A stretch of 64,000 bases of DNA from an uncultured bacterium. Its GTDB lineage: Bacteria > Hydrogenedentota > CAZGCA01. The position numbers and the translations under genes were made by a program. The notes below the pieces were generated by a model. The model was not told the DNA's origin. It did not search any database and saw only the letters and a list, made by a program, of their open reading frames with translations. This document shows positions 1 to 64,000 of the stretch, piece after piece. Each line of letters begins with the position of its first letter. Position 1 is the first letter of the stretch. The DNA is taken from positions 31,038 through 95,037 of the forward strand of contig CAZGCA010000005.1 of the NCBI GenBank assembly GCA_964524145.1, given 5' to 3'.

Positions 1-1
1 C

Positions 2-424
2 CTGGGCGTCTGCCGGGGCTGCCAGATACTCAACGTTGCGTTCGGCGGAACCCTGCGCAACCTGCGCTTGGAAGAGGAGCTCAAGGAATCCCACTTCACC
101 TTCAAAGGCCACCCGGTCGAGTTGGTCCCGGACAGTACTCTAGCAAAACTGCTGGGCGTCACTCGGTTGGACAACGCCTACAGCTTGCACGGTCAGGCGG
201 CGGACAAGCCCGGCACGGGCGTGACGGTCGTCGCCACGGGTCCCGGCGACGTTGTTGAGGCTATCGAAGTCGATGCCGAGAACGAGGAAAGCTGGATCAT
301 GGCGGTTCAATGGCATCCCGAAATGGCCGTGACCGACGCGGCCCAGAACAAGGTGTTCAACGCGTTCGTCGAACGCGCCCGCAAAGCACGCCAGCAACGA
401 CTCTCCGTCACCACCCGACAGTGA
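2..424 (+). CDS. Class I glutamine amidotransferase-like / peptidase C26 (gamma-glutamyl-GABA hydrolase family), C-terminal part. The N-terminus lies outside the window.
   Basis: Reading frame is open from base 2. It encodes GVCRGCQILNVAFGGTL, the catalytic-Cys motif (GxCxGxQ) of GATase1/C26 enzymes, and a downstream WHPE motif typical of the His/Glu triad region. Confidence 0.6.
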   Translation: MGVCRGCQILNVAFGGTLRNLRLEEELKESHFTFKGHPVELVPDSTLAKLLGVTRLDNAYSLHGQAADKPGTGVTVVATGPGDVVEAIEVDAENEESWIMAVQWHPEMAVTDAAQNKVFNAFVERARKARQQRLSVTTRQ

Positions 425-721
425 TCGACCGGTTCGTTCCATTTGCGATGCACGACGATGTGGATTTATCAAAGACGTCTGGTGCATAATAGTGCGGTGG
501 CGTTCGCTTATCTCATGGGTTGGGCGACGGGTGCCAGCAGCATGGCAGGGATTCGAGATGCGTATTGACGAAATGAATATGCAGAACCGACGAAGCTACA
601 AACCTCGCTCACGACCCGATGGCAAAGAGTGCCCGTGTCTCGATATAGTCTGCTTCCGTGCACGACGAGCGGGTCTGGTTAAAGATGCTGCAACGGGATA
701 CAGTAGCGAGGGAATGGGCTC

Positions 722-1042
722 ATGAACGCAAGAACCCAGTCTATTCTGGCTGAACTGCGCCAGCGTTTCGAGGCGGTTTATGCCCAGCGGTTGGTCCACA
801 TGATGCTCTTCGGTTCCCAAGCCCGCGGAGAGGCTGAGGAGGGATCGGACATTGATGTGCTGGTGGTGCTGAAAGGCCCGGTAGACCCTGGCGAGGAGAT
901 AGCTCGCACGGGTGAGATTGTTGCGGACCTGTGTCTGGCTCACACGGTGGTCATCGCGTGCGTTTTCATGGACGAACAGAGCTTCTTGCGCCGACAGGGG
1001 CCGCTCTTGAGGAACGTCCGCCGTGAGGGTGTTGCCGTATGA
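722..1042 (+). CDS. Nucleotidyltransferase (MNT) domain protein, antitoxin-like partner of a HEPN/MNT pair
   Basis: GSQARGEAEEGSDIDVLVVL is a minimal nucleotidyltransferase GS...DxD motif. It is a 106-aa protein whose stop overlaps the next start by 4 bp (ATGA). Confidence 0.7.
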   Translation: MNARTQSILAELRQRFEAVYAQRLVHMMLFGSQARGEAEEGSDIDVLVVLKGPVDPGEEIARTGEIVADLCLAHTVVIACVFMDEQSFLRRQGPLLRNVRREGVAV

Positions 1043-1440
1043 CTGAAGACCAGCACGATCTTCTCGTAAAGGCACGGGACAGTATAAAGGCTGCCCGAGT
1101 GTTGCTTTCCGAGGGTTTCCCCGGATTCGCCGTGTCCCGAGCCTACTATGCAATGTTCTACATTGCACAAACCTTCCTCGAAGGCGAAGGGCTCTCGTTC
1201 TCAAAGCATTCGGCAGTTATAGCTGCGTTCGGCGAGCACTTTGCTCGGACTGGTCGCGTGCCCGCCCAGTTTCATCGCTTCCTGCTCGAAGCTATGGAGT
1301 TGCGACATGAGAGCGACTATGCACCACGGCGGACCATTAGCGATTCGCAGGCAATCGAGCAGATCGACCGCGCAGAAAGCTTCCTCGAACTTGGCAATAG
1401 CCTGATCGGTCCTGCATCCGACAGTCTGACCGACCATTAA
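1039..1440 (+). CDS. HEPN domain protein (toxin-like partner)
   Basis: AYYAMFYIAQTFL...SKHSAVIAAFGEHF...ELRHESDY is the HEPN R-x4-6-H/DY signature. It is translationally coupled to the upstream MNT gene. Confidence 0.7.
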   Translation: MTEDQHDLLVKARDSIKAARVLLSEGFPGFAVSRAYYAMFYIAQTFLEGEGLSFSKHSAVIAAFGEHFARTGRVPAQFHRFLLEAMELRHESDYAPRRTISDSQAIEQIDRAESFLELGNSLIGPASDSLTDH

Positions 1441-1558
1441 ACCCCGTCAATTCGGAGACGAGTGTCCCAATCTGGTAAGCAGACAACTCTCCATCACAAC
1501 TCGACACTGATCGACCGGTCGAGAATGAGATGCTCGCAACCACGAACGCCGTGAGAGG

Positions 1559-3529
1559 CTATTCGTCGACCTCTATGACGTCAAGCGGGACCGTGCCCTC
1601 TTTGACCTGCAGCACGACTGCATGGCGTCCGCGTTTCAGGTTACGTCGAGAGAAGACCGGAGTTGATGGTTCGGGTTGTGGTGAACCGAACTCCACGGTT
1701 GCTGTTTTGAGCTCGTCTACAAAGACGTCGGCCGCGCCGTACTCCGGTCGCTTCGGTGCCCATAGCGAGAAGCCCGAACCGTCGAAATTCCACTTGCCCC
1801 GCGCGTTCGGTTGCTCCGATACGGCGCCGATACCGTATCGAAATCCCGGGTCTTCAACTGCACGCCACGTCCCGCCGGCCTCACCGGCCCCAAGTATCGC
1901 TTCCGTATGAAGGTAGCGCCACCTGCCTTTTCCGCGAGTCCCGTCCACAACAAAGCGTTTCATGGTGAGATGGCTGTCTTTCCCCACCAGAATGCCTATG
2001 CCCTCTTCGACCGATTCGATAGCGCCTCTCCAGACAGTGTCGCCGTTCAGAGACAACGCCGTCTCGCCGTTGGCCTTCCGAGAAATCGCCACCCTGCATG
2101 TCCGGTTCAAGTGAAGAGGACCGGAAGCTGAGACAGCGCGTGCACCGGAGTCGTCAATTCGGGCAACACGCCATTCTGGGTCGGCCAGTTCGAGCGCACA
2201 ATATCGCGTGAGCGACAGCGGATGAAGCGTCGAGTTTGAAGTTGGCTGGTTCGGTCCCAGCGGCGCATGGTATGCCCACAGAAGCGATGCCTGGCCTCGC
2301 AGGTCCAGCTCGGCCTCAAGATTGAACGCCGAGTACACCCCTTTGAGAAGTGTCAGACTCTGTCCCTGGTGCCCGCTCAGTGTGAACCCGCGCCGGCGGG
2401 TTGGCTTGTCCCACGAACGCGATGCCAGATTGATCGTTCCGAAACCATCCTTGTCGCGCGACGGGAACATCACACGGAGCATATTGTCTGCGCCGACGAA
2501 TCCCGAAATGGTCTGGCCCCAGATGCCGTAATGTTCGTGCTCGACAGGTTCCGCGTGCCAGAATGAGCCGTACTGGAACAGTTCCCACGCTTTCGGGTTC
2601 ATCGCCTCCTCGGTCCTCACGCGGAACACAGCCTGGAAGTTGCGGTTCAGTGCGACGGAAGTGGCAGGCGCGTAGATCCAGTCCCCGTGTTTGAACGCCG
2701 GGTAGAATTCCAGCAACGGCGGATGGAAGTACATCCCCTCCACGCAGCGCAGGAACGTGGGCTCCGAATACGGACCTTCCGGTTTGCCGGACGCCATCCC
2801 GACCAGCGCCCAGCCGTGGTGAGCGCCCGAATCCATCATGGCCAGCACCAGCCAGTCTCGTTCGCGCCGGATCAACGTCGCTGCATAGGCCCGGCGGTAC
2901 TTGTCCCGATAGAACGGGTGCTCGCTTATCCGATAAATCGGCTCGGCCGTGCGGACAAACGGACCTTCCGGACGATCCGACCACGCGTAGGCTATACCGT
3001 TGTCTGCTCCGTTCGCCGGGTTCACGATCGTTTTCCAGTCGGAGTTCGCGGAAGCCCAGTCGTAAACCAGATGATACCGCCCGTCCGCGTAAACGACCGA
3101 TACGTCCGGCGCATGACCGACAGCGACCTCGTCGCCGTCGAATCGGAACGGTTCGTCGGGAAAGATCGGGCCGAGGTGCTGCCAGGACCTGCCTCGGTCC
3201 CGCGAGCGGTACGCGGTGCAGTCCATACGTTTGCCCTTGCCCATCGCGTACCCTTCCGCGTACAGACCGACATAGACGTACCAGTTGCCGCTGCAGGGGT
3301 CCTCGAACAGGAACCCGTTTACGGGCCATTCAAACGGTGGCGCACCGCGATGGATGGGGTTGCCCGGTGCCCGCTCGAACGCGTCGAACGACGGGTCCCC
3401 GTATACAGGATGCCGAAGCCAGCTATCCACCTGTGCCGCGGCCGCGAAATCAATTGCATCCACTTGACCCGCAGCTCCTGCAATACCGACGACCACAATC
3501 AGGGATATGTACCATCTCATCGCCACCAC
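1559..3529 (-). CDS. Secreted glycoside-hydrolase-like beta-propeller protein (GH43/GH32/GH117 clan suspected) with a C-terminal beta-sandwich
   Basis: N-terminal signal peptide (MRWYISLIVVVGIAGAAG). FEDPCSGNWYVYVGLY and WSDRPEGPF blades resemble the first and later blades of 5-bladed propeller glycosidases. Family assignment is unverified. Confidence 0.4.
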   Translation of the reverse strand: MVAMRWYISLIVVVGIAGAAGQVDAIDFAAAAQVDSWLRHPVYGDPSFDAFERAPGNPIHRGAPPFEWPVNGFLFEDPCSGNWYVYVGLYAEGYAMGKGKRMDCTAYRSRDRGRSWQHLGPIFPDEPFRFDGDEVAVGHAPDVSVVYADGRYHLVYDWASANSDWKTIVNPANGADNGIAYAWSDRPEGPFVRTAEPIYRISEHPFYRDKYRRAYAATLIRRERDWLVLAMMDSGAHHGWALVGMASGKPEGPYSEPTFLRCVEGMYFHPPLLEFYPAFKHGDWIYAPATSVALNRNFQAVFRVRTEEAMNPKAWELFQYGSFWHAEPVEHEHYGIWGQTISGFVGADNMLRVMFPSRDKDGFGTINLASRSWDKPTRRRGFTLSGHQGQSLTLLKGVYSAFNLEAELDLRGQASLLWAYHAPLGPNQPTSNSTLHPLSLTRYCALELADPEWRVARIDDSGARAVSASGPLHLNRTCRVAISRKANGETALSLNGDTVWRGAIESVEEGIGILVGKDSHLTMKRFVVDGTRGKGRWRYLHTEAILGAGEAGGTWRAVEDPGFRYGIGAVSEQPNARGKWNFDGSGFSLWAPKRPEYGAADVFVDELKTATVEFGSPQPEPSTPVFSRRNLKRGRHAVVLQVKEGTVPLDVIEVDE

Positions 3530-3733
3530 CGCCTGGCTCGCGACTCAATTCCAAGCTTGTTCTCTGTGCACAACGCAGTATACCACAGGATGAGACGTCC
3601 TCAAACAGATCACATTCCTTACGCGCGCAGGTACTCAGCTTGACGCCTCAGATATCCGGCTGAAAAGGACCCTCTAACCGAGACGTGGTATAATCATACG
3701 GTACTCTGCAACAACCGTCGGAAGTGCTGATGT

Positions 3734-5050
3734 GTGGGGCGAGATTCTCGACAGATGAGAAGACGCGGACGATGGATCCTGCTGGGGGCGATCGGCGTGG
3801 TGGCGTGCCTGGTTGTTGCCCACAACATCCTCGACTCGATAACCGAGCGGCGACGGGATGAATCCGTCGCGCGCCTGCAAGAGAAACTGGCGGCCCTTAT
3901 CCCGGAGTTGCAACCCGGCGGTGACGAGAACCACCCGCTGGGCATGCGTGCCCAAGCTGAGCAAGCCGCGTCGACATCTGGAGACAGAGCCGCGTATCCA
4001 CGAGGCGTTGCAGTGAGCTGGGAACATCTCTTCTCGCTGCTGGACGAAAGACTCTGCCTCAAGCCTAACCAGGGAATCGACGAGGTGTTCCTGATGGCGA
4101 ACCAGGATCTCATTCACGAAATCTGGGAACTGGCAGAACTTGGGGTCCCGCCCGTTGCAGGCGAGGCGTTAGAGGACCCGGTTGAGGAGATGTGCTCGTT
4201 TCCTGATGAGCAGGATTTGAAGTACTGCATGAGACTGCTCCGAGAAGATGCGTTTATGAAGGCTGCACAGCAGGACTATCCCGATACGGTCCGAGACATC
4301 ATCGCCTGGATGAAGCTGGGCGATACGCTCGACTATCCATTGACATACAGTCTGCAACTGCAGGTGATCATGGAGGAAGTCCTGCCTGATGCGTTTGAAG
4401 ACGGGAACACGCCGCCGGACATTACGCACGCACTTCTGACACAACTGGCCGCCAGCCGCAACCGAGAGATGTTCAAAAAGGTTTTCGTGACACAGACGAT
4501 GGATATCGGCGAGGAGATGTCCTCCATCTTCCATCCCCCTCTGGAATCGGACCCGGGGAACTGGGTCTTGGCAGCGCTGTTCCGCCCGTGGTGCAACATG
4601 AATGAACAGACCTACGCCGAGAAAGCGGACCAGTTGGCGGATTTGGTGGATCTTCCCTACTATCAGGCGGAACCAAAGCTGACGGAGATCCGCGCGGACT
4701 TGGACAGCGTTCCCCGGTCCCGCTTCGTATCCGCCGCCTTCCTTTCTTACGTGTGTAACCTTTTCGAATCTGAAGCGGACCATGAAGCCCGGCTCGATCT
4801 CGCGCGGATGGCCGTCGTTCTCGAACAACACCGCGCCCGGCACGGACAGTATCCGGACGCGCTCGATGCCGTCGCGCCGGATTTGGGCGGGGCCCTTCCT
4901 GTCGATCCGTTTACCGGCGAACCGTACCACTACGAACCTTCGGGCGACAGCTTCCAGCTATACAGCGTCGGCTCGAACCGTGTCGATGACGGCGGCAGGC
5001 AGGCGACAAGGGACGGCGACATCGCCTGGCGCGGCCGGGACGAAGAGTGA
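3734..5050 (+). CDS. Membrane-anchored hypothetical protein with one N-terminal TM and a C-terminus resembling the pseudopilin GspG tail
   Basis: TM segment WILLGAIGVVACLVVAHNIL. The C-terminal DPFTGEPYHYEPSGDSFQLYSVGSNRVDDGG resembles the GspG/type IV pilin C-terminal DPWGxPY...G.DG motif. There is no prepilin leader. Confidence 0.35.
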   Translation: MGRDSRQMRRRGRWILLGAIGVVACLVVAHNILDSITERRRDESVARLQEKLAALIPELQPGGDENHPLGMRAQAEQAASTSGDRAAYPRGVAVSWEHLFSLLDERLCLKPNQGIDEVFLMANQDLIHEIWELAELGVPPVAGEALEDPVEEMCSFPDEQDLKYCMRLLREDAFMKAAQQDYPDTVRDIIAWMKLGDTLDYPLTYSLQLQVIMEEVLPDAFEDGNTPPDITHALLTQLAASRNREMFKKVFVTQTMDIGEEMSSIFHPPLESDPGNWVLAALFRPWCNMNEQTYAEKADQLADLVDLPYYQAEPKLTEIRADLDSVPRSRFVSAAFLSYVCNLFESEADHEARLDLARMAVVLEQHRARHGQYPDALDAVAPDLGGALPVDPFTGEPYHYEPSGDSFQLYSVGSNRVDDGGRQATRDGDIAWRGRDEE

Positions 5051-5140
5051 GCACGGACTTCAATCGTGGAGCCGGTATCCTGTAGGGCGGGAAATGGGTC
5101 TTTATTGTAGAACCCGTTCTGATTCGAGGCGCGAGTTGAA

Positions 5141-6418
5141 ATGGAAGAGCTCAAATCGTTGGTCGAGAGGTCTCGTTCCAGCGACGTGGAAGCGTTCGGA
5201 CAGATCGTGCGGCGATTCCAAGACATGGCCTGCGGGTATGCCTTCTCGATCCTCGGCGATTTCCACCTGGCTGAGGACGCGGCGCAGGAAGCCTTTATCG
5301 AGGCGTATCGCCAGTTGCCGAAGCTGCGCGACCCGGATGCGTTTCCCGGCTGGTTCCGCAGGGTAGTGTTCAAACACTGCGACCGTATCAGGAGACGCCG
5401 GCGCGTGGGTACCGTCTCTCTGGAGGCGGCGTCCGACGTCGCAGCGGAAGGCGCGGGACCCGTTGAGGCTGCCGAACAGCGCGAGCTGCGAGACACTGTG
5501 CTCGGAGCGATCCGGGCCTTGCCGGAGCATCAACGAACGGCGACCGCGCTCTTCTACATCAACGGGTACTCGCAGCAGGAGATCGCCGAGTTTCTGGATG
5601 TTCCGGCAACGACGGTAAAGAAACGCCTCTACGATTCACGGCGGAGGCTGAAAGAAAGGATGCTCACGATGGTTGACGAAACGCTGAAAGCCCACGCACC
5701 GACCGACGAGTTTCCCGAGCGGATCCTGCGATTGCTTCGCGCACCCAAACCGCTCGAGATTCAGGGGCACCCCGTGCGTGAGGTATGGGAGGACGTACGT
5801 GCAGCGTTCGAAGGATGGCAGATTGTCGAGGGTACGGAGATAGAGTCGGCATCAGCTTTCCGCCGATATCTGCGCCTCTCTCCAGGCAAAGAAACGAGCT
5901 ACCAACTCATCGAGTTTGGTGACCGAGTCCTTAGGGCAACAACCACGAGTACTATCATCCAGGCGATGAGTTCTCGCACACCCCCGTTCAAGGTACTTTG
6001 CGCGGGACGGGTGTTCCGGGACGACGGGCCCAATCCAAAACACTACCCCATCTTCCATCAAGTCTCTGGAGCGCATGTCGGGCTGGGACTCGACGAGGAG
6101 AAGGAGGTAGAAGAGCTTCGCCTGACTCTCGAGCAACTCGCCGGCAGCGGTCGCGTGGCGGCAACAGAACACGAATATCCCTTCGTAAGAAGTCGAGGAT
6201 GGGAGTTGTACATCGAACAGGGGGACAGACGCCAGAACGTGGCCGGCGCGGGACTGCTCCTGCCAGAGATCGTCCAAGAAGCTGGATTGAGCCCGAAGCG
6301 GGTACAAGCCTTCGCGTTTGGCTTTGGCTTAGAGGCACTAGCGATCTGGCGCATGCAGATCGACGACATCCGCAAGCTCTGGCGGCCACCCTACGTGCCC
6401 AAAGAGTCGGACGCATGA
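5141..6418 (+). CDS. ECF (sigma-70 family) sigma factor fused to a C-terminal PheS-like class II aminoacyl-tRNA synthetase catalytic-core domain
   Basis: Residues ~1-95 match sigma-70 region 2 (ECF pattern FGQIVRRFQDMACGYAFSILGDFHLAEDAAQEAF). Residues ~130-180 match region 4 (QRTATALFYINGYSQQEIAEFLDVPATTVKKRLYDSRRRLKE). Residues ~200-425 align with the PheS core: LRATTTSTII ~ LRTHTSPVQI; PPFKVLCAGRVFRDDGPNPKHYPIFHQVSG ~ PPIRIIAPGRVYRNDxDATHSPMFHQVEG (motif 2); AFAFGFGLEALAIWRMQIDDIRKLW ~ [25 protein letters not shown] (motif 3, but with Arg replaced by Ala). Confidence 0.6.
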   Translation: MEELKSLVERSRSSDVEAFGQIVRRFQDMACGYAFSILGDFHLAEDAAQEAFIEAYRQLPKLRDPDAFPGWFRRVVFKHCDRIRRRRRVGTVSLEAASDVAAEGAGPVEAAEQRELRDTVLGAIRALPEHQRTATALFYINGYSQQEIAEFLDVPATTVKKRLYDSRRRLKERMLTMVDETLKAHAPTDEFPERILRLLRAPKPLEIQGHPVREVWEDVRAAFEGWQIVEGTEIESASAFRRYLRLSPGKETSYQLIEFGDRVLRATTTSTIIQAMSSRTPPFKVLCAGRVFRDDGPNPKHYPIFHQVSGAHVGLGLDEEKEVEELRLTLEQLAGSGRVAATEHEYPFVRSRGWELYIEQGDRRQNVAGAGLLLPEIVQEAGLSPKRVQAFAFGFGLEALAIWRMQIDDIRKLWRPPYVPKESDA

Positions 6419-6635
6419 GAGAACAGGTCGGGGGGGAGTGTGCTGCTCTCCTCCGGCACCTGACCGACGTTGGGTAGCGCTTCAATCCACACCGTTCGCT
6501 GAACCATCCTGTCCGGCATCTGCATTCTGCCATCCCCCCACTCCTCGACAGTCCCTCCATGCACAAACCGGGGAATCTTGTGTCCGGGGAAGCGGGTGCG
6601 GTACACTTTGTTGTAATGATGGCGGTAGGAGACGT

Positions 6636-8000
6636 ATGAAACGTAGAGCCAGCCTTACAGAAGGGCCTGTCGGCCGGAGGTTGTTGTTTCTGACCGTTCC
6701 GATGGTGATGGGCCTGTTCGCCATCGTGGCGTTCAATCTTGCCGATACCTACTTCGTGGCCCAGCTGGGAACAAGTGAGTTGGCGGCCATGAGCTTCACG
6801 TTCCCTGTAGTGATGTTCGTTCAGTCGGTCGCTCTTGGCCTCGGGATAGGCACGGCATCGGTGATCTCCCGGGCGATAGGAAAGGGAGACCATCGGACGG
6901 TTCAAAGATTGACCACCCATTGTCTTCTGCTGGCGTTGTCGCTTGTGTTCGTGCTTGTCGCCGCAGGGCTGCTCACCATAAAGCCGGTGTTTACTCTATT
7001 GGGGGCAACACCGGATATCCTGCCGCTGATCAGGCAGTACATGACCGTCTGGTACGTGGGGATGGTGTTCGTGACGGTGCCCATGGTCGGGAACAACGCC
7101 ATCAGGGCGGCCGGCGACACGTTGTACCCCGGTCTTATCATGATGGCGGCGGCTGGGATCAACGTCATACTGGACCCGCTGCTCATTTTCGGCCTCGCCG
7201 GTTTCCCAAGACTCGAGCTCGCTGGCGCGGCGCTGGCCACGGTTATCGGCCGGGCCATCACGCTCGTGCTCTCGTTAAGCATTCTTCACTTCCGGGAGCA
7301 GATGCTCGAGTTCTCGCTGCCTCGCTTGCGCACTCTGTGGGATTCCTGGAAGCGAATTCTGTATATCGGTATCCCGGCAGCGGCGACAACCATCATGATC
7401 CCGTTGTCCATGGCAGTAATCGTGCGCATGGTAGCCCAGTTTGGCACGGCTGCCGTCGCGGCGGTGGGCGCGGGAACTCGCGTCGAGGCGTTTGCCATGT
7501 TGGTGGTGAGGGCGTTTGGGGCAGCTTTGATACCCTTTATCGGTCAAAACTGGGGCGCGCAACGGTACGAACGGGTGCATCAGGCTCAGAAACTCGGCAA
7601 CCGGTTCTCGTTCTGCTGGGGAGTCCTGTGCGTCGTGGTGTTCCTTATTGCTGCCGCTCCCGCCGCGCGTCTGTTCAGTAAGGAGCAGGACGTGATGGAC
7701 GGGATTATCAGCTTCCTGTGGATCGTGCCGCTCGGGTACGGGCTTCAGGGGATCTGTTTGCTCACAAGCGCCTCATTCAACGCGATGAACAAACCTCTGA
7801 ATGCCGCGGCGCTCGGCCTGATTCGGGTGTTTGCGCTCTACATCCCCCTGGCGTACTTCAGCGCCCAGCTGTTCGGGTTGAAGGGGCTCTTCGGCGGAAT
7901 AGCATCGGCAAACATCATCGCCGGGATTATCGCCCTGCTCTGGGTTCGACACGCACGCGAAACAGAGGAAACCCTTCGTTCTGCGGAAGCAAACGGGTGA
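6636..8000 (+). CDS. MATE family multidrug/oligosaccharidyl-lipid efflux transporter
   Basis: 12-TM protein beginning MKRRASLTEGPVGRRLLFLTVPMVMG, the typical MATE N-terminus. It has the two-repeat MATE architecture. The ORF-track start at 6438 is probably an upstream artefact. Confidence 0.8.
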   Translation: MKRRASLTEGPVGRRLLFLTVPMVMGLFAIVAFNLADTYFVAQLGTSELAAMSFTFPVVMFVQSVALGLGIGTASVISRAIGKGDHRTVQRLTTHCLLLALSLVFVLVAAGLLTIKPVFTLLGATPDILPLIRQYMTVWYVGMVFVTVPMVGNNAIRAAGDTLYPGLIMMAAAGINVILDPLLIFGLAGFPRLELAGAALATVIGRAITLVLSLSILHFREQMLEFSLPRLRTLWDSWKRILYIGIPAAATTIMIPLSMAVIVRMVAQFGTAAVAAVGAGTRVEAFAMLVVRAFGAALIPFIGQNWGAQRYERVHQAQKLGNRFSFCWGVLCVVVFLIAAAPAARLFSKEQDVMDGIISFLWIVPLGYGLQGICLLTSASFNAMNKPLNAAALGLIRVFALYIPLAYFSAQLFGLKGLFGGIASANIIAGIIALLWVRHARETEETLRSAEANG

Positions 8001-8102
8001 AACGTCCCGGTTTTTTCCTTGGTGACACCACGTCATCTTCTCGAATTGTCTTCCTGCCAAAGGTAATGTCAAGCGGGCCGACATTGATTTGGGCCCGCGG
8101 TT

Positions 8103-8762
8103 ATGCTACCATTTAGTGCGAAAACTTCGTGCAGCACCCGGCATTTTGGCACTAGTACGGACGACGACCGACAGAGCGTGGAAGCGAAGGCTACGAGCGA
8201 GAAGGGGAGCAAAGCTCCAGACAACAAGACCGGACGACCGAGCGTGCTCAACCGCGAATCGGTAGTGTTCGTGGTGGTGTTTCTGGTGACGGTTGTTGCC
8301 GTATTTGTCCTTTACGAGTACATAAAGGACACCAAGCCGATGGCGCGCTACGTGGAGCTGATCTCGGGGCACGTGGGTACGGTTCTGCGTCTGAGCGGCA
8401 GAGACACGGTTGTCCGCGGCGATCGCGTCACGATCAAGCTGGACAAGAGTGATGCGAGCAAAAGGGCCCGGAGGTGGACGATGCAGGTTATCCCCGACTG
8501 CGGCGCTATTCCGTCGATGGCCATCTTTTGCGCCGCCGTGCTTGCGTTCCCTACCGGGCTGAGACGCAAGCTGCTCGGGGTGCTTATCGGGGTACCGTTG
8601 TTGTATGTCGTCAACGTCGGCCGACTTGTGTGCCTGGGCCTGGTCGGTCTGTATTATCGGAGCGGATTCCATTTTGCCCACGTCTACGTGTGGCAGTCGA
8701 TCTTCATCGTGTTTGTGGTCGTGATATGGATGGTGTGGGTCGATAAGGTAGCGAAAGTGTGA
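8103..8762 (+). CDS. Exosortase/archaeosortase-family protein (compact; true start uncertain, possibly near 8342)
   Basis: ISGHVGTVLRLSGRDTVVRGDRVTI ... VIPDCGAIPSMAIF resembles the exosortase G...Gn.i.l...V.eaCSG active-site Cys region. The downstream VVNVGRLV matches the conserved N-x-x-R motif. It is polytopic and hydrophobic. Confidence 0.5.
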   Translation: MLPFSAKTSCSTRHFGTSTDDDRQSVEAKATSEKGSKAPDNKTGRPSVLNRESVVFVVVFLVTVVAVFVLYEYIKDTKPMARYVELISGHVGTVLRLSGRDTVVRGDRVTIKLDKSDASKRARRWTMQVIPDCGAIPSMAIFCAAVLAFPTGLRRKLLGVLIGVPLLYVVNVGRLVCLGLVGLYYRSGFHFAHVYVWQSIFIVFVVVIWMVWVDKVAKV

Positions 8763-9307
8763 AGGAAGGCGGGCTGTTTCTAGCGAAGTTTCTGGTCTTT
8801 GCAGCGATCAGCCTTGCAGTCTTCAGCTTCGCGCTGAAACCGTACGCCTATGTTCTTATGTACGTGAGCGATGCGGCGGGCCGTGTAGCGATGGGGTACG
8901 ATATTTCTGAGCGACGGGTTGAGGGCAGCGGCGTCGGCACTGAGATAACGTTTGTTTATCGCGATGAGACGCGGCGGTTGCCGGCAGGGATAGTGGCGAT
9001 AAACGTGCCGCCGTTCTTGGCGCTCATACTTGCCGACCGCAAGTTACGGTGGCGCGAGAAACCGTTGACTCTTGGAATCGGGATGCTCGTGCTGTTTGCA
9101 AGCCACGTGCTGCTCGTATTTCTGGCTCTTGTGCTGGCGACGTCATTTCGCATTGTGGGCTCAAGCGGACTGGCCCAGGGAGTGGGTACCGTCACGTTGG
9201 CCCTGCCGTTCGTGTTGTGGATATTGCTAGTGCGTCGGGACATGATTTCGCGTGGATTCACCAAGAACGGAGACAAGACGGAGCGTGCAAATGAAGCTGG
9301 TGCGTAA
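8759..9307 (+). CDS. Polytopic membrane protein, possibly the functional partner or other half of the exosortase-like protein
   Basis: 4-5 predicted TM helices and no recognisable motif. Its start overlaps the upstream stop. Confidence 0.35.
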   Translation: MKEGGLFLAKFLVFAAISLAVFSFALKPYAYVLMYVSDAAGRVAMGYDISERRVEGSGVGTEITFVYRDETRRLPAGIVAINVPPFLALILADRKLRWREKPLTLGIGMLVLFASHVLLVFLALVLATSFRIVGSSGLAQGVGTVTLALPFVLWILLVRRDMISRGFTKNGDKTERANEAGA

Positions 9308-10241
9308 TGTGGTTGTGACGGCTGTTGTGGCTACCTGTCTGTGGCACGTGCCGGCGAACGCGGTCTGGGTGTGGACGCCCGAAACGGGCCGCTGGATAAA
9401 CCCCGCACGGCAGCCGCGGGCGACCCCTGAAGAGCAGCTGAATTACGCGCGCCAGCTCACCCGGAACGGCGACTACGACGAGGCGCTTGAGCAATTCGAG
9501 CGGTTTTTCGAGTTTTACGGCGATACCGATATAGCCGACCGGGCGCAGTTCGAGAAAGCCCAGTGTCTCGAGTCGGCGGGCGAGCATCTTGAAGCGAGTC
9601 GCGAGTACCAGAAAGTCATTGCCAACTGGCCCGATACCAAGCTATTCAGCGAAGTAATCGCCAAGGAGTATGAGATTGGGGACCGGTTCTACGAGCTTGC
9701 CCGGGAGGACAAAGACAAGTTCTTCCTGTTCCGGAACCGCAATCTGAAGCGGGCGGTCGAGGTGTACAACCAGGTGATTGAGAACCAGCGTTACACAGAG
9801 GAAGCGGCCGAAGCGCGGTACAAGATCGGGTTATGCTACTTCTCCCGAGGCCGCTACGATGACGCTCGTTTCGAGTACGACGACCTACTCGAGCAGTATC
9901 CCGCGAGCAAATGGACCCCGTTAGCGCTTTACGGGCTCGCCATGTGCAGGTACCACGGAGTGATGCCCGCAGTCTACGACCAGGAAAGGACCGAGGAAGC
10001 GCTTACGGCGTTTCAGCGGTTTGTTGATGAGTACTCCGACAACCCGCGAGTCCCGGACGCCAAGGTGAAAATACTCGAACTGCAGGAAATCGTAGCGGAG
10101 AAGAAGTTCAGGATCGCCGAACACTACCTCAACCGCGGCCGCGAGAACTCCGCGAAGATGTATTTTCTTGCGGTGCTCGAGGACTATCCGGAGACCAGCT
10201 GGGCGGAGCGTGCCCGGCCGTTTCTCGAGGAGTCGGAATGA
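9291..10241 (+). CDS. TPR-repeat outer-membrane lipoprotein, BamD/YbgF-like
   Basis: Signal peptide MKLVRNVVVTAVVATC followed by several TPR-like repeats (YKIGLCYFSRGRYDDARFEYDDLLEQYP...). It lies immediately upstream of an lptE-like gene and holA. Confidence 0.5.
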   Translation: MKLVRNVVVTAVVATCLWHVPANAVWVWTPETGRWINPARQPRATPEEQLNYARQLTRNGDYDEALEQFERFFEFYGDTDIADRAQFEKAQCLESAGEHLEASREYQKVIANWPDTKLFSEVIAKEYEIGDRFYELAREDKDKFFLFRNRNLKRAVEVYNQVIENQRYTEEAAEARYKIGLCYFSRGRYDDARFEYDDLLEQYPASKWTPLALYGLAMCRYHGVMPAVYDQERTEEALTAFQRFVDEYSDNPRVPDAKVKILELQEIVAEKKFRIAEHYLNRGRENSAKMYFLAVLEDYPETSWAERARPFLEESE

Positions 10242-10795
10242 ACCGAACTCGTCTCGTGTTAGGTCTAGCAGCGTTGCTCTTGGTGGCGGGATGCGCGTAC
10301 ACGACCACGAGCTCGCTCCCGGCCCGTTACCGGACCATACACGTTCCCGCATTCAAGAGTTCGGTCAGGGAGTACGATCTGCAGGCCGGCCTGACCAACG
10401 CTGTGAGACGAACGTTCCTCAATGACGGCAGGTTGCGTGTTGTCAATGAGGACGAAGCCGACCTCATTCTGCGGGGCGAGATAATCCAGTGCGAGATCGA
10501 GCCGATAACGTACGACAGGGATGACGTGCCGGCGCAGTTACGGGTACGGGTGGTTGCCAAAGTTGACCTGTATGACCCCGATACAGACGAAACGCTATGG
10601 TCAGAGAACCGTATGGAAGGGACGAGCAGCTTCATCGTGCGCGGACGGGCACGGGCCGTTCGACCCCGCGGCCAGACGGACCTCTCGGTCTCGAGCATCG
10701 ACTCCTTTCCGTCCGCGAACCAGGGCGAAGGCACGGCGGAGGCTATCGACGACCTTGCATCAACTATCTTCTACCGCACCGTCGAGTACTGGTAG
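10238..10795 (+). CDS. lptE: LPS-assembly lipoprotein LptE-like
   Basis: Lipobox LLVAGC; about 180 aa. The conserved lptE-holA adjacency known from Proteobacteria is present. Confidence 0.5.
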   Translation: MNRTRLVLGLAALLLVAGCAYTTTSSLPARYRTIHVPAFKSSVREYDLQAGLTNAVRRTFLNDGRLRVVNEDEADLILRGEIIQCEIEPITYDRDDVPAQLRVRVVAKVDLYDPDTDETLWSENRMEGTSSFIVRGRARAVRPRGQTDLSVSSIDSFPSANQGEGTAEAIDDLASTIFYRTVEYW

Positions 10796-10831
10796 GGCCG
10801 GCTGCGACCCTGACGGCGCTCACCCATCGAC

Positions 10832-11869
10832 ATGACCCATACCCAGTTCATCCAGTCTATTTCGAAGGGCAAGGTGAAGCCCGTCTATCTACTCTGCGGC
10901 AATGAGCCTTTCCTGGTTGAGCACACGCTTCGACGGGCGCTGAAAGAGCTTATCCCGCCCGGAAGTGGTGACGTTGGCCTGACATCGTTTCACGCCGACG
11001 AGACGGACGACAGAACGATATTCGGCGAATGCCGCACGCTGCCGTTCCTCTCGGACCGGCGTGTGGTGGTCGTGCGAAACGCGCACCTGATTGAACAGTC
11101 CGCCCGCACCGAAGCATTCGAGACGTACCTCGGGTCGGTCAACCCGACGACCGTGCTCCTTCTCGTGTCGTCTGATATCGACAAGCGGAAGAAGTTGTAC
11201 AAAGCTGTCCGGAAGTGCGGAGATGCCGAGGCGGTCGATTGCGCGCCTCCCAAGCGGAACGAGATCCCGCAATGGATAAGGGATGAGGCGAAGGCGCGCG
11301 GGAAACGGATCGCGGCCAATGCCGTGGCGGCGTTGACGAGGAGCGTGGGAAGCGATCTTCAAGTACTGACCAACGAACTGAATAACATCAGCAGCTTCGT
11401 TGGTGAGCGCGAGACGATCGAGCGGGAGGACGTCGAGGCGGTCACCTCGGTTCAGTTTCACGAACGGGTGTTCGCGCTCTCGGATGCGATCGGCGCACGC
11501 AACGCCAAGGGAGCACTTGAAATGCTCGACGGCCTCCTCGATACGGGCGAACGGGTTGCATCGGTGCTCGGCTACATTGACCGCCACTTCAAACATCTCT
11601 ACAGGACAAGACAGCTACTCGATGGCGGCGTTCCCAGGGAGAAGCTTGCCGAGAAGATGGGTGTTCATCCTTTTTTCGCCCAGAACCTGGCCGCACAGGC
11701 AACGTCGCGATCGCTTGATGAGCTGAGCGACGTGTTCGCACCGATCGTCGTGGCCGAGCTGAGCATCAAGACGTCCGCCATGCCGGAAAGGACGGCGCTC
11801 GAGATGTTGGTGCTGCACCTCTGCGGAATAGGATGGACGCCACCTCGGAAGAGCAAGCGGAAGTTATAG
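10832..11869 (+). CDS. holA: DNA polymerase III delta subunit (HolA)
   Basis: KPVYLLCGNEPFLVEHTL N-terminal clamp-loader delta signature, 345 aa, located downstream of the lptE-like gene. Confidence 0.75.
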   Translation: MTHTQFIQSISKGKVKPVYLLCGNEPFLVEHTLRRALKELIPPGSGDVGLTSFHADETDDRTIFGECRTLPFLSDRRVVVVRNAHLIEQSARTEAFETYLGSVNPTTVLLLVSSDIDKRKKLYKAVRKCGDAEAVDCAPPKRNEIPQWIRDEAKARGKRIAANAVAALTRSVGSDLQVLTNELNNISSFVGERETIEREDVEAVTSVQFHERVFALSDAIGARNAKGALEMLDGLLDTGERVASVLGYIDRHFKHLYRTRQLLDGGVPREKLAEKMGVHPFFAQNLAAQATSRSLDELSDVFAPIVVAELSIKTSAMPERTALEMLVLHLCGIGWTPPRKSKRKL

Positions 11870-11876
11870 GACAGCT

Positions 11877-12167
11877 TTACTGTGTCGGAGCGGGCTGCCC
11901 GGGTGCCGTCGCCGTCATTTTGGCGAGGGCGGATTTCTTCCGGGCGGCGGTGTTCTTGTGAATGACTCCCTGTGCAGAAGCCTTGTCGATGGCCGAGAAA
12001 GCTTGTGTCAATGCTGCTTTGATCTTCTGCTCGTCGTTTGTCTCGACGGCGGTCTGCACCTGTTTCGCAAGGGTTTTGAGCCGCGACTTGACAGCGCGGT
12101 TGCGCACGCGATGTTCCTCGCTCTTGCGAGCGCGTTTCAGGGCCGATTTCTGTTTTGGCAAAACCAT
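11877..12167 (-). CDS. rpsT: 30S ribosomal protein S20
   Basis: KSALKRARKSEEHRVRNRAVKSRLKTLAK is the canonical S20 N-terminus. It is convergent with holA, 7 bp apart. Confidence 0.85.
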   Translation of the reverse strand: MVLPKQKSALKRARKSEEHRVRNRAVKSRLKTLAKQVQTAVETNDEQKIKAALTQAFSAIDKASAQGVIHKNTAARKKSALAKMTATAPGQPAPTQ

Positions 12168-12371
12168 TCCTCCGGGTTACCGACAAAAATGCCGAATCCA
12201 GCTACAACGTCTCGATATTGTGACGCCATGATACCACCGGGAACGACGGATGTCAACAGGAATAGTCGCTGGTTGTCAGTTGGCGGTGTCTGGCATATGA
12301 CAACCGGCGCCTGAGTTATGGGTGATTGTCACGACGTGATGCACGGTAACGGTACAGGCGGGGAAGCCGAC

Positions 12372-13961
12372 ATGCCGCGTGGCGAAGGCTCGATTGTTCG
12401 CGGGACGGCGGTCTTTGCGTCCGGGACGATGTTGAGCCGCATCTTCGGGCTTGTCCGCGATATCGTTGCAGGATATTTCTTCGCCGGACCTGCGCTCGAC
12501 GCCTGGATCGTTGCATGGCGCATCCCGAACACGTTCCGCCAATTGTTGGCGGAAGGAGCGACAAACGCGTTGTACGTTCCGGTCTTCTCGGAGTACGTCG
12601 AGAAGAAGGGCAAAAGAGCCATGCTCGACCTGGCCGGCACGATGGCCACAGTAAGCGTGATATGCCTTGCCGCGGTCACCCTGCTGGGGATAGTCTGCGC
12701 CAGGTGGCTCATCAGCCCGGTCGAGCTGCTCAGAGCGGTCAGCGGGGGCGAAGGCCCGACGGCGGAGAACTTTGCGCTGACAGTAAACCTGCTGCGCTGG
12801 ACGTTCCCGTACCTGTTTCTGATAGGAGTTGCCGCCGTGTTGACAGGCGTGCTCTACACGCAGCGCCACTTTGCGGCGCCGGCATATTCCCCCGTTCTGC
12901 TGAATGTTTCGCTGATAGCGAGCTGTTTCGCGTTGCGGAGTCAGTTCCCGCACCCTGTTTTCGCGCTGGTGGTGGGTGCGCTTATCGGCGGTGTCGCCCA
13001 GTTGGCGCTTCAATCGGCGGTTGCGGCGAACAAGGGCATCTTTCCCGTCCCGAGAGCCACGTTCGGTCATCCGGGCCTCAAGCAGATAGGCATTCTCTTT
13101 CTGCCGGTGGTCGTCACCCAAGGGGTCAACCAGGTCAACCTGCTTGTCGACACCTGGTTTGCCCATTCGTTGGGCGAAGGCAGCGTGACCAGCCTGTACT
13201 ACGCCAGCCGGCTGTATCAACTGCCTCTCGGCGCGTTTGCGGTCGCAGCCTCGACGGCCGCGTTGCCCGTCATGTCACGGCTTGCGGCCGCGAAGGATTT
13301 CGACGGGCTCGTCAAGACGTTCTCGCGGGGAGTACGGCTTGCCGCGTTCCTCTGTTTTCCTGCTGTCGCCGTGATGGTCTTCGCACCTCAACCGCTGATC
13401 AGGACTCTGTTCCAATATGGAAGGTTCAGCGAGACGCTGACGTCGCGCGCCGCATGGCCCTTGCTGTTTTACGCGCTTGGACTGGTTTCGTTTGCCTCGG
13501 TGAAGACGGCGACTTCGGCGATGTATGCGATACAACAGACAAAGCTCGCCATGGTGGCCGGCGTCGCAGGGATGCTCGCAAACATCGCACTGAATTTCGC
13601 GCTTGTCCGACACATGCAAACGGGCGGACTCGCGCTCGCCACTGCGCTCTCCTTCACGCTCAATCTCGCCATACTGTTGGCGCTGCTCAAGTGGAAAATC
13701 GGCAGCTTGGACGGGCAGCGGATCGCCGGTTCGCTCTCCAGAATGCTGGTGGCTGCCGCTGGGGCGGGTCTGGCAATCAGATTGATAACACCTCATCTCG
13801 AACGGCTTATCGGCACAACGGGCATACCGGCACGGGTAGCCGTTCTGTCTGCGCTTCTCTTGGTATGCGGCACAATGTACGTCGCCGTGTGTTGGCTGCT
13901 CCGTCTCGAGGAACCGCGAGAGATCGTTCGTCAGATACGTGAACGCCGTTCGCCCCGGTAG
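12372..13961 (+). CDS. murJ: Lipid II flippase MurJ (MviN)
   Basis: VRGTAVFASGTMLSRIFGLVRDIVAGYFFAG is the MurJ N-terminus. About 530 aa with 14 TM. It sits next to rpsT, as in many genomes. Confidence 0.85.
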   Translation: MPRGEGSIVRGTAVFASGTMLSRIFGLVRDIVAGYFFAGPALDAWIVAWRIPNTFRQLLAEGATNALYVPVFSEYVEKKGKRAMLDLAGTMATVSVICLAAVTLLGIVCARWLISPVELLRAVSGGEGPTAENFALTVNLLRWTFPYLFLIGVAAVLTGVLYTQRHFAAPAYSPVLLNVSLIASCFALRSQFPHPVFALVVGALIGGVAQLALQSAVAANKGIFPVPRATFGHPGLKQIGILFLPVVVTQGVNQVNLLVDTWFAHSLGEGSVTSLYYASRLYQLPLGAFAVAASTAALPVMSRLAAAKDFDGLVKTFSRGVRLAAFLCFPAVAVMVFAPQPLIRTLFQYGRFSETLTSRAAWPLLFYALGLVSFASVKTATSAMYAIQQTKLAMVAGVAGMLANIALNFALVRHMQTGGLALATALSFTLNLAILLALLKWKIGSLDGQRIAGSLSRMLVAAAGAGLAIRLITPHLERLIGTTGIPARVAVLSALLLVCGTMYVAVCWLLRLEEPREIVRQIRERRSPR

Positions 13962-14185
13962 CCTGCGTTAATGCCGTATCTGTTTTCCGGAGAGTAACCG
14001 TTCAGAGATGGGTGGCACGTGTAATAACAACGCACCGGAACGACTCATAAGCCATAAGCGATGCGCCGGGCTCCCTTCGTTTCCCATCATGATCAAGAAA
14101 AATTGCCTTCAAAAGCCACCTCTACGATACAATGACGGGCAAAAAGACGGCCATTATCTTGCTCCACACCGATCTGCGAAGAATC

Positions 14186-17100
14186 CTAAATAAGCGCCAA
14201 CGCCGCGTTTATTACCAACTGCACATCCAAGGCGTTTACTTGTCCGTCTCCATTCACGTCCGCGTCAAAATTGCCGATGTCTATTCCGAGTGCGGCGTTG
14301 ATCACAAGTTGTACGTCTAATGCATCTATGTGATCGTCACCGTTAATGTTGCAGTTGAAAACCGTTACGGGGTCGCTGGGGCCGGCCGCAGGGGCGAGGT
14401 TACCGGCGGCGTCTGAGGCTGTGTCAGCCCCGAGCGATATACTGAGCGTACCTCCACCGGAGATATTCGAGATAGTGACTGTACGCGTTGTATTGCCGGC
14501 GCCGGACACCGTAACAACACCATTGGCCGTATCGGTTCTGTTCAGGACAACATCGTTCCAAGTCAACACCACGTTATCGGCTTCGCCGTATGTAACCGTA
14601 TATGTAATTTCCCGGGTAGCCGTAAACTCCGCCGAAGGTTCTCCGATCGAAACCGTGGGTGGCACAGTATCGAGTACGATCGTGTCGCTGAAGCTGGTTG
14701 ACGTGTTCCCAAGCGTGTCGCGGAATTGGACATACACCGTTTTCTCGCCGTCACCGGCAGTGAGTGTCCAAGGCGTGGACGCTGAGAAATCCTCCCATTC
14801 GTCCCACGTGGTTCCATCGCTGCTCAACCGCATGTCGGCTACACCTATCCCATTTGTGCCGTCTGAGGCGGTCAGGCCGACTGTAACATCGAGAGTGTTC
14901 GTATAAGTCGCACCACTATTGATAACGATAGTCCCCGTTGGCCCTGTCGTGTCCAGGTTGATGCCATCGGTTACGGTTTGGGAAATGTTGTCAGCGGCAT
15001 CCCGGAACTGGGCGTAGACGATCTTCGGGCCATCACCTGCCGAAAGGGTCCATGTTTTGCCGGTACCGACGGCTTCCCACGAACTCCAGTTTGTGCCGTC
15101 ATTGCTAAACCGCATATCTGACACGCCGGAACCGGAACCGTCGCCCGAGCTCAAGGTCAACGTCACGTCCGACGAGCTGGTCCAGTCCGCCCCGCCGTCA
15201 ATCGTTACCGTGCCGGTAGGCGCGGTGGTATCCAACGAGATCGTGTCTGTCGCGGTGGCCGACACGTTGCCGGCGTTGTCTTTGAACTGTGCGTAAACTG
15301 TCTTCCCTTCATCAAACGCGTAAAGGGTCCACGTTTTGCTGGTTGCGACTGTTTCCCACGAACTCCAATCTGAGCCATTGTTGCTGAACCGCATCTGGGC
15401 TACGCCGGACCCATTGCCATCGCTATACGCCAACGCGAGCGTAACGTTTCTGCTATCGGTCCACGCGGCTCCCCCGTTAATTGTTATGCCACCGGTAGGC
15501 GGCACGGAGTCCACCGTTACTGAAGCGCCCGTCGCCGCATTGGCGTAACCCCCGGCCGTATCCCAGGCTGTTCCTGCCGCAACCTCGATATGCAGACGCC
15601 CTTCACCCCAACAGTTGGTCAGCGTTACCGTGCGCGTCGTGTTGCCGTCACCCGACAACTCGACCGTCGCGCCCGCGGCATTTTCCGGAGCGGAAACCAG
15701 GGTAACATCGGCCGCTTCGAGCAAGATATCCGTCGCCCCCTCGTAAGTAAGGATATATTCCACCGGCCCGGAGGCCGTGGCTGTCGGCACGGGTCCCGTA
15801 ATCGTCAGTACCGGCGGCGTGTTGTCCACCGTGAACGTGCCGCTTGGCCCGATTGCCGGAGCGGTTGTGCTGCCCGCGTATGTCGCCGTGCCCGCAGCAA
15901 TAGTAATGCCGAGCGTCCCGTCTCCCGTTATGTTGCTTATGACGATCTTCTTCGCCAACGGTTCAGCCGTATCCTCGACCGTTACCGTCCCGTTGGCCGT
16001 GCCGGTCTTGTTCAAAGTGACGTTTCCAGCCGCCAGATTGACGCTGGTCGCGCCCGGATAGGTCACAGTGTAGTATACCGGCCCCGATTTCGTAATGGTC
16101 TCCGAAGGCGCGCTCAAGCCCACCATCTCGTCACCCACAACTATCGTATAGTCGCCCTGAGCCGACAGGTTGCCGTGTACGTCCTGCGAGACGATATGGA
16201 AATAGTAGACCCCGTCCGGTTTCCCGAACTCATTCCACGTGTAAAGGTCCGTGCTGTCCGGCGATACCGCCGTCACAGTTGTCGATACGGTCTGATCGAA
16301 AGCAAGATGGAACTTGGGCGTACCCGTGGCGAACGAGTCCGGATCGGTCCAGGCAAACCCTATGTTGCTGGTGTTTGATGTCGGGATAACCTGCACGTGC
16401 GGCGGCCGTGCCTCGCGGATGCGCACCGCAAAATGTGTCGGCGCCGTCAGGTGGCCGCAATCGTCCGTCGCAATCAGGTGCAGGAAATACCGGCCCAGCG
16501 AAAGATTGGTCACCTCGAGCGTCGCCTCCGCCGTGCTCGTGCTGCCCGCCGTCGGCACGCTATAGGGGCTGCGATCCCACACGTAGTAGTAGGGCGCGCC
16601 GGAAGCCGGTGCGGGCGTCCACGCCAACGCCACGTCCCGGGCGGCATACGCCGTGTGCGGGTCCACGTGCGTGCTCGATGTCACCACCGGCCCCGGTGTC
16701 GCGCCGACCGTCACCTTGCGTTCCGCCACAGGAGACAGGTAGCCCCACGTGTCCTCGCTCTGGACCAGAAACCAATGGACGCCGGATTCCACACAACCGA
16801 ACGTTACGCTCGTTTCCGTGGTTGTCGTCGAGGGCGTAGCGCCTTCGCTCGTCCCCCAGGCGTACCAGTACTTCACCACGTCCGGCACACCGCCGTCGGT
16901 CCACTCGAACGTTACCTCGACCCCGGAACCGCGCGTGTTCTCGTCAGGATGTGTCGGAGAAGACACTACCGGCGGTGCGTCGGTGACAATGAACTTATAA
17001 TGCGCCGGCGCGCTCAAAGTCCCCGCCGCGTCCATGGCGACCACGTGGAACCAGTAGGTGCCGGGGGCAAGGCCCGGCGTTATCGTAATGAGTGCAGATT

Positions 17101-19117
17101 CTGAGAACGTGTCTCTCGCGTCCGGAATCGTGTCGGGTACACTATCCTGGACGTAGTAGTAACCGGGGATAGTCACCTCTTGGGGTAACACGAAGCCGGA
17201 TCTCCAGACGTCGTTAGTCGAAGTGGGACCCGAAGAGCCGCATGTCCCTCCGCCTAACACCCATAACATGTTCTGAAACGCCACCGCTCCATGCCCCCAG
17301 CGGTACGACCACGGTGCATAAGCCCTTTCTTGCGTCCATGTTATGCCGTCTGGGCTGCTCCAGATATCTCTCATGGCAACATCGCTACAGTATTGTGGGT
17401 GGCTCCAATCTCCGTGTCCGCCCAGTACCCATAGTTTCTCCTGGAACGCCACCACCCTATGGCTCCCGCGCCCAGACCAGCCTGCGTCAGCCGTTTCTAG
17501 CGTCCATGTCCTGCCGTCCGGGCTGCTCCAGACGTCGTTCTTATAGCTACCTCCCAACACCCACAACTTGTTCTGGAGCACCACCGCCTGATGGCCCGCA
17601 CGCCTCCCGCAGCCTGCATCAGCCGTTTCCAGCGTCCATGTCCTGCCGTCCGGGCTGCTCCAGACCTCCTTCTGGGCTCCGTAGTACTCGGGTCCTCCCG
17701 GATTTCCAGCTCCGCCTAACACCCACATCTTGTTCTGGAACACAACCGCCTGATGGCCAGCGCGCCCCGGCCATTCTGCGTCAGCCGTTTCCAGTGTCCA
17801 TGTCCTGCCGTCCGGGCTACTCCAGACGTCGTTCCGATAGCCACCACCTCCCAGCACCCACACCTTATTGTGGAACACAACCGCCGGAGCCGCCGCCCAT
17901 TCTGCGTCAGCCGTTTCCAGTGTCCATGTCCTGCCGTCCGGGCTACCCCAGACGTCGTTCCGATAGCCATCACCTCCCAGCACCCACAATTTGTTCTGGA
18001 ACACCACTACCTCGTGCGCTCGCCGAGGCGACCAGCCTGCGACCGCCGTTTCCATCGTCCAACTTTTCCCGTTAGCCGCGGTTCCGATCTGTGCCTGAAA
18101 CACCTTGTTTGACGAGGGGGTGTGCGTGTCGGGGTGGGATGGGCTGTAGACATATAACCCATCGAGGTACACATTAACGTGGTGGTTCCTCTGCGACCCG
18201 TCGATGATCTGGCGGTCTGTCCCGATGACGGCGATATGGAAGTACCACGCGCCGGTGTTTGTCGCCGTATACTGGACGGTCTTCGGGTCGGCCGCGTCGC
18301 GGAAAGTTCCGCCGGTATCCACGACGGTATACCCGCTCTGATCCATGACCCATAGATAGCCATAGAGGTCTGCCCCTGCCATATAGTTTGTATAATCCAC
18401 GGTCACATCCGGACTGCAATACCATTTAGTGCTGTCCGGATGACTGGGCGAATACAGCGGCAGACGGTCCTGGAACCAGTCCGGGACGCCATCGCCGTCA
18501 GCGTCTTCAAACCCGTCGGAGACACCGTTGCCGTTCAGGTCCTGGTAGGCGTCGGGGATGCCGTTACCGTCGATGTCCTCGAAGCCGTCTGGTAGACCGT
18601 TGCCGTCGAAATCCTGGGCCGCGTCGGTGGTACCGTCCTGATCGAGATCGAATATATCGTCCGGTGTGCCGTCATCGTCTACGTCCAACCATTCCAGTCT
18701 GGTGTCTATCTCGAACAGGTCTGATTCGGGCACGCTGCTGCCGCCCGCAGCCGGAACGCTTTCCAGAAGCACCGCCGCTTCAGCGATCTGGCGTTCCGGG
18801 TGATCGTTGTAAACATGCCAGACGACCATGTTGTCCTGGCCCGGCTGGACATCATCGCCTATGTCGCCATAGACAGTACTGGCGGTAAGGTCGTACGAGA
18901 GTGCGCCATCGTCGCTGGCCGACAGACTCAGTGTCACCGGCCCTGACGGCGTGACGGACAGATCATAAAAGATGCGTACGAAACTACCGTATTGTTCTGC
19001 TTCAACATAGGTAATCTCGACCGTTTGCGCATGGACGGAACTTGTCCTCCCCAACACGGCAAATACCATAACCGACAGGACTAAACCACGCGCTAAGAAA
19101 CGACATGCCGATTTCAT
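14186..19117 (-). CDS. Giant secreted surface protein (about 1640 aa) with TSP3-like Ca-binding repeats, a Kelch beta-propeller, Ig-like modules and a C-terminal double dockerin
   Basis: Signal peptide MKSACRFLARGLVLSVMVFAVLGRTSSVHA. D-x-D-x-D-G repeats (DVDDDGTPDD...DQDGTTD...DGNGLPDG...). Six or more Kelch-like units (VVFQNKLWVLGG...RNDVWSSPDGRTWT). Three ~85-aa near-identical Ig-like modules. It ends in two dockerin type-I segments (DVNGDGQVNALDVQLVINAALALI). Confidence 0.75.
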   Translation of the reverse strand: MKSACRFLARGLVLSVMVFAVLGRTSSVHAQTVEITYVEAEQYGSFVRIFYDLSVTPSGPVTLSLSASDDGALSYDLTASTVYGDIGDDVQPGQDNMVVWHVYNDHPERQIAEAAVLLESVPAAGGSSVPESDLFEIDTRLEWLDVDDDGTPDDIFDLDQDGTTDAAQDFDGNGLPDGFEDIDGNGIPDAYQDLNGNGVSDGFEDADGDGVPDWFQDRLPLYSPSHPDSTKWYCSPDVTVDYTNYMAGADLYGYLWVMDQSGYTVVDTGGTFRDAADPKTVQYTATNTGAWYFHIAVIGTDRQIIDGSQRNHHVNVYLDGLYVYSPSHPDTHTPSSNKVFQAQIGTAANGKSWTMETAVAGWSPRRAHEVVVFQNKLWVLGGDGYRNDVWGSPDGRTWTLETADAEWAAAPAVVFHNKVWVLGGGGYRNDVWSSPDGRTWTLETADAEWPGRAGHQAVVFQNKMWVLGGAGNPGGPEYYGAQKEVWSSPDGRTWTLETADAGCGRRAGHQAVVLQNKLWVLGGSYKNDVWSSPDGRTWTLETADAGWSGRGSHRVVAFQEKLWVLGGHGDWSHPQYCSDVAMRDIWSSPDGITWTQERAYAPWSYRWGHGAVAFQNMLWVLGGGTCGSSGPTSTNDVWRSGFVLPQEVTIPGYYYVQDSVPDTIPDARDTFSESALITITPGLAPGTYWFHVVAMDAAGTLSAPAHYKFIVTDAPPVVSSPTHPDENTRGSGVEVTFEWTDGGVPDVVKYWYAWGTSEGATPSTTTTETSVTFGCVESGVHWFLVQSEDTWGYLSPVAERKVTVGATPGPVVTSSTHVDPHTAYAARDVALAWTPAPASGAPYYYVWDRSPYSVPTAGSTSTAEATLEVTNLSLGRYFLHLIATDDCGHLTAPTHFAVRIREARPPHVQVIPTSNTSNIGFAWTDPDSFATGTPKFHLAFDQTVSTTVTAVSPDSTDLYTWNEFGKPDGVYYFHIVSQDVHGNLSAQGDYTIVVGDEMVGLSAPSETITKSGPVYYTVTYPGATSVNLAAGNVTLNKTGTANGTVTVEDTAEPLAKKIVISNITGDGTLGITIAAGTATYAGSTTAPAIGPSGTFTVDNTPPVLTITGPVPTATASGPVEYILTYEGATDILLEAADVTLVSAPENAAGATVELSGDGNTTRTVTLTNCWGEGRLHIEVAAGTAWDTAGGYANAATGASVTVDSVPPTGGITINGGAAWTDSRNVTLALAYSDGNGSGVAQMRFSNNGSDWSSWETVATSKTWTLYAFDEGKTVYAQFKDNAGNVSATATDTISLDTTAPTGTVTIDGGADWTSSSDVTLTLSSGDGSGSGVSDMRFSNDGTNWSSWEAVGTGKTWTLSAGDGPKIVYAQFRDAADNISQTVTDGINLDTTGPTGTIVINSGATYTNTLDVTVGLTASDGTNGIGVADMRLSSDGTTWDEWEDFSASTPWTLTAGDGEKTVYVQFRDTLGNTSTSFSDTIVLDTVPPTVSIGEPSAEFTATREITYTVTYGEADNVVLTWNDVVLNRTDTANGVVTVSGAGNTTRTVTISNISGGGTLSISLGADTASDAAGNLAPAAGPSDPVTVFNCNINGDDHIDALDVQLVINAALGIDIGNFDADVNGDGQVNALDVQLVINAALALI
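17250..18070. repeat. Tandem near-identical 126-135-bp coding repeats (Kelch units) inside the giant surface protein gene
   Basis: Repeated DNA blocks such as cagccgtttccagtgtccatgtcctgccgtccgggctactccagacgtcgttccgatagcc recur with a few mismatches. The antisense ORF 17242..18075 also shows a periodic peptide. Confidence 0.8.
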
Positions 19118-19340
19118 AGAATATCCCTCCCGATAACCTGATTGAAGCACCTTCTCATATCCAAGCAATTACATTACTGTACTCGACTATAAACCAAAGC
19201 ACCTCCTACGTCAAGCATCGCGCCGGTAGTCCCGAGACATGGGTGATGTCCAGGTGCCCACAAACTGGCGGCGGGGGGAAGATAGGTGTTATAATTCAAT
19301 AAAGAGACCGAAACGCTTAGAAAACCAGGGGGTGATAACG

Positions 19341-20501
19341 ATGATATTCGGAAAACAAGCCGGTAAGACCCGGCGGGCAGTGGCTTGTGTGGCTGGGCTG
19401 TGTTTGATCGCAGCGCTGTTCACCGTTTCGGCCGCTGCACAACCCGGCAAGATGCGTATGCCCGCTGGCCGGGACAGCGGCGACCAGAACGCGTATAGCA
19501 CGCAACAGCAAGGGGTTACGAACGTCTCTGCGGGTTCGCGGGGTTCGTTCGTGCCCGGGGTCCAGCGTGATGCCGCACGTGCGGGAGCACCGCACACAAA
19601 ATACCGGGTGCCGCCTCAGGCACCCCCGGCTCCTGTGCGTCCAAACCCGATTCCCCCACCTCAGCCGCAGTCCCGAACCGTAATACCGGCGGTTCCCGGC
19701 TCGACCCCAACCGTCATACCGAGAGGGACGCCACCCACGATCGAGCCACGGGGTCACGGCAGCGTACCGAACAGGCCTCGCTCCGGGCCGGGTTATCATC
19801 CGAGGCGTCCGTATCGGCGCGGGGATGCGTACAACCCGTTCAGGCTTGGCGGATGGCGTGGCTGGAACTGGAACACGTACTACCACTCGCCCTTGAACCA
19901 AGGGTACACCTACTACTATCTCGGCGGCGTCCCCATGTACTACGGTTCTCCGGTCGTCGTCTACCCTGATTCCTGGTATCGCAGGGAAACGCCCGGCACG
20001 ACGGTCATTCCTCGGGTGGATCCGGTCAGACCTTCCAGCTTTGCCTCGTTTCACGATTATCTTGTCATTGAAGGAGACAAGCTGATCGCTGCCGGCAACT
20101 ACACAGAGGCGGCTGAGAAATACCGAACCGCGACATCTCAACAGCCTGAGAACGCCCGGACAAAAGTCGCCCTGGCGAACGCGCTGTTTGCTTCAGGCAA
20201 CTACGAGTTTGCCACGGAGGTGCTGCGCAAGTCGCTTCTCTGTCTCGCCGACAACGAACCGTTGCCGAACCCCGTGGGAACGTTTCCCACCAACGAAACC
20301 TTCGTGACGCTGATTCGCAAACTCGAGAGCCGCGCAGCGCTCCGTCCGGGAGATGGCTCGTTACGGTTGCTTCTCGGGTTCTACTACCTGTGCTCCGGCA
20401 GGACGGACTCCGCCATCAGCGAGCTACAGGAAACGGTGTCGCGCGACAAAGAGGACCTCGAGGCGGCATACCTGCTGCGCGTTGCACAACGGCACGGTTG
20501 A
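19341..20501 (+). CDS. Secreted Pro/Tyr/Gly-rich protein with C-terminal TPR repeats
   Basis: RBS aggggg lies 9 bp upstream of ATG 19341. Signal peptide MIFGKQAGKTRRAVACVAGLCLIAALFTVSAAAQ. The C-terminus has TPR-like helices. Confidence 0.5.
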   Translation: MIFGKQAGKTRRAVACVAGLCLIAALFTVSAAAQPGKMRMPAGRDSGDQNAYSTQQQGVTNVSAGSRGSFVPGVQRDAARAGAPHTKYRVPPQAPPAPVRPNPIPPPQPQSRTVIPAVPGSTPTVIPRGTPPTIEPRGHGSVPNRPRSGPGYHPRRPYRRGDAYNPFRLGGWRGWNWNTYYHSPLNQGYTYYYLGGVPMYYGSPVVVYPDSWYRRETPGTTVIPRVDPVRPSSFASFHDYLVIEGDKLIAAGNYTEAAEKYRTATSQQPENARTKVALANALFASGNYEFATEVLRKSLLCLADNEPLPNPVGTFPTNETFVTLIRKLESRAALRPGDGSLRLLLGFYYLCSGRTDSAISELQETVSRDKEDLEAAYLLRVAQRHG

Positions 20502-20508
20502 GCGCGCC

Positions 20509-21372
20509 TTACCGTGCGAAGCTCATGATGAGCGAGCCGACGAGGCGGTTCCATCCGTCGGCGAGCACAAACATGATCACCTTGAAGGGGAGCGAGATGA
20601 AGATCGGGGGAAGCATAAACATGCCCATAGACATGAGCGTGCTGGCGACGACCATGTCTATGATCAGGAACGGTATGTAGAGCATGAACCCGATCTCGAA
20701 CGCTATCCGCAGCTCGCTGATGACGAAGGCGGGTATCAGCACGTGTGTGGGCACGTCGTCGAGCGTGTTGGGTCTTTCGATCTCCGAGAGCCGGACAAAC
20801 AGCAGGAGATCGCGCTCGCGCGTCTGGCGGAACATGAACTCTCTGATGGGGGTGAGGGCACGGTCGAACGCCTCGGCTTGCGTAATCTCCTGAGCCATGT
20901 ACGGCTGGAACGCGTCGACGTTGACCTGTTGCCATGTGGGCGCCATCACGAAAAACGTCAGAAATAGCGCCAGCCCCACGAGCACCTGGTTAGGCGGCAT
21001 CTGCTGGGTGGCGAGCGCTTGGCGGAGGAACCCGAGCACGACGATGATCCGGGTGAACGAGGTCATCATCACGAGGATAGCGGGTGCGAGCGCCAGGATG
21101 GTTACGAGAAAGAACACCTGGAACGCGGTCATGACCTGCTGCGGTGTTTCGGCAGTGGCGACCTCGAGACCGACCCTTGGTATGGGTATGGGAGCCGCTT
21201 CTTGCGCCAGCGCCGAAGAATGAGGGAGAGCGAACACCAACACAGCAAGCGCCGCCGCCAACAGCAAGGTGGAACGTAAAGGGTGAAAAGAAAGACGTAA
21301 GGCGTAAGGTGTGAGTTGCCGGCGAAACGGTGTCGATTTTACATTGTCAGTTGTCCGTTTCAGATTTTGCAT
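20509..21372 (-). CDS. fliP: Flagellar biosynthetic protein FliP
   Basis: Signal peptide plus 4-TM core with the FliP signature ...[32 protein letters not shown]...[27 protein letters not shown]. The start is ambiguous: ATG 21372 (inside repeat copy A), ATG 21489 (copy B) or TTG 21495. Confidence 0.85.
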
Positions 21373-21493
21373 TGCCGAACGTGAGGGTATGGTGGTAAGG
21401 CCTGACCGGAAACGTAGAACGTAAAGAGGGAGTCGCGGAGAAAACCTTCTGCATCTTACATTGTCAGTTGTCCGTTTCAGATTTTGCATTGCC
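21339..21493. repeat. Two copies of a 38-bp element (21339..21376 and 21456..21493) at the fliP 5' end. A related element lies upstream of fliF.
   Basis: ttacattgtcagttgtccgtttcagattttgcattgcc appears twice, 117 bp apart. On the gene strand each copy reads GCA-ATG-CAAAATCTGAAACGGACAACTGACAATG. Confidence 0.8.
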
Positions 21494-21504
21494 AAAGGGC
21501 TCGT

Positions 21505-22275
21505 CTAGCCCCGTTCCTCACCATCGATTCCCTCGGAAAACTCCTTTATCTTCTCAAGCTCGCTTCTAAGGTCTTCGAGATGTTCGGCCACCCCGAGTCT
21601 TTCTTCAACGGGCTTGCGGCGCTCGAACCGTTTGTGGAACCTGTCGAGGTATTTTCCAAACGCGGCCGAGGTCGGCTCGGTCTCGCCTGGGGCCACCCCG
21701 AATTCGGTAAGGACTTTCGGATCGGTTATCTCCGTGATGCACGATATGGCGTTCGGGGTGGTGCCGACAACGAGTATCCTGTCGGGAAGCCTGACCCAGT
21801 AGAGCGAGGTCTTGGGAGCAAGTTGCATGCGGCCAATTATCTTGCCGAAACGTTGGTCGAGCAGAAACGTGCTCTTGCCGCCGAACTTCTTCACCAGATA
21901 CACCACGAAAAAGAAGCCGCCCAGCACAACAACAAGGGCTATGGACATTCTGACAAGGTCTTTGAACGCACTCGGTTCAACGCCGGTTTCGGCAGCAGTC
22001 TCGCGACCCGCGTAGTACTCCTCGAGTGTGAGCGATCCCTCGGTACCGAGAGCCTCCTCAGCGTCCCAGGTCTCTTCGGGTTGCAGTGCGGACTCGTCTT
22101 CGAGCGCGTCGTCAGCAATGACGGCAGCGGCGTCGGGCGCCTCTTCCTGCGCAACGGCACACGCGGCGACTGCCACAGCCGCAACGCACAATCCAACGTA
22201 ACGTAACGGTGCAGGTAGTCTGGGTCTAAGAACCATCACCTTTTCCTTCAGTGTCTTGGACCTGTTCTTCTTCAC
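21505..22275 (-). CDS. FliO/FliZ-family flagellar biosynthesis protein (putative)
   Basis: Single TM (MSIALVVVLGGFFFVVYLV) and an acidic N-terminal region. Positioned between fliN and fliP as in the Bacillus fla/che operon (fliZ/fliO). Confidence 0.45.
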   Translation of the reverse strand: MKKNRSKTLKEKVMVLRPRLPAPLRYVGLCVAAVAVAACAVAQEEAPDAAAVIADDALEDESALQPEETWDAEEALGTEGSLTLEEYYAGRETAAETGVEPSAFKDLVRMSIALVVVLGGFFFVVYLVKKFGGKSTFLLDQRFGKIIGRMQLAPKTSLYWVRLPDRILVVGTTPNAISCITEITDPKVLTEFGVAPGETEPTSAAFGKYLDRFHKRFERRKPVEERLGVAEHLEDLRSELEKIKEFSEGIDGEERG

Positions 22276-22621
22276 CCGGTTCGGCAGCGATAGTCGTCAA
22301 CCTCACAGCGAGCATATCGGCGATGACCACAATCTCGCCTCTGGCAAGGAACACGTCATTGACGAAGACATCGACCGTCTCACCAGCAAGTTTGTCAAGC
22401 TGTATGACGGCACCCTTGCGCATGTTAAGCACGTTGCGGACCAGCAACTTTGCACGGCCGAGCTCGACCGTGACTCTCAGCTTGACATCCGAGAGCATCT
22501 TGACATCTCTTGACGGACGGGCCTGCGACGTCGCATCCTGAATGGGCTCGAGTTCGGCCGGATCGTCTTTCACGACCGGGATGTCAGGTCCTGTCAGGAT
22601 AGGTCCCTTCTCAGTGGTCAA
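22226..22621 (-). CDS. fliN: Flagellar motor switch protein FliN (SpoA domain)
   Basis: VKLRVTVELGRAKLLVRNVLNMRKGAVIQLDKLAGETVDVFVNDVFLARGEIVV is the FliN/SpoA surface-presentation motif. Confidence 0.8.
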   Translation of the reverse strand: MTTEKGPILTGPDIPVVKDDPAELEPIQDATSQARPSRDVKMLSDVKLRVTVELGRAKLLVRNVLNMRKGAVIQLDKLAGETVDVFVNDVFLARGEIVVIADMLAVRLTTIAAEPGEEEQVQDTEGKGDGS

Positions 22622-22636
22622 TGGTATCTCCCTCCG

Positions 22637-23158
22637 CTACTGAATGGCGAACGAATTGAACCGGACAGCAGTAACCGCCTCGTAGCCGAGCTCCGCATTG
22701 ATCTTATCAACCATCTCCTTGCTGAGCCGCTGTTTGGCTTCAGTACTCTTTAATTGGTCGAACCTCTTGTCGGAAAGCAGCAGGATGAGCGTGTGTTTCA
22801 CCTGTGAGAGGATGGGATCGTCATCGTTCTCGAACCTCGTTTTCAGTTCGGGACTGGCCAGCGTGAGCTGTGGGTCGATTTGCAGGTACCGGTCAATGCC
22901 GCCGTGGTCAATGTTGGCTATAATCGAGCCCACATTATAGACCACTTGGGTTCCCTCCGGCTCGGAGCCCAGGATCGCTTCCAGTTCCTCCTCACTGTCC
23001 GGAGGTCCAAGCATGGGGATGAGAACGAGAAACACCACGGCACATGCCGCCCCGGCGCATCCGATAATCACGACTGCAAAGATGACCATCTTGATCATCC
23101 CCCCACCTTTCTTCTCAGTGGGTTGTTCTGGTGCTTCGTCTACCTCTTCTCCGGCCAT
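22637..23158 (-). CDS. fliL: Flagellar basal-body-associated protein FliL
   Basis: Single TM followed by YNVGSIIANIDHGGIDRYLQIDPQLTL, which is FliL-like. Located downstream of motB as in spirochaete/Firmicute operons. Confidence 0.65.
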   Translation of the reverse strand: MAGEEVDEAPEQPTEKKGGGMIKMVIFAVVIIGCAGAACAVVFLVLIPMLGPPDSEEELEAILGSEPEGTQVVYNVGSIIANIDHGGIDRYLQIDPQLTLASPELKTRFENDDDPILSQVKHTLILLLSDKRFDQLKSTEAKQRLSKEMVDKINAELGYEAVTAVRFNSFAIQ

Positions 23159-23198
23159 CTCACATTCCTCCTGACAATCATCTTCGGTGCCACCGGCA

Positions 23199-23933
23199 TC
23201 ATGTCACCGGCTCCGGTTGTCCCGTCAGGCCTCTTGGCCTCACCGTGAGCTCGACCCGCCGATTCCTGGCTCTGCCGTCCGGCGTGTCATTCGTCGCAAC
23301 GGGACGGTTCTCGCCAAACCCCGATACGAACGTCGTGGCAGCGTCTATGTCCTCCTCGTCAATAAGATACCTCGCGACACTGACCGCGCGCGCAACCGAC
23401 AGCTCGAGGTTCGATGGAAATTCCTCGGTATGGATGGGCACATTATCTGTGTGTCCTTCAACGCCAATAACCCGGTCCGGAATCTCCTTGAGCATGCCGG
23501 TGACGTCAGTCAGTATTGGCGCCGCCCCGGGTTTCAGGTCGGCCTTACCTGTATCGAAGAGAACCGGGCTCTGGAGCGTGACCTTAATGCCGCCCCGTTC
23601 AATCTGCGTGACCCGCACCTTACCTTCCAACCCGTGGACCTTAATGTACTTGGCGAGCCTGATAGCCGCGTCCTGCATTCTTCTTTGTACAGGCGGCTCG
23701 TAAATGGGCTTGATGAGCTGAAGCAACACCTCTTCCTTGTTGAGAACGCCGAGAGCCCCCTGGAGTGAGGCCATGGCCTTCTTGAACTCCTCCTCGTGGA
23801 TAGTCGAAAACGACAGAAGCAGCACGAAGAAGGTCAGTAGCAGGGTCATCAGGTCGCCGTACGTGACCATCCACCCAGGCGCGCCGCCCCCGCCGCCACC
23901 TTCATCGTCCCTGCCGCCTCTTGCTCTTGCCAT
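23199..23933 (-). CDS. motB: Flagellar motor stator protein MotB (OmpA-like C-terminal domain)
   Basis: WMVTYGDLMTLLLTFFVLLLSFS is the MotB plug/TM region. The C-terminus carries the OmpA-like peptidoglycan-binding motif (TDNVPIHTEEFPSNLELSVARAVSVARYL). Confidence 0.85.
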   Translation of the reverse strand: MARARGGRDDEGGGGGGAPGWMVTYGDLMTLLLTFFVLLLSFSTIHEEEFKKAMASLQGALGVLNKEEVLLQLIKPIYEPPVQRRMQDAAIRLAKYIKVHGLEGKVRVTQIERGGIKVTLQSPVLFDTGKADLKPGAAPILTDVTGMLKEIPDRVIGVEGHTDNVPIHTEEFPSNLELSVARAVSVARYLIDEEDIDAATTFVSGFGENRPVATNDTPDGRARNRRVELTVRPRGLTGQPEPVT

Positions 23934-23966
23934 CTCGGTAATCCAGGTCTTGTTCCGGCCCGCTCC

Positions 23967-24752
23967 CTACGCGCCCTCTTCGGCCGATGCCTCCGCAGGC
24001 TCACCTCTCATACTCGGAGCCACGAAAGCCTTCAACTTCTGCTCGACAACCCTCGGGTTGTCGCCGGATTGTATCGACAGAATGCCCTCGATGATAACCT
24101 CCTTTGTCAAAATCTCGGTGCGCGTTCTCACCTTCAGCTTGCCGGCTATCGGCAGGAATATAAGGTTTGCCACAAGCGCACCGTACAGCGTCGTGATCAG
24201 GGCAACCGCCATACCCTCTCCGATCTGCGACGGGTCCTCCATCGCAGCCAACATCGCGATGAGACCGATGAGGGTCCCTATCATCCCGAAAGCCGGCGCA
24301 TAATTGCCCATCGCTGCGAATATGCCCTGCCCCAAACTGTGCCTGTCTTCGAGAAATGCGAGTTCCGTCGTAAGTATGTCCTTGATAAGTTCGGGCGCAG
24401 TACCGTCAACGGCGAGCTGGATGCTCTTTTCGAGGAACTCGTCGCCCGCCTCGGCAGCCTGCTGTTCGAGTGCAAGAATTCCCTCGCGGCGAGCCACGGT
24501 CGCGAAGCCAACGATTTTGTCAATGACGATCGTCGGAGGGGACGCCTTGTGGAAGAAGGCGTTCCTCACAACCTTGACAACGCCGAGCACATCCTGGAGC
24601 GGAAAACTCACAAGGGTTGCCGCCACAGTGCCCCCCCCCACTATCAACAATGAAGGGATGTTTATGTACAGCTTCGGTTGTCCCCCAGTGAGTATCGCCA
24701 AGAATACGCACGCGACACCTGCTATTATGCCCAGTACGGTTGATATATCCAT
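23967..24752 (-). CDS. motA: Flagellar motor stator protein MotA
   Basis: MDISTVLGIIAGVACVFLAILTGG N-terminus, 4-TM MotA/TolQ/ExbB family, adjacent to motB. Confidence 0.85.
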   Translation of the reverse strand: MDISTVLGIIAGVACVFLAILTGGQPKLYINIPSLLIVGGGTVAATLVSFPLQDVLGVVKVVRNAFFHKASPPTIVIDKIVGFATVARREGILALEQQAAEAGDEFLEKSIQLAVDGTAPELIKDILTTELAFLEDRHSLGQGIFAAMGNYAPAFGMIGTLIGLIAMLAAMEDPSQIGEGMAVALITTLYGALVANLIFLPIAGKLKVRTRTEILTKEVIIEGILSIQSGDNPRVVEQKLKAFVAPSMRGEPAEASAEEGA

Positions 24753-24816
24753 CTCTTCCTAAAAGCCTCCAACCCCAGCGCCACCCTGCACGTCGCGCAA
24801 CGCTGCCGATAAATCC

Positions 24817-25050
24817 TTATTCAGAATCGTCCGCACCAAGAATGCCCGCCATGGTGTTCCAGGTATTGACGCTACGTTTATATTCTATCACTTTTCGCAG
24901 GACTTCGTCAACAGTTTCCTGCACCAACACCTTCTGGTCGTTCACCAGAGTTATTATTGTATCCGGGGTTGCCTCGACGAACTTTATGAGCTCGGCGTTT
25001 ACGTAGAGTTCGGTTTGATTAAGCCGTGTGAGGCGAATCATGTCGCCCAC
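24817..25050 (-). CDS. flbD: Flagellar protein FlbD
   Basis: MIRLTRLNQTELYVNAELIKFVEATPDTIITL matches the FlbD family (about 70 aa). It is found upstream of motA in spirochaetes and Firmicutes. Confidence 0.75.
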   Translation of the reverse strand: MGDMIRLTRLNQTELYVNAELIKFVEATPDTIITLVNDQKVLVQETVDEVLRKVIEYKRSVNTWNTMAGILGADDSE

Positions 25051-25153
25051 CGCCTTTCTGTTTGGCGCCGGGTGGGAGGCGGAAGGAACGCTGCCTTCCG
25101 CCTCTCCACCTCGACTGCCGTTACTACACTACCTCACGTCACTGTGACCGGGA

Positions 25154-26386
25154 TTACCTCACGAGATTAACTGTCTCGTTCAGAATCAGGTCGGCCGTCG
25201 TGACCGTTCTCGCGTTAGCCTGGAACGCACGCTGTGCGAGGATCATGTTGGCGAACTCGGTCGCCAGGTCGACGTTCGATCCTTCGAGCGCGCCGCCGAC
25301 CATGCTGCCTCGGTCGCGGTCGTTCGGAGCACCTATTCGGGCCGCGCCGCTGTTAATGGTCGTAGCAAAGAGGTTGCTGCCTTCCCTGCTCAGGCCGCCG
25401 GGGTTGCTGAACGTTGCGAGCGCGACCTGTCCGAGCGTCTCGGTCAGCCCGTTCGAGTAGACGCCGGTGATCATGCCACTGGTGCCTATCGAGAAGCTCT
25501 CCAACGTTCCCTGGGTAAACCCGTCCTGGCTCAACACCGCAACGCTCGTATCGCCCGACAACTGTGACATACCACTGAAATCGACGCTGATTGACGAGTC
25601 GGCGGCACCGTTGGCGTACGTGGTGATGGTTATTGTGCCCGGGCTACCGGCCAATACCTGCCCATCGGAGTCGAACGTGAGAACATTGCCGGCAGGCGTG
25701 GTGTTCGTACCGGCGGACACGGCACTGACGTCCCAAGTCCAGGCGCCTGGTCCCGTACGCACGAAGTCGAGCGTCACGTCCACGGGCGTTCCCAGCGAGT
25801 CATAGACTGTGATCGTTCGCTGTAACGTCGAGGTCAGCGGCGTGGCGGGATCCAGGTTGCCCACAAGCGCCGCCGCTGTTGTCGCAGCCGCAGTGCTCGC
25901 ACCGCCAAGAGGGATCGACAGTTGGCCGTACGGTCCGTTGGGATCAACGACACCGCTGACCGCCGTGAACCCCTGCGCGTAGAGACCCGTTGCGGGATCG
26001 ACCAGGAACCCGTCCCGGTCTATCAGAAACGAGCCGTCGCGCGTGAAGAAGTTCTGCGTCTGGTTCGCATCGCTCATCACGAAGAACCCGTCGCCCTGTA
26101 TGGCGAGATCGCTCAGAACGTTCGTCGTGAGCAGCGATCCCTGGGTGTAATCGGTGTCTATGGTGCCTATCCTGACACCGAGCCCGACCTGCTGCGGGTT
26201 CGTGCCGCTGGTGGCGGCTGTGCCGCCCGACGCGCCCTGCAGGGTCTGACTGAACAGATCCTGAAACAGCACGCGGGCGCCTCTGTACCCCGTCGTGTTG
26301 ACGTTGGCTATGTTGTTACCAATGACGTCGAGCTTTGCCTGCTGCCCCTGCAGCCCGCTGACGCCACTAAATATTGCTGCACCCAT
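25154..26386 (-). CDS. flgE: Flagellar hook protein FlgE
   Basis: N-terminal SGLQGQQAKLDVIGNNIANVNTTGYR and C-terminal ANMILAQRAFQANARTVTTADLIL are rod/hook family motifs. AGGAGG RBS lies upstream of the ATG. Confidence 0.9.
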   Translation of the reverse strand: MGAAIFSGVSGLQGQQAKLDVIGNNIANVNTTGYRGARVLFQDLFSQTLQGASGGTAATSGTNPQQVGLGVRIGTIDTDYTQGSLLTTNVLSDLAIQGDGFFVMSDANQTQNFFTRDGSFLIDRDGFLVDPATGLYAQGFTAVSGVVDPNGPYGQLSIPLGGASTAAATTAAALVGNLDPATPLTSTLQRTITVYDSLGTPVDVTLDFVRTGPGAWTWDVSAVSAGTNTTPAGNVLTFDSDGQVLAGSPGTITITTYANGAADSSISVDFSGMSQLSGDTSVAVLSQDGFTQGTLESFSIGTSGMITGVYSNGLTETLGQVALATFSNPGGLSREGSNLFATTINSGAARIGAPNDRDRGSMVGGALEGSNVDLATEFANMILAQRAFQANARTVTTADLILNETVNLVR

Positions 26387-26464
26387 TGTAGACCTCCTTG
26401 TCTCCGTTGCCTCTGTCAGTCGGCAACGTCGTGAGGCTTCCTCTTTCGAGGTCCGGCCTCTGGT

Positions 26465-26881
26465 TTAGCTTCCTTGTCCTGCAACCGCTCCGTTTGCCCG
26501 GACGATCACCGCACTGTCAATGTTCGTGAAGACGCTGTCGTGCATCTCCTCCTGAACCATCGCAGTGATCACCGTGCGCTTCGGCACGCTGACAACCAAC
26601 GCCACCTTGTCCATGACAAGCAGCGATTCCCGTGCGCCCTTCAGGGCTGCACTGTCGACTGCCTGACGGACAAGCGCCTGCTCGGCATCGCTCAAATGGA
26701 TCTTGCGCGTCGCAAGACGTTTCTGAGCGTGCGCCGAGAACCGTACGTCGCCGGTGCCCTTGGCGATCTCGGTGTCGAGAACCGCCTTGAAGCTCGGCGC
26801 GCCCGGCTCGGGTCGCGTTGCCGGTCGTGGTTGGCCGACAACCGGTCGCGGTTGTATTGGAGTTACTATCTTGTTAACCAT
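26465..26881 (-). CDS. Small flagellar-operon protein between flgD and flgE (TIGR02530-like, putative)
   Basis: Assignment is by position only, as in Firmicute/Thermotoga/spirochaete operons. No strong motif. Start chosen at MVNKI to minimise overlap with flgD. Confidence 0.3.
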   Translation of the reverse strand: MVNKIVTPIQPRPVVGQPRPATRPEPGAPSFKAVLDTEIAKGTGDVRFSAHAQKRLATRKIHLSDAEQALVRQAVDSAALKGARESLLVMDKVALVVSVPKRTVITAMVQEEMHDSVFTNIDSAVIVRANGAVAGQGS

Positions 26882-27298
26882 TGTTTGAACCTGCATCCAG
26901 TTGGTAGACCCGGAACACGCTTTCCAGCCGTACCGGAACACCATCCACCATCAGTACCGGTACCGAGTTTTCGAACATCACCTCGTTTACCTCACCGGTT
27001 ACCACCGAGCCGTCCGGCCCGATCGCCTCGACGCCCTTCCCGACCAGGCTCGTCGCTTGCAGGAGTCCAAACGCCTGGAAACCGCTGCGCAGATTGGTCA
27101 TCTGCTCGAGCGCTGTGAACTCCGCGAGCTGGCTCAGGAATTCGCGGTCAGAGATTGGTTCGAGCGGATCCTGGTTGGCGAGTTCCGTCGTGAGAAGCAT
27201 CAGGAAATCTTCCTGCATAAGCTCCGAGTCGGTACCCGCAATTCCCTCAGGTAGCCCGAACAACTGCGTAAATACGGGCGATACATTCAAGCTGCTCC
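26874..27298 (-). CDS. flgD: Flagellar hook-capping/assembly protein FlgD
   Basis: EDFLMLLTTELANQDPLEPISDREFLSQLAEFTALEQ is the FlgD N-terminal motif, with a Tudor-like C-terminus. A probable TTG start sits ~9 nt after an AGGAGG RBS. The ORF-track start at 27383 overlaps fliK. Confidence 0.8.
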
Positions 27299-27318
27299 AC
27301 CTCCTTTCAACTGCTTGT

Positions 27319-30207
27319 TTATGCAACCAGATCCAAATGGCCGTCGTGTGCAATCCGCGTCCGCAGATCCGCCGTTGCGACATCCAACGCGTCGTCGCGC
27401 AGGTCTTGAGCAGACGTGTCTTGGTCTGACGGCATGGTGTTGTTCCTTTCGTTGGCGAGCCAACTATCGAGCTGTTCGCCGCCGCTGGTGTCGACCGTTA
27501 CATGCACGAGCTCGACGCCTTCGTTTTGAAGCGCCTCGTGCAGCGCGGGCAATCCGCTTTCGAGCAAGCTGCGCGTTTCAGCGTAGCGCGCGACGATCTC
27601 GAGCTTGACCGCGTTGCCGTCCTGGGAGACTATCCGCAGGTTGACCTCGCCGAGAGTCGGCGGCTCGAGCCGGAGACGTATCTCCGATACATCCCTCGAC
27701 GTCATGAGCCGTGCGGACCGTACGATCTGGCCCGCGACCTTCTCAGCACGGTCTGCCGCGTAGGACTCCGGCAGAGAGAACTCCTGTTCTGCCTGCTGGA
27801 CGTTCGTCTCCTGTTGAGCGTGGTTCGAGACCGGCGTTGCAGTCTCGGCGAACGTCTCGTGGCGCGTGCCCTGTTCGGCGTTCGCGTCAGTGCCTGACGT
27901 TGCGGGCGCTTGCGCGCGTCCCTCAACACCGGCCGCCGCTGTCGCTTTCGCCACAGCTGTGCTGTCGGTTGCAGGAACGCTCTCTTGCGCCACGGGGCTT
28001 GCAGTCTCGCCCGCCTTCGCCACGTCGGCCAACGGTCCACCTTCCTTCAGGCTTTCACCCTGGCCGGAAGACTTCGTCTCGACGTTCGTGACGAACGCAG
28101 ATGCGTTGGCCCCGGCGTCAGGCGTGTAAGGTTCCACTGCCTCGGGAGCCTGGTTCGTGGTTCCGGTCGGCACAGCGTTAGGCGGCGAACCGCCTTGTTC
28201 CGCCTTGGGGTCGGCACCGGCACCGGCTTCAGCGGTTCCGATTTCGGCCGGAGCGACTTCTTGAGCCTGAACAAACGTGCGTACAGGCGCAGGTTCCGTT
28301 GTGGCGCTCTGCACACGCGGACTCGAAGCTGTGGCCGTGGCCGTCACCGTTTCCGGAACCGGAATCTCCTGCTCGTTGCCAACGAGAGGTCCTTCCTGCT
28401 CAGCCGGTTGAACCACTGAGCCGGGCGGCTGTGCTTCCTGAGCAGTCAGCTCAGGCTCTTGCAGCTTGCCACCCACAGCGTCCGGTTCGGTTTCAGGTGC
28501 CACATATTCGACTTCCGGCGGTACGGTCGATCCGACGATAGGCGCCGGAGACGGTTCTGCCGCACCAGCGGACTCGACGTCCTCTTCGAACTCGTTATCT
28601 CCGAAGAGTTGTTCGACCGAAGGCGCCGCCGGTGGTGTCGGCATCGCGCTCTCTTCCAGAGGCGAATCCGTCCCTTCGTCGACAACGCTAACGTTGGCCG
28701 GCATCTCGTCATCGACCACCGCCGCAACAACCGGTGCCACAGGTTCTTCTGTGGTCGTCAGGCCGGATGCAGCCAACACAATCGGCTCCATGGCCGCTTC
28801 CGGTGTCACCGCCGTTATCGGGCGCTCTGCATCGTCGATACTTGCGATGAGTGGCGCTGACGAAGGCTGATCAACCGGCTTGTCGGCCGGTTCCGGTTCG
28901 TCCAGTCCGGCAACCACGATCGGCTCCGGTCGTCCCACTGTAAGGCTTGGGGACGGGTTTGCGCCTACCGGTGCCGCTTCAGGGCCCTCGACTCCGTTTT
29001 GGGGAGCGGACTCATCCGCGATCTCCGGGGACACTGCAGGAACCGCAACGTCAACTGCATTCTCCGGTTCCTCGGTTCCCGTTACGACTGCCGGGTCGAC
29101 GTCAACAACCGCCGGTGCCGGCACGTTCTGCACCGTTTCCGCGGACGCCCCAGACGTTTCGACATCAGGGGTACGTTCCGCTTCATCGGTGCTCGCCGCA
29201 ACCGCAGGCATGACGTCAACAACGCTTACCGTCGGCGTGCCCTGTTCCAACCCCGTAATCGCTACGGTCTGTTCCGGAACAAGGCCGGTTGCCGGCGGCG
29301 GTTGTTGCTGCACCGCGTCCGCGAGTGCCTCGCGGGTTGGCGCGACGATATCGCCCTGCGGTTCCGCCATCTCGCCGGTCGACTGAGCCACTACCAGCAC
29401 GTCCGCATCTGGCTTCACCGTTGCGGTTTTACCGTCCGGCGCAGCCATCAGCACGGGTGCTGCGGCTGCCGAAGACGGTTCTCCGGCCGGTACTTCCGGG
29501 GCCGTTGCTGCAGGTACCGACGCGACGCCGGCACTCGGTTCAGCCGAGGATGCCACCACAATAGGATCCGGTGGCGGCACAACAGGTACACGTTCCGGAC
29601 CGGCCTGTTCGAAGCTGGCCGTCGCCGTTGTTTCCGGCGTTTCGCCGACCATCGTAACGGGCTGCTCGGCGGATTCGGTCTCAGATGGGACCGCCCCGTC
29701 TCGGGCAGCCACCGGTTGGAGCGGTCGCTCTCCGGACGCTACAGGAGACTGGTCTACCTGGGTGGATGGCACCGTCTGCGCATCCACAACCTCGAACACA
29801 TCCGGCTGGACTACAGCGTTTACAGCCGGTTGTGCTGACGAGACCACTGTCTCGGCTTCGGCATATGCAACGCCGGCTTGGCCTTCGGGCACTGCGGCCG
29901 TAGCGGATTCCGGATCAACCAGAACAGCTCCGGGCGCGTGGCCGGCGGAAACCGAAGCGGCCGTATCGCCTTCGGTTTGTCCGGGCTGTTGATTCGTCGG
30001 CGGGGACGGGTTTGTCGCAACCGTCGCGCCGACAACATCCTGCCCGGTCACGCCATCCAGCGTCCCTGCACCAGTTGCATACTGTGCAAGTATCTCGCTG
30101 AATAACGAGGCTGCGGCGTCTTCCGGCGGGCTCAAGGCAGCAAGGATGCTGCTCGCCGTCGGCAGAGACTCCACGGGCGGAATAATCACTTCACCCATAT
30201 ACATCAC
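27319..30207 (-). CDS. fliK: Flagellar hook-length control protein FliK, unusually long (962 aa) with a Pro/Ala/Glu/Thr-rich spacer
   Basis: C-terminal Flg_hook domain (IRLRLEPPTLGEVNLRIVSQDGNAVKLEIVARYAETRSLLESGLPALHEALQNEGVEL). A ~700-aa low-complexity region precedes it. Confidence 0.8.
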   Translation of the reverse strand: MMYMGEVIIPPVESLPTASSILAALSPPEDAAASLFSEILAQYATGAGTLDGVTGQDVVGATVATNPSPPTNQQPGQTEGDTAASVSAGHAPGAVLVDPESATAAVPEGQAGVAYAEAETVVSSAQPAVNAVVQPDVFEVVDAQTVPSTQVDQSPVASGERPLQPVAARDGAVPSETESAEQPVTMVGETPETTATASFEQAGPERVPVVPPPDPIVVASSAEPSAGVASVPAATAPEVPAGEPSSAAAAPVLMAAPDGKTATVKPDADVLVVAQSTGEMAEPQGDIVAPTREALADAVQQQPPPATGLVPEQTVAITGLEQGTPTVSVVDVMPAVAASTDEAERTPDVETSGASAETVQNVPAPAVVDVDPAVVTGTEEPENAVDVAVPAVSPEIADESAPQNGVEGPEAAPVGANPSPSLTVGRPEPIVVAGLDEPEPADKPVDQPSSAPLIASIDDAERPITAVTPEAAMEPIVLAASGLTTTEEPVAPVVAAVVDDEMPANVSVVDEGTDSPLEESAMPTPPAAPSVEQLFGDNEFEEDVESAGAAEPSPAPIVGSTVPPEVEYVAPETEPDAVGGKLQEPELTAQEAQPPGSVVQPAEQEGPLVGNEQEIPVPETVTATATASSPRVQSATTEPAPVRTFVQAQEVAPAEIGTAEAGAGADPKAEQGGSPPNAVPTGTTNQAPEAVEPYTPDAGANASAFVTNVETKSSGQGESLKEGGPLADVAKAGETASPVAQESVPATDSTAVAKATAAAGVEGRAQAPATSGTDANAEQGTRHETFAETATPVSNHAQQETNVQQAEQEFSLPESYAADRAEKVAGQIVRSARLMTSRDVSEIRLRLEPPTLGEVNLRIVSQDGNAVKLEIVARYAETRSLLESGLPALHEALQNEGVELVHVTVDTSGGEQLDSWLANERNNTMPSDQDTSAQDLRDDALDVATADLRTRIAHDGHLDLVA

Positions 30208-30268
30208 CTCCTTTCTCTATGAGATTTTAGCAATCCGTGTCATGCACGGAGTAATGGTCCAAGGAGAA

Positions 30269-30835
30269 TCAGCCTGTTTGTCTCAGTAACTCCTTGAGTA
30301 TCGCTGCAACGCGTTCCGCATCATCGGCAGTTGTCCCCATCTTCTCGAGAACTTTGGCTCTCGCCTTCGCGCTCATGCGGGACAGAATCTTGAGTTGGTC
30401 CTCAAGCTCAAGCTTGCCGAGCTGTGCAGCGGCCTCTTGCTCCTTCATCTCTTCATAGGTTTTCACCCAATCGGACAGTTGTGCGTCTTGCTCTTGGGTC
30501 AGCGCTTCGAATTGTGCTGTCACCTGGTCGAGCGTCTCCTGAGCGTCGCGCTGAAGCGATTCGAGATCCTTCCGCTCCATCTGCAACCGTTTCCATTCCT
30601 CTTCAATCTCTGCCTCTCTCGCTTCGAGTTCCGTCTCCCTGGCCGCCATCTTCTCAGCTATCGTCACCGGCGTGGGCGGCGCTTTGAGCTCCGTGATCGC
30701 AAGCGAGTTGGTTTTCCCGCCTCGCAGCCGCTGGATCGTTTCCGGGTTGAGATACCCTTTTTGGAAAAGGAGACCTCCCGCAACAAGCACGAAAACAAAC
30801 AGCCCCGAACCCAACGCTTTCAGTATTGTACCCAT
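30269..30835 (-). CDS. YlxF-like flagellar protein (FlaA-locus 22.9 kDa / MgtE-N-like)
   Basis: N-terminal TM, a central coiled coil and a C-terminal LKILSRMSAKARAKVLEKM MgtE-N-like segment. It occupies the ylxF position between fliJ and fliK. Confidence 0.45.
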   Translation of the reverse strand: MGTILKALGSGLFVFVLVAGGLLFQKGYLNPETIQRLRGGKTNSLAITELKAPPTPVTIAEKMAARETELEAREAEIEEEWKRLQMERKDLESLQRDAQETLDQVTAQFEALTQEQDAQLSDWVKTYEEMKEQEAAAQLGKLELEDQLKILSRMSAKARAKVLEKMGTTADDAERVAAILKELLRQTG

Positions 30836-30859
30836 GGCTACCCCTGCTGCCTCCGCGGA

Positions 30860-31318
30860 TCACACAGCCCGGTCACGAACTGCGGCTCGCACATTACCCA
30901 CCTCGTCCAGAAACTTACGCTCTTTCTCTGTCAGCAGTTTCTCGAAATCCGCCTTATCACGTTCTCTGAGACGTTCGACGGTCTTTTTCCGTTTCGATGC
31001 CTCCACAACCTCGACACGTTTTGCCTCTTCACCGTCTCTGAGTTCGACGATTCGCGCTGTCAACTTCTCGACTATCCCGCGGAGTCTCACCATGTACGCC
31101 TGGTAGTCACGCAACGAGAAGACGTCCAGGTCGCCGTGGCAATTCTCCGAGAAGTCCTGTATGCACAGCCGCTCGAGCTGGACCAACTCGGCGCGGCGGG
31201 AATCCTCTGCCCTAATCTCCCGCTGCAGCTCGGCCAGATCTTGTGCGAGCCTGTCCAGGATGCGCTTGCGGTACAACAACAGCGCCTCGTAACGGAATTT
31301 GAACCTCCTTAGAGCCAT
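30860..31318 (-). CDS. fliJ: Flagellar export protein FliJ
   Basis: Coiled-coil protein of 152 aa (RFKFRYEALLLYRKRILDRLAQDLAELQREI) immediately downstream of fliI. Confidence 0.7.
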   Translation of the reverse strand: MALRRFKFRYEALLLYRKRILDRLAQDLAELQREIRAEDSRRAELVQLERLCIQDFSENCHGDLDVFSLRDYQAYMVRLRGIVEKLTARIVELRDGEEAKRVEVVEASKRKKTVERLRERDKADFEKLLTEKERKFLDEVGNVRAAVRDRAV

Positions 31319-31350
31319 CCCTCAAACAGTCCCCTTCCGACAGGACATCC

Positions 31351-32682
31351 TCAGTGACCGCCGCCAAAGATCTCGGCAAGCTGGTCGAGATTGGCATCGA
31401 AATGGCGTTTCACCGTCAGGTTCTGTTGCAGAAACGCGTTCACCAGCGATATCTTCTTTCTTGCATAATCGATGTCGGGATTGCTTCCCTCAACATATGC
31501 GCCGATGTTAATGAGATCCTCCGCGTCGCGATACGTCGCAAGCACGTGCCTCACTTGGTTGGCGAACTCGGCGTGTTCGGGCTTCGCAACGTCAACCATC
31601 ACCCTGCTCACGCTTTGGAGAATATCGATCGCAGGATAATGGTTGCGCGACGCCATGTCTCTCGATAATACGATATGGCCGTCAAGTATCGCCCGAACCG
31701 CGTCGCCGACAGGATCGTTGATATCATCGCCCTCAACAAGGACCGTGTAGAACCCGGTGATGCTTCCCTGAGGCGACGTTCCGGCACGTTCGAGCAATCT
31801 CGGTAGGAGGGCAAACACCGACGGCGGGTAGCCTCGTGTCGTCGGAGGTTCGCCGATAGCGAGGCCCATCTCTCTCTGTGCCATGGCGAACCGTGTCACC
31901 GAGTCCATCAGCAGGAAGACGTCCATGCCGCGGTCTCGAAAATACTCCGCAACGGCCGTGGCCACCGACGCACCTTTCAGCCTGAGCAGCGCCGGTTCGT
32001 CCGAAGTCACCGCAACCACAACGGAACGTTTCAACCCCTCTTCACCGAGGTCGCGTTCGATAAAATCTTTCACCTCGCGACCGCGTTCACCTATGAGCGC
32101 TATGACATTGATATCGGCGCTCGTATGGCGCGCGATCATTCCCAGCAGCATACTCTTGCCTATTCCACTACCCGAGAATATCCCTATCCTCTGACCTTTA
32201 CCGCACGTCAAACACGAATCGATCGCCGCAACACCCGTGGCTATGTGCTCGCGTATCCTCCTGCGCTCAAGCGGGTTTATCGGTGTACTGTGGAGCGGGT
32301 ACTCGGTATCCCAGTCCATCGGGCCGTTACCGTCTATCGGGTCGCCGCGACTGTTTATGACACGGCCGACAAGACCACTGCCCACGCCCACGGTCATCGG
32401 TTTGTGCGTCGGTTCGACAATACTCTCGGGACCGATGCCGCGCATCTCTCCCAGCGGCATCAACAGCGCACGGTTCCCGCGAAACCCGACGACTTCGGCC
32501 TGCAACGGCTCGTTGTTGCGCGACGAATGGACGTAGCACAGGTCGCCAATCGAGACAGCCGGTCCGGTGGCCTCTATGACAAGCCCGACTATCTGGACGA
32601 CCTTACCCTTGATTCGAATCGGGTCGACCGACTCGAGCTTGTCGTGATACTTCGATAGGTCAAAAGCTGGTAAACTCACCAA
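31351..32682 (-). CDS. fliI: Flagellum-specific ATP synthase FliI
   Basis: Walker A GSGIGKS, the F1/T3SS ATPase fold, and an N-terminal IEATGP motif. Confidence 0.9.
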   Translation of the reverse strand: MVSLPAFDLSKYHDKLESVDPIRIKGKVVQIVGLVIEATGPAVSIGDLCYVHSSRNNEPLQAEVVGFRGNRALLMPLGEMRGIGPESIVEPTHKPMTVGVGSGLVGRVINSRGDPIDGNGPMDWDTEYPLHSTPINPLERRRIREHIATGVAAIDSCLTCGKGQRIGIFSGSGIGKSMLLGMIARHTSADINVIALIGERGREVKDFIERDLGEEGLKRSVVVAVTSDEPALLRLKGASVATAVAEYFRDRGMDVFLLMDSVTRFAMAQREMGLAIGEPPTTRGYPPSVFALLPRLLERAGTSPQGSITGFYTVLVEGDDINDPVGDAVRAILDGHIVLSRDMASRNHYPAIDILQSVSRVMVDVAKPEHAEFANQVRHVLATYRDAEDLINIGAYVEGSNPDIDYARKKISLVNAFLQQNLTVKRHFDANLDQLAEIFGGGH

Positions 32683-32686
32683 TCAC

Positions 32687-33322
32687 TCACTCCAACAACT
32701 CGGCAACTATATGGGCTATTTGCGCGTCGACCGTGCCGTTGACAAGGAGCGAGTCGGTCTGGACGAGACATCCACCCGGCTCGATCTCGCTGTCAGCAAC
32801 AACCTCGATCTTGGATATGCCGTCGAACGCCTGTGCAAGCTCGGCTTTGTGCTCGCGCATCTTGTCGACGTCACTGGGATTGACCGAGACGACGATCTGT
32901 TCTCTTTCGAGCAGCTTGGAGACCGCCCTTGTTACGGTTTGCTTCACGGCATCGTCGTCGAGTCGCACCTCTCGTTCGAGAACCTTGCGTGCAATATCGG
33001 CAGCCAGCCGTACAACGTGCGGTTCAAGCGACGCAACAAACTGGCGTTCATCTTCCACAATCTGCCGAGCAACAGCCCGCAGGGCGTCAAGTAGACTGGC
33101 AGCCTCCTTCTCGATCCGCTCTCGGCCCTCGGTTTCCCCGGCAGCGAGTCCGTCGCTGTACGCTTTCTCCCGGATGTGTTCGGCCTCTTCCTGCGCCTGC
33201 TCGATGAGTTGTTTCGGGGACAGCCCCTCGATCAGTCCTTTCTCGGCCTCAAGGGTTTCACGCGCATACGCGGACATGGTCTTGAGCTTCGCCGCGTCGT
33301 CCGGCTTGATCACTTTAGACAA
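32687..33322 (-). CDS. fliH: Flagellar assembly protein FliH
   Basis: Glu/Ala-rich coiled-coil protein of 211 aa, located between fliG and fliI. Confidence 0.6.
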   Translation of the reverse strand: MSKVIKPDDAAKLKTMSAYARETLEAEKGLIEGLSPKQLIEQAQEEAEHIREKAYSDGLAAGETEGRERIEKEAASLLDALRAVARQIVEDERQFVASLEPHVVRLAADIARKVLEREVRLDDDAVKQTVTRAVSKLLEREQIVVSVNPSDVDKMREHKAELAQAFDGISKIEVVADSEIEPGGCLVQTDSLLVNGTVDAQIAHIVAELLE

Positions 33323-34334
33323 TGATCTCGTCCTCCTCGCCGCCCCGACCCGCGATCAGAACCTCTCCCGCCTCCTCGAGTCGTCTAATAACTGTGACGA
33401 TCTTCTGTTGGGCTTCCTCGACGCTGCGCAACCTGACGGGACCCATGAACTCCATCTCCTCCTGGATAAGCGTTCGGGCCCTCTGCGACATGTTTCTGAA
33501 TATCTTCTCCTGCACCTCGGGCGTGGACATCTTCAGCGCGAGCGCGAGGTCCTTGTTGTCGATCTCTCGCAACGACTTCTGGATGCCGGCGTCGTCAACG
33601 AGCACGAGGTCGTCAAACACAAACATGAGCTTCTTGATCTCGTCGGCGAGTTCCGGGTCTCTCTCCTCGAGCTCGGAGAAGATGTTCTTCTCGATCCCCC
33701 GCTCGGTACGTATGAGCACCTCGGCGACATCCTTGATCCCGCCGGCGAAAGTGGCCCCTTGGGTGAACACCGTCGCTATCTTGCGCTCGAGCACTCGTTC
33801 GACCTCCCGGACGACCTCGGGTGCCGTTCGGTCCATGGTGGCGATGCGCATCACCACTTCGGCACGCTCCTCTTCGGGCAGTGATGCAAGGATCGTGGCC
33901 GCAGTCGCATGATCGAGGTGCGCGAGTATGAGTGCTATGGTCTGAGGGTGTTCTTCCTGGATGAAGTTGCAGATCTGTGCCGGATCGGCTTTGTTCATGA
34001 ATTCAAACGGGACCCGCTGCAACATGCCCTGCAGTCGTGAAAGAATCTCGACCGCTTTCTCCTCGCCAATGGTTCCCTCGAGCAGCGATCGAGCGTAGTC
34101 CATACCGCCCGTTACAAGGAACTCGCGCGCCTGAGCCATGTTGCGGAACTCCTCAACGACGGCAGCACGTGTCTCGGCATCGACGATACCCAGCCCTGCG
34201 ACCTCGAGCGTGATCTGTTGTATATCATCATCGGACAAGTGGGTAAAGACGCCTTTGAGCGCCTCCGGCCCCAGGGCCGCAACGATGATAGCGGCCTTCT
34301 TCCTGCCGTCAAGCTTAAGTTCTGCCATGAGCAT
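33315..34334 (-). CDS. fliG: Flagellar motor switch protein FliG
   Basis: GRKKAAIIVAALGPEALKGVFTHLSDDDIQQI N-terminus and the C-terminal torque-helix region. 339 aa. Confidence 0.9.
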   Translation of the reverse strand: MLMAELKLDGRKKAAIIVAALGPEALKGVFTHLSDDDIQQITLEVAGLGIVDAETRAAVVEEFRNMAQAREFLVTGGMDYARSLLEGTIGEEKAVEILSRLQGMLQRVPFEFMNKADPAQICNFIQEEHPQTIALILAHLDHATAATILASLPEEERAEVVMRIATMDRTAPEVVREVERVLERKIATVFTQGATFAGGIKDVAEVLIRTERGIEKNIFSELEERDPELADEIKKLMFVFDDLVLVDDAGIQKSLREIDNKDLALALKMSTPEVQEKIFRNMSQRARTLIQEEMEFMGPVRLRSVEEAQQKIVTVIRRLEEAGEVLIAGRGGEEDEIIV

Positions 34335-34400
34335 TCCCCTCCGTCATTGTTATTGAGTTCCATCTCAGCTCATTGGCATCCATGCCGACGATCTCAATCC

Positions 34401-35957
34401 TTACTCAGTCTCTGCGAGCCACGTCTTCAAAAGGTTGGCAACGGTCTCAGGTTGCTCTTGTGACAACTTGGCAACCTCTTCCTGCATACGTTCCTTTGCG
34501 AGCGCCTCGTCTGAAGGGCGAATCTCCTCCGCTTCCACGGCAACTCGTGCCGCGCGCTCCATCGGTTTGAGCCTGCGCAGCATCGTTATGAGCACCACCA
34601 GCGCCACGCCTACGACCACGGCGGGGACGAGCTGTCTGGCAGCTTCCATCATGGTTCTGCGCCGCATCTCTCGGGCAGCCTCACCCATTGCCGCCGCCGC
34701 GGCGGCTTCTGCGCTCGTGTCAAACTGAGCATCATAGACAACGACACTGTCGCCGCGGGTCAGATCTGCTCCGACCGCCGCAACGATAAGCCCCTCGATT
34801 TGCGACCGCTCATCATCGGTGAGGGCGACGTATTGGAGTTCGCCGTCTTCCGTTGTGGTGGTACGCCCTTCTATCATGGCGCTCACGCTCAGCCTCTTGA
34901 TCGTGCCCGGCGCCACCATAGTGCTGGTTTCCGTCTTCGAGAGTTCGAAGTTCGTTGTTGTTGTTTCGGTTAGCTCTTTCGTCATCGATTGGGCGGGAGC
35001 GCCCTCTTCCGTGAGCGGAACATTTGCGATCGTTCCGGCCGGCCCGACGGGCGGTGCCTCAGTGGTGGTGGACTCTTCGGTAGTGGTGTCCTCGCTGAGG
35101 ATGGCGCCTTCCGGATCGTACTTTGTCTCGGTCGTTGAAACCTGGTCGAAATCCATCACCAGAGAGACAGAGACAGCGTGGTTCGGATAGAGAGGTTCGA
35201 GCATGGCCACGATCTTCTGCTTGTACTGGGCCTCGCGCGCTGCGACGGCCGCCGTCTGTCTGTCCGCCAGTTCCGCCACGGTATCAATCTCTTCGCTGGG
35301 TTTGTGGAGCTCGTTGCGCTGCGTATCCATAACGGCAATCTTGCTGGGCGGTATGCCCGTGCTGGCAGAGACCAGATTCACTATGCCGCGCACCTCCCGT
35401 TTACCAAGAGCCCCCGGGGACGTCAGCGATAGCAGCACGCCAGCGCTGGGTTCGCGCTGTTCCGCTGCCAGGAGCCGTTCCGGCGGCACATTGATGTGGA
35501 CCCGGGCGCTGCTCACTGCGTCGTACCATCCTATCGTCCGGCTCAACTCGCCCTCGATCGCTCGTTGCTTCTGGATGTTCTGCACAAAGTCAGTTACTCC
35601 CAGTCGTGTCTGGTCGAACAGCTCATACCCCACCACACCGCCTTGGATGGCGCCTTCACCGGAAAGCTGGTTGCGCAACTGATACACCTGGTTGCTCGGC
35701 ACCAGCACGGTGGCCCCACCGTCGGCTGTCTGGTACGGAACGCCGCGCGTTTCGAGCGCGGCGATCACCGAATCAGCGCTCTCGCGGGACAGGTTGCCGA
35801 ACAGTACGGCATACCTCGGTTGGCCGCCCCAGTACGTAAGGGCAACCACCACAATGAGTGCCCCGAGAAACGCGAGTCCAATATTGATGCGTGCGCTGAG
35901 GCTTAGCTTTCCCCACGCTTTTGCTATCCCATCAACGAGCTGCCTGAGGAAGTCCAT
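34401..35957 (-). CDS. fliF: Flagellar MS-ring protein FliF
   Basis: N-terminal TM, YscJ/FliF secretin-like ring domains (VPYQTADGGATVLVPSNQVYQLRNQLS) and a C-terminal TM. 518 aa. Confidence 0.9.
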   Translation of the reverse strand: MDFLRQLVDGIAKAWGKLSLSARINIGLAFLGALIVVVALTYWGGQPRYAVLFGNLSRESADSVIAALETRGVPYQTADGGATVLVPSNQVYQLRNQLSGEGAIQGGVVGYELFDQTRLGVTDFVQNIQKQRAIEGELSRTIGWYDAVSSARVHINVPPERLLAAEQREPSAGVLLSLTSPGALGKREVRGIVNLVSASTGIPPSKIAVMDTQRNELHKPSEEIDTVAELADRQTAAVAAREAQYKQKIVAMLEPLYPNHAVSVSLVMDFDQVSTTETKYDPEGAILSEDTTTEESTTTEAPPVGPAGTIANVPLTEEGAPAQSMTKELTETTTTNFELSKTETSTMVAPGTIKRLSVSAMIEGRTTTTEDGELQYVALTDDERSQIEGLIVAAVGADLTRGDSVVVYDAQFDTSAEAAAAAAMGEAAREMRRRTMMEAARQLVPAVVVGVALVVLITMLRRLKPMERAARVAVEAEEIRPSDEALAKERMQEEVAKLSQEQPETVANLLKTWLAETE

Positions 35958-36004
35958 ATCTACTATCCTCCCTTCCCATCACAGGGCGATAGCCCTCACA
36001 TACC

Positions 36005-36125
36005 ATGTGCAATGCAAAATGCCTATTGCAATCGAGTTTCTTCGCTTCGTTCAGAATGACACTGAACCACACGTCCTTCTGCCCAATTCATTCTGCATTG
36101 TCAGTTTTGGATTGTCCGTTCGTTC
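36005..36125. promoter_or_regulatory. Intergenic fliE-fliF region carrying a variant of the fliP 38-bp element in permuted order
   Basis: tgcaatgcaaaatgcc at 36009..36024 and gcattgtcagttttggattgtccgtt at 36091..36116 share the GCAATGCAAAAT, AACGGACAA and ACTGACAATG cores with the fliP copies. Confidence 0.5.
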
Positions 36126-36127
36126 TC

Positions 36128-36436
36128 CTAAACTTGCGTCCTCATTATCTCTTCATACACTTGGATCAACCTGTTTCGGAGCGTCAACATCGTCGTGAAC
36201 GCCAAGTCGGCCTTCTCGACGGCGATAAGCGCCTCGCTCACGTCCGTGATCTCGCCTGCCACCAGATCTTTTACTGTCTGGTCGGCTTGTGCCTGCAACC
36301 GTTGCACTTCGTCAATGGTCTCTGCCAGGATCTTCTTGAACGAAGCGCCCTGTTCAGTTGTCTCCGCCGGGCCGATCCTGGGCCGGGGCATGACGTCGCG
36401 CGGCCCAATAGGAGGGATCCTGAATTGGTCGGCCAT
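36128..36436 (-). CDS. fliE: Flagellar hook-basal body protein FliE
   Basis: C-terminal EALIAVEKADLAFTTMLTLRNRLIQVYEEIMRTQV is the FliE signature. Confidence 0.85.
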   Translation of the reverse strand: MADQFRIPPIGPRDVMPRPRIGPAETTEQGASFKKILAETIDEVQRLQAQADQTVKDLVAGEITDVSEALIAVEKADLAFTTMLTLRNRLIQVYEEIMRTQV

Positions 36437-36467
36437 AGTGCTTCACCTCCGGTTCACATCAGTCGCG

Positions 36468-36884
36468 TCAGTCGCGCAATATCTCCAGTGCAGTATTGGT
36501 CATCCGCTTCGTTGCGTTGACAGCCGCGACATTCGCCTCGTACCCGCGGCTGGCGCCGATCATATCGATCATCTCCATCGGGATCTCGACGTTCGGGTAC
36601 TCGACGTACCCCTGGCCGTCGGCGTCGGGATGTCCCGGGTTGAATACCGTCTTGAACGGCGACATGTCATGCACGATCTTGACGACATCCACGCCAAATC
36701 CTTTGCGATCTGCCTTCTCGGCTTCTTTGCCCATCAAGACGACCAGTTGACGCCTGAACGGGCCGCCGTCCGGCGTGCGCGTAGTGGTGGCGTTCGCAAT
36801 GTTGTTGGCGATTATATTCATTCTTATGCGCTGGGCGCGAAGGCCGGCGGCGCTGACGTCAAATGCCGAGAATATCTTTTCCAT
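36468..36884 (-). CDS. flgC: Flagellar basal-body rod protein FlgC
   Basis: SAAGLRAQRIRMNIIANNIANATTTRT rod N-terminal motif and a C-terminal GYVEYPNVEI...NATKRM motif. Confidence 0.9.
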   Translation of the reverse strand: MEKIFSAFDVSAAGLRAQRIRMNIIANNIANATTTRTPDGGPFRRQLVVLMGKEAEKADRKGFGVDVVKIVHDMSPFKTVFNPGHPDADGQGYVEYPNVEIPMEMIDMIGASRGYEANVAAVNATKRMTNTALEILRD

Positions 36885-36898
36885 AATCTGTTGACCTC

Positions 36899-37294
36899 TT
36901 ATCTTATGGTCCTGAGCAGGTACTTCATCGCGTCGTATCGCTTCGATAGCAGGCTGCCGTACACGGTATGGCGCCCCGTGTTCTTGGCTAGCTCGGCCAT
37001 CTCGAAGTCGATGTCCACCTCGTTGTAGTCGTTCTTCATATCCCTCGAACGCCGGTCCATGAACAACCGTTCTCTCTCGATGACAAAGTGGCGCCTGTGC
37101 GTTACGCGGCCGGTGAACGCGTCTTTTCCAGCAAGTGCCCGTTTGAGCGACTTTTGGAAATCGGTCCTTGCCGGTCGGAAGTTCGGCGTATCGACGTTGG
37201 CGATGTTGTTCGCTATGAGCCGGTGGTTGCGCTCCAAAATCGACAACGATCTGCGCAGAACATCCTCGACGCCAATCCCATTAAAAGCCGCCAC
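36899..37294 (-). CDS. flgB: Flagellar basal-body rod protein FlgB
   Basis: LERNHRLIANNIANVDTPNFR is the FlgB N-terminal motif. It is the first gene of the cluster. Confidence 0.85.
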   Translation of the reverse strand: MAAFNGIGVEDVLRRSLSILERNHRLIANNIANVDTPNFRPARTDFQKSLKRALAGKDAFTGRVTHRRHFVIERERLFMDRRSRDMKNDYNEVDIDFEMAELAKNTGRHTVYGSLLSKRYDAMKYLLRTIR

Positions 37295-37490
37295 CAGTCT
37301 GCCTCCTTCTTGGCCTCAGCTCACTCCTTATTGTCGAAAGTACAACACAAACCGCAACGAGTACGAGCAAACACCATGCCGAGCCTCCGTTTCTCGTAAT
37401 CGGTTGTGCTGCAATACCTTATGCCGGGACCCCGTTGTGTCGCATGGTCTCTTCAGATGCACAATAGTCCCCTCGGGCTGCAAATTCTGC

Positions 37491-38855
37491 CTACTTATCA
37501 GTCTGGGCGTACTCCTTCAACTTGTTGCGCAACGTGCGCACACTTATGCCGAGAACCTCAGCCGTGCGTGTGCGGTTCTGCCCACATTTGTCGAGCGTCG
37601 CTTCGATGAGCACTCTCTCCGTCTGCGCGACCGTCATGCCGGCGACCACGCCAAGCCCGTCACCAGACCGGGGGGCTGTGTCGCCCAATCCGAACGAGAA
37701 GTGCTTGGGCTGGAGCAGGTCATCGCAACTCAGCACCACAGCCCTCTCGATGTAGTTTTCGAGTTCCCTGATGTTGCCCGGCCATGAGTGGTTCATGAAC
37801 ATATCGAGCAACTCGTCGGAGATGCCGGTGACGTGCCGCCCGTTCTCGCCGTTGGATCTCGCGATGAAATGGTCAACCAAAGCGGGTATATCCTCTTTGC
37901 GCTCGCGCAGCGGAGGAAGATGTATCGGGATAACGTTAAGTCTGAAATACAGGTCTTCACGAAACCGCCCCTCCCTGACCTCACGCTGCAAATTGCGGTT
38001 CGTGGTGCTCAGTATTCGCGTGTCAACCGAGATGGGTTTCGTGCCGCCAACCCGCTCGAACTCCTTCTCCTGGAGAACGCGAAGCAGCTTGGCCTGTAGT
38101 GCGATACTTATCTCGCCCATCTCGTCGAGCAGCAGCGTGCCGCCGTCGGCAAGTTCAAACCGGCCGATGCGCCGCTGGTGGGCCCCGGTGAACGCGCCTT
38201 TCTCGTGTCCGAACAGCTCGCTTTCGAGCAACCCGCTGGCCAGCGCAGCGCAGTTCAGTTTTATGAACGGCTTGTCTCTACGGCCGCCGCTGTAATGTAT
38301 TGCACGGGCGACAAGTTCTTTGCCTGTTCCGCTTTCCCCCTCGATGAGCACCGATGCCCTGCTGTCGGCGACCTTTCTTATGGTCTCGTAGACTTCCTGA
38401 ATCTGAGGGCTGGTACCGACCATGTGCTCGAAATCGTAGATCTCGGTCAGTTCCCGGCGCAGGTACTGGTTCTCGTCCTCGAGCCGCCGACGTGCAATGG
38501 CCCTGTCAACGATAAGCTCCAACTCGTCCGGCGCAAACGGTTTCATAATGTAATCCGCAGCGCCGGCCTTCATCGCAGCGACAGCCGTCTCGACAGTCCC
38601 GTACGCGGTCATCATGACAATCTCGGTCGATGGGCTGTCCTGCTTGACCCGCTCGAGCACCTGCATTCCGTCCATCCCGCCCATCTTCAGGTCGGTCACC
38701 ACCACGTGGTAGGCATTCTTGGAGAACTCCGCCAGCCCCGACGTTCCGTCTTCCGCTACCGACACACCGTAGCCGGCGCGCTCGAGCGTTTCCCGCACAA
38801 ACTCCCGCATAAGCGGTTCATCGTCAATAACGAGCACGGTTTTTTTCGCTGTCAT
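37491..38855 (-). CDS. Sigma-54-dependent response regulator (NtrC/FlrC/FleR-like: REC + AAA+ + Fis HTH)
   Basis: REC domain (VLVIDDEPLMREF...VVTDLKMGGMDG). AAA+ domain with the GAFTGA motif (GHEKGAFTGA). C-terminal HTH_8. ATG 38855 overlaps the kinase stop (ATGA). The ORF-track N-terminal extension is rejected. Confidence 0.9.
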   Translation of the reverse strand: MTAKKTVLVIDDEPLMREFVRETLERAGYGVSVAEDGTSGLAEFSKNAYHVVVTDLKMGGMDGMQVLERVKQDSPSTEIVMMTAYGTVETAVAAMKAGAADYIMKPFAPDELELIVDRAIARRRLEDENQYLRRELTEIYDFEHMVGTSPQIQEVYETIRKVADSRASVLIEGESGTGKELVARAIHYSGGRRDKPFIKLNCAALASGLLESELFGHEKGAFTGAHQRRIGRFELADGGTLLLDEMGEISIALQAKLLRVLQEKEFERVGGTKPISVDTRILSTTNRNLQREVREGRFREDLYFRLNVIPIHLPPLRERKEDIPALVDHFIARSNGENGRHVTGISDELLDMFMNHSWPGNIRELENYIERAVVLSCDDLLQPKHFSFGLGDTAPRSGDGLGVVAGMTVAQTERVLIEATLDKCGQNRTRTAEVLGISVRTLRNKLKEYAQTDK

Positions 38856-40078
38856 TGTTCCTCTCGTATAGGCAGGAGAATATCGAGGGTCGAACCTGCG
38901 TTTAGTTCGCTTTGCACCTCGATGCGGCCGTGATGCCCTTCGGTTATCTTTGCTGCTATTGCAAGTCCCAGCCCCGTGCCGCGGTCTTTGGTCGTGAAGA
39001 ACGGGTTGAAGATCTTCTCTCGGTCGTCGGGATCTATACCGCACCCGCTGTCGACGACCCTGATACGCCCGGCTTTGCCCACCAGAGGAGTTTTCTCGTC
39101 CGGAGGGAGGTCAACCCGGGACGTCTCTACGGTCAGCGCGCCGCCGTCGGCCATGCTCTGCACGGCGTTCAGCAGTATGTTGAGCAACACCTGCCTCATC
39201 TTCTCGCGGTCCGCGGTGATTATCAGGTTGCCATTGTCGTAACGTTTCTCGACAGAGATTCCCCTCGATTGGATCTCCCCGTCAAGCAGGAGAAGCACGT
39301 CATCGATCAGCCCTGGACACTCTATCTGGTCGAACTTGAACTCGAGCGGCCGGGTGAACGCCAGCAGGTCGGATACCACTTGGTTCAGGCTCTTGGTGCC
39401 TTCCAGTATCCTCTCGATAAGCTTTTTCTGTGGCGCGCTGTCCCGGAAATCGCGCGCCAAAAGCAGCGCGAACCCCTCGATTCCTCCGAGCGGGTTGCGT
39501 ATTTCGTGCGCAACGGTTGCAGCCATCTCGCCCAACGCCGCCAACCGGTCCTTGCGCCGAATCTCTTGCCTTAATTGCGTGATCTCGCGCAGATCCTGAA
39601 ACACCTTGACCGTTCCTACCGTCAAGCCGACGCTGTCGGTCACACGTGAAACCCTCTCGCTTATCGGTATCGGTTTCCCCTGTTTGCCGACGATCTCCGT
39701 TACCTGATGGTCAACAATGGACGAAGCCGACCGATGGTCAAACCTCTGGCCAAACACTGACGCATACTCTTCCGACAGCACGTCGTCCGCATCGAGGCCC
39801 GTTATCTTCCCGGCCGCACGGTTAAATGTGGTGATCCTGCCTTCGAGGTCAACAGCCACCACTCCGTCGCTCATGCCGTTGAGTATGCTGTCCAGATAGT
39901 CTTTCATCCGGTTGATTTCTTCTACTTTGCGTGCCAGCTCGCGGTTTTTGCGTTCGAGTTCCTGGTCGAGCGCTTGGATGCGCTGGGTAAGCTTCTCGTG
40001 TGCCTCCTCGAGGTGGCGTGTGGTTTCCGTGAACGCCCGGAAGCTGGCTTCCAACTGCTTCATCTGGTTGATGCTCAT
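38852..40078 (-). CDS. Cytoplasmic sensor histidine kinase (coiled coil + PAS + HisKA + HATPase_c)
   Basis: PAS domain (ILNGMSDGVVAVDLEGRITTFNRAAGKITG). H-box HEIRNPLGGIEG. N/G boxes (LLNILLNAVQ...DSGCGI...GTGLGL). No TM segment. Its start overlaps the upstream stop (ATGA). Confidence 0.85.
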   Translation of the reverse strand: MSINQMKQLEASFRAFTETTRHLEEAHEKLTQRIQALDQELERKNRELARKVEEINRMKDYLDSILNGMSDGVVAVDLEGRITTFNRAAGKITGLDADDVLSEEYASVFGQRFDHRSASSIVDHQVTEIVGKQGKPIPISERVSRVTDSVGLTVGTVKVFQDLREITQLRQEIRRKDRLAALGEMAATVAHEIRNPLGGIEGFALLLARDFRDSAPQKKLIERILEGTKSLNQVVSDLLAFTRPLEFKFDQIECPGLIDDVLLLLDGEIQSRGISVEKRYDNGNLIITADREKMRQVLLNILLNAVQSMADGGALTVETSRVDLPPDEKTPLVGKAGRIRVVDSGCGIDPDDREKIFNPFFTTKDRGTGLGLAIAAKITEGHHGRIEVQSELNAGSTLDILLPIREEQ

Positions 40079-40551
40079 GCTTTCTGATCGAGAAACTTCG
40101 CGGCTACACCTGGCCGTTGCCGGTACGCGTGAAGCGTTCTCCTCCCTTCTTTCAACTGCTCAAGTTCGTCAGATACTCCCGCTATCTTCCCGCGAACCAC
40201 CCGCTCACCGGCGGTTTCTGCGTCAATGGCGCGCTCGAGAACGCTGAGGCTGGCTTGATATGCCGTCTCAACGTCGGTTCTCATTTCCTCGGACGCCTCA
40301 TCTCGGGCAGCCAGCCAGCATTTGACAGCGGTTGCCGTACGCTCGCATGCCTGTTTAAGCAACGACAAAACCTCTTGGCGGCGCGAGCCGATCTCCTCCG
40401 CCAGAGGCTCGGAGTGATCGTCACGACTTTTTCTGAACAGCTCGCCTATCTGCACCAGCTCCTTGCAGAGCGTATCCTGTCGCACGAGGCAATCAACCAG
40501 AGTCTTGCCGCACTCGTCGGCTTCAACAGTCTGCGCACCACGTCCTGTCAT
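40075..40551 (-). CDS. Small helical hypothetical protein, translationally coupled between the TPR protein and the histidine kinase
   Basis: About 158 aa from ATG 40551, with ATGA overlaps at both ends (40548-40551 and 40075-40078). No recognisable domain. Confidence 0.4.
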   Translation of the reverse strand: MTGRGAQTVEADECGKTLVDCLVRQDTLCKELVQIGELFRKSRDDHSEPLAEEIGSRRQEVLSLLKQACERTATAVKCWLAARDEASEEMRTDVETAYQASLSVLERAIDAETAGERVVRGKIAGVSDELEQLKEGRRTLHAYRQRPGVAAKFLDQKA

Positions 40552-43547
40552 GAGCCGCCCCGAAGGTTGAGCTCGACCGCGGCGAACTCCTGTTTCGCTT
40601 TGGCTAGGTCTTTCCAGTGGGATTTGGGGAACAACGTCAGGAAATCGGCATAGTGTTTTTCGGACGCGGTATAATCCTGCTGTTGGAGACAGCAGTTCCC
40701 CTGCTGTAGTGACGCCCACTCGACGGCACCATCCGTCAGGTCGCCGAGCGACGCTATCTCGCCGTAGATGTTGCCGGCAGCCTTATAGTCGCCGATCTTA
40801 AAGAGTCGGTCGCCCCACTCAACGCAATGGGTCCGCAGGAAATCCGACGTCTTGTCTTGCCGTTGAGCCAGCGATTTCATCTCGTTCACCAACCGTGCCG
40901 CATCGGTATCGCGCTCGAGGGCTACGTACGTGCGTAACAGCACCCCATCGCCTTCGAGGGTTCTCTGGCTCGGATACATCTCGTGCGCTCTGGCGAGCTC
41001 TTTCAACGCACCGTGCAGGTTGCCGACGCCGCGCTTCGTCGTTCCAAGTTCGACCAGCGTGTTGTAGGCCACGGAATCAGGCACCCGTTTCAGGTCGACT
41101 CGTGCCAGATACTGCAGCCCCTTCTCCCACTCGCCGCACTTGAGGAACAGCGCTCCCGCCATGTACAACGCCTCGTGGTTTTTGTCTCCGCTCGCCATCG
41201 TGACGTACGTTTCCGCTGCGTCTTCATACAAACCGAGGTGCTCGTACACCTCCCCCATCTTGCGCAGAATGAGATCGCGGCGAGGCCCGGTCACGGTGTC
41301 GGCGAGTTTCGATTCCAGCACGTTTAGTGCCACCTGAGGTTGGCCTGATAGATAGTACACCTCCGCCAACTTCATGCTCGCATTGAATACGATCCCTTCC
41401 GAAGGATCCCCCGTCGCGACCTTCCGCAAGGCGACTTCGCTCTGTTCAAGGTTGCCGCTTGCAAGCGTGCTCAGACCTAGTCCGTACCACGCGTTTGTCT
41501 GGTCTTTATCCTTCCTCAACGCTTCCTTATACAGCCTGGTCGATTCGCCCCAGTTGCCGTCCTCATACTCGAGTTCGGCCAGTTCAATCATAAGAGGAAC
41601 GTTGTCCGGCCAGCGGTAGTTGCTGCTTCGGGCCGTTCGGAGTGCTTCCGGCTGCCTGTCTTGCTCGCAGAGTATCTTACACAGCAGCAGCGCCGCCGCC
41701 GTGGCGTGCTCGCTGTCGGGAAACACGTCCATCACGTTCAGACACGTCCGTTCGGCCTTCCCATAGTCTTTCTTGCCCGCAAACACCTCGGCAAGGTGCA
41801 GCAACACCTTGTCGTTACCCTCGACGGATGTCGAAACCTGAAGCCTCTTCTCAAGCTCGTCGGCGGCAGTGTCGAAGTCGCCGTTCTCAGCAGCTATTAC
41901 GCTGAGCTGTTCGTATGCCGGCGCAAGCACGTCGTCGTCGCGGGTCTCCTGCACGAGTTTCTTGAATATCTTCTCGGCGGCACTGGTTCTGCCTTGTCCC
42001 GCAAGCGACCGCGCCAGCAGGAAGTTGGCCTTATCGAGTATCGGCTCACTCTGATAATCCCACATAATCTGTCGCAACTTCTTTTCAGCGGCAACGTGAT
42101 CCCCTTCAAGGAGAAACATACGCCCGACGGCAAGTTGTACCTCGGCGATATCCGGATAATCGGGGAACTTCTGCGCAGTCTCTTCATACGTCTCGCGGGC
42201 TACCGCGTAGCTTCCGGCCCGTTCATAGAGCCCGCCCACCCGTGCCATGGCCAGCGGAACGCTGGGACTCTCCGGGTCGTGCTCGACGGCTTTCTGATAG
42301 AGCTCGCGGACGTGTCTTATTTCCGCCGGATTGGATGCTTCGTGGAGCAAGGCTTCCGACGTTTCGGCCAGCAAGAACATCATTGGCGAACGGGGGGCAG
42401 CCGGGTCTGCTTTCGCCAGCTCTTCCAGCAAGAGCTCTCTGGCTTCGACATATTCGCCGTCATCGAACAGAGATTTGGCTCGATCCAACGCCGTGATGAT
42501 AGGCGCCGGTTCCCCAGAGACCGGCTTGGAGACGTCGGGCGCCCTGTATTGAGAGCGGGAGCCCATCCACGAGTAAGCCGCCATCCAGGTAAGAATTCCA
42601 ATAAAGACGGAACATGCCACCGGCAAGATGGACCGGACACTTGCCGGAAACCTCACGACTATCCGTTTCCCCTCTGGGGGTTCTCCAGTCTCGGGTTCCT
42701 CGGCTTCCGGTTTTGCCGCTTCCTCCACCTGCGCGGCTTCTTCCAACTCGGCCGCTTCTTCCACCTCAACTTCGGCGACAAGGTCGGCGAGATCGGTTGT
42801 CGGACGCTCAGCGACCTCAGCTTCAAGTTCTTCGGTGGGAACGTGTGCCGCCGCCTCGAGCGCAGACAGAACGGCATCTTCATCTATGGCCGATTCTGCC
42901 TCGGCAGTTTCGATAGACTCCTCCGTCGTAACGGGTTCAGCTGGCTCAGTGCCTGCCACTGCCGACACCGTTTCTTCCTGATAGAGGTCGGCCTCCGCGG
43001 GTTCCGCTGCCGCAGCAACCTCCGGCTCGACTTCCGGCTGGCTCACTTCTGCCTCAGCCACCGGCTCCTCCGGCGGCACACTCAGCGCTTCCATCGCTGC
43101 AACCAGTTTGCCTTTCTCCACCCCCTCCGCCGGAGTCTCGGCTTCCTCCTCCGTTGTTTCCTCCTCCGGAGCGGGTTCCTCCTCCGGAGTGGGTTCCTCA
43201 GGCAACTCGGCAGTTTCAGGACTCTCGTCGGCCTTGGCTTCTACTCGAAGCGCCTCCTCGAACATCCTGTCGAGTTCCGTCTCGCTGATGCTTTCTGCCG
43301 TCGTGGTGCTTTCCTCGTCCGGACTAACACCCAGCTCGGCGAAAAGTCTGTCGACTTCCGTTGTTGAAAGCTCGGCCGGCATAGCGGCGTCGAGATCGTC
43401 CAGATCCTCATCTGCCGCGCCGCCGCCGCTTAAGATCGACTCGAGATCGTCCAGCGATGGCGCTTCTTCGGCCGAGTCCTCGGTAGGTTCCGCCTGTTCA
43501 GGCGCGTCTGCATCAGGGGGTGGTACCACGGGTCCGCCTCCGCGCAT
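40548..43547 (-). CDS. Large TPR-repeat protein (about 1000 aa) with an acidic low-complexity N-terminus and one TM
   Basis: Glu/Ala/Pro-rich N-terminus (EEPAPEEETTEEEAETPAEG...). TM segment ILPVACSVFIGILTWMAAYSWM. At least 12 TPR-like repeats follow. Start taken at MRGGGP (43547). Confidence 0.6.
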   Translation of the reverse strand: MRGGGPVVPPPDADAPEQAEPTEDSAEEAPSLDDLESILSGGGAADEDLDDLDAAMPAELSTTEVDRLFAELGVSPDEESTTTAESISETELDRMFEEALRVEAKADESPETAELPEEPTPEEEPAPEEETTEEEAETPAEGVEKGKLVAAMEALSVPPEEPVAEAEVSQPEVEPEVAAAAEPAEADLYQEETVSAVAGTEPAEPVTTEESIETAEAESAIDEDAVLSALEAAAHVPTEELEAEVAERPTTDLADLVAEVEVEEAAELEEAAQVEEAAKPEAEEPETGEPPEGKRIVVRFPASVRSILPVACSVFIGILTWMAAYSWMGSRSQYRAPDVSKPVSGEPAPIITALDRAKSLFDDGEYVEARELLLEELAKADPAAPRSPMMFLLAETSEALLHEASNPAEIRHVRELYQKAVEHDPESPSVPLAMARVGGLYERAGSYAVARETYEETAQKFPDYPDIAEVQLAVGRMFLLEGDHVAAEKKLRQIMWDYQSEPILDKANFLLARSLAGQGRTSAAEKIFKKLVQETRDDDVLAPAYEQLSVIAAENGDFDTAADELEKRLQVSTSVEGNDKVLLHLAEVFAGKKDYGKAERTCLNVMDVFPDSEHATAAALLLCKILCEQDRQPEALRTARSSNYRWPDNVPLMIELAELEYEDGNWGESTRLYKEALRKDKDQTNAWYGLGLSTLASGNLEQSEVALRKVATGDPSEGIVFNASMKLAEVYYLSGQPQVALNVLESKLADTVTGPRRDLILRKMGEVYEHLGLYEDAAETYVTMASGDKNHEALYMAGALFLKCGEWEKGLQYLARVDLKRVPDSVAYNTLVELGTTKRGVGNLHGALKELARAHEMYPSQRTLEGDGVLLRTYVALERDTDAARLVNEMKSLAQRQDKTSDFLRTHCVEWGDRLFKIGDYKAAGNIYGEIASLGDLTDGAVEWASLQQGNCCLQQQDYTASEKHYADFLTLFPKSHWKDLAKAKQEFAAVELNLRGGS

Positions 43548-43964
43548 TCTCCCAAAGCCGCAAGGGTAGAGTTGTCTCCCTCGACAAAAATATGTGCTGT
43601 CAAGTGCGTAACAGCACGTTAAAACACTGTACCGACGTCGTCCGTGATGTTCAGCTATATCATAGCACATTTTCGCGGTATTGTCAAGTCAATACTATCC
43701 CACAACATCTTGCGGCATGGGAACTTAACGGGATTTAACCCCATGTGCTGGGCTTACAAGCCCGGCAGAATATTCCTAGCGCGGCGGGATACTCTGAAAC
43801 AGGTGAATATGTGCAGCCGATGTATCGAGGAGCGGATCGAGGTTTTACGGTTCAAACCAAGGCCGCATATCTCGCTGGAGCCCTGGGGTGTGGGTATTGG
43901 GAAGTCTTGTATGGATTCACATTCGGGGGTGGATTGTACTACAATCAGAGAGTGAAAGGAGGGC

Positions 43965-44447
43965 ATGCAGATGAAGGTTTATCTGGTACAGCACGGTGAA
44001 CCTGTTCCGAAGGAGACGGATCCTGAACGTCCATTAACGGAGAAAGGCCGTGCGGATGCTCGGAAGGTTGCGAGGTTGCTGGGGATGTCGCAGGTCAAGG
44101 TTCCGGAAGCGTGGCACAGCGGCAAGACGCGGGCAAGGGAAACTGCGGAGATCCTTGCTGCTGCAATCGAGGCCGAAGTCTCGAAAGCTGAAGGTCTCGC
44201 TCCGCTCGATCCGGTATCCCCGGTTCGCGACAAGATAGAGGGGCGCGCGGAGGATTTGATGCTGGTGGGTCACCTGCCGTTCATGGCGCGGTTGGCCTCG
44301 CTGCTCGTGCTGGACAATGAGTTGCCGGAGATAGTAGCATTCCGCCAGGGCGGCATCGTATGCATCGAGGGCCGGGAGGACGGTGGGTGGCGGGTGGCGT
44401 GGATGGTCGTCCCGGACCTGCTTTGCGGTGATACTGGAGACGCGTGA
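43965..44447 (+). CDS. sixA: Phosphohistidine phosphatase SixA-like (histidine phosphatase superfamily)
   Basis: MKVYLVQHGEPVPKETDPERPLTEKGRADARKVA carries the RHG-type catalytic motif region of SixA. 160 aa. Confidence 0.6.
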   Translation: MQMKVYLVQHGEPVPKETDPERPLTEKGRADARKVARLLGMSQVKVPEAWHSGKTRARETAEILAAAIEAEVSKAEGLAPLDPVSPVRDKIEGRAEDLMLVGHLPFMARLASLLVLDNELPEIVAFRQGGIVCIEGREDGGWRVAWMVVPDLLCGDTGDA

Positions 44448-44475
44448 GCAACCGGGAAACGGAAGGAAGGACTGC

Positions 44476-45492
44476 ATGAACACAGGAGAACCGGAAAGAA
44501 AGCTGAAGGTGGGATTTGTGGGATGCGGAAGCCATGCGCGGATGGCAATATATCCGTGCTTGCGTATGGCACCGATAGAACTTTGCGCGGTCTGCGACAT
44601 GATACCTGAAAAGGGGCAGGAAGTCGGAGGGTGGTTCGGCGCGCAACGGATCTATACAGACCACATCGAGATGATGGAACAGGAGACACTGGACGCGATC
44701 TTCGTCGTGGCTGGCCCGAAGGTCCATCCCGTGGTGGCGTGTGACGCGCTCGACCGCGGGTTGCACGTCTGGATGGAGAAACCGCCGGCGTTGAGTTCGG
44801 CGGATGCGATCGAGGTCGTCAAGAGAAGCGAGAAAGCGGGCAAACACGTCATGGTGGGGTTCATGAAACGGTTCGCCACGGGATACGTCATGGCGAAAGA
44901 AGCGATGGGTGACCCGGCGTTTGGCACGCCGACAATGCTGCACTGTCGATATACCTCCGCTCCGTATGCTGACGAGGAGAACCATGTCCGTGATTTCGCG
45001 ATCCATCACCTTGACCTCGCACGGTTCTTCATGGGTGACGTCTCGAGGATCTACGTCGAGAAGTCTCGCATCCGGGATGGTGTTCTTGCGATAGCCGCTA
45101 CGGTGAAGTTTGTAAACGGCGCAGTGGGCGTACTGCACCTGGGCTCATGCGAAGGGTGGTTCAGCGGCGGCGAACGGGTGACGATAGGCGGCGACGAGAC
45201 CGCGGTCATAGTGGACAACGTGGTGAGTTTCCAGAGATTCCCGAAACCGGCGCCGGGACGTGAAGGCGATGCGCACCTCAAACACGGCACCTTCTGGGAA
45301 CCCAACTGGTACTATCCTGCCGACCGCAACAGCGGCCTTGTTCATCAAGGCTATGCAGGCGAGGTAAGACACTTTGCCGAGTCCATCCTCGCAGGAGCTG
45401 CTCCGAAGCCCGACATGAGGGACGGGTACGAAGCTCTGAGGCTTGTGGAAGCGATTATCGAGAGCGACGGTGCCGTGGTCGAATTAAGCTAG
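44476..45492 (+). CDS. Gfo/Idh/MocA family NAD(P)-dependent oxidoreductase
   Basis: Rossmann motif LKVGFVGCGSHARMAIYP and the EKP motif (WMEKPPALS). Confidence 0.75.
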   Translation: MNTGEPERKLKVGFVGCGSHARMAIYPCLRMAPIELCAVCDMIPEKGQEVGGWFGAQRIYTDHIEMMEQETLDAIFVVAGPKVHPVVACDALDRGLHVWMEKPPALSSADAIEVVKRSEKAGKHVMVGFMKRFATGYVMAKEAMGDPAFGTPTMLHCRYTSAPYADEENHVRDFAIHHLDLARFFMGDVSRIYVEKSRIRDGVLAIAATVKFVNGAVGVLHLGSCEGWFSGGERVTIGGDETAVIVDNVVSFQRFPKPAPGREGDAHLKHGTFWEPNWYYPADRNSGLVHQGYAGEVRHFAESILAGAAPKPDMRDGYEALRLVEAIIESDGAVVELS

Positions 45493-45561
45493 GTGCCGTG
45501 CATGGGGTCTATCGTAGAGTCCTGCCAGCGGAACAACTCGTGGTCTATCTTCTCGAGTTCG
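45483..45561. repeat. 79-bp direct repeat, copy 1 (left boundary of island). It is an orphan duplicate of the 3' end of the radical-SAM gene.
   Basis: 77/79 identity to 51387..51465. On the minus strand it encodes ELEKIDHELFRWQDSTIDPMHGT-stop, matching the radical-SAM C-terminus apart from one P-to-S change. Confidence 0.85.
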
Positions 45562-45783
45562 TAGCTGGTGGGCGCGGCACGGCGGAGCAGTGGTTCAAAG
45601 AAGGCAAGAACGCAGTGAAATGGAGTCGGCTCTCGTGTCACGACTTCATGGACAACCAGGTGCCGACTGCAACTGTTCGCCCTGGCCTATAACTTGGGCA
45701 ACTTCCTTCGCAGACTCTCAGGAATGGAAACGACTCAAAACCCGATGGGGAGGTCCGTCCCAAATTCGCACGTACAGCGCTGA
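45562..45783 (+). pseudogene. 3'-terminal remnant of an IS4/IS1380-superfamily DDE transposase, carrying a frameshift
   Basis: AEQWFKEGKNAVKWSRLSCHDFMDNQV followed, after a 1-nt insertion, by LQLFALAYNLGNFLRRL. This is the conserved C-terminal tail of this transposase family. Only ~70 codons remain. Confidence 0.6.
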
Positions 45784-45922
45784 CGGTCGTTCTTGGTGAC
45801 TGCTATCGGGCCGTGAACGACCTTCAAAGAGCGACCGTGGCAGCAGAATTGGTCTTGAATCTGTCAGTGTGTGACTATATAGTGGTTGGTAACTTGCCCG
45901 TGGTGGTCACGCGAAGGTCTAT

Positions 45923-47032
45923 ATGGGAAATGTCGGATCAATATATGGAGGTGGGATCGTGAAAACATGTTCCGTCTTATTGATGGTAGTGGTTCTCTGC
46001 CTGTTCTCATCGCCCAGCAATGGGCAGAAACACCCTGTCAAAGTAATTTTCGATTCTGATATGGCGTTGGATAGTGAAGACATGAATGCCCTTTGTCTGC
46101 TGCATGCTTTTGCTGATGAAGGTGAAGCAGAAATAATTGCCACTGTGGCTTGTGGCTATGAAACAAACAGGGCATCAGGTGCCACAATCGATGCTATCAA
46201 TACATTTTACAGTCGGCCCGATATTCCAGTAGGAACCACAAAAATACATCCGGTTTTTCATAAGTATGCCATACCATTGGCACGCAGTTCGTGGACTACA
46301 GCTGTACGCGATAATTACCCGCACGATGTTCCGGATGACGATAAATGTCCGAGTGCTGTATCCGTCTACCGGGAAGCATTGTCAAAACAACCAGATAACA
46401 GCGTGGTGATTGTGACAACAGGTTGGCTTGTGAATCTCAGAGACCTGCTGGATTCAAAACCAGACGGCAGAAGCGACCTGAACGGGAGAGAACTGGTCAG
46501 CTCAAAAGTGAAAGAACTTTCAGTGATGGGCGGATCTTTTCCGCAGGGATGGGAATATAACTTTTGCTTTGCCGGTGTTGGACGATGCACAAAATATGTT
46601 CTGGAAAACTGGCCCGAGAACGTTCCGGTAATGATAAGCGGAGTCGAGATCGGCCTGAAAATAATATCCGGGAAAGTCTATAAGGATGAGCTCCCTGATT
46701 GCCCCCTGCGTAGAGGATTAGAAGACGCCTGGAATGCCCTCAGCGCAGGTAGACCGAGCTGGGACGAAACCGCAGTGATATATGCCGTAAGGGGATTGTC
46801 ATTCGAAGGCGACGAATATTGGAAAAAACAATCCCAGGGAAGCGTATTAGTTGATGACACAACAGGGGTAACCAAATGGGTGCCCACACCTGATAAGAAT
46901 CAATCATACCTCATAGAATCCATGAATCCTGATTTACTCGCCAGATTGATGGAAAGTCTTATTGTTAACAGTACCAAGAATGCATTAAAGATCACTGATC
47001 AACCTGATTCCGCAGATGAATCAGTTGACTAA
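45923..47032 (+). CDS. Secreted inosine-uridine nucleoside-hydrolase-like protein (putative) in a lower-GC segment
   Basis: Signal peptide. FDSDMALDSEDMNAL resembles the IU-NH DxDxxxDD Ca-binding motif. Local GC is visibly lower than in neighbouring genes. Confidence 0.4.
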   Translation: MGNVGSIYGGGIVKTCSVLLMVVVLCLFSSPSNGQKHPVKVIFDSDMALDSEDMNALCLLHAFADEGEAEIIATVACGYETNRASGATIDAINTFYSRPDIPVGTTKIHPVFHKYAIPLARSSWTTAVRDNYPHDVPDDDKCPSAVSVYREALSKQPDNSVVIVTTGWLVNLRDLLDSKPDGRSDLNGRELVSSKVKELSVMGGSFPQGWEYNFCFAGVGRCTKYVLENWPENVPVMISGVEIGLKIISGKVYKDELPDCPLRRGLEDAWNALSAGRPSWDETAVIYAVRGLSFEGDEYWKKQSQGSVLVDDTTGVTKWVPTPDKNQSYLIESMNPDLLARLMESLIVNSTKNALKITDQPDSADESVD

Positions 47033-47614
47033 GGCCATGACAGGATAGAGCCAAGGAAATGTGAGGTGATCAAGAAACTGGATTTCCCTAGTAACAGATG
47101 TATGTGCGACGGCAGCGCGAAACCTTATTTGCTGACGGTCGTCCTGTCGGGAAGGGAGACGTTAGGCGGCTAAGAGACGGGCGCACGAGATGGTCTGCAA
47201 TCAGCTCGACGTGGCTGAGCGTTGGTCAAAGCAGGGGGGTCTGGACGGTTTTGCGTTGTGCTGCGACTCCTGCTTTAATTCGGGTCCTTTCCTTGGTCCG
47301 GGTCTTTTTGGGGAGATGGTGAGGCCCTATTTGACGAGGTTATGTGTGGGTCTGCGAGACCTGGGGTTTTATGGTATCAAGCATTCTGACATATAAAGAT
47401 GCCTTACTGAGGATTGCCGATTGATGGGATGGGCAGTCGCTGGTAATGTCGACCGATGATTGCTATCATCACAATCGCGTGCTACGATCCACATTAATGT
47501 ACCCGCCAGGTGCTGGCGGGGGCGAGTCTGGTGTGACTGTCTTGCCGGATTCATACGCGCGGTTTTCACCGCGCAGCGGACGTCTGAAGGGAATGCCGAA
47601 CGGAGGGTAGATCC

Positions 47615-48643
47615 ATGAATGATGTCGTGGCCGGTCTTCTAATTGTCCTCGTTGCATCAGTATTGCAGGGAAGCTTCATGGTCCCCATGTCCTACGTGAA
47701 GAAGTGGCAATGGGAGAATTCGTGGGCGCTGTTCTCAGTTCTTGGGATGATCGGATTCAACTGGGTGTTGGCCATGGTCACGATTCCCTCGCTTCTCGAT
47801 GTATACCGCGCTGCCCCAGCTGCCGCTTTGGCAACGCCTGGCGTTTTTGGCCTGTGCTGGGGCGTAGGTGCGGTCTGTTTTGGTTTGGGGGTGGCGGCAG
47901 CCGGTTTTGCCTTGGGATATGCGATAATCATGGGTATTGTGCTTAGTTTCGGGGCCTTCATTCCCATGCTTGTTCAGCACCAGGAGGAGATTCTCTCGAC
48001 AAAGGGACTGTTGGTTCTCTCGAGCTTGGCCGTCATGATTGTTGGCATTGCGGTGTTTGGAACGGCGGGGACGCGCAAGGAGAAGGAGCAAAGCGAGAAG
48101 ACGGGGGCTATCACCAAGACTTCGACATTGTCGATCAAGGTGGCTCTTGCCATCTGCATCGTGGCGGGGCTGCTTTCTTGTCTGACCAACGTCGGCTTTT
48201 CCCTTAGCGAATCGCTTGTCGATCTCGCAAAAGAGCACGACGTCTCCGAGAACTGGGCCGGCAACTCGGTCTGGGCGATCCTATTCACTTTCGGGGCTCT
48301 CGTGAATCTGGGGTATTGTGGGTATCTGTTCACGAAGAACAAATCATTCAGTGCGTACCGAGAGCCGGGTCTGTTGAGGAATTTCCTTCTGGTGGCGTTC
48401 ATGTCGTTTATGTGGATTGGCAGTTTCGTTCTCTATGGCCTGGGCGCGGGCATGATGGGCGATTGGGGCAATGTGATAGGCTGGTCGGTGTTTATCGCGT
48501 TGTCGATAACCATCGCCAACCTGTGGGGCTTCGTCCAAGGAGAATGGGCCAACACGACAGCCAAGACACGCACGTTGATGGGTACCGGCCTTGGGATTCT
48601 GGTCGTAGCCATCGTCATCACCGCATTCAGTAACCTGAAATAG
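47615..48643 (+). CDS. RhaT-like sugar:H+ symporter (10-TM DMT-superfamily)
   Basis: 342 aa with 10 predicted TM helices. The N-terminus (VVAGLLIVLVASVLQGSFMVPMSYVKKW) resembles the L-rhamnose-proton symporter family. Confidence 0.45.
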   Translation: MNDVVAGLLIVLVASVLQGSFMVPMSYVKKWQWENSWALFSVLGMIGFNWVLAMVTIPSLLDVYRAAPAAALATPGVFGLCWGVGAVCFGLGVAAAGFALGYAIIMGIVLSFGAFIPMLVQHQEEILSTKGLLVLSSLAVMIVGIAVFGTAGTRKEKEQSEKTGAITKTSTLSIKVALAICIVAGLLSCLTNVGFSLSESLVDLAKEHDVSENWAGNSVWAILFTFGALVNLGYCGYLFTKNKSFSAYREPGLLRNFLLVAFMSFMWIGSFVLYGLGAGMMGDWGNVIGWSVFIALSITIANLWGFVQGEWANTTAKTRTLMGTGLGILVVAIVITAFSNLK

Positions 48644-48656
48644 CAGGGAGGAACCC

Positions 48657-49583
48657 ATGGACAAGATTCTAGTGATAGGAAGCTACAATGTGGGGTTGAC
48701 GGTCTTTGGCCCGGCGATTCCGAAAACCGGCCAGACAATCCTGGGCAACCACTTTGACATGGGGCCTGGGGGCAAGGGGTCTAACCAAGCAATTGCCGTC
48801 GCACGTCTCGGCGGCGATGTCACCTTCCTCGCGAAAGTGGGCGGCGACTCGTTCGGCAGGGACGCCCTGGACCTTTTCCGTCGCGAGGGAATCAACACGG
48901 ACTACATTGGGACGGATGACGCGGCCCACACCGGGGCGGGCATTATCTTCGTGGATGCCGACGGAGAGAATGCCATCGGCGTCGCACCGGGCGCGAACCT
49001 GAAGCTCACGACCGATGAGTTGGACAGGGACGTCGAACTCTTTGAAAGATCGGCATGCGTGCTTATGCAACTCGAGATTGCGTTGCCCACGGTGTACCAC
49101 GCCATCGAGAAGGCAAAGGAACATTCGTGCACGGTCGTGCTGAATCCCGCACCCGCTCAAAAGCTGGATCCCCGGTACGTCTCGATGGTCGATATTCTCA
49201 CACCCAATGAGAGCGAAGCGGAGGTGCTCACCGGCGTCGCTGTAACGGACCGCGAGAGCGCCGCGTCCGCGGCCCGTGCACTGCTCTCGCAGGGCGTGGA
49301 GACAGTCATCATTACCATGGGCGAACAGGGCTCTCTGTTGGTTTCCGAGGGTGTCGAGGAGCATTTTCCGGCTTACCGGGTTGACGCGGTGGACACGACG
49401 GGCGCCGGCGATGCGTTCAATGCGGGCTTGGTGTACGCGCTGGCCGCGGGTCAAGGCATCGAAGAAGCGATAGACTTCGGTTCGAAAGTGGCGGCTATCC
49501 TGGTGACGCACATCGGCTGTGTGCCCGGCCTGCCGACGCTGGCTGAAGTCGAGGGGTTTTCTGGGAGTCCGGGGCATGGCTGA
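48657..49583 (+). CDS. rbsK: Ribokinase (PfkB family)
   Basis: N-terminal GSYNVGL...GGKGSNQA motif and the C-terminal anion hole DTTGAGDAFNAGLVYAL. Confidence 0.8.
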   Translation: MDKILVIGSYNVGLTVFGPAIPKTGQTILGNHFDMGPGGKGSNQAIAVARLGGDVTFLAKVGGDSFGRDALDLFRREGINTDYIGTDDAAHTGAGIIFVDADGENAIGVAPGANLKLTTDELDRDVELFERSACVLMQLEIALPTVYHAIEKAKEHSCTVVLNPAPAQKLDPRYVSMVDILTPNESEAEVLTGVAVTDRESAASAARALLSQGVETVIITMGEQGSLLVSEGVEEHFPAYRVDAVDTTGAGDAFNAGLVYALAAGQGIEEAIDFGSKVAAILVTHIGCVPGLPTLAEVEGFSGSPGHG

Positions 49584-50679
49584 GGACGCGCTTACCTCGC
49601 GCCAAAGAGTCAATCTCGCAATCGATCACCAAAGGCCAGACAGGGTCCCGCGCGACTTCGCCGCCGTGCCGGAGGTCTGGGAACAGCTTGGCGCATTCTT
49701 CGGCACAACAGACCGGGGGCGAATCCTGGACGTCCTTGGCGTGGATTGCCGCGTTGTTTCGTACGACCTCTTCTGCCGCGATCCCGATGTCGACGAGCAG
49801 GGCCCGGTTGGTGGAGCGTGGCGAAAGGCCGAACCCGACGGCAGCTATCGGGACATTTGGGGCGCGCACCGGATGCTCGTCAAGAACCCATTTGGTGCAC
49901 TTGACCAGTTCGCTTCGTTTCCGCTCGGGCACGCGGAGACTACCGGCGATATGCAATCCTATCGCTGGCCCAGCCCTGCATGGTGGGATTTCTCGGGACT
50001 ACGGGACTTCGCCGCACGGATCAACGATCACGCCGGCTACAACATGCGCTACCGGATAGGCGCGATTTTCGAAACGGCTTGGTCGTTGATCGGGTTTGAG
50101 AAGGCACAGCTTTGCCTGGCACTGAAGCCAGCGTTGCTCCGATACATGATGGAGCGTATCACCGAGGTCCACGAGGCAAACCTGCGGAAGGTTCTCGATA
50201 CGTGTAGCGACCTGATCGACATTGTTTACTTCTACGACGACGTCGCTTCACAAAACAGCCTGTTGATGAGTCCGGAGATGTACGCCAGCACAATACAACC
50301 CTATCACCAGCGGATTATCGAGGTTGCAGCCCGTTTCGACAAGCCTGTGATGATGCATTGCTGCGGGGCAGTGTATCCGCTCATCGAACGGTTCATTGAC
50401 ATGGGGCTGTCGATTCTAAACCCCGTGCAACCCTCAGCCCGCGACATGAATCCCGAGAAACTTGCCAACGATTTCGGCGGCAGCATCACGTTTCACGGGG
50501 GCATCGACGTGCAGCGGTTTCTGCCTTTCGCTACTCCCGAGCAAGTGAGAGATAAGGTTAGACACACCTGTGAGCTGCTGGGACGCCACGGGGGGTACAT
50601 CATGAGTGGTTCTCACCATCTTCAGGCGGACACACCCTTAGAAAACATCCTCGCCATGTATGGTGTGGCCGCGGGGTGA
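49576..50679 (+). CDS. Uroporphyrinogen decarboxylase (URO-D) family protein / MtaA-like methyltransferase
   Basis: URO-D fold signatures (PVMMHCCGAVYPLIERFIDMGLSILNPVQP...ITFHGGIDVQ). Its start overlaps the ribokinase stop. Confidence 0.55.
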   Translation: MAEDALTSRQRVNLAIDHQRPDRVPRDFAAVPEVWEQLGAFFGTTDRGRILDVLGVDCRVVSYDLFCRDPDVDEQGPVGGAWRKAEPDGSYRDIWGAHRMLVKNPFGALDQFASFPLGHAETTGDMQSYRWPSPAWWDFSGLRDFAARINDHAGYNMRYRIGAIFETAWSLIGFEKAQLCLALKPALLRYMMERITEVHEANLRKVLDTCSDLIDIVYFYDDVASQNSLLMSPEMYASTIQPYHQRIIEVAARFDKPVMMHCCGAVYPLIERFIDMGLSILNPVQPSARDMNPEKLANDFGGSITFHGGIDVQRFLPFATPEQVRDKVRHTCELLGRHGGYIMSGSHHLQADTPLENILAMYGVAAG

Positions 50680-50770
50680 AAGTAAACGGGAATCACTGCA
50701 ATATAACGATCTGTTCTACGACCAGGAGCAATTCGCCTAGGGTCGATCAAGCTACGTCTCCTGTTTCGCG

Positions 50771-51217
50771 ATGATGTTCGACTTGACGTTCTATGATCCC
50801 GTTACATACGAGTTCACAGTGGATAAGTCTGTGGAAAACGGTAAACGCGAATTCGGTGGATATGCCAGCGTCGTGCTGTGGCATGCCTACCCGCGTGTTG
50901 GATTTGACCAGAGGAACCAATTCGATTTCTACCGAGACATGCCGGGTGGTCTTAAGGGATTACGCGACTTGAGCAGGTCTTTCCACGAGAAAGGAACTAA
51001 GGTCTTCATTAACTACAATCCTTGGGACAAGGGGACCCGTCGGGAAGGCAAGCCTGATGTGGACCTGTTGGTGGAGATGGTGACAGCCATTGAAGCTGAC
51101 GGTATTCTTCTGGATACAATGAGGCAGGGGGGCGCGGAATTTCGGCGGCGATTGGATGCTGCTCGGCCTGGACCGTTGTTCAACACTTGGATTCCGATGC
51201 GTTGTGGACTTGGCTAA
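50771..51217 (+). CDS. Hypothetical protein
   Basis: 148-aa ORF with no recognisable motif. It is the last gene inside the island. Confidence 0.3.
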   Translation: MMFDLTFYDPVTYEFTVDKSVENGKREFGGYASVVLWHAYPRVGFDQRNQFDFYRDMPGGLKGLRDLSRSFHEKGTKVFINYNPWDKGTRREGKPDVDLLVEMVTAIEADGILLDTMRQGGAEFRRRLDAARPGPLFNTWIPMRCGLG

Positions 51218-51386
51218 GAAAGATTCGAGGAGCCCAAAGAGAGCTGGCCAACAAAACGCTCCAGCGAACGTTCGTGTTAGGGTAGGTCTCCCACCTGGAT
51301 AGTCGCCATTGCCGCAGGAAACACGGTCCATGTCCACCGAAAAACGACACAGAACAGGACACATTCAGCGGTTTGGGGCATCAGGG

Positions 51387-51465
51387 ATTAAGCTAGGTGC
51401 CGTGCATGGGGTCTATTGTAGGGTCCTGCCAGCGGAACAACTCGTGGTCTATCTTCTCGAGTTCG
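51387..51465. repeat. 79-bp direct repeat, copy 2 (right boundary of island). This is the genuine 3' end of the radical-SAM gene.
   Basis: attaagctaggtgccgtgcatggggtctat(t/c)gtag(g/a)gtcctgccagcggaacaactcgtggtctatcttctcgagttcg is shared with 45483..45561. Confidence 0.85.
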
Positions 51466-52490
51466 GGGCTGCCGGGCGCGAACCGGCGCGAGTACATCTC
51501 CGGCGGGTGCGTGGTCAGCAACCAGGAGAAATCGTCCACGCCGATCTCGAGGGCGAGCCGCCGCGCACGATCCATCTCCTCGTCCGAATCGTTCCACCTG
51601 AACAGTATGTACCGCCACATGATCCGGGGTTTCTCGAGGCCAAGCGAGTTCCGCAACCGCACCATCGACTCCATCACCTTGACGACCGCCTCGAAATCGC
51701 CACCCACCCTGTACTGTTCGTACACCTCCTGCGAAGCGCCGTCCACAGAGAATAGCAGCTCGTCCACGCCCGTCTCGATCACCTCGCGCTGTTTAGCCTC
51801 ATCGCGCAACAGCAGCCCGTTCGTGCTGCAATGTATGAGCATCTTCTCGTTGACGTGTTTCGCGTAACGGAGCATATCCGCGGCACGCGGATGAAGGAAA
51901 CTCTCTCCGTAGTCGTAGAACAGCAGCAGTCTTAGACCGGGGCCAAGCTGATCGATCACCGATTTGTAGGTCTCGAACGGCATTGTCTGCCGTTTCCGGC
52001 TCGCAGCGATAAGCTCGCGTCCGCACCCGGGACATCGAAGGTTGCACGCCACTATCGGCTCGATCCAGAGCCGTTCCGGCAACCGTTTCGCCGTCTCGGT
52101 TCGCGTGGCGTAGTCGATCTCCGAGTTTGCCACACGTCTGCAAAACACGCAGTAGCGGCAGGCGTACACCTCCATGGGATTGTACAGCACGCGCCGCCTC
52201 AGCCTGCGATACGGTTCACCGTTCCAGATGCTCTCGAACGGCTCCTGCTCGACGTTTCCCAGCGGCATCCATTCGAGCGTGTCCTGACAGCTACAAACCA
52301 CCGTGCCGTCGCACAGCACCGTCGTCCCAGTCCACAATTGGGCGCACCACCTTCTCGACGCGGAACGTTCGCGCGGCGCAGGCGGCCCCGGACGTATCAT
52401 TCTTTTCGCATCGAAGGCGCTCTGCTTGAGCTTAACGAGCCGTGCGTACGATCGTCGCTGCCTAAGCCGCTCCTTGATTCTCGACAACAC
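51393..52490 (-). CDS. Radical SAM protein with an N-terminal Cys-rich SPASM/twitch-like segment
   Basis: CNLRCPGC is the Cx3Cx2C radical-SAM cluster motif. The N-terminal LCDGTVVCSCQDTLEWMPLGNVEQEPFESIWNGEPY resembles the SPASM motif (C...C...lGNv...s...eiW). An additional CRYCVFC is present. Confidence 0.6.
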   Translation of the reverse strand: MLSRIKERLRQRRSYARLVKLKQSAFDAKRMIRPGPPAPRERSASRRWCAQLWTGTTVLCDGTVVCSCQDTLEWMPLGNVEQEPFESIWNGEPYRRLRRRVLYNPMEVYACRYCVFCRRVANSEIDYATRTETAKRLPERLWIEPIVACNLRCPGCGRELIAASRKRQTMPFETYKSVIDQLGPGLRLLLFYDYGESFLHPRAADMLRYAKHVNEKMLIHCSTNGLLLRDEAKQREVIETGVDELLFSVDGASQEVYEQYRVGGDFEAVVKVMESMVRLRNSLGLEKPRIMWRYILFRWNDSDEEMDRARRLALEIGVDDFSWLLTTHPPEMYSRRFAPGSPELEKIDHELFRWQDPTIDPMHGT

Positions 52491-53084
52491 AGAACAAATC
52501 CCTTGTCAACGGCGGACTCGGCCCGGTCCGCCACAACTGGATCTAAACGCTAACAGCATAGCATGAAACTCGTGTTCGATCTAACACTTCAGTGGACTCT
52601 GGGCTCCTTCAGGAAAGGGGCTTTTCTATGCGACCCCGCAGCAGGTTGCTTTTCTGTGGCGGTTATTGTATGAGGGCTGTACGATCCATGGTCCATAGAG
52701 GAACGTTATACCACCATCAAGACTTGAAAACTCTGGATGCCACCGGCCTTGCTCACACCGTACGGTTGATAGGTCAGGTTGATAGCGGCGTGAAAGACTT
52801 CAGGGTGCTGCCCAGCTTTTTGTGGCCGTGCGATCTATCATCCTCTCGGGAAAACTCGAATAGCAGTGGCAGAACAGGGCTGCGTAGAAAAAACTCCCTT
52901 TCTGACGCAGGCTCTTCAGGGTCGTTGCCATGTTGGACGCCCAGCTACCATGGGTTTCACCCACGACTACTCATATTCTTCCCATACGGTCTCTTGGGCG
53001 AGACGCCCAAGCCACGACGAACCCGATCGCAGCAGACCCGTCATCTGTCAGTTACGGCTGGCCCTCCAGCGGCTTTGAGGGGTT

Positions 53085-53186
53085 CTATCGGCCTTTCCGC
53101 TTGAGTATCGCGCTGAAACAGAAGATGTTCAGCGCGATGATTGCTGTCCAGAATATGGTCATGAACAGCCACCCGATAAGAGTCAT
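53085..53186 (-). CDS. Small (33-aa) single-TM protein, MetS-like accessory subunit of the NSS transporter (putative)
   Basis: MTLIGWLFMTIFWTAIIALNIFCFSAILKRKGR. It lies 10 bp downstream of the NSS transporter stop. Confidence 0.4.
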   Translation of the reverse strand: MTLIGWLFMTIFWTAIIALNIFCFSAILKRKGR

Positions 53187-53196
53187 AGGGTTTCGA

Positions 53197-54765
53197 TCAC
53201 TCCTGCGAGAACAAACCGCGTTTCGTCGCGCGCCGTATGCCCCACGCGAAGAACAGAAACATGCCCACGATGAGCGCTCGCGCGGCCCACAGGTACGGCT
53301 TGTCGGCGGCATCCTTGCCTTTCATCAGGAAGGTGTCGACGCCGTCGGTCACGATCCACCACGTAAGTATAGTGCCAATGAGCAGGGGAGTGACGTACTT
53401 GAAGACGTAGCGGAACACATTCGGCACTCTCAGCTCGGCTCCGCGGTGAAGTTCGTCCCATCCCTTCTCGATCCCGAACAACCAGCAGAACACGATCACC
53501 TCGATGAACGCGAACAGCGCGAGGCCGATGGTGCCCGCCCAGAAATCCATCTCGTCGAGAAACCCGTGTTTGAGAAACAAGACCGTCGGCATCGCGAATA
53601 CCAGTATGCCGACGCACACAATGCCTGTTGCACGTTGCCGGGGATACTTCAGCTCCTCCTGGAAGAAGACCACCGCCGGCCGAAACAGAGCGACCGACGA
53701 TGTCGCGCCCGCAAGAAACAGCAACAGGAACCACATCGTGCCGAACAGTCTGCCCCCGGCCATCTGCTGGAAGATCACCGGCATCGTCTGGAACGCGAGG
53801 TTAAACGAACCGCCCTCCGCGATGAGTCGCGCCTGTGCCGCCCCGAAAAACACCACCGTCGCGGGTATCGCGATGGTGCCGCCGAGAATAACCTCTGCCA
53901 TCTCGTTTGTGCCTACCGTTGCGAGGCCGCTCAAGGCAATGTCCTCGTCGTGCCTGACATGGCTCGCGAACGACTGGACGATGCCCAGCCCAAGGCTCAG
54001 AGTGAAGAACACCTGGCCAGCCGCAGTAACCCACACAGTGGGATCCGCCAGCTTCCCCCATGCCGGCACCCAGACGAACGCGAGCCCCGCGCTCACGTTA
54101 CGTTCGGGGAACGAAGGGTCCGGCGTCCCGAGTGTCAGCACTCTCACGAGAAGGACAACCGCTAACACAAGAAGCGTCGGCACACCGACCTTCGCGAGCA
54201 GTTCTATGCCGCGAGAGAGGCCGCGGCGCATGATGTACGCATTGAAAAGGAACGTTAAACCAAAGAAGATGAGTGCCGGGGCAAACGAGCTGAAGTACTC
54301 GTTCGTCTCGACGTGCTGGTAGCCGCGCAGGAATGATCCCATCCCCGCACTGGTGGCGGCGCCAAAGTACTTTCCCGTCAACGAATAGAACGCGAACCCG
54401 AGACACCATGACTCGACGTAGATGTAGTACAGGCCAATCATCGTCGGCAGAACTATGCCGAGCACGCCGAGATACTTCGATGCGGGCGCATGCCACAGCC
54501 TGTGGAACATGCCCGGCGTTGTGCCGTGCCCATACCCGCCGCCACGACGGCCAATGCTCCACTCGACCCACATGAGCGGTATGCCCATGAATAATAGGGC
54601 GATGAGGTAAGGTATCATGAATGCGCCGCCACCGTTTTGGGCCGCCTTGGTGGGGAACCGCAGGAAGTTTCCCAACCCAATGGCATTGCCGGCCATCGCG
54701 AGCACGAGCCCAATTCGCGTGGCCCACCGCTCCCGTTCATGATGCTCGTGCATTTGCCTCACCAT
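53197..54765 (-). CDS. Neurotransmitter:sodium symporter (NSS/SNF, LeuT-like) family transporter
   Basis: WATRIGLVLAMAGNAIGLGNFLRFP is the NSS TM1 signature. About 520 aa with 12 TM. Confidence 0.85.
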   Translation of the reverse strand: MVRQMHEHHERERWATRIGLVLAMAGNAIGLGNFLRFPTKAAQNGGGAFMIPYLIALLFMGIPLMWVEWSIGRRGGGYGHGTTPGMFHRLWHAPASKYLGVLGIVLPTMIGLYYIYVESWCLGFAFYSLTGKYFGAATSAGMGSFLRGYQHVETNEYFSSFAPALIFFGLTFLFNAYIMRRGLSRGIELLAKVGVPTLLVLAVVLLVRVLTLGTPDPSFPERNVSAGLAFVWVPAWGKLADPTVWVTAAGQVFFTLSLGLGIVQSFASHVRHDEDIALSGLATVGTNEMAEVILGGTIAIPATVVFFGAAQARLIAEGGSFNLAFQTMPVIFQQMAGGRLFGTMWFLLLFLAGATSSVALFRPAVVFFQEELKYPRQRATGIVCVGILVFAMPTVLFLKHGFLDEMDFWAGTIGLALFAFIEVIVFCWLFGIEKGWDELHRGAELRVPNVFRYVFKYVTPLLIGTILTWWIVTDGVDTFLMKGKDAADKPYLWAARALIVGMFLFFAWGIRRATKRGLFSQE

Positions 54766-55066
54766 GTCACTCCACGTTTACGACCAAGGTCATTCCTCCC
54801 CATCCATTGGCACTAATTTATATGATCATTGACAGAGGATAGTCAAGAACGGCGGCGAGCGCTTGAACAGCTATTTGCGTTGCTGAAGGATTCCGACCCG
54901 CTGTTTGATTACTGGATTATCGGACCAGGTATTTCTCGCAGATCTTCGCGTGGAAGAGAGTACAAATCCCAAGAGCAGCGCTGCGATGACCAGCACCACC
55001 ACGACCAAGCCAACCTTCTCCCTGCTCGTCATCTTTTCATCCCCCGCAGATTCGGATGCTTACTAC

Positions 55067-55492
55067 TTAGGAACCGGGTCGGTTCTTGCCGAGTTTCTTC
55101 TCGAGAAGATCATGTGTTGAGACGGCTTGCTTCGCCTGGAGTTTCTTGATTTCAGCCGCTGCTTGGGCAGACTCGCGGGCAAGTTCCTCCGAACACGACT
55201 CGCACAACCGCAACGTTGCGCTTATCGCGGGCTTGCCGCACCTGCCGCATTTAACGTCGTGTGCCACGGCGTCCGAAAGAATCCGGCCCTCCTCCAGGAA
55301 ACGCAGTATCCTTCGTTCAGACACCCCTGTGGATTCGGCGAGCTCTGGTACCGCCTGGTTTGGATTCTCGCGCAGCGCATCGTTTACCGTCTCGAAATCC
55401 TTCTCATCCTGCTCGAGACAATCAGGACATATAACTCCGCCTCCAGCGTTTTGAAACAGCCTCTTGCACCTTGCACAGTTTGTGAGTCCCAT
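55067..55492 (-). CDS. YvyF-like zinc-ribbon flagellar-operon protein (TIGR03826-like, putative)
   Basis: CARC...CPDC and CGRC...CESC zinc-ribbon pairs flank a helical middle region. About 140 aa, matching the architecture of Bacillus YvyF located upstream of flgM. Confidence 0.35.
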   Translation of the reverse strand: MGLTNCARCKRLFQNAGGGVICPDCLEQDEKDFETVNDALRENPNQAVPELAESTGVSERRILRFLEEGRILSDAVAHDVKCGRCGKPAISATLRLCESCSEELARESAQAAAEIKKLQAKQAVSTHDLLEKKLGKNRPGS

Positions 55493-55517
55493 CGTCCGCT
55501 CCCTTCCCGACTCCTCT

Positions 55518-56345
55518 TCAGGCGGGCTTCTGACACTTCACAGTGCTCAGAACGACCTCGGCGTTACCTTTGACGCCGGCTTTGACAATGCTGCCGTTAG
55601 GTTCCACAAGAAACGACGCAGTCAACGACTCCACCGGTTTGCCTTCAAACAACAAAGAAGCATGATCGCACTCCGAATGGTCAAGCGCGACCGTAACCTC
55701 GGCGAGCATTTTTCCCGAACTGAGCACCGGCCGCGAGACATCTTCCTCGACAGACTCTATCCTGAACGTGCCGCAACCGACCAGATACTTGTCCTCGACG
55801 CCGTCTGCCGTCAGAACCACAAGCACCTCGGGCCTCTGCATGAACGCTCGCCTTTCTTCCTGGAGAAACCTGTTGATCTCCGTGTCGGGATCGTCGGAAT
55901 GTGCTCTTAGATGCGCTACCCGCTCCTGCATCCACGACGTCATTTCGAAAACCGCGGCAAAGTTCCGCGCTTGTATCGCCTCTATATACTCTCGGACGCG
56001 ACCTGCCGAAGGACCGAGCTCACCCTCATCCTTCTCCGGGCCATCGTCTTCCACTGCGACAAGTGTCTCATGAGCTTCCTGGGTTTCCCGTCCCGCATCC
56101 CGCCACAGCTGCTTATCCCTGCGGCTGATCAAAACCAGCGGCACGAGAACGAGGCATACGATGATTACCAGGATCCAGTTGCGATTCCTGACGCGTGCAA
56201 GGTCATTATCGGTGACGCCTCGCCCCTCGCGAGCGTACTTGCGTACCATCACTGTCCCCAGCCTGTCATGGTCGTGCCCAGAACACCCCCCCCGTCTTCG
56301 GCCACGTCTCCCGCTCGTTACCGAACAGCACGCGCTGTTCTCCAA
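55518..56345 (-). CDS. Membrane-anchored hypothetical protein. The real start is probably ATG 56249.
   Basis: Single TM (WILVIIVCLVLVPLVLI) after a short cytoplasmic N-terminus. No recognised domain. Confidence 0.4.
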   Translation of the reverse strand: MENSACCSVTSGRRGRRRGGCSGHDHDRLGTVMVRKYAREGRGVTDNDLARVRNRNWILVIIVCLVLVPLVLISRRDKQLWRDAGRETQEAHETLVAVEDDGPEKDEGELGPSAGRVREYIEAIQARNFAAVFEMTSWMQERVAHLRAHSDDPDTEINRFLQEERRAFMQRPEVLVVLTADGVEDKYLVGCGTFRIESVEEDVSRPVLSSGKMLAEVTVALDHSECDHASLLFEGKPVESLTASFLVEPNGSIVKAGVKGNAEVVLSTVKCQKPA

Positions 56346-56444
56346 CTGTTAGGCTCTGTCAACGTCGATCGCTTTGCGTCACCGCACATACCATTCTATC
56401 ATGTAACCCGGCGTTGATCAACTGGTCATATTGCGCCGTCTAAA

Positions 56445-56630
56445 ATCTTACCGAAGGAAGTATTGTTGCGCCATATAATATCTTACCATGGGTGGTGGTA
56501 AGATAGTGGTAACGTCCCAAAGGTGGTAGGAGGTCCACTCTACGGTAAGACCTCTGAGTACGAGGAGGACATTGTCGCCTACACGGCGCAATACGAGTGC
56601 TTGACACAGCGCGGTTCGCGTGGTAAGCTG
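56445..56630. promoter_or_regulatory. Array of GGTAAG(A/C) / ATCTTACC half-sites including a perfect 9-bp inverted repeat. Candidate operator or structured RNA.
   Basis: ATCTTACC at 56445 and 56480. Hairpin ATCTTACCA-TGGGTGG-TGGTAAGAT at 56480..56504. CGGTAAGAC near 56536 and TGGTAAGCT near 56621. Confidence 0.4.
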
Positions 56631-57215
56631 TGTCGTGCGGTGGAAAGACGCCTGCACACATAATCGGTCTTGCGTGGGTTGAGGGGCTGGCTTGTGGCTT
56701 TGGAACCGTCCAACTTGCCTGGAGTTCAGCGCGATGGCGCTGCGGTGGGCTACGGATCGAACCCGCCGAGTGGTCTGTTTCCGCGTGTGCTCAACCCTCC
56801 TTCCGGTACATGCCTTGGCCGCGCATCGCAGGTCCATCCTCTGTGTTCCCTCAGTATCGGCTCCCAGAGCGACAATTTTTGTCACCGAGCGACGCGTTTG
56901 GGACGGGAAACTCTCTTGGCCGAGTACCGCGAACCGTCAGCCGAAGCGTTTCGTACGCCCGTCGGCACTGGGGAGGCTGTGATGTATCCGGTTGATTACG
57001 AGAACGTTATGCGGCCCGTAAGCCGATCAAGGGGCCGCTGGAGACAGGCGAGAGGGCCGCTACCGCCTCTATTGGCACGTTGCGTGCTTTTCGATACCCT
57101 GGTCCGTCGGGCTCCTTGAATGGAACTGACATGAGGGAGTGAACTTGACGGTCCTTCCGTTGGGTTGTGAGGTTGTAAGGAAACGGAGTAGCGAACAGGA
57201 AAAGGAGGAAGCGAG

Positions 57216-57680
57216 ATGAGGAAAGACAGAGGTTTCACCCTAGTCGAGTTGATGATCGTGGTTGCGGTGATAGGTATCATCGCAGCGATCGCACTCCCGC
57301 AGTTGCTCCGAAACCGCATGAGCGGTAACGAAGCTGCTGCTATAGGTGCGTTGCGCACGATCACGAGTGCCGAAGTGCAGTTTCAGGCTTCGGGGTTTGC
57401 TGACCTCGATGCCGACAACATCTATGACTATGGTACCCTGGCCGAGTTGCGTACCCCGCCGGGAGGTTCCGAGCCGTTCATAGACGAGGTGCTGGCCGGT
57501 GGTACGAAGCAGGGTTACCTGTTTACGCTGACCGTTGGTGACGAGGCGTACAACGTCACCGCAGTTCCGACCGACCCGGGCCGCAGCGGCGTCCGGAGGT
57601 TCTGGTTGGATGAGAGCGGTGTCATCCGCTTCACCACTGATGGTTCCGACGCCACGGCTGCATCACCTCCGATACAATAA
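57216..57680 (+). CDS. Type IV pilin / pseudopilin (N-terminal methylation motif)
   Basis: MRKDRGFTLVELMIVVAVIGIIAAIALP is a class III signal peptide (G/F cleavage site with Glu at +5). An AGGAGG-like RBS lies upstream. Confidence 0.85.
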   Translation: MRKDRGFTLVELMIVVAVIGIIAAIALPQLLRNRMSGNEAAAIGALRTITSAEVQFQASGFADLDADNIYDYGTLAELRTPPGGSEPFIDEVLAGGTKQGYLFTLTVGDEAYNVTAVPTDPGRSGVRRFWLDESGVIRFTTDGSDATAASPPIQ

Positions 57681-57718
57681 TTCCGGAGATGTGCTGAACA
57701 TAGCCTAGCGTGCACAGT

Positions 57719-57757
57719 GCGGGCGCCCCCTCAGGGAGGCGCCCGCGCTGTTTTTTG
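57719..57757 (+). terminator. Rho-independent terminator of the pilin gene
   Basis: GCGGGCGCC-cctcaggga-GGCGCCCGC stem-loop followed by GCTGTTTTTTGTG. Confidence 0.8.
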
Positions 57758-58179
57758 TGTGCTGGGCAAGGGGCGTATATCTTATGGGGTTGAAGCTCCT
57801 TCCTGCACGCCCTGATGGTGGGAAGTGCCGGGCGAAGGCAACCGCGTCATCACGAGGGGGGTGGAGAGGAAGCTGGAGGCAAAAGTCGGACTCGACGAAC
57901 AGAAACCGGATACAAGACAGTCGCCGCTGGGTAAGTGAGCAACGTATCAAGATGCCCTGTAATCATCTGGAGACGGTGAAGCTAAGTCCGGCGAGGCTCG
58001 GCGGGAAGAGCCACGTCTTACCTTGGGAGGTCTGCATGGTTGTCCGGAACCTTCTACAGGTTGCGTGAGGGGATCGAGCGATTCTTAATCACCGGGATCA
58101 ACAACCCGGTCTTGACAGCGCCTGGCAATACGGGTATGTTACCAGGGAACCGGCAGACGGCGGGCGCGGACACCTCCAT

Positions 58180-58437
58180 ATGTGGAATCCTGGTTCAACA
58201 CAGGAGACACGAAGGAAGGAAGGCGTCATCAAACGAACGCTCTTGGCAATAATCTTATACGCGGCCTTTCTCGCGCCGGGCATCTATGCCGCGGACGACA
58301 TCGTTATCGCCGATTTCGAGGGTGGGAATTACGGCCGCTGGGAAGTCGAGGGGGAAGTCCAAGCTGAGGGCGCGCTACGGCTGGTCGTCGGCCGTATTGG
58401 ACCCGCGCGGACACCATCTCAGCCGGTCAGATGTTGA
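58180..58437 (+). CDS. Short signal-peptide ORF, possibly an N-terminal remnant of a larger secreted enzyme
   Basis: Signal peptide LLAIILYAAFLAPGIYAADD followed by ADFEGGNYGRWEVEGE, then a stop after 85 aa. Confidence 0.3.
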   Translation: MWNPGSTQETRRKEGVIKRTLLAIILYAAFLAPGIYAADDIVIADFEGGNYGRWEVEGEVQAEGALRLVVGRIGPARTPSQPVRC

Positions 58438-58610
58438 CCAGCCTAAGGGCCGAGCGTATGCTCCTTGCAGAGCGCGCCAGAGCGGTTGCGGTCACGTCCA
58501 TATGGAAAGTGCGGCTAAGGTATGTCGGCCACGGGATTGTGCCCCACAACTGGGAAGCAGCCAGCTCTCAATGACAACAGTGGAATACGGTTCATAGAAA
58601 GATTCTCCAA

Positions 58611-60194
58611 GTGCTTATGCGTTCTGTCCGGGCTTGTTTGGTGTTTCTCGTCGCAATTGCTCCAAGCGCATCCTCGGAACAGGATGGGGCGCGCGTGGGG
58701 CAACGCATCGCTTTCCCCATAGCCGAAGACGCCGTTGATTCACCTTACGCCGTAACCGTGAATGGACAATCCATCCCCGTCGAACAGGGAACACGCATAC
58801 AGGCGACGTACTTCGCACGATTCTGGGCAAGCGGGCCCTCGGTAATCACCGTTCGTCCTACTGCGGACACCCAAGCCTCCTTTTCGCTTCGCCCAGATCG
58901 ATACAGCGCCGATGCGAAGATCGAGGCCGGGACGATCACCTTTCAGGTGGCGGACAATACACCGCGAATCCTCAAGGCCGGCGGGCTCCCCTATCTCTTC
59001 CTCTTCCCGGAGCCTCGCTTGCGTGCGCCGGACCCTTCCGCCTCACAGGTAATCGCCATTCCTCCGCACAGCGGCTCCGCCGCCCAACATGCGCGGCGCA
59101 TTCAATTCGCCATAGACCGCATGTCCACGGCTGGAGGCGGCACGGTCTACCTCCAACCCGGCATACACCCTTCGCAGGTGATTCACCTCAAAAGTCACGT
59201 CACCCTTTACCTGGCAGCTGGCACCGTGCTTCAGGGAACCGGCAGTCCCACTGATTATGAGGCTGCTCACGGCCGTCGCACCTTGATTCTCGTCGACCAT
59301 GCGGAGGATGCAGCGATCCGAGGGCAGGGCATCATAGACGGCGCCGGACATATCCTTCAGAAAGAACACGACGCGAAAGGGCATATCATTGACGCGCTTT
59401 CGTGCCGGCGTTTGAAGATTGAAGACGTCCTACTGCGCGATCCCGGGGCGTGGACCGTCCACTTGATCGGGTGCCGCGATGTCGTGATTTCCCGGGTCAA
59501 GATCCTCGGCGATTGGATGCTCGCCAACACGGACGGTGTCGATCCCGACATGTCTGAGAACGTTCTGATCGAAGATTGCTGCATCTACAGCGGCGACGAT
59601 GCCCTGGTCGTGAAGGCCACAGGCAGGCTGGGCCTGAAACGGGCATCGCACCACATCACGGCGCGAAATTGCATTGTCATGACCCGGAAAACATCGTGTA
59701 AGATTGGCACCGAGAGCCGCTACGACATTCATGATGTTCTCTTCGAGAACATTGAGATCGTGGACTCCTCACGCGGCTGCGCTCTATGGATGCGCGATGG
59801 GGCGACCTACTCCGATATTACCTTCAGGAACATCCGGATGAATCTGATGCGGCTTCCTGAGGAGAAGTGGAGCGGTGAAGCCTACCGGGTGAGCATCCAG
59901 GAGCGGGACGGCCAAGGAAAGATGCGGAACATCCTCTTCGATCAAGTCCAGGCACAGTCACCGCACCGCTCCATCCTGTTCAGCAAGATCCCACGCCCTG
60001 TGCGCGGCATCACATTCAAGAACTGTCTGTGGCGCGCTGGCGTGGATGGCACGATTCCCCACATCGAGGTTGACAATGCCGAGGCGATCTCCTTCATCGG
60101 CTGCTCCGTCGAGCGGGAGGGTATTCGTCAGCCCTTCACAAAGCGCTTGGTTCAGGGACCGTCACGGCGCGCCGTCCGTGTGAACGGCAAATAG
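58611..60194 (+). CDS. Glycoside hydrolase family 28 (polygalacturonase/rhamnogalacturonase-like, pectate-lyase fold)
   Basis: Signal peptide and a parallel beta-helix with GH28 motifs NTDGVD, GDD (CIYSGDDALVVKA) and R.K (CKIGTESR). Confidence 0.6.
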   Translation: MLMRSVRACLVFLVAIAPSASSEQDGARVGQRIAFPIAEDAVDSPYAVTVNGQSIPVEQGTRIQATYFARFWASGPSVITVRPTADTQASFSLRPDRYSADAKIEAGTITFQVADNTPRILKAGGLPYLFLFPEPRLRAPDPSASQVIAIPPHSGSAAQHARRIQFAIDRMSTAGGGTVYLQPGIHPSQVIHLKSHVTLYLAAGTVLQGTGSPTDYEAAHGRRTLILVDHAEDAAIRGQGIIDGAGHILQKEHDAKGHIIDALSCRRLKIEDVLLRDPGAWTVHLIGCRDVVISRVKILGDWMLANTDGVDPDMSENVLIEDCCIYSGDDALVVKATGRLGLKRASHHITARNCIVMTRKTSCKIGTESRYDIHDVLFENIEIVDSSRGCALWMRDGATYSDITFRNIRMNLMRLPEEKWSGEAYRVSIQERDGQGKMRNILFDQVQAQSPHRSILFSKIPRPVRGITFKNCLWRAGVDGTIPHIEVDNAEAISFIGCSVEREGIRQPFTKRLVQGPSRRAVRVNGK

Positions 60195-60477
60195 AATGGA
60201 GTATGCACGTTGCGCAGCGGGTTCTTCTCCAGGAGACCAGTGAAGAACTCCTGGGTCAGGTCATGCGCTTCTTCGCCGATGGCGGCACGGCCAAAGTCAG
60301 GTTACTCGCTATCCGCGAACTCAAATCGGTCTGGTAGGCGAAAAACAAGGTAGCGCGGGCGGTCACCGCAGGCAGGCCCAAAAAGGATCTTGTATTTGTC
60401 ATCTGCTTGTGATATCAGGTATACGATTGGGAAGTATTCTTGGCGTTCGAAACAACGATAGATAGGAGGAGTATACG

Positions 60478-61428
60478 ATGCAGAGACTGAGCCGGCGCGG
60501 TGCACTCTTTGTGGCTGTCCTGATCCTTACAGGATGCGCCTCAGAGACTGAGGTTAAAGGGCGGATCGGGATGACGTGCATGGACTTGACCAACCCGTTC
60601 TTCAAGCTGATCTCCAACGTGATGAAGGAGGAGGCTGCCAACTATGGTTACGAGGTAGTGAGTCTGGACGGTAACAATGACCCTGCCAGACAGAACAACC
60701 AACTATCCGATTTTGCGGCCCAAGGATACGACGCCATTTTTCTGAATCCCGCGGACTCGAAGGCGGCGGGCGAAGGCGTGAAGCGGGCCCATGCGGCCGG
60801 CATCCCTGTGTTTACGTTTGACGTGCAGGTTACCGACGAAGAGGCCAAGGGATTGATCGTTACCCATATCGGGAGCGATAACTATCAGGGAGGACAACTT
60901 GCTGCGGAAAGCATGATGGCCGTCACGCACGACGAGGGCAATATCGCCATCATCTCTTATCCGGAGGTGACATCCTGCATACTTCGTGTGAGAGGGTTCC
61001 GGGATTGCCTGGAAGAGAAGAACAGCAAACTCAAGATCGTCACAGAGCTATCCGGCAGGGGGAACCGCGACGACGGGTACAACACCGCGACGGATATTCT
61101 TCAGGCGCATCCCGATATTGTCGGCATATTCGCCATCAACGACCCCTCGGCACTTGGTGCATATGCCGCTGTCGTTAAGGCGCAGCGGGAGAAGGACATC
61201 ACGGTAGTCGGCTTTGACGCGTCACCCGCGGGCAAGCAGGCTGTTTTCGAGAGAAAGCTGTACGATTCGCCACAACAGTTCCCACGCAAGATGGCCACCG
61301 GTACCGTCGATGCATTCATCAAGTATCTCGAAGGCGAACCGATACCCAAACAGATCTTCATTCCTTGTGCACACTACCGACATGAAAACGCTGTCACCGA
61401 CGAAGCGCGTATCAAGGAGCAGTGGTAG
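60478..61428 (+). CDS. Sugar ABC-transporter substrate-binding lipoprotein (RbsB/LacI-type periplasmic binding protein)
   Basis: Lipobox ILTGCAS and a type-I PBP fold (GRIGMTCMDLTNPFF...YDAIFLNP...IGSDNYQGG). Confidence 0.65.
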   Translation: MQRLSRRGALFVAVLILTGCASETEVKGRIGMTCMDLTNPFFKLISNVMKEEAANYGYEVVSLDGNNDPARQNNQLSDFAAQGYDAIFLNPADSKAAGEGVKRAHAAGIPVFTFDVQVTDEEAKGLIVTHIGSDNYQGGQLAAESMMAVTHDEGNIAIISYPEVTSCILRVRGFRDCLEEKNSKLKIVTELSGRGNRDDGYNTATDILQAHPDIVGIFAINDPSALGAYAAVVKAQREKDITVVGFDASPAGKQAVFERKLYDSPQQFPRKMATGTVDAFIKYLEGEPIPKQIFIPCAHYRHENAVTDEARIKEQW

Positions 61429-61564
61429 GCGCGCTTACGCGTTGCACGCGTCGCCCACCTTAGGGGCCCCCGATCTCAAACACAAACAAATGGCAGGAGG
61501 CATCCATTTGCGAGGTGTCGCGTGAGATTGTGGGGCTCTCAGACTGCTCGTGCCCCGGGCAATC

Positions 61565-63229
61565 CTACATAATGTCGCCCAAACCCGGGCCGATCTTGGG
61601 GTCGGTCATGACGTTGACACACGCGGGCCGCCCCGAATCGATGGCCCGCTCAATCGCCGGGGCAATCTCGTCAGGTTGCTCGACGTACTCACCGTGTCCC
61701 CCCATTGCCTCGACAATCTTGTCGTATCGCCGCGGCGCAAGCTGACAGGCCACGGTCTTCCCATAATTCTTCTCGAATTCCCGTTCAACCATGCCCCAGG
61801 ATTGATCGTTCCCGATGACCGTCACGAACGGGATATTGTGGCGAATCGCCGTATCGTATTCCATGCAGGTCAGGCCGAAGCTGCCGTCGCCTGTAGTCAC
61901 GATGACCTTCTTGTCCGGGTGGGCCAGTTTGGCGGCGATGCCGAACGGCACGGCCGTACCCAGGCAGCCGAAGATCGACGACGACAAGGACAGAAACTGG
62001 CCCGGACCCGTGGCGGGCAAGCTGAGAACACCCCACACGGTCGTGTCCCCGCCACCGACGGCCACGACGGTGTCGCGATCCACAAACCGGGACACCTCGC
62101 GAAACAACCGAAGCGGATGAATAGGGACTTGGCCGGAAGTGGCCAGCGGCTCCATCATCTGGGCCACCTGGTTGCACGTCGTTTGAAGTTGGTCGACCCA
62201 TTCCTTGTGTTCCTGCTGCTTGACCCCTTGCGTCAACTGCCGAATCACCACGCCCGCGTCGCCCACAATACCGACGTCCGGCGTGCGTCCGTCGCATAGA
62301 GCGGACGGCTCGACGTCTACGCGGATGATCTTTATCGAGTCGGGAATCTCCTTCGCCTCGAGCATAAAATTGAATCGCGTGCCCAACATAATGAGCAGGT
62401 CCCCTTCGGCCAGCGCCGCCATCAATCCAGGATGCTTTCCTAACGCCGGACCCATGACTTGCGAATGGTCGTCGGGCACACAACCCCGGGCAGCGCTCCT
62501 CGTAAAAAGAGGTGCGCCGGTCTTTTCGATAAATGCTTTGAGGTCATCCTGCGCCTGGGCCCACCATACGCCGCCGCCCGCTACAACCACGGGCTTCTCG
62601 GCCTTGTCAATCAGCTCGATGGCCCGATCGATATCCTCCGGATTCCCCGCCGGCGGCGAGTGGAGAAAGAGCGACTCGGGTATACGCACTGAGTCACTGT
62701 CCACTTGGGTACACAAGCGGTCCATGGGCACTTCGATGTACGCCGGTCCCGGACGCCCCGTCGTGGCCTCACGCAGGGCTTTGCCGACGTACTCGGGAAT
62801 ACGCTCGGTCTCGTACACGGATCGCGCGTATTTGGTTATTGGTTTGACGACGTCGAGTTGAACAAAATCCTGCAAGGCGCCAGTATCAAACTCATTGACC
62901 GATACTCGACCCCCAAAGACCAGCATGGGCACGGAGCCGGCAAAGGCATTCGCAACGCCGGTGAGCATGTTCGTGAAGCCCGGGCCGGCCGTGCCGATGC
63001 ATGCGGCAGGTCTGCCCGTAGCCAACGCCCAGCCCTCGGCCATGTGTGCGCCGGACTCTTCGTGTCGCACATCGATTACGCGAATCCCTGCCTTCGCACA
63101 ACCATCAAATATCCCGTAGATATGTCCGCCAACGATCCCAAAGAGGTGGGTGATGCCCGCGTTCTTCATAACCTGCGCGGCCAGATGGCCACCGTATATT
63201 CCAGACATAGCTAATTCCTCCATTTCCAT
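61565..63229 (-). CDS. Thiamine-pyrophosphate-dependent enzyme of the acetolactate-synthase large-subunit family
   Basis: N-terminal TPP pyrimidine-binding domain (GITHLFGIVGGHIYGIFD...GTAGPGFTNMLTGVANA) and a C-terminal TPP-binding GDG motif (TTGDGSFGL). Confidence 0.65.
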   Translation of the reverse strand: MEMEELAMSGIYGGHLAAQVMKNAGITHLFGIVGGHIYGIFDGCAKAGIRVIDVRHEESGAHMAEGWALATGRPAACIGTAGPGFTNMLTGVANAFAGSVPMLVFGGRVSVNEFDTGALQDFVQLDVVKPITKYARSVYETERIPEYVGKALREATTGRPGPAYIEVPMDRLCTQVDSDSVRIPESLFLHSPPAGNPEDIDRAIELIDKAEKPVVVAGGGVWWAQAQDDLKAFIEKTGAPLFTRSAARGCVPDDHSQVMGPALGKHPGLMAALAEGDLLIMLGTRFNFMLEAKEIPDSIKIIRVDVEPSALCDGRTPDVGIVGDAGVVIRQLTQGVKQQEHKEWVDQLQTTCNQVAQMMEPLATSGQVPIHPLRLFREVSRFVDRDTVVAVGGGDTTVWGVLSLPATGPGQFLSLSSSIFGCLGTAVPFGIAAKLAHPDKKVIVTTGDGSFGLTCMEYDTAIRHNIPFVTVIGNDQSWGMVEREFEKNYGKTVACQLAPRRYDKIVEAMGGHGEYVEQPDEIAPAIERAIDSGRPACVNVMTDPKIGPGLGDIM

Positions 63230-63445
63230 AAGCCGCCATCACTACAACGATAGGCCTCGAGCGATGATAGCAGAGGGCCGCCCGGCCCCGCACCATCCCG
63301 GAAGCAGGCGTCAACAGCCAGAACCCGGCCTGCGAAGACTTCAATATGCACCATGAACCACCGTGGTACGGAACAGTATGCCCGGTGGCGTACGAGGACC
63401 GGAGGAGGCGACTCCCTCCTCCTCCTCGATTTTCGCAAACCGTTC

Positions 63446-64000
63446 CTATAGCCCCCGCCCGTCGCCGGCCGCGTCCGCGGAGAGGTCAACTGTCGCAGCA
63501 GTCGTACGACCTTGCGCCACACGCACCGAACAGGAGACCGTTCTACCGGCTCCGGAAACGGTGATCGTGTGGGGCCCCGGGTCAACGAGCCGGAACTCGA
63601 ATCCACCATCTTCATCAGTCTGAAGCATGAATGTCTCGTCAAGCACGACGGCAGCTCCCGCAACAGGTTTTCCGTTCGCTCTGACGATGTCTTTGATGCG
63701 GCCCGTTTCGTCGTCGTCCAGCCCGGAGAATGAGAGCAGGCCGCAGAATATCGCATACGCCTCTTTGCGCTGGAACCCTGTGCTGTCGAGCTTGTCCTCT
63801 GCCAGGACGGACTCCGGCTCGAACGGGTGGACAGAGACGGCAGGGCATCCGGTATGAACGAGCGTATACGCCACGCTCGGGACGGCTCGCGCTTCGATCG
63901 TTCCAACCGCTCCGGCAAGATAGTCGATGATCTGACGTGAAAGCTTTATACCTTCGGGGCTCTTGGGATAGTGGGAAACATAGGTGACACTCGAAATGTC
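63446..64000 (-). CDS. Protein with a C-terminal carboxypeptidase-regulatory-like (CarbopepD_reg) beta-sandwich domain. The N-terminus lies outside the window.
   Basis: ANGKPVAGAAVVLDETFMLQTDEDGGFEFRLVDPGPHTITVSGAG is the CarboxypepD_reg motif. The frame stays open to base 64000. Confidence 0.5.
   Translation of the reverse strand, partial: DISSVTYVSHYPKSPEGIKLSRQIIDYLAGAVGTIEARAVPSVAYTLVHTGCPAVSVHPFEPESVLAEDKLDSTGFQRKEAYAIFCGLLSFSGLDDDETGRIKDIVRANGKPVAGAAVVLDETFMLQTDEDGGFEFRLVDPGPHTITVSGAGRTVSCSVRVAQGRTTAATVDLSADAAGDGRGL

Follow-up and report, generated by a model that had tools for sequence, protein, structure and literature searches.

An ECF sigma factor carrying a PheS-type class II aminoacyl-tRNA synthetase core as its C-terminal domain

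The open reading frame at positions 5141..6418 on the forward strand of the analyzed window, a 64,000-nt stretch of DNA from an uncultured bacterium of the Hydrogenedentota, encodes a 425-residue protein (ATG start, TGA stop) that is confirmed as an ECF (group 4) sigma factor fused to a PheS-type catalytic core. The PheS-like domain is one of dozens of alternative modules found on one highly conserved sigma module. The reading we favor, to which we assign a probability of roughly 0.55, is that of a working, self-activating ECF sigma factor with a built-in regulatory partner, in which the PheS-like core takes the place of an anti-sigma factor.

The protein comprises a sigma module, a two-helix connector and a synthetase core, all features described here lying on the forward (+) strand. 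Sigma region 2 (5204..5404; residues 22-88) matches Pfam Sigma70_r2 with an E-value of 2.8e-11 and folds into helices of high pLDDT in the AlphaFold2 (AF2) model, and sigma region 4 (5498..5650; residues 120-170), the helix-turn-helix that reads the -35 element, matches Sigma70_r4_2 with an E-value of 3.2e-12. Pfam also returns a Sigma70_ECF match, and the protein scores 85.7 bits on TIGR02937, above the cut-off of 42.9. The clade-specific connector that follows sigma-4 (5654..5737; residues 172-199) is 28 residues long (ERMLTMVDETLKAHAPTDEFPERILRLL) and forms two helices in the AF2 model, at residues 172-184 and 190-199. It leads into the PheS-type class II core (5756..6388; residues 206-416), which matches Pfam tRNA-synt_2d with an E-value of 2.2e-29 and a score of 103 bits (cut-off 19.8); no further domain was found after residue 416 by Pfam or in the AF2 model. 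Sequence search against the PDB aligned SigW (5wuq) to residues 4-174 and PheS alpha (6p8t) to residues 210-414. The AF2 model of the full-length protein has a mean pLDDT of 89.4 and a pTM of 0.70. Structural similarity search with this model using Foldseek placed PheRS alpha chains at all the top ranks, the C-terminal domain superposing on E. coli PheS (3pco_A and 6oz5_A) with an rmsd of 1.9 Å over ~212 columns and a TM-score of 0.78, and the profile of the family matched E. coli PheS with an E-value of 5.7e-43. The initial annotation, made from the sequence alone, had described a complete ECF module with regions 2 and 4, a following core of ~225 residues similar to PheS alpha, and a class II motif 2; the Pfam, TIGR02937, SigW and Foldseek matches bear out the first two, and motif 2 lies at residues 289-295.

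An identical 425-residue protein with the same flanks occurs on contigs from three separate JGI samples, the composition is even across the junction between the sigma and PheS-like parts, and 120 of 120 homologues among the matches listed, at 44-60% identity, share the same architecture, with the extension of 225 residues after sigma-4 conserved in every listed family member. These observations remove the earlier concern that the fusion might be an assembly chimera. Homologous fusions were found in Planctomycetota, Hydrogenedentota, Armatimonadota and Myxococcota, and the nearest named homologues among the matches listed are Planctomycetota MAGs at 48-49% identity. Complete or near-complete MAGs in which the fusion is present include GCA_039683595.1, GCA_039679645.1 and GCA_964402555.1. 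An artefact (a misassembly, or a frameshift merging two genes) or a decaying pseudogene can be virtually dismissed, given the identical frame in three independent samples, the shared architecture of all 120 listed homologues, the even junction, a dN/dS well below 1 in both halves of the gene and a structure prediction that is confident throughout. The sole lead in that direction is the degenerate active site of the window copy.

Upstream of the gene lies a predicted ECF-type promoter; such promoters have AAC in the -35 and GTC or CGT in the -10 element, and one usually also precedes the sigma factor's own gene. Its -35-like element, GTATCCTGT (5075..5083), is a degenerate form of the clade consensus nnAACCTTT; its -10 element, GGGTCTTTAT (5096..5105), is separated from the -35 block by 12 nt and from the ATG by 36 nt, belongs to the GTC type of ECF -10 elements (clade consensus GGG(T/A)CTTTA) and scores higher than any other -10 block on the + strand of the window. 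A weight matrix of two blocks was built from 18 homologous upstream regions, the window left out; its top score in the whole 64-kb window falls at 5075-5105, where the expected number of sites of that score per 150-nt upstream region is ~2e-4. Both the promoter and its transcription start are computational predictions. An inverted repeat, AGAAC-CC-GTTCT (5109..5120), sits at the predicted start region and may be an operator or a start-site element; homologues often carry the palindrome GAAGGCCTTC at this position, and the arms remain complementary though the sequence differs. A Shine-Dalgarno-like GAGG (5126..5129), read from the sequence, is located 11 nt before the ATG.

The clade promoter, AACCTTT-N12-GGGTCTTTA, occurs at the same place in ~30 of 39 non-redundant upstream regions of the sigma clade, whatever the tail. 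This shared ECF-type promoter suggests autoregulation of the sigma gene and, together with the TIGR02937 score above cut-off, argues for a functional sigma factor. When the window and 1.84 Mb of related loci were scanned with the matrix, every strong site lay directly upstream of a sigma gene. Nineteen of the 21 strong sites are own promoters of clade genes, a count that is largely circular as 18 of them are training sites, and the remaining two precede Paenibacillus ECF genes that are more distant. The scan of the window and of the sequence within 6 kb of 85 related loci revealed no target promoter besides the own one. Searches of the locus for an RNA leader (T-box or riboswitch), a sigma-70 promoter or a terminator gave nothing above chance.

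Neither an anti-sigma-like gene nor any conserved neighbor was found across the six genomic contexts compared. The earlier statement that no anti-sigma gene follows this one thus holds near the gene and in the other contexts, and the search for related fusions and their neighbors succeeded for the fusions but yielded no conserved neighbor. The upstream proteins of 431 (window), 515 (L088) and 518 residues (L086) are mutually unrelated across lineages; in the one of the window, only ~6 cytoplasmic residues precede the membrane anchor, and this protein is not conserved elsewhere. The 64-kb window holds no pheS, pheT or sigma paralogue, and no pheS or pheT occurs in the flanks of the six loci. 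Aminoacyl-tRNA synthetase genes lie near the fusion at two loci (L087 and L089), and GNAT genes adjoin the locus of the closest relative of the window protein (P0002, 63% identity). A phage or other mobile origin was considered and rejected, since 2.9 million viral contigs gave only two distant ECFs at 24-29% identity; membership in a defense system was rejected as well, PADLOC giving no match for the fusion or its upstream neighbor.

Further analysis of the PheS-like domain was based on residue frequencies in 137 full-length members of the sigma-PheS family. The dimer-interface motif 1 of class II enzymes, His210-Pro211 (5768..5773), is kept in the window protein and in the family (H210 in 97%, P211 in 100%), and E233 is invariant or nearly so. 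Motif 2, GRVFRDD (6005..6025), keeps both arginines, R290 and F292 being present in 100% of the members and R293 in 92%. Within FHQVSG, Ser309 (6065..6067) replaces the Glu of PheS (FHQxEG), which we take to bind the alpha-amino group of the substrate, as in the T. thermophilus PheRS structures; the family has mostly Asp (67%) or Glu (26%) at this position and Ser in only 2%, the Q/acid pair being kept in most members. In motif 3, GFGLEALAI (6320..6346; residues 394-402), the Arg that is invariant in class II enzymes has given way to Ala399 (nt 6335-6337). The Arg is present in 88% of the 137 members and absent from 16, among them the window protein and P0002, and the two are the only members that combine A399 with S309. 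The initial annotation had concluded from the replaced motif-3 Arg that the domain is probably non-catalytic, which fits the window copy, but loss of the Arg is not a trait of the family.

The whole ATP-site set (R290, R293, E/D398 and R399) is kept in 118 of 137 members (86%), P0003 and P0201 being examples of intact sites, and most members thus look able to bind ATP. Conservation is poor for the two aromatic residues between which the Phe ring is sandwiched (F/Y in 74%, then F in 33%), so that a specificity of the domain for phenylalanine is doubtful. The side-chain pocket varies across the family. The C-terminus carries a family-specific motif, LWRPPYVP (6377..6400; W414 89%, P417 92%, Y418 86%), of a type not present in canonical PheS; W.PP[YFH] occurs inside the last 30 residues of 101 of the 137 members. 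One variant, P0122, has a GNAT domain added after the PheS-like core. The degenerate domain of the window copy is under purifying selection, with a pN of 0.22 against a saturated pS of 0.84 in the lineage of the window protein and P0002. The window copy has lost the motif-3 Arg and the amino-binding acid, yet it keeps the fold and motifs 1 and 2 and is under purifying selection; it is therefore most likely a pseudo-synthetase without catalytic activity that remains in use as a binding or docking module.

The sigma module itself is 50-69% identical to that of proteins with at least 53 other tail types, including ankyrin repeats, a SecA motor, a Rho RNA-binding domain, FliG/FliM, PilB/PilC-like domains, a nuclease and methyltransferases; further partners are TPR, GNAT, FliG_C, a PilC-like fragment and a PilB-type ATPase. 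The connector is common to all fusion types, and the partners diverge just past it. Its residues M177, V178, L182 and F191 show almost no variation, whether in the PheS-type family or in the proteins with other tails. Given these dozens of alternative tails, the PheS fusion has to be read differently from the initial annotation, which had envisaged direct control by Phe, Phe-AMP or the charging status of tRNA-Phe. A speculative and on balance improbable extension is that the clade constitutes an unrecognized modular sensing system, in which one near-constant ECF output module has been fused repeatedly to copies of core machines and to repeat scaffolds that act as integrated baits. The output would be sigma-2/sigma-4 and the connector, all apparently acting on the same promoter; the copies of PheS, SecA, the Rho RNA-binding domain, FliG/FliM and PilB/PilC-like proteins would sense the state of assembly of the genuine machine, or a block imposed on it by antibiotics, toxins or phage proteins, and turn this into transcription. 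Such a system, if real, would parallel in bacteria the integrated decoys found in the immune receptors of plants.

In the mechanism that we favor, the PheS-derived core fused behind sigma-4 through the conserved two-helix connector would stand in for an anti-sigma factor, and by analogy with ECF41, ECF42 and ECF238 it would hold the sigma module inactive or active depending on the bound partner or ligand. The replacement of anti-sigma factors by fused extensions is an established ECF mechanism (PMC8999054, PMC7826278), and a role in cis regulation is the most reasonable reading of the fusion. The analysis establishes the architecture and its conservation, the pattern of residues, the missing anti-sigma gene and the conserved ECF-type promoter in front of the gene; we infer the regulation in cis, the binding of a ligand and the direction of control. 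Most members have an intact ATP site and an intact alpha-amino/carboxylate site, and their likely input would therefore be ATP together with a ligand resembling an amino acid, or the adenylate formed from the two. Class II enzymes require the motif-3 Arg for ATP, and the input of the family may thus not apply to the window copy, in which this Arg is missing. The variable side-chain pocket of the family also weighs against the favored reading, as does the promoter scan, in which no target besides the own promoter came up.

A rather unlikely alternative is subunit mimicry. The PheS-like core, which keeps the class II dimer interface (motif 1), would substitute for genuine PheS in binding the beta subunit of PheRS (PheT) or some similar partner, and the assembly state or abundance of PheRS would decide whether the sigma factor is held or released; the SecA motor, FliG_C, FliM, PilC-like fragment, PilB-type ATPase and Rho RNA-binding tails would dock likewise into their own machines. 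PheS alpha is known to be functional solely in a complex with the beta subunit; the His-Pro of motif 1 and E233 vary little or not at all in the family, and the degenerate copy is under purifying selection despite its broken ATP site, as expected if protein binding matters. The many clade partners that are fragments or copies of subunits of multi-protein machines point the same way, and because the sigma module is also joined to whole motor enzymes, e.g., SecA and the PilB-type ATPase, protein docking fits better than simple small-molecule sensing. However, most members keep ATP-site residues that would be superfluous in a pure docking module, the canonical C-terminus of PheS has been swapped for the family-specific LWxPPYVP motif, and many of the other tails (ankyrin, TPR, methyltransferase, GNAT) belong to generic repeats or enzymes and not to machine subunits.

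The catalytic residues of motifs 2 and 3, kept in 86% of the members, would also suit a tethered enzyme, that is, an active ligase (for adenylation, or for aminoacylation of some acceptor) that is placed on RNA polymerase or merely co-expressed with the sigma factor, with no regulatory coupling; the GNAT domain in P0122 and the GNAT genes beside the P0002 locus could hint at aminoacyl-transfer chemistry. This seems quite unlikely, as the window copy and 15 other members without the motif-3 Arg are nevertheless conserved, the domain scores far below the equivalog cut-offs of PheS and SrmL, no acceptor or partner gene is conserved nearby, and the varied non-enzymatic partners on the same sigma module argue for a common regulatory logic. 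Still less credence attaches to the idea that uncharged tRNA-Phe binds the PheS-like domain and switches the sigma factor in the manner of GCN2. The domain does have the fold of a synthetase core, the part of these enzymes that touches the tRNA acceptor end, and synthetase genes happen to lie near the fusion at L087 and L089; but tRNA sensing is very unlikely because none of the modules by which PheRS recognizes tRNA is present. The protein has neither the N-terminal coiled-coil arm of PheS nor an anticodon-binding domain (in PheRS the anticodon is read by a part of the beta subunit, which is not encoded nearby), and no T-box or other RNA element was found at the locus. The HisRS-like region of GCN2 includes an anticodon-binding domain. 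The analogy drawn earlier to GCN2 as a sensor of uncharged tRNA is therefore weak for a protein with the catalytic core only and no adjacent pheT.

Among the modes of signal transduction in bacteria, ECF sigma factors are the third major one, and members with a built-in sensor are attractive as they unite input and output in one polypeptide. Under the favored reading of a built-in regulatory partner, a sensor derived from an aminoacyl-tRNA synthetase would couple transcription initiation directly to the status of amino acids or ATP, or to the condition of the translation machinery, with no anti-sigma factor, kinase or riboswitch in between, and a new, widespread PheS paralogue would join the few known cases in which a synthetase fold serves regulation. 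The multi-tail sigma module may matter more than the PheS fusion alone: with one conserved sigma module, a recognizable promoter and dozens of partners, it offers a natural plug-and-play family for working out the rules of control by fused domains, possibly reusable in synthetic biology, and with the promoter motif the regulon can be searched for directly in complete genomes. The earlier remark that no synthetase-like ECF extension is known agrees with the ECF classification papers, reviews and full-text literature searched, which describe none, though the supplementary group descriptions of the 2021 classification (PMC7826278) may list one.

Comparison with known proteins places the C-terminal domain close to, but apart from, PheS. 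It shares with PheS (TIGR00468, PF01409) the same fold with motifs 1, 2 and 3 in register, and the family consensus GRVFR...FHQxD is close to that of PheS; however, it scores 85.7 bits on TIGR00468, below the equivalog cut-off of 237.45, a sigma factor takes the place of the N-terminal tRNA-binding coiled coil, and there is no adjacent pheT. The poorly conserved aromatic pair around the Phe ring and the new C-terminal LWxPPYVP motif set the family apart as well, and the window copy further lacks the motif-3 Arg and the amino-binding Glu, whereas most other members keep the motif-2 and motif-3 arginines. The domain also resembles SrmL, a PheS-related "mystery ligase" (NF051887) and likewise a paralogue of the PheS core, which matches residues 260-415; with 68.5 bits against a cut-off of 300 it is not a member, and SrmL, of which no mention was found in the literature searched, stands alone and is not fused to a sigma factor.

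Reuse of a synthetase fold as a sensor or regulatory module instead of for tRNA charging is a likeness, as a functional analogy only, to the HisRS-like domain of GCN2 and to HisZ, a HisRS paralogue that regulates ATP phosphoribosyltransferase, and the degenerate active site of the window copy parallels these pseudo-enzymes. Both derive from another synthetase family (HisRS, class IIa), and their output is a kinase or a metabolic enzyme; GCN2 keeps the anticodon-binding domain and senses tRNA, whereas the fusion has the catalytic core only, and the score against HisZ is 24 bits (cut-off 272).

Among ECF sigma factors, no specific sigma model of NCBIfam reaches its cut-off on the fusion protein, and the adjacent cognate anti-sigma gene that is typical of ECFs, though not obligatory, was not found in the six contexts. 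The closest parallels are ECF41 (SnoaL-like extension, e.g., M. tuberculosis SigJ), ECF42 (TPR), ECF238 (the Cys-rich extension of CorE) and ECF57 (WD40-like), which likewise consist of a sigma-2/sigma-4 core with a C-terminal domain of >50 residues, have no cognate anti-sigma gene and are probably autoregulated. In the ECF groups with fused extensions, the extension is thought to control the conformation of the sigma factor through a ligand or a protein partner (PMC8999054, PMC7826278), and a class II synthetase core is not among the extension types described in the main text of these sources. Moreover, the known groups have one extension type per sigma group, whereas here a single conserved sigma module carries dozens of unrelated extensions.

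The fusion gene occupies positions 5141–6418 of the plus strand, exactly where the initial annotation had placed it, and encodes 425 residues between an ATG start and a TGA stop. The proposed union of an ECF sigma module and a PheS-like core is borne out by Pfam, which matches Sigma70_r2 (residues 22–88), Sigma70_r4_2 (residues 120–170) and the PheS-type class II core tRNA-synt_2d (residues 206–416; E=2.2e-29, 103 bits where 19.8 is the cut-off), with no further domain beyond residue 416. The N-terminal half belongs to the ECF superfamily, scoring 85.7 bits with NCBIfam TIGR02937, whose cut-off is 42.9; its closest named sigma factors in NCBIfam are SigW and SigM, and none of the specific NCBIfam sigma models attains its own cut-off. 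A sequence search of the PDB aligned residues 4–174 with SigW (5wuq) and residues 210–414 with PheRS alpha chains. The AlphaFold2 model, computed from an alignment of 133 family sequences (fusions of sigma and PheS-like modules), has a mean pLDDT of 89.4 and a pTM of 0.70, with low confidence only at residues 89–103, which link sigma-2 to sigma-4. The top ranks of a Foldseek search against the PDB were all PheRS alpha chains, and superposition of the C-terminal domain on E. coli PheS (3pco_A, 6oz5_A), a check that had been suggested, gave 1.9 Å over about 212 columns. The positions originally read for motif 2 (GRVFRDD) and for the altered motif 3 (GFGLEALAI) are both correct.

The identical 425-residue protein, with the same neighbours, occurs on contigs of three separate JGI samples. 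Homologous fusions, which the initial annotation proposed to seek in metagenomes, were recovered from 5.8 billion proteins with 1446 matches; the 120 listed are 388–443 residues long and 44–60% identical, and all 120 combine sigma with PF01409 domains. Their named MAG sources include Planctomycetota, Armatimonadota and Hydrogenedentota, and a scan of species-representative genomes located the fusion in Hydrogenedentota (L006), Phycisphaerae (L007) and, at full length with 27% identity, a Labilithrix (Myxococcota) MAG (L040). Composition is even over the junction. Compared to the closest relative, pN is lower than pS in both the sigma module (0.25 and 0.68) and the PheS-like domain (0.22 and 0.84, the latter saturated), indicating purifying selection on both halves. 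Taken together, these data exclude a chimeric artefact.

The PheS-like domain consists of the catalytic core alone: the sigma factor stands where PheS has its N-terminal coiled-coil arm, and the PheS C-terminus is replaced by a family-specific motif, LWxPPYVP. The window protein falls below the equivalog cut-offs of PheS (85.7 against 237 bits) and of its paralogue SrmL (68.5 against 300 bits). Aligned to E. coli PheS, the family profile gives E=5.7e-43 and keeps GRVFR/GRVYR and FHQ in register. In an alignment of 137 full-length family members, numbered by the window protein, motif 2 retains R290 in 100%, F292 in 100% and R293 in 92%, and FHQ retains H306 in 94% and Q307 in 82%; at the acid after it, which in PheS contacts the alpha-amino group of the substrate, 93% have D or E. 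The ATP-site set is intact in 118 of the 137 members. The motif-3 (GxGLER) Arg, present in 88%, has been lost in 16 members of several lineages. The claim that this Arg is replaced, and the domain hence non-catalytic, therefore holds for the window copy (A399) and fails for the family. With S309 and A399, the window protein and its nearest relative P0002 (60% identical) stand out as outliers. Within this lineage the PheS-like domain shares 63% identity with P0002 and 31–39% with other members, while the sigma module retains 60–77% identity to typical members and about 35–50% to the most distant representatives; the window domain has diverged, yet remains constrained.

Residues 1 to about 200, comprising the sigma module and a two-helix connector, are 50–69% identical, in an exhaustive HMMER search over 1.84 billion cluster representatives, to many proteins of 185–968 residues with other tails, which define a wider clade. 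Among 269 proteins compared, the PheS-like domain is present in 147 and absent from 122; the other tails that reach 60 residues number 115 and form 53 BLAST clusters. All partners start at about residues 197–200, directly past the connector. By Pfam, the tails include repeats (ankyrin, TPR, HEAT, PQQ propellers), enzymes (bifunctional-nuclease domain, GNAT, APH, PCMT and other methyltransferases) and machine components (FliG_C in P0239, FliM in P0253, a Rho RNA-binding domain in P0136, and a T2SSF fragment); P0156 joins T2SSF to a whole T2SSE ATPase, a PilC-like fragment alongside a PilB-type ATPase, and one MAG encodes a sigma module fused to a nearly complete SecA motor retaining GEGKT and DEAD (L009:670–3243). 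Many tails have no Pfam match. Ankyrin-tailed ORFs are continuous in named genomes of Gemmatimonas, Poribacteria and KSB1, as are a nuclease-domain-tailed ORF in Sumerlaeia and the ORF with the SecA motor, and one Poribacteria MAG holds at least two clade paralogues (L010, L027). The clade is essentially absent from the viral contigs searched, and the fusion matches none of the PADLOC models. The sigma module and connector (window 5141–5737 equivalent) span at least 10 phyla and at least 53 unrelated tail types (P0130–P0269, L008–L039). Such identity across phyla is high for an ECF, and it is combined with this variety of partners. In P0122 (596 residues) a GNAT acetyltransferase domain follows the sigma module and the PheS-like core as a third, C-terminal part, and GNAT genes lie directly upstream of the P0002 gene (L004:3549–4877 and L005:841–1311 for these GNAT observations). 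As GNAT folds include aminoacyl-transferases, aminoacyl chemistry may conceivably be involved.

Most examined clade genes are preceded by nnAACCTTT, a 12–13-nt spacer, GGG(T/A)CTTTA and then TAGA; AAC at −35 with GTC at −10 is an RpoE-like ECF promoter pattern. A two-block matrix trained on 18 homologous sites, window excluded, reaches its best score in the 64 kb at 5075–5105, 36 nt before the ATG; its −10 block, GGGTCTTTAT, outscores every other on the plus strand. About 2e-4 sites of such score are expected per 150-nt upstream region; simulated 64-kb sequences reach similar maxima, and the window score is unremarkable genome-wide. It is thus position and conservation, rather than the genome-wide score, that mark the predicted promoter, and these support autoregulation of the fusion gene. 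Neither the window nor the sequence within 6 kb of 85 related loci yielded a second matrix site. TAGA is often followed by the palindrome GAAGGCCTTC, sometimes AGAAGGCCTTCT, which sits where transcription of many clade genes is predicted to start, irrespective of their fusion partner; besides the window, it lies just downstream of the −10 in L004, L007, L008, L018, L020, L022, L032, L086 and L088. At this position the window carries AGAAC-CC-GTTCT (5109–5120), with complementary arms and a sequence that differs from its homologues. The palindrome might serve as the operator of a second regulator or as an element of the start site.

Directly upstream lies a plus-strand gene (3755–5050) for a 431-residue protein with an N-terminal membrane anchor, which matches nothing in Pfam or PADLOC and has no homologue adjoining other family members. 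With 90 nt between its stop and the ATG of the sigma gene, the sigma promoter fills the entire intergenic space; neither a sigma-70-type promoter nor a convincing terminator was found flanking the fusion gene. A GH43-like protein is encoded farther upstream on the opposite strand. The downstream genes encode a MatE efflux protein, an exosortase-like membrane protein (span given as 8103–9307, plus strand; weak Exosortase_EpsH match, 24 bits), a BamD/YfiO-like TPR protein, lptE and holA. A gene for a 182-residue membrane protein without a Pfam match overlaps the end of the exosortase-like gene, both lying between the MatE and TPR genes, and a very long ORF (1660 residues) runs on the minus strand at 14186–19168. 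The window has no neighbour in common with any of five other family contexts, among which only the close relatives L086 and L088 share neighbours, contrary to the conserved neighbourhood sought. The reported lack of an anti-sigma gene extends from the window locus to these five contexts. An NTP_transf_2 nucleotidyltransferase and HEPN pair lies at about 722–1440 (plus strand; placed from gene calls of the matching locus L001:1582–2300), some 3.7 kb upstream of the fusion gene, and in the unrelated L087 (6317–7004) a similar pair comes directly after the fusion gene. Such pairs are common and typical of toxin-antitoxin modules, and the recurrence is probably coincidence given their frequency. 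In two of six contexts, genuine aaRS genes lie no more than 5 kb from the fusion gene (L087:591–2105, L087:9217–10962 and L089:1–423; a class II tRNA-synt_2 enzyme, a ProRS and a class I enzyme), and none is near it in the window.

The best-supported reading, by analogy, is that the fusion would be an ECF sigma factor carrying its own regulatory domain. In most of the family the nucleotide and amino-acid sites are intact, which suggests an input of ATP together with an amino-acid-like ligand. Phe, put forward initially as a signal, is not implied, because the aromatic pair of the PheS phenyl sandwich (FPF) shows weak conservation (F/Y 74%, P 35%, F 33%). For the window copy, the broken ATP site and strong purifying selection point to a non-catalytic binding or docking role. 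An independent enzymatic role of the domain is less likely.

Sensing of tRNA, for which GCN2 had been invoked as a precedent, is likewise less likely. In PheRS, the beta subunit and the alpha coiled coil read the tRNA anticodon and body; a GCN2-like sensor is therefore unlikely for the fusion, in which the coiled coil is missing. The 64-kb window contains no pheT, pheS or sigma paralogue. No T-box or other Rfam element was found near the fusion gene. The main rival is docking of the PheS-like domain to PheT or another protein partner, which is favored by the intact motif-1 interface and by the many machine subunits among clade partners.

A built-in regulatory domain on an ECF sigma factor is in itself known, as in ECF41, ECF42 and ECF238 (PMC8999054), from which the fusion differs in that its regulatory domain would be a synthetase core. 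The initial annotation knew of no aaRS-like ECF extension, and no tRNA-synthetase-like one is mentioned in the 2021 ECF classification, an ECF evolution paper or a 2022 review of non-canonical ECFs, whose table of extension-bearing groups likewise has no such entry. Full-text literature searches returned no report of such a fusion, a bare listing in the classification's supplementary group descriptions being possible, and the sole name given to them in public records is “sigma-70 family RNA polymerase sigma factor”, for all proteins of this kind. Compared to the known systems, what is new is the class of extension and the unusual modular family behind the fusion.

Follow-up and report, generated by a model that had tools for sequence, protein, structure and literature searches.

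The locus comprises two overlapping genes on the forward strand of a 64,000-nucleotide (64 kb) stretch of bacterial DNA, referred to here as the window, with further co-directional genes downstream. On the basis of its sequence, the first gene, ORF1 (8103-8762, +; 219 aa), belongs to the XrtH clade of exosortases and encodes a complete short-form enzyme. It matches the signature HMM TIGR04178 (exo_archaeo) with 55.7 bits against a cutoff of 23 (E 4.5e-15), in agreement with an earlier sequence-only reading that had delimited both ORFs at these positions and described ORF1 as a compact exosortase-like transpeptidase. Our search with ORF1 returned 71 homologues, and its nearest relative in the genome collection is 43% identical. 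Looking up the exact ORF1 sequence returned no contig. Against every named exosortase subfamily, ORF1 scores below the curated cutoff, namely 72.8 against 170 for XrtX (NF046081), 72.6 against 150 for archaeosortase B (ArtB, TIGR04144), 71.0 against 86 for XrtH (TIGR04177) and 68.3 against 90 for XrtF (TIGR04128). The XrtH cutoff is passed by the ORF1 sisters L005 (97.9) and L088 (92.1) and by the fused sequence L034 (87.3), and a further sister, L091, reaches 85.1; since sister sequences pass the XrtH model, ORF1 is assigned to this clade.

Alignments of 16 and 30 sequences identify the same invariant columns in ORF1: Cys133, AFP148-150, Asn171, Arg174 and His193. Cys133 (codon TGC, 8499-8501, +), within PDCGAIPSM, is the presumed catalytic nucleophile; Asn171 and Arg174 (codons AAC and CGA) delimit the N-x-x-R motif (NVGR within VVNVGRLV, 8613-8624, +), with Arg174 as the presumed triad arginine; and His193 (codon CAC, 8679-8681, +), within FAHVYVWQ, is the presumed triad histidine. 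The Cys region and the N-x-x-R/VVNVGRLV motifs picked out in the sequence-only reading thus coincide with columns that are invariant across the family. A Cys/Arg/His triad has been proposed for the exosortase/archaeosortase family (bioRxiv 10.1101/2023.06.07.544157), and in ArtA Cys173, Arg214 and Arg253 are essential (PMC9263693). With its triad intact, ORF1 is expected to be catalytically competent.

The AlphaFold2 (AF2) model of ORF1 has a pLDDT of 83.3, with residues 1-50 below about 55; these residues form a low-complexity N-terminal extension that is predicted to be disordered, and the start codon assignment is provisional. Residues 51-218 make up the full enzyme core, spanning positions 2-164 of 168 in the XrtX model and 8-173 of 174 in the XrtF model. 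Besides four transmembrane (TM) helices, the predicted fold has a helix on the outer face and a small sheet. In the model, the Cys helix is preceded by one hydrophobic helix (51-74, mean KD 2.0), which fits the earlier count of about one TM segment before the cysteine, by an amphipathic helix (78-97, KD 0.37) and by a three-stranded sheet, one loop of which carries an 11-residue insert relative to the sister sequences. The model places Cys133, Arg174 and His193 close to the termini of the last three helices (131-148, 153-184 and 186-217), with the triad predicted to lie at their periplasmic ends. Foldseek searches of the PDB with the ORF1 and ORF2 models gave nothing meaningful (best E 0.06 and 0.56, TM-score at most 0.25), and PDB sequences searched with a profile of the exosortase alignment yielded no match either.

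The second gene, ORF2 (8759-9307, +; 182 aa), encodes a membrane protein with four hydrophobic helices in its AF2 model (pLDDT 87.4, pTM 0.79), consistent with its earlier description as overlapping and polytopic. ORF2 matched no curated model: against NF041730 it scores 6.9 bits (E 4.6), short of the cutoff of 35, the partners of the short-form sisters do not match NF041730 either, and a single-sequence search with ORF2 returned near-identical copies only. We assembled the partner family by collecting partners from the genes neighbouring exosortases, and 12 of the 15 members of the resulting profile match NF041730; the family matches this model only and none of the XrtF-associated models. When the profile was built without ORF2, hhalign still joined ORF2 to it (99.5%, E 1.6e-22, 162 columns), and BLASTP of ORF2 against the partner from L005 gave E 1.5e-20. 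These sequence comparisons assign ORF2 to the XrtH-associated membrane protein family, within which it is divergent. Its family-invariant residues are F7, F11, Y29, N82, L89, L91, A92, G108, F151, L153 and W154; the Cys/Arg/His triad is absent, and Asn82 is the sole element towards a conserved polar catalytic set in the family.

The two genes meet at a GTGA overlap (8759-8762, +), read directly in the sequence GTGTGA, in which the GTG start of ORF2 (8759-8761) shares letters with the TGA stop of ORF1 (8760-8762); AAGG lies about 12 nt upstream of the GTG, and the overlap is a translational-coupling junction. The same -4 overlap is found in L003, L004, L020, L026, L027, L033 and L041, and it is the commonest arrangement of exosortase and partner among distant relatives. 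Across 84 related loci, seven are cut by contig ends, and in all 77 informative loci the partner is either adjacent (72; 60 found directly and 12 with an acidobacterial profile) or forms the second part of an in-frame fusion with the exosortase (5). Because of this constant association, exosortase and partner constitute an obligate two-subunit unit. An exhaustive search added further fusions, with the exosortase first and the partner second, in at least 13 of the best 150 cluster representatives; natural fusions include P0095 and L034 9362-10864. Recurrent fusion together with universal pairing in the informative loci argues that the partner is a true subunit.

Fusions also bear on whether the window holds one gene broken by a frameshift, through a sequencing error, as the sequence-only reading had allowed, or through the recent pseudogenisation of a fused exosortase-partner gene. 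At least five Hydrogenedentota genomes carry such two-domain in-frame fusions, and the window ORFs do overlap in different frames. However, an independent metagenome contig (L086, from JGI sample Ga0114922 and the same organism) contains both ORFs in the identical arrangement at 99-100% identity, and since a separate assembly shows the same arrangement, the overlap is not a frameshift. Homologues are also called as separate proteins in other datasets (P0001, 11 member sequences; P0072, 6 member sequences), ORF1 ends exactly where unfused homologues end, the linker of about 15 residues seen in fusions is missing between ORF1 and ORF2, and distant relatives most often show the same -4 overlap. 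We regard a broken gene as extremely improbable.

The sequence-only reading had also suggested a split or permuted exosortase, that is, an XrtA-like eight-TM enzyme with ORF1 as the catalytic C-terminal half and ORF2 as a permuted N-terminal TM block. It was right that the two ORFs belong to one system, as the 77 informative loci attest. The split itself finds some favour in the Pfam EpsH model (PF09721), which ORF1 matches only at positions 104-251 of 254 (24.2 against a gathering score of 25.7), and in the polytopic nature of ORF2 and its constant company with ORF1. Yet ORF1 alone covers the known short exosortase models over their full length, PF09721 finds none of six partner-family proteins, ORF2 among them, even at E<=10, and the alignment of ORF2 is with the core of ORF1 (residues 51-179) rather than with an N-terminal block, with a secondary-structure order common to both AF2 models. 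A split canonical enzyme is thus very unlikely.

The alignment of the two proteins suggests a different relationship, in which ORF2 is probably an ancient non-catalytic duplicate of the exosortase core that has lost the triad. A deep hhalign comparison places ORF2 residues 2-124 on ORF1 residues 51-179 (93.6%, E 2.1e-7, score 50.1) with 115 columns in register, and the AF2 models, built independently, show the identical element order H-H-E-E-E-h-H-H-H. Reversed profiles scored 12.5-12.7, five unrelated membrane proteins at most 16.5 and block shuffles at most 37.4; because block shuffles reach so high, part of the score comes from a single motif block. The profile-profile alignment covers about two-thirds of the proteins, and the case for paralogy at the sequence level is carried by this one alignment. 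Alternatively, ORF2 could act as a catalytically independent protein, such as a transporter or an acceptor-lipid enzyme, that shares the operon of ORF1 but forms no complex with it, its likeness to the core reflecting convergent membrane-protein composition. The strong single-motif contribution in the shuffles would fit such convergence, as would the outcome of an exhaustive HMMER search, in which the partner profile retrieved no true exosortases; the weak matches of 146-196 aa were considered as exosortases and rejected, being short partner-like proteins with no NCBIfam match. The observed score of 50.1 nevertheless exceeds all controls and is collinear over the 115 columns, the order of secondary-structure elements is identical in the two proteins, the repeated in-frame fusions argue for physical association, and, Asn82 apart, the family conserves no polar catalytic set. 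An independent ORF2 is accordingly an unlikely explanation.

Downstream of the pair lies a gene for a BamD-like TPR outer-membrane lipoprotein (9291-10241, +; TIGR03302 OM_YfiO, 126.8 bits against a cutoff of 81.4; PF13525 YfiO). The ATG at 9291, preceded by GGAG, is the likely start within a longest ORF that opens at 9252, and from this ATG the gene overlaps the 3' end of ORF2 by 17 nt. An LptE-like gene follows (10238-10795, +; PF04390 LptE, 46.7 bits against 23), its start overlapping the bamD stop by 4 nt, and holA, encoding the DNA polymerase III delta subunit (10832-11869, +; PF06144, PF21694), is the last gene of the co-directional run. A scan for promoters and terminators was informative only for a weak site resembling a terminator, located where the MATE gene ends. 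In four further short-form lineages bamD also comes directly after the pair, L005/L087, L088/L090 and L091 being examples, and this position is conserved throughout the short-form lineage; the L091 orthologue scores 90.1 with TIGR03302 (cutoff 81.4), and L091 shares the gene order through lptE and holA. When linkage to bamD, lptE, holA, MATE and murJ genes was sought in 80 genome-collection loci, only L005 shared bamD; linkage of the exosortase pair to bamD is confined to short-form loci.

Exosortases occur widely among environmental bacteria; to our knowledge, their mechanism is almost unstudied, no structure has been solved, and the short exosortases that come with a small partner gene (XrtF, XrtH, XrtX and similar) appear in catalogues only as HMM families. 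The arrangement in the window is one of those already catalogued, as XrtH with the exosortase H-associated membrane protein (NCBIfam TIGR04177 and NF041730; Pfam PF28117), and the window pair is a divergent copy of that system, not a broken or split gene. Both pair a short exosortase, with a core of about 160-190 aa and Cys/Arg/His motifs, with a four-TM protein of about 180-200 aa encoded downstream on the same strand, and the stop and start codons often overlap; the sisters of the window pair pass the XrtH model and relatives of ORF2 pass the XrtH_assoc model, whereas the window proteins themselves fall below both cutoffs (71 against 86 and 6.9 against 35). The window module further differs in lying upstream of bamD-lptE-holA and in the lack of any IPTLxxWG-CTERM substrate found. 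XrtF with its exosortase F system-associated protein (TIGR04128; Fjoh_1448-1449 in Flavobacterium johnsoniae) likewise joins a short exosortase to an adjacent small membrane partner and has no recognised PEP-CTERM-like substrates, but it belongs to another phylum, ORF1 does not reach its model (68.3 against 90) and the partner family matches NF041730 only. We found no experimental study of an XrtH-clade member in the literature searched, and the xrtF pair of F. johnsoniae is, as far as we know, the only short exosortase and partner for which there is experimental evidence. There, deletion of xrtF and deletion of the adjacent associated-protein gene give identical phenotypes (PMC10936215).

XrtA/EpsH (PF09721) shares the catalytic core and triad, and presumably the same chemistry of cleaving a C-terminal tripartite signal. 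It differs in its extra N-terminal TM block, absent from ORF1, and in needing no paralogue-like partner, and the window lacks the EPS locus, PEP-CTERM proteins and PrsT. The closest relatives of the catalytic core are the long-form Hydrogenedentota exosortases (310-370 aa) and the fusions (about 420-620 aa), with 50-60% identity over the C-terminal half and the same partner family downstream or fused. An insert of about 130 aa, charged and Ala-rich and helical by composition, separates the first TM/helix from the Cys motif in the long forms; it accounts for the extra length of relatives of 310-320 aa, which carry no ORF2-like extension. Unlike the window pair, long forms have no bamD linkage, and in some of them candidate tail proteins (GTDP..FPxLP-TM-RRR) are clustered directly upstream.

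Taken together, we consider ORF1 and ORF2 likely to make up a two-subunit exosortase system of the XrtH type. If it works like archaeosortase A and XrtA, ORF1 would recognise proteins exported by Sec that end in a motif, a TM helix and a basic tail, cut them at the motif through a Cys-acyl intermediate, and either release the cut protein or pass it to an envelope acceptor. The GTGA start/stop overlap would couple the synthesis of ORF2 to that of ORF1, and the two most likely form a 1:1 complex in which ORF2 likely shapes the substrate- or acceptor-binding side. In this lineage the pair heads a co-directional run (xrt - partner - bamD - lptE - holA), which suggests that it acts constitutively in the biogenesis of the outer envelope. 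This wiring to bamD and lptE in one lineage would tie exosortase function to core envelope assembly, not to exopolysaccharide loci.

As for substrates, the absence of a PEP-CTERM-like tail noted in the sequence-only reading holds across the 64 kb window, where no ORF ends in a motif, a TM helix and a basic tail, ordinary multi-pass membrane proteins aside. One window protein with a C-terminal TM and basic stretch (53197-54765, -) was rejected as a substrate, as it is an SNF-family transporter. A regex scan found no IPTLxxWG-CTERM (IPTL-like) tails in the window or in related loci, and no candidate substrate with a tripartite signal was found within 10 kb of any short-form relative. In related Hydrogenedentota loci, the upstream clusters suggest GTDP..FPxLP-TM-RRR as a candidate sorting tail; the candidate tail proteins match neither TIGR04174 nor any curated CTERM model. 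Neighbours of P0022 with faint DUF3466 matches were rejected because they lack a C-terminal TM tail. XrtH takes its name from the IPTL-CTERM signal class. A known IPTL-CTERM protein is an S-layer protein (PMC8671808), and the substrate of the exosortase in the window could therefore be a major surface component.

The pair could instead serve a purpose other than C-terminal protein sorting, for example in outer-membrane biogenesis as an intramembrane protease or acyltransferase with a lipid-linked or non-tail substrate. Such a role would explain why no sorting signal is visible in the 64 kb or near the short-form relatives and would suit the tight linkage of the pair, which is with bamD and lptE and not with candidate substrates; XrtF systems, too, are said to be without PEP-CTERM-like substrates (PMC10936215). 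Against this, ORF1 keeps the full triad, as do enzymes shown to process C-terminal signals, long-form relatives have candidate tail proteins clustered directly upstream, and the 64 kb cover only a small part of a genome. We judge a non-sorting role to be unlikely, and a sorting exosortase system of the XrtH type is the reading we prefer.

A more far-reaching model, which we put forward tentatively and with well under even confidence, is as follows: the partner would be a triad-less ancient duplicate, exosortase and partner would form obligate pseudo-symmetric heterodimers with one active and one scaffold protomer, repeatedly fused in Hydrogenedentota, and in the lineage of the window this heterodimer would have become a housekeeping component of an operon for outer-membrane biogenesis (xrt - partner - bamD - lptE), acting on a substrate class that bears none of the C-terminal signals in the catalogues. 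The evidence from sequence and predicted fold for a triad-less copy would make the heterodimer a testable model. Current annotation would under-call both genes, ORF1 as a mere 'family protein' and ORF2 as hypothetical. Elsewhere in the window, the giant surface protein described in the sequence-only reading as ending in dockerins is 1660 aa long (14186-19168, -) and ends in a type I dockerin.

ORF1 (8103-8762, forward strand, 219 aa) and ORF2 (8759-9307, forward strand, 182 aa, GTG start) both lie where the sequence-only reading had placed them, and its proposal of an exosortase-like enzyme was borne out by the match of ORF1 to the exosortase/archaeosortase signature model TIGR04178 (55.7 bits against a cutoff of 23, E 4.5e-15). 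The active-site motifs it had picked out fall in columns that our alignments show to be invariant, with the codons verified: Cys133 (in PDCGAIPSM), and Asn171 and Arg174 (both in VVNVGRLV). Ala-Phe-Pro 148-150 and His193 (in FAHVYVWQ) are invariant as well, and the triad is intact. The best subfamily matches of ORF1 are all short exosortases, each below its cutoff: XrtX (72.8, cutoff 170), Archaeosortase B (72.6, cutoff 150), XrtH (71.0, cutoff 86) and XrtF (68.3, cutoff 90). Judged by its sequence, ORF1 is complete and not truncated, as residues 51-218 cover these models (156-174 positions) nearly end to end; the Pfam EpsH model aligns at positions 104-251 of 254 only and scores slightly under its gathering score (24.2 vs 25.7). 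Sister short-form exosortases at loci L005 (97.9) and L088 (92.1), together with the fused exosortase of L034 (87.3), score above the XrtH cutoff of 86 and that of L091 below it (85.1), so ORF1 belongs to the XrtH clade as one of its divergent members. Further short forms are the proteins P0002, P0003 and P0037. The closest relative in the genome collection is 43% identical, and most relatives come from Hydrogenedentota MAGs. In the AF2 model of ORF1 (pLDDT 83.3, pTM 0.73), the N-terminal 50 residues are disordered, residues 51-74 form a hydrophobic helix and residues 78-97 an amphipathic one with a mean hydropathy of 0.37; three strands come next, and then three long helices that bear Cys133, Arg174 and His193. 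The sheet loop holds an 11-residue insert that the sisters lack.

ORF2 gave no match in a Pfam and NCBIfam scan, reached 6.9 bits against the cutoff of 35 of NF041730 (exosortase H-associated membrane protein), and retrieved only near-identical copies in a single-sequence search. The genes directly downstream of ORF1 homologues all encode proteins of ~190 aa that are 26-27% identical to ORF2 and have in common with it the motifs FLxKF, Y29, N82-x-x-PF-x-ALxLA, G108 and LPFxLW, and two of them pass NF041730 (44.9 and 44.8 bits). Against a partner profile of 15 proteins, 12 of them matching NF041730 and ORF2 left out, ORF2 aligned over 162 columns (probability 99.5%, E 1.6e-22); it is therefore a true but very divergent partner-family member that curated models miss. 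Across 1.84 billion cluster representatives, an exhaustive HMMER search turned up 335 members of this family at E<=1e-3. The AF2 model of ORF2 is confident (pLDDT 87.4, pTM 0.79). Six shorter partner-like proteins of 146-162 aa (P0209, P0212, P0222, P0225, P0232 and P0235) were also seen; they are without the sheet region, retain the N-x-x-PF-x-AL-x-LATP…RR and LPFxLW motifs, and match no NCBIfam model.

Exosortase and partner are obligately paired. Among 84 collected loci, the partner lies directly downstream on the same strand in 60, is joined to the exosortase in one in-frame ORF in five (exosortase first, linker ~15 aa; i-E ~1e-35 and 1e-51 to 1e-62), and, in 12 acidobacterial loci, is detected downstream with a profile specific to that lineage (E 1e-96 to 1e-106). 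The remaining seven are uninformative, the contig ending within 750 nt of the exosortase, so that the partner adjoins or is fused at 77/77 informative loci. Of the 150 top representatives in the exhaustive search, at least 13 are likewise fusions, ~420-620 aa long and with a C-terminal partner domain. Several Hydrogenedentota genomes and metagenome clusters carry such in-frame fusions (L018 9446-11149, L034 9362-10864, L045 120-1253 and L048 9485-10993; also P0095, P0106 and P0155), in the order exosortase then partner with a linker of ~15 aa. In the window, the GTG start of ORF2 and the TGA stop of ORF1 share 4 nt (…AAA GTG TGA…), with AAGG ~12 nt upstream, forming a translational-coupling junction; the same -4 overlap is found in distant relatives. 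Experimental precedent for such dependence comes from the XrtF system of Flavobacterium johnsoniae, where deletion of xrtF and of the adjoining exosortase F system-associated protein give the same phenotype, namely loss of biofilm, zorb formation and sand colonisation (PMC10936215). Two other arrangements were observed. At L047 (9392-12382), a GlcNAc 2-epimerase domain (PF07221, 173 bits) follows the fused pair in the same reading frame, and the resulting 996-aa ORF may be either a genuine fusion of all three or the product of stop-codon loss; at L001 (1455-3219), tandem exosortase genes (P0037 and one passing XrtH, 106.6 vs 86) precede one partner gene.

The partner is probably a paralogue of the exosortase, a copy of the enzyme core without the triad, as both profile comparison and structural models indicate. 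A comparison of 16 against 16 sequences gave a probability of 71.7% (E 3.5e-5, score 37.7; reversed profiles <=22.0, column shuffles <=21.5), and one of 124 partner against 71 exosortase sequences gave 93.6% (E 2.1e-7, score 50.1), with 115 collinear columns placing ORF2 2-124 on ORF1 51-179 and partner ALvLAT(P)…RRl…G on exosortase AAVLAFP…krl…G. Controls for the larger comparison reached 12.5 and 12.7 (reversed profiles), <=16.5 (five unrelated polytopic window proteins) and <=37.4 (25-column block shuffles); since block shuffles preserve the local motif, part of the signal of 50.1 reflects one motif block and the remainder collinearity. The AF2 models share an element order of TM helix, second helix, three strands, short helix and three long helices, and the partner family shows no conservation at the columns that hold the exosortase Cys and Arg. 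By eye, partner LPFxLW resembles exosortase HxYVWQ with Pro replacing His, a weak observation because hhalign leaves this last helix unaligned.

These results also answer the idea, raised in the sequence-only reading, of a split or permuted canonical XrtA. XrtA carries an extra N-terminal block, whereas ORF2 is the counterpart of the ORF1 core and not of that block, and the EpsH Pfam model matched no partner protein even at E<=10. The majority of the 71 ORF1 homologues are proteins of 310-320 aa from Candidatus Hydrogenedentota; their surplus is a ~130-aa insert that follows the first TM/helix and precedes the Cys motif. All end like ORF1 (…W(V/I)E…V…), and hence the ORF1+ORF2 fusion that a split gene would predict is not among them. 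A frameshift artefact, which that reading had named as an outcome that would overturn it, is excluded because the independent metagenome contig L086 carries the same two ORFs, with 99-100% identity across MATE-ORF1-ORF2-bamD-lptE. We reject the reading of the pair as a canonical exosortase that was split, permuted or frameshifted, in favour of a short exosortase with its own partner.

The next gene after ORF2, also on the forward strand, encodes a BamD-like TPR lipoprotein (likely ATG at 9291; TIGR03302, 126.8 vs 81.4) and overlaps the 3' end of ORF2 by 17 nt. An LptE-like gene overlaps the BamD stop by 4 nt (the two genes span 9252-10795) and is followed by holA; from ORF2 to holA, gene boundaries overlap or nearly abut. 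Beyond holA lie rpsT on the opposite strand and then murJ, and upstream of ORF1 is a MATE transporter gene with a weak terminator-like hairpin at its end. The overlaps suggest that four genes, ORF1, ORF2, bamD and lptE, form a tightly coupled run. The trio of exosortase, partner and bamD recurs at all other short-form loci whose flanks are long enough (L005/L087, L088/L090 and L091; exosortase identity 39-48%), with the 17-nt overlap also in L005 and with lptE and holA after bamD in L091, as in the window. No bamD linkage was found at the long-form Hydrogenedentota or acidobacterial loci. L005 and P0002 have an upstream GT4 glycosyltransferase gene in common.

The pair is a divergent XrtH with its associated membrane protein (NF041730/PF28117), a kind that has been catalogued without experimental study. 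Beyond the catalogue, our work adds pairing at every informative locus examined, recurring fusions, probable partner paralogy, bamD/lptE linkage in the short-form lineage and, in relatives, a tail that is a candidate for a new sorting signal. ArtA needs Cys173, Arg214 and Arg253 (PMC9263693), and a proposal for the family is that its members act as Cys/Arg/His proteases and possibly as transpeptidases (bioRxiv 10.1101/2023.06.07.544157). It is plausible that ORF1, working on the outer side of the inner membrane by way of an acyl intermediate on Cys133, cuts a tripartite signal at the C-terminus of its substrates, and that ORF2 joins it in a 1:1 complex and supplies a surface for binding the substrate or the acceptor. 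The predicted topology of each protein is N-in/C-in, and the order of domains in the fusions agrees with this. Sharing an operon with bamD and lptE suggests that the pair has a constitutive role in the maturation of surface or outer-membrane proteins.

As the sequence-only reading had noted, no ORF in the 64 kb has a C-terminus of motif, TM helix and basic tail; the look-alike at 53197-54765 (reverse strand) is an SNF transporter and was rejected as a substrate. No qualifying candidate was found near short-form relatives. At the long-form loci L002 (1-2746), L010 (10-2836 and 7189-8721), L012 (4066-7173) and L046 (5604-7172), eight secreted proteins encoded on the same strand 0.14-9 kb upstream of the exosortase, some with PQQ-dehydrogenase-like or choice-of-anchor domains, all end in GTDP(N/L)(N/D)P…(D)FPxLP…(W)-hydrophobic helix-RRRR. 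This tail matched no curated CTERM model, including the IPTL-CTERM named for XrtH, whose known proteins include an S-layer protein of Methylomirabilis lanthanidiphila (PMC8671808). We regard it as a candidate new sorting signal, a lead for the clade and not evidence about the window.

Three other window proteins deserve mention. The 1660-aa protein at 14186-19168 (reverse strand) does end in a type I dockerin, as had been read from the sequence, and has a Kelch beta-propeller; it also matches the Ig-like model Big_3_3 weakly, below threshold (20.1 vs gathering 27). The 425-aa product of 5141-6418 (forward strand) combines domains in an unusual way, with residues 5-175 forming an ECF sigma-70 factor (regions 2 and 4) and residues 206-416 a PheS-like core of the class II aminoacyl-tRNA synthetases (PF01409, 103 bits), and is sub-threshold for the NCBIfam 'PheS-related mystery ligase SrmL' (68.5 vs 300). 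The 962-aa product of 27319-30207 (reverse strand) carries a C-terminal FliK hook-length-control domain, indicating that the organism has flagellar genes.

What the first reader, a model, noticed from the sequence alone, without database searches (positions are those of the whole stretch)
14186..19117. 1640-aa multi-module surface protein: TSP3-like calcium repeats + Kelch propeller + triplicated Ig-like modules + C-terminal double dockerin
The architecture is unusual for a non-cellulolytic organism: a secreted protein ending in two type-I-dockerin calcium loops (DxNGDGxVNxxD). Dockerins imply a cohesin-bearing partner, that is, a cellulosome-like or cell-surface anchoring system. The remainder combines thrombospondin-type-3-like D-x-D-x-D-G repeats, a Kelch beta-propeller and three near-identical ~85-aa Ig-like modules. 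The gene is divergent from a secreted Pro/Tyr-rich TPR protein and next to the flagellar cluster.
Basis: partly seen in the sequence, partly recalled or inferred. Interest (0 to 1): 0.55.

Follow-up and report, generated by a model that had tools for sequence, protein, structure and literature searches.

The report
Dockerin-tipped giant bacterial surface protein
This is a real gene for a 1,643-residue secreted, rod-shaped surface protein from an uncultured bacterium that ends in one ordinary non-cellulosomal dockerin, a well-known kind of module, so it is of modest interest rather than a sign of a cellulosome.

Summary
The ORF is real: window 14186-19117, minus strand, 1,643 aa, with its own promoter-like site, a Shine-Dalgarno and a Sec signal peptide. 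Orthologues are 75-76% identical and dN/dS is about 0.30.

Confirmed:
- A six-bladed Kelch propeller.
- Three tandem ~94-aa beta-sandwich modules, but only 52-64% identical, not near-identical.
- A C-terminal Pfam Dockerin_1. This is one dockerin with its normal two calcium loops, not a double dockerin.

Not confirmed: TSP_3 by HMM. The region holds six contiguous 12-residue EF-hand-like Asp loops.

- Five divergent Fn3 modules, with the Kelch nested inside the second.
- Three 'A' beta-sandwich modules.
- An N-terminal beta-sandwich.

Across 12 family members the head is constant, the stalk length varies, and the C-terminus is swapped. The options are dockerin, cohesin-dockerin-cohesin, a TM tail, a T9SS CTD or an EF-hand-like pair. 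This fits a C-terminally anchored fibrillar adhesin.

The dockerin subtype is common (1,662 clusters). It sits on non-cellulolytic proteins, and sometimes on small cohesin-dockerin proteins. No cohesin was found within about 76 kb. Non-cellulosomal dockerins are already well documented.

Verdict: new member of a known kind.

The parts
19186..19214 (-). sigma70-like promoter match TTGACG-17-TATAGT (10 of 12)
   Evidence: This is a consensus match only. It lies about 70 nt upstream of the ATG.
19126..19131 (-). Shine-Dalgarno GGGAGG, 8 nt before the ATG at 19117
   Evidence: upstream sequence read directly
19028..19117 (-). Sec signal peptide, aa 1-30 (MKSACRFLARGLVLSVMVFAVLGRTSSVHA|QT)
   Evidence: Sequence. 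Conserved in P0002 and P0003. The cleavage site is inferred from the AXA rule.
18755..19027 (-). N-terminal beta-sandwich domain, aa 31-121 (profile match extends to aa 142). No Pfam or PDB sequence relative.
   Evidence: AF2 pLDDT 83-90, all strands. No Pfam hit. No PDB profile hit. Present once in 10 of 12 family members.
18470..18685 (-). Six contiguous 12-residue Asp-rich loops, D-x-[DN]-x-[DN]-G-x-x-D-x-x-[EQ], aa 145-216. Putative calcium-binding linker.
   Evidence: Regex. 36-nt tandem period. TSP_3 and TSP3_bac HMMs negative. AF2 confidence is low, pLDDT 46-71. Calcium binding is inferred from the motif only.
18167..18460 (-). Fn3-like module S1, aa 220-317
   Evidence: S-profile match 78.6 bits. 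The S profile hits Fn3 domains in the PDB, titin 3lpw E 7.6e-7.
18068..18151 (-). Fn3-like module S2, N-terminal part, aa 323-350 (before the inserted propeller)
   Evidence: An in-silico deletion of aa 351-649 restores a full-length S-profile match starting at aa 323.
17171..18067 (-). Six-bladed Kelch beta-propeller, aa 351-649, nested inside module S2
   Evidence: Pfam Kelch families above threshold. Six WVLGG blades. Foldseek E 6e-18 against LZTR1, KLHDC2/3 and YjhT. Two blades form a 126-nt tandem duplication, 93% identical, at 17767-18004.
16985..17170 (-). Fn3-like module S2, C-terminal part, aa 650-711
   Evidence: Truncated S-profile match, profile positions 33-93, 41.3 bits
16133..16975 (-). 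Fn3-like modules S3 (aa 715-805), S4 (809-902) and S5 (905-995)
   Evidence: S-profile 104, 111.7 and 87.1 bits. AF2 beta-sandwiches with pLDDT 85-93.
15509..16129 (-). 'A' beta-sandwich stalk modules A1 (aa 997-1100) and A2 (1101-1203)
   Evidence: 39-45% identical to each other and to A3. AF2 pLDDT about 90. No Pfam or PDB sequence relative.
14666..15508 (-). Triplicated 'B' Ig-like modules B1 (aa 1204-1297), B2 (1298-1390) and B3 (1391-1484)
   Evidence: 52-64% pairwise identity. Sub-threshold hits to Big_3_3, Big_13, Big_7 and the OmpL47-type barrel. AF2 beta-sandwiches. Copy number is 0-12 in family members.
14360..14665 (-). 'A' module A3, aa 1485-1586
14189..14359 (-). Single type-I dockerin, aa 1587-1643. 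Ca loops are at aa 1590-1601 (window 14315-14350) and aa 1620-1631 (window 14225-14260). Each loop is followed by the identical helix ALDVQLVINAAL.
   Evidence: PF00404 38.1 bits against a cutoff of 22.9. PDB type-I dockerin hits. 1,662 related representative clusters. The AF2 fold is not confident, pLDDT 33-56.

Best explanation
The gene encodes a Sec-exported, rod-like cell-surface protein of the fibrillar-adhesin type. It comes from an uncultured diderm bacterium, tentatively Hydrogenedentota-like.

The protein has three functional regions.
- A conserved N-terminal 'head'. It consists of a beta-sandwich domain, six EF-hand-like Asp loops, and five Fn3-like modules, one of which has a six-bladed Kelch propeller inserted in it. 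This is the ligand-binding end.
- A stalk of A and B Ig-like modules. Their number varies between orthologues and sets the reach of the protein.
- A C-terminal type-I dockerin. This is the attachment module. It most likely binds, in a calcium-dependent way, a cohesin on another surface protein of the same cell, so tethering the rod by its C-terminus.

Shown here: the gene is real, the protein has a signal peptide, the domain identities and order, the family-wide constant-head / variable-stalk / swappable-terminus pattern, and that this dockerin subtype co-occurs with cohesins elsewhere.

Inferred: surface location, adhesin function, calcium binding, and the cohesin partner in this organism.
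For: - Real gene under purifying selection: dN/dS 0.30 against the gene for P0002. Orthologues are 75-76% identical.
- Signal peptide, SD and promoter-like site.
- Diderm context: LptE and a BamD/YfiO-like protein in the window.
- Kelch propeller.
- Fn3-like S modules, with the Kelch nested inside one.
- All S, A and B modules are confident beta-sandwiches. The 929-residue C-terminal model best matches long Ig/Fn3 rods: titin/MyBP-C, the Aureispira grappling-hook protein GhpA, and contactin.
- Family pattern: N-domain x1 in 10 of the 12 members and S x5 in all 12, while A is x2-7 and B is x0-12.
- The C-terminus alternates between dockerin, cohesin-dockerin-cohesin, a GG+TM+basic tail, a T9SS-type CTD and a paired EF-hand-like module. 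All of these are terminal sorting or anchoring-type modules.
- The dockerin passes Pfam and has two canonical Ca loops with identical helices.
- The same dockerin subtype occurs in cis with Pfam-verified cohesins, and in a dockerin / cohesin / cohesin-dockerin gene cluster.
- The definition of fibrillar adhesins as a stalk plus an adhesive domain is taken from PMC8286594 and PMC9210967.
Against: - No cohesin was found in the 64-kb window or in about 12 kb of extra flank. The rest of the genome was not searchable.
- The cohesins in family members P0012, P0033, P0048 and P0054 accompany a different dockerin subtype, so they are not evidence for a partner of this one.
- Only about 5% (7 of 147) of the closest dockerin carriers have a cohesin. 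According to the papers that cite Peer et al. 2009, the function of non-cellulosomal dockerins is unknown.
- AF2 did not fold the dockerin confidently, pLDDT 33-56. The alignment held only two dockerin-bearing homologues.
- Kelch is not one of the recognised bacterial adhesive domains, and no ligand can be named.
- How the protein would cross the outer membrane is unknown.
Confidence: 0.55

Rival explanations
1. The dockerin has no cohesin partner here. It acts as a calcium-stabilised terminal module that binds something else, such as a polysaccharide, the outer membrane, or a non-cohesin protein. Alternatively it serves secretion or folding, and the protein is released or attached by another route.
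For: - No cohesin in about 76 kb around the gene.
- 140 of the 147 closest carriers of this dockerin subtype lack a cohesin. No cohesin is among the 25 most frequent families in 57 carriers.
- The literature states that the function of non-cellulosomal dockerins is unknown (PMC5244752).
Against: - The same subtype is found fused to, and clustered with, verified cohesins.
- The two dockerin halves keep identical helices (ALDVQLVINAAL), as expected for a conserved protein-binding face.
- A partner encoded elsewhere in the genome is the norm for cohesin-dockerin systems (established knowledge).
Confidence: 0.25
2. The protein is a component of a cellulosome-like multi-enzyme complex for polysaccharide degradation, recruited to a scaffoldin through its dockerin.
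For: - It has a type-I dockerin.
- The organism carries glycoside hydrolases nearby: GH28, a GH43-like protein, and GH172 in the flank.
- Kelch propellers can bind sugars. YjhT/NanM is among the structural hits.
Against: - The protein has no catalytic domain or CBM.
- None of the neighbouring GH genes carries a dockerin.
- Carriers of this dockerin subtype are not enriched in glycoside hydrolases or CBMs.
- About 1,000 residues of Ig/Fn3 rod is not an enzyme-subunit architecture.
Confidence: 0.07
3. This is a surface-displayed enzyme. The Kelch propeller is catalytic, like sialic-acid mutarotase NanM or galactose oxidase, and the rest of the protein is a spacer.
For: - JGI names one family member (P0009) 'N-acetylneuraminic acid mutarotase'.
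- YjhT (2uvk) is among the Foldseek matches.
Against: - That name is an automated label based on the Kelch repeats.
- The best structural matches are protein-binding Kelch domains, LZTR1 and KLHDC2/3.
- Sequence identity to YjhT is about 17%, and active-site residues were not checked.
- The Kelch region is the fastest-diverging part between orthologues, dN 0.30 and dS 1.5. That is more typical of a binding surface than of an enzyme core.
Confidence: 0.08
4. This is a structural envelope or S-layer-like component, not an adhesin.
For: - It is a large secreted protein made of repeated beta-sandwich modules.
- The B modules give a weak OmpL47-type barrel hit.
Against: - The gene is single-copy and lies in non-conserved neighbourhoods.
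- The architecture is an elongated head-stalk-anchor with variable stalk length, not a lattice-forming unit.
Confidence: 0.05

Closest known systems
Non-cellulosomal dockerin-bearing surface proteins. Examples: Peer et al. 2009; the hypothesised 'planctosome' of Nemodlikiaceae, PMC6461901; dockerin/TSP3 giant proteins of Omnitrophota, PMC10066038 and bioRxiv 10.1101/2023.11.21.568195; ANME archaea, PMC5244752.
   Same: - A secreted multi-domain protein with a Pfam Dockerin_1 module and Asp-rich calcium-type repeats.
- No link to cellulose degradation.
- Attachment or adhesion is the proposed role.
- The dockerin subtype is shared with hundreds of such proteins.
   Different: - The combination of head modules here is specific to this family: an N-terminal beta-sandwich, five Fn3-like modules and a nested Kelch. 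It is not described in those papers.
- There is a single C-terminal dockerin rather than many dockerin repeats.
- No cohesin partner or peptidase cargo has been identified.
Clostridial type-I dockerins of cellulosomal enzymes (for example C. thermocellum Xyn10B/XynY 1OHZ and 2CCL, CelS 1DAQ)
   Same: - Two tandem segments, each with a 12-residue EF-hand-like loop (D/N at positions 1, 3, 5, 9 and D at 12) followed by a helix.
- Internal two-fold symmetry.
- Located at the C-terminus.
- These are the best PDB sequence matches.
   Different: - The carrier is not an enzyme.
- The Ser-Thr recognition pair is replaced by Ala-Leu. This is read directly from the sequence, using remembered knowledge of the clostridial motif.
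- The organism is a diderm.
- No scaffoldin is known.
Fibrillar adhesins and 'periscope' proteins (PMC8286594, PMC9210967, PMC9704523); the Aureispira grappling-hook protein GhpA (PDB 9flp, 9fly, 9flw)
   Same: - A long stalk of tandem Ig/Fn3-like domains that projects a distal head.
- The number of stalk repeats varies between orthologues.
- Foldseek matches to GhpA segments, E 3e-20.
   Different: - The anchor is a dockerin, not LPXTG, T1SS/RTX, T5SS or T9SS.
- The head contains a Kelch propeller rather than a catalogued adhesive domain.
- There is no experimental evidence of adhesion.
Thrombospondin type-3 repeats (Pfam TSP_3 PF02412; bacterial TSP3_bac PF18884)
   Same: Contiguous Asp-rich D-x-D-x-D-G-x-x-D-type 12-residue loops, likely to chelate calcium.
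   Different: - No HMM match, even at E<=10.
- No Cys-containing spacers.
- A strict 12-residue period ending in E or Q, closer to bare EF-hand loops.

Membership tests
Dockerin type I (Pfam PF00404) | Match to the curated HMM above the gathering score | tested here: met
   38.1 bits against a cutoff of 22.9, aa 1591-1638, profile positions 4-55 of 57
Dockerin type I (Pfam PF00404) | Two tandem ~22-residue segments, each a 12-residue EF-hand-like Ca loop plus a helix | tested here: met
   NINGDDHIDALD and DVNGDGQVNALD, 30 residues apart, each followed by ALDVQLVINAAL. PDB type-I dockerins align to both halves.
Dockerin type I (Pfam PF00404) | Predicted dockerin fold (three helices, two Ca sites) | tested here: inconclusive
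   AF2 pLDDT is 33-56 for aa 1587-1643. Only 2 of the 11 homologue rows in the alignment carry a dockerin.
Dockerin type I (Pfam PF00404) | Calcium-dependent binding to a cohesin | not testable with these tools
   Needs biochemistry. Indirect evidence: the same dockerin subtype is fused to or clustered with Pfam-verified cohesins in other organisms.
Cellulosome / cohesin-dockerin system | A cohesin-bearing partner (scaffoldin or anchor) in the same genome | tested here: inconclusive
   None in the window ORFs, in the six-frame scan, or in about 12 kb of flanks.
Cellulosome / cohesin-dockerin system | The dockerin is carried by carbohydrate-active enzymes or CBM-containing subunits | tested here: not met
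   No GH, PL, CE or CBM family in the protein. Nearby GH28 and GH43-like genes lack dockerins. The carriers of this subtype sampled are not GH-rich.
Kelch beta-propeller | Kelch repeat HMMs above threshold and a closed propeller fold | tested here: met
   PF24681 59.5 against 50; PF13964 52.2 against 25.3; PF01344 49.1 against 20.1. Six blades. Foldseek E 6e-18, target TM 0.73.
Thrombospondin type 3 repeat (PF02412 / PF18884) | Match to the curated HMM | tested here: not met
   No TSP_3 or TSP3_bac hit at E<=1 on the whole protein, or at E<=10 on aa 140-222 alone.
Thrombospondin type 3 repeat (PF02412 / PF18884) | Repeated D-x-D-x-D-G-x-x-D calcium-binding motif | tested here: met
   Six contiguous 12-residue matches at aa 145-216. 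This is motif-level resemblance only.
Fibronectin type III | Sequence-profile relationship to solved Fn3 domains and a beta-sandwich fold | tested here: met
   The S-module profile hits titin Fn3 3lpw (E 7.6e-7), fibronectin, the ChiA1 Fn3 and NagJ. AF2 gives beta-sandwiches with pLDDT 85-93. The Pfam fn3 HMM itself does not match single modules.
Bacterial Ig-like domains (Big_3_3 / Big_13 / OmpL47-type barrel) for the B modules | Match to a curated HMM above threshold | tested here: inconclusive
   Only sub-threshold hits: Big_3_3 19.9 against 27; OmpL47 barrel 26.1 against 40; Big_13 13.3 against 27. The predicted fold is a confident beta-sandwich.
Fibrillar adhesin (as defined in PMC8286594) | A stalk of tandem repeated domains | tested here: met
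   Six A/B modules plus five Fn3-like modules. Rod-like structural matches.
Fibrillar adhesin (as defined in PMC8286594) | A recognised adhesive domain and demonstrated binding | not testable with these tools
   The head (N-domain plus Kelch) has no catalogued adhesive family, and no ligand is known.

The most novel reading that the evidence does not exclude
An uncultured diderm lineage, possibly Hydrogenedentota-like, uses a genuine cohesin-dockerin network to display adhesins on its surface, not to organise enzymes. One conserved adhesive head (beta-sandwich, Ca loops, Fn3 modules and a nested Kelch) is plugged onto interchangeable anchors: a dockerin, self-linking cohesin-dockerin-cohesin cassettes, TM or sorting tails, a T9SS CTD, and a so far undescribed Cys-containing EF-hand-pair module. 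On this reading, cohesin-dockerin pairing is one of several exchangeable surface-attachment solutions for the same protein family.
Probability: 0.3. Interest if true: 0.5.

Novelty: new member of a known kind. Interest (0 to 1): 0.3.

Why it matters
If the dockerin really tethers this rod to a cohesin on the cell, it would add a concrete, testable case to an open question: what do the very numerous non-cellulosomal dockerins do? The case would be a non-enzymatic passenger displayed on a Gram-negative-type surface.

The family also offers a natural experiment. The same head sits on five different C-terminal modules, and that could be used to work out the function of the uncharacterised ones.

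As it stands, the finding is an ordinary example of a widespread class. It does not indicate a cellulosome.

Tried and rejected
1. TSP_3 membership: rejected. There is no HMM hit, even on the isolated segment at E<=10.
2. 'Double dockerin': rejected. The two loops are the two halves of one dockerin.
3. Functional link to the flagellar cluster or the TPR neighbour: rejected. Orthologues at 75%, 55% and 45% identity sit in unrelated neighbourhoods.
4. Cohesin near the gene: none in the window ORFs, in the six-frame scan, or in the flanks reached through longer contigs.
6. A word-indexed search with the dockerin alone returned only five short fragments. The exhaustive representative search was informative instead.
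7. Taxonomy. The genome collection has no full-length orthologue, and the best hit is a Hydrogenedentes MAG over the Kelch region only. Cluster look-ups gave no organism names. FliI relatives with names are mostly Hydrogenedentes/-ota but mixed, so placement stays tentative.
8. Profiles of the N-domain, A and B modules found no significant PDB sequence relatives.
9. The alternative C-termini of family members match no NCBIfam sorting-signal model. Pfam gives only sub-threshold EF-hand hits.
10. AF2 did not give a confident dockerin fold.
11. Peer et al. 2009 (PMC3035643) is not held in the library. It is cited only through papers that cite it.
12. Two edge-gene look-ups failed, probably because the start codons are called differently.
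Full report

A single ORF runs from 19168 to 14186 on the minus strand. GGGAGG lies 8 nt upstream, and a typical Sec signal peptide follows (MKSACRFLARGLVLSVMVFAVLGRTSSVHA|QT). A sigma70-like TTGACG-17-TATAGT lies about 70 nt further upstream. The product is 1,643 aa. Exactly this protein is called on a JGI metagenome contig (sample 3300028837), and other window proteins are identical to products on record from an NCBI MAG contig of 101,749 bp. Orthologues of 75-76% identity exist (P0002, P0003). A codon-level comparison with the gene for P0002 gives dN/dS = 0.30. This is an expressed-type gene under purifying selection, not a chance ORF.

**2.

Kelch is confirmed.
- Three Pfam Kelch families exceed their gathering scores.
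- There are six WVLGG blades.
- The AlphaFold2 model of aa 31-725 (mean pLDDT 80.3) matches solved Kelch propellers at Foldseek E 6e-18 and target TM 0.73. The matches include LZTR1, KLHDC2/3 and the bacterial YjhT.

The dockerin is confirmed.
- PF00404 scores 38.1 bits against a cutoff of 22.9.
- The last 59 residues hit solved clostridial type-I dockerins best.
- Both 12-residue loops, NINGDDHIDALD and DVNGDGQVNALD, carry D/N at positions 1, 3, 5, 9 and D at 12. Each is followed by the identical helix ALDVQLVINAAL.
- These two loops are the two halves of one dockerin, so 'double dockerin' is a misnomer.
- AF2 did not fold this tail confidently (pLDDT 33-56). I attribute that to an alignment in which only two homologues carry a dockerin, but it remains a gap.

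The triplicated modules are confirmed with corrections. There are three tandem ~94-aa modules at 52-64% identity. They are predicted as confident beta-sandwiches, with only sub-threshold hits to Big_3_3, Big_13 and the OmpL47-type barrel.

TSP3 is not confirmed as a family member. No TSP_3 or TSP3_bac hit appears, even at E<=10 on the isolated segment. What exists are six contiguous 12-residue loops, D-x-[DN]-x-[DN]-G-x-x-D-x-x-[EQ], at aa 145-216, with a 36-nt DNA period. These are essentially bare EF-hand-type loops. Calcium binding is an inference from the motif.

**3.

About 60% of the protein has no Pfam family. Self-comparison and profiles resolve it.
- An N-terminal beta-sandwich (aa 31-121; pLDDT 83-90).
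- Five 'S' modules. Their profile hits fibronectin type III domains in the PDB (titin 3lpw, E 7.6e-7).
- Three 'A' beta-sandwich modules (39-45% identical).

The Kelch propeller is nested inside the second Fn3-like module. In the native sequence the S profile matches aa 650-711 only from profile position 33 onward (41.3 bits). After deleting aa 351-649 in silico, the match becomes full length (positions 5-94, 57.7 bits) and starts at aa 323.

The 929-residue C-terminal model (mean pLDDT 83.9) best matches long Ig/Fn3 rods: titin/MyBP-C, the Aureispira grappling-hook protein GhpA, and contactin.

**4. The family and what it says about function**

Twelve full-length relatives (34-76% identity) share the same head. 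All twelve have exactly five S modules with the nested Kelch, and ten of them carry one N-domain (P0012 and P0031 gave no N-domain match). The stalk varies, with A x2-7 and B x0-12. The C-terminus is swapped between several modules:
- dockerin (P0001-3);
- a Gly-Gly + TM helix + basic tail (P0004-6, P0031, P0053);
- a paired D-x-N-G-D...LSELLRVIQFFN...Cys module (P0007-9, P0011, P0012);
- a T9SS-type CTD (P0042);
- cohesin-dockerin-cohesin cassettes (P0012, P0033, P0048, P0054).

A constant distal head, a length-variable stalk and an exchangeable terminal sorting or anchoring module is the logic of fibrillar adhesins and 'periscope' proteins (PMC8286594, PMC9210967, PMC9704523). It implies that the dockerin is this orthologue's attachment device.

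The gene neighbourhood carries no functional signal. The 75% orthologue lies among GH130, SDR and LemA genes. P0012 lies beside an FGE-sulfatase gene and defence genes. P0004 lies beside PhoD and a sulfatase gene. The flagellar and TPR adjacency is therefore incidental.

**5. The cohesin question**

No cohesin, and no second dockerin, is present in any of the following:
- the window's ORFs;
- its six-frame translation, searched with the family's own cohesins;
- about 12 kb of additional flank reached through longer contigs.

An exhaustive search with the dockerin alone shows that the subtype is common. There are 1,662 representative clusters at E<=1e-3 and 111 at <=1e-10, with up to 77% identity, usually at the extreme C-terminus. 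In 57 carriers scanned, the accompanying domains are CarboxypepD_reg, SdrD_B, SBBP/BNR/NHL propellers, PASTA, beta-helix, CotH, PKD, BACON, LRR, FGE-sulfatase and peptidase C13. No glycoside hydrolase, CBM or cohesin is among the 25 most frequent families.

A targeted look did find that seven of the 147 closest carriers pass Pfam Cohesin. They include small signal peptide-cohesin-dockerin proteins. One NCBI genome has three consecutive genes encoding a dockerin protein, a cohesin protein and a cohesin-dockerin protein. So this dockerin subtype does take part in cohesin-dockerin systems in some organisms. Whether it does in this one is open.

**6. Organism**

The window encodes LptE and a BamD/YfiO-like protein, so the organism is a diderm. 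It also encodes a flagellar regulon, an exosortase-like protein, a PF07638-type ECF sigma factor, an N-methyl prepilin-type protein, GH28, a GH43-like protein, RhaT and a sugar-binding protein.

Named FliI relatives at 61-66% identity are mostly Candidatus Hydrogenedentes/-ota, mixed with a few other phyla. The closest hits (74%) are unnamed. The best genome-collection hit to the target is a Hydrogenedentes MAG, over the Kelch region only. Placement is tentative. 'Non-cellulolytic' is an assumption, because the organism clearly uses polysaccharides.

**7. Comparison with what is known, and verdict**

[quoted passage not shown] Their function outside the cellulosome is described as unknown (Peer et al. 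2009, cited in PMC5244752 and PMC10066038). Similar combinations have been described:
- dockerin, cohesin, TSP3 repeats and P-domains in the hypothesised planctomycete 'planctosome' (PMC6461901);
- dockerin/TSP3 giant proteins of Omnitrophota, proposed to mediate attachment.

The present protein is therefore a new member of a known kind: a non-cellulosomal dockerin-bearing, fibrillar-adhesin-like surface protein. Its specific head architecture, the nested Kelch and the anchor swapping in its family are new details of moderate interest. They are not surprising in kind. I put 0.55 on the head-stalk-anchor adhesin model with dockerin-mediated tethering. Within that, the extracellular rod part is much more secure than the cohesin step. 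I put 0.25 on a dockerin without a cohesin partner, and small probabilities on the enzyme-complex, enzyme and structural-layer readings.

Noticed in passing
window 16985-18151 (-), with the propeller at 17171-18067: The six-bladed Kelch propeller is a domain insertion inside the second Fn3-like module. Deleting aa 351-649 in silico restores a full-length Fn3-profile match. The arrangement is conserved in all 12 family members.
   Followed up: yes
window 17767-18004 (-): Two adjacent Kelch blades form a 126-nt tandem duplication that is 93% identical at the DNA level, indicating recent blade duplication or gene conversion inside the propeller.
   Followed up: partly
window 14189-19117 compared with L032:5006-10606: Divergence from the 75% orthologue is mosaic. 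The Kelch region has dS about 1.5 and dN 0.30. Most of the gene has dS 0.3-0.4. Module A3 has dS 0.04, with dN/dS about 1 on few sites. This suggests recombination or cassette exchange within the gene.
   Followed up: partly
C-termini of P0007, P0008, P0009, P0011, P0012 (homologues): There is an undescribed tandem C-terminal module: D-Q-[ND]-G-D-x-x-I-S-L-S-E-L-L-R-V-I-Q-F-[FY]-N, followed by conserved Cys and EDG[FY]xPG. Pfam gives only sub-threshold EF-hand hits and NCBIfam gives none. It looks like a dockerin-like EF-hand pair.
   Followed up: partly
C-termini of P0004, P0005, P0006, P0031, P0053; window 8103-8762 (+): Some family members end in a Gly-Gly + hydrophobic helix + basic tail resembling a sorting signal, but no NCBIfam CTERM model matches. 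The window encodes a short exosortase EpsH-like protein (24.2 bits against a cutoff of 25.7).
   Followed up: partly
L043:1164-4918 (NCBI GCA_034004565.1) and L042:1836-4096: L043 has three consecutive genes encoding a dockerin protein, a cohesin protein and a small cohesin-dockerin protein, with the same dockerin subtype as the target. L042 has two adjacent TIG-domain dockerin proteins, one of them with a cohesin. Both look like small non-cellulosomal cohesin-dockerin gene clusters.
   Followed up: partly
P0012 aa 1808-2181, P0054 aa 1015-1374, P0033 aa 1880-2244, P0048 aa 1131-1494: A recurrent cohesin A - dockerin - cohesin B cassette sits at the C-terminal end of Kelch-bearing surface proteins. 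It could allow self-linking networks. Its dockerin is of a different subtype from the target's.
   Followed up: partly
window 1559-3529 (-), 47615-49583 (+), 58611-61428 (+): Sugar-utilisation genes are present: a GH43-like protein, RhaT, a PfkB kinase, GH28 and a periplasmic sugar-binding protein. GH172 lies just outside the window in L039.
   Followed up: partly
window 45923-47032 (+) and 46001-48000: A nucleoside-hydrolase-like ORF has an unusually low GC3 (0.43, against about 0.7 elsewhere). It lies in a local GC dip (0.50, against about 0.58). This may be horizontally acquired DNA.
   Followed up: no
window 27319-30207 (-): There is an unusually long FliK-like hook-length protein of 962 aa. 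Only its C-terminal ~80 residues match Flg_hook. It lies in the window's highest-GC stretch (0.644).
   Followed up: no
window 19341-20501 (+): The divergent neighbour is a secreted protein with a Pro/Tyr-rich N-terminal half and C-terminal TPR repeats. It is not found next to the orthologues of the target examined (P0002, P0004, P0012).
   Followed up: partly
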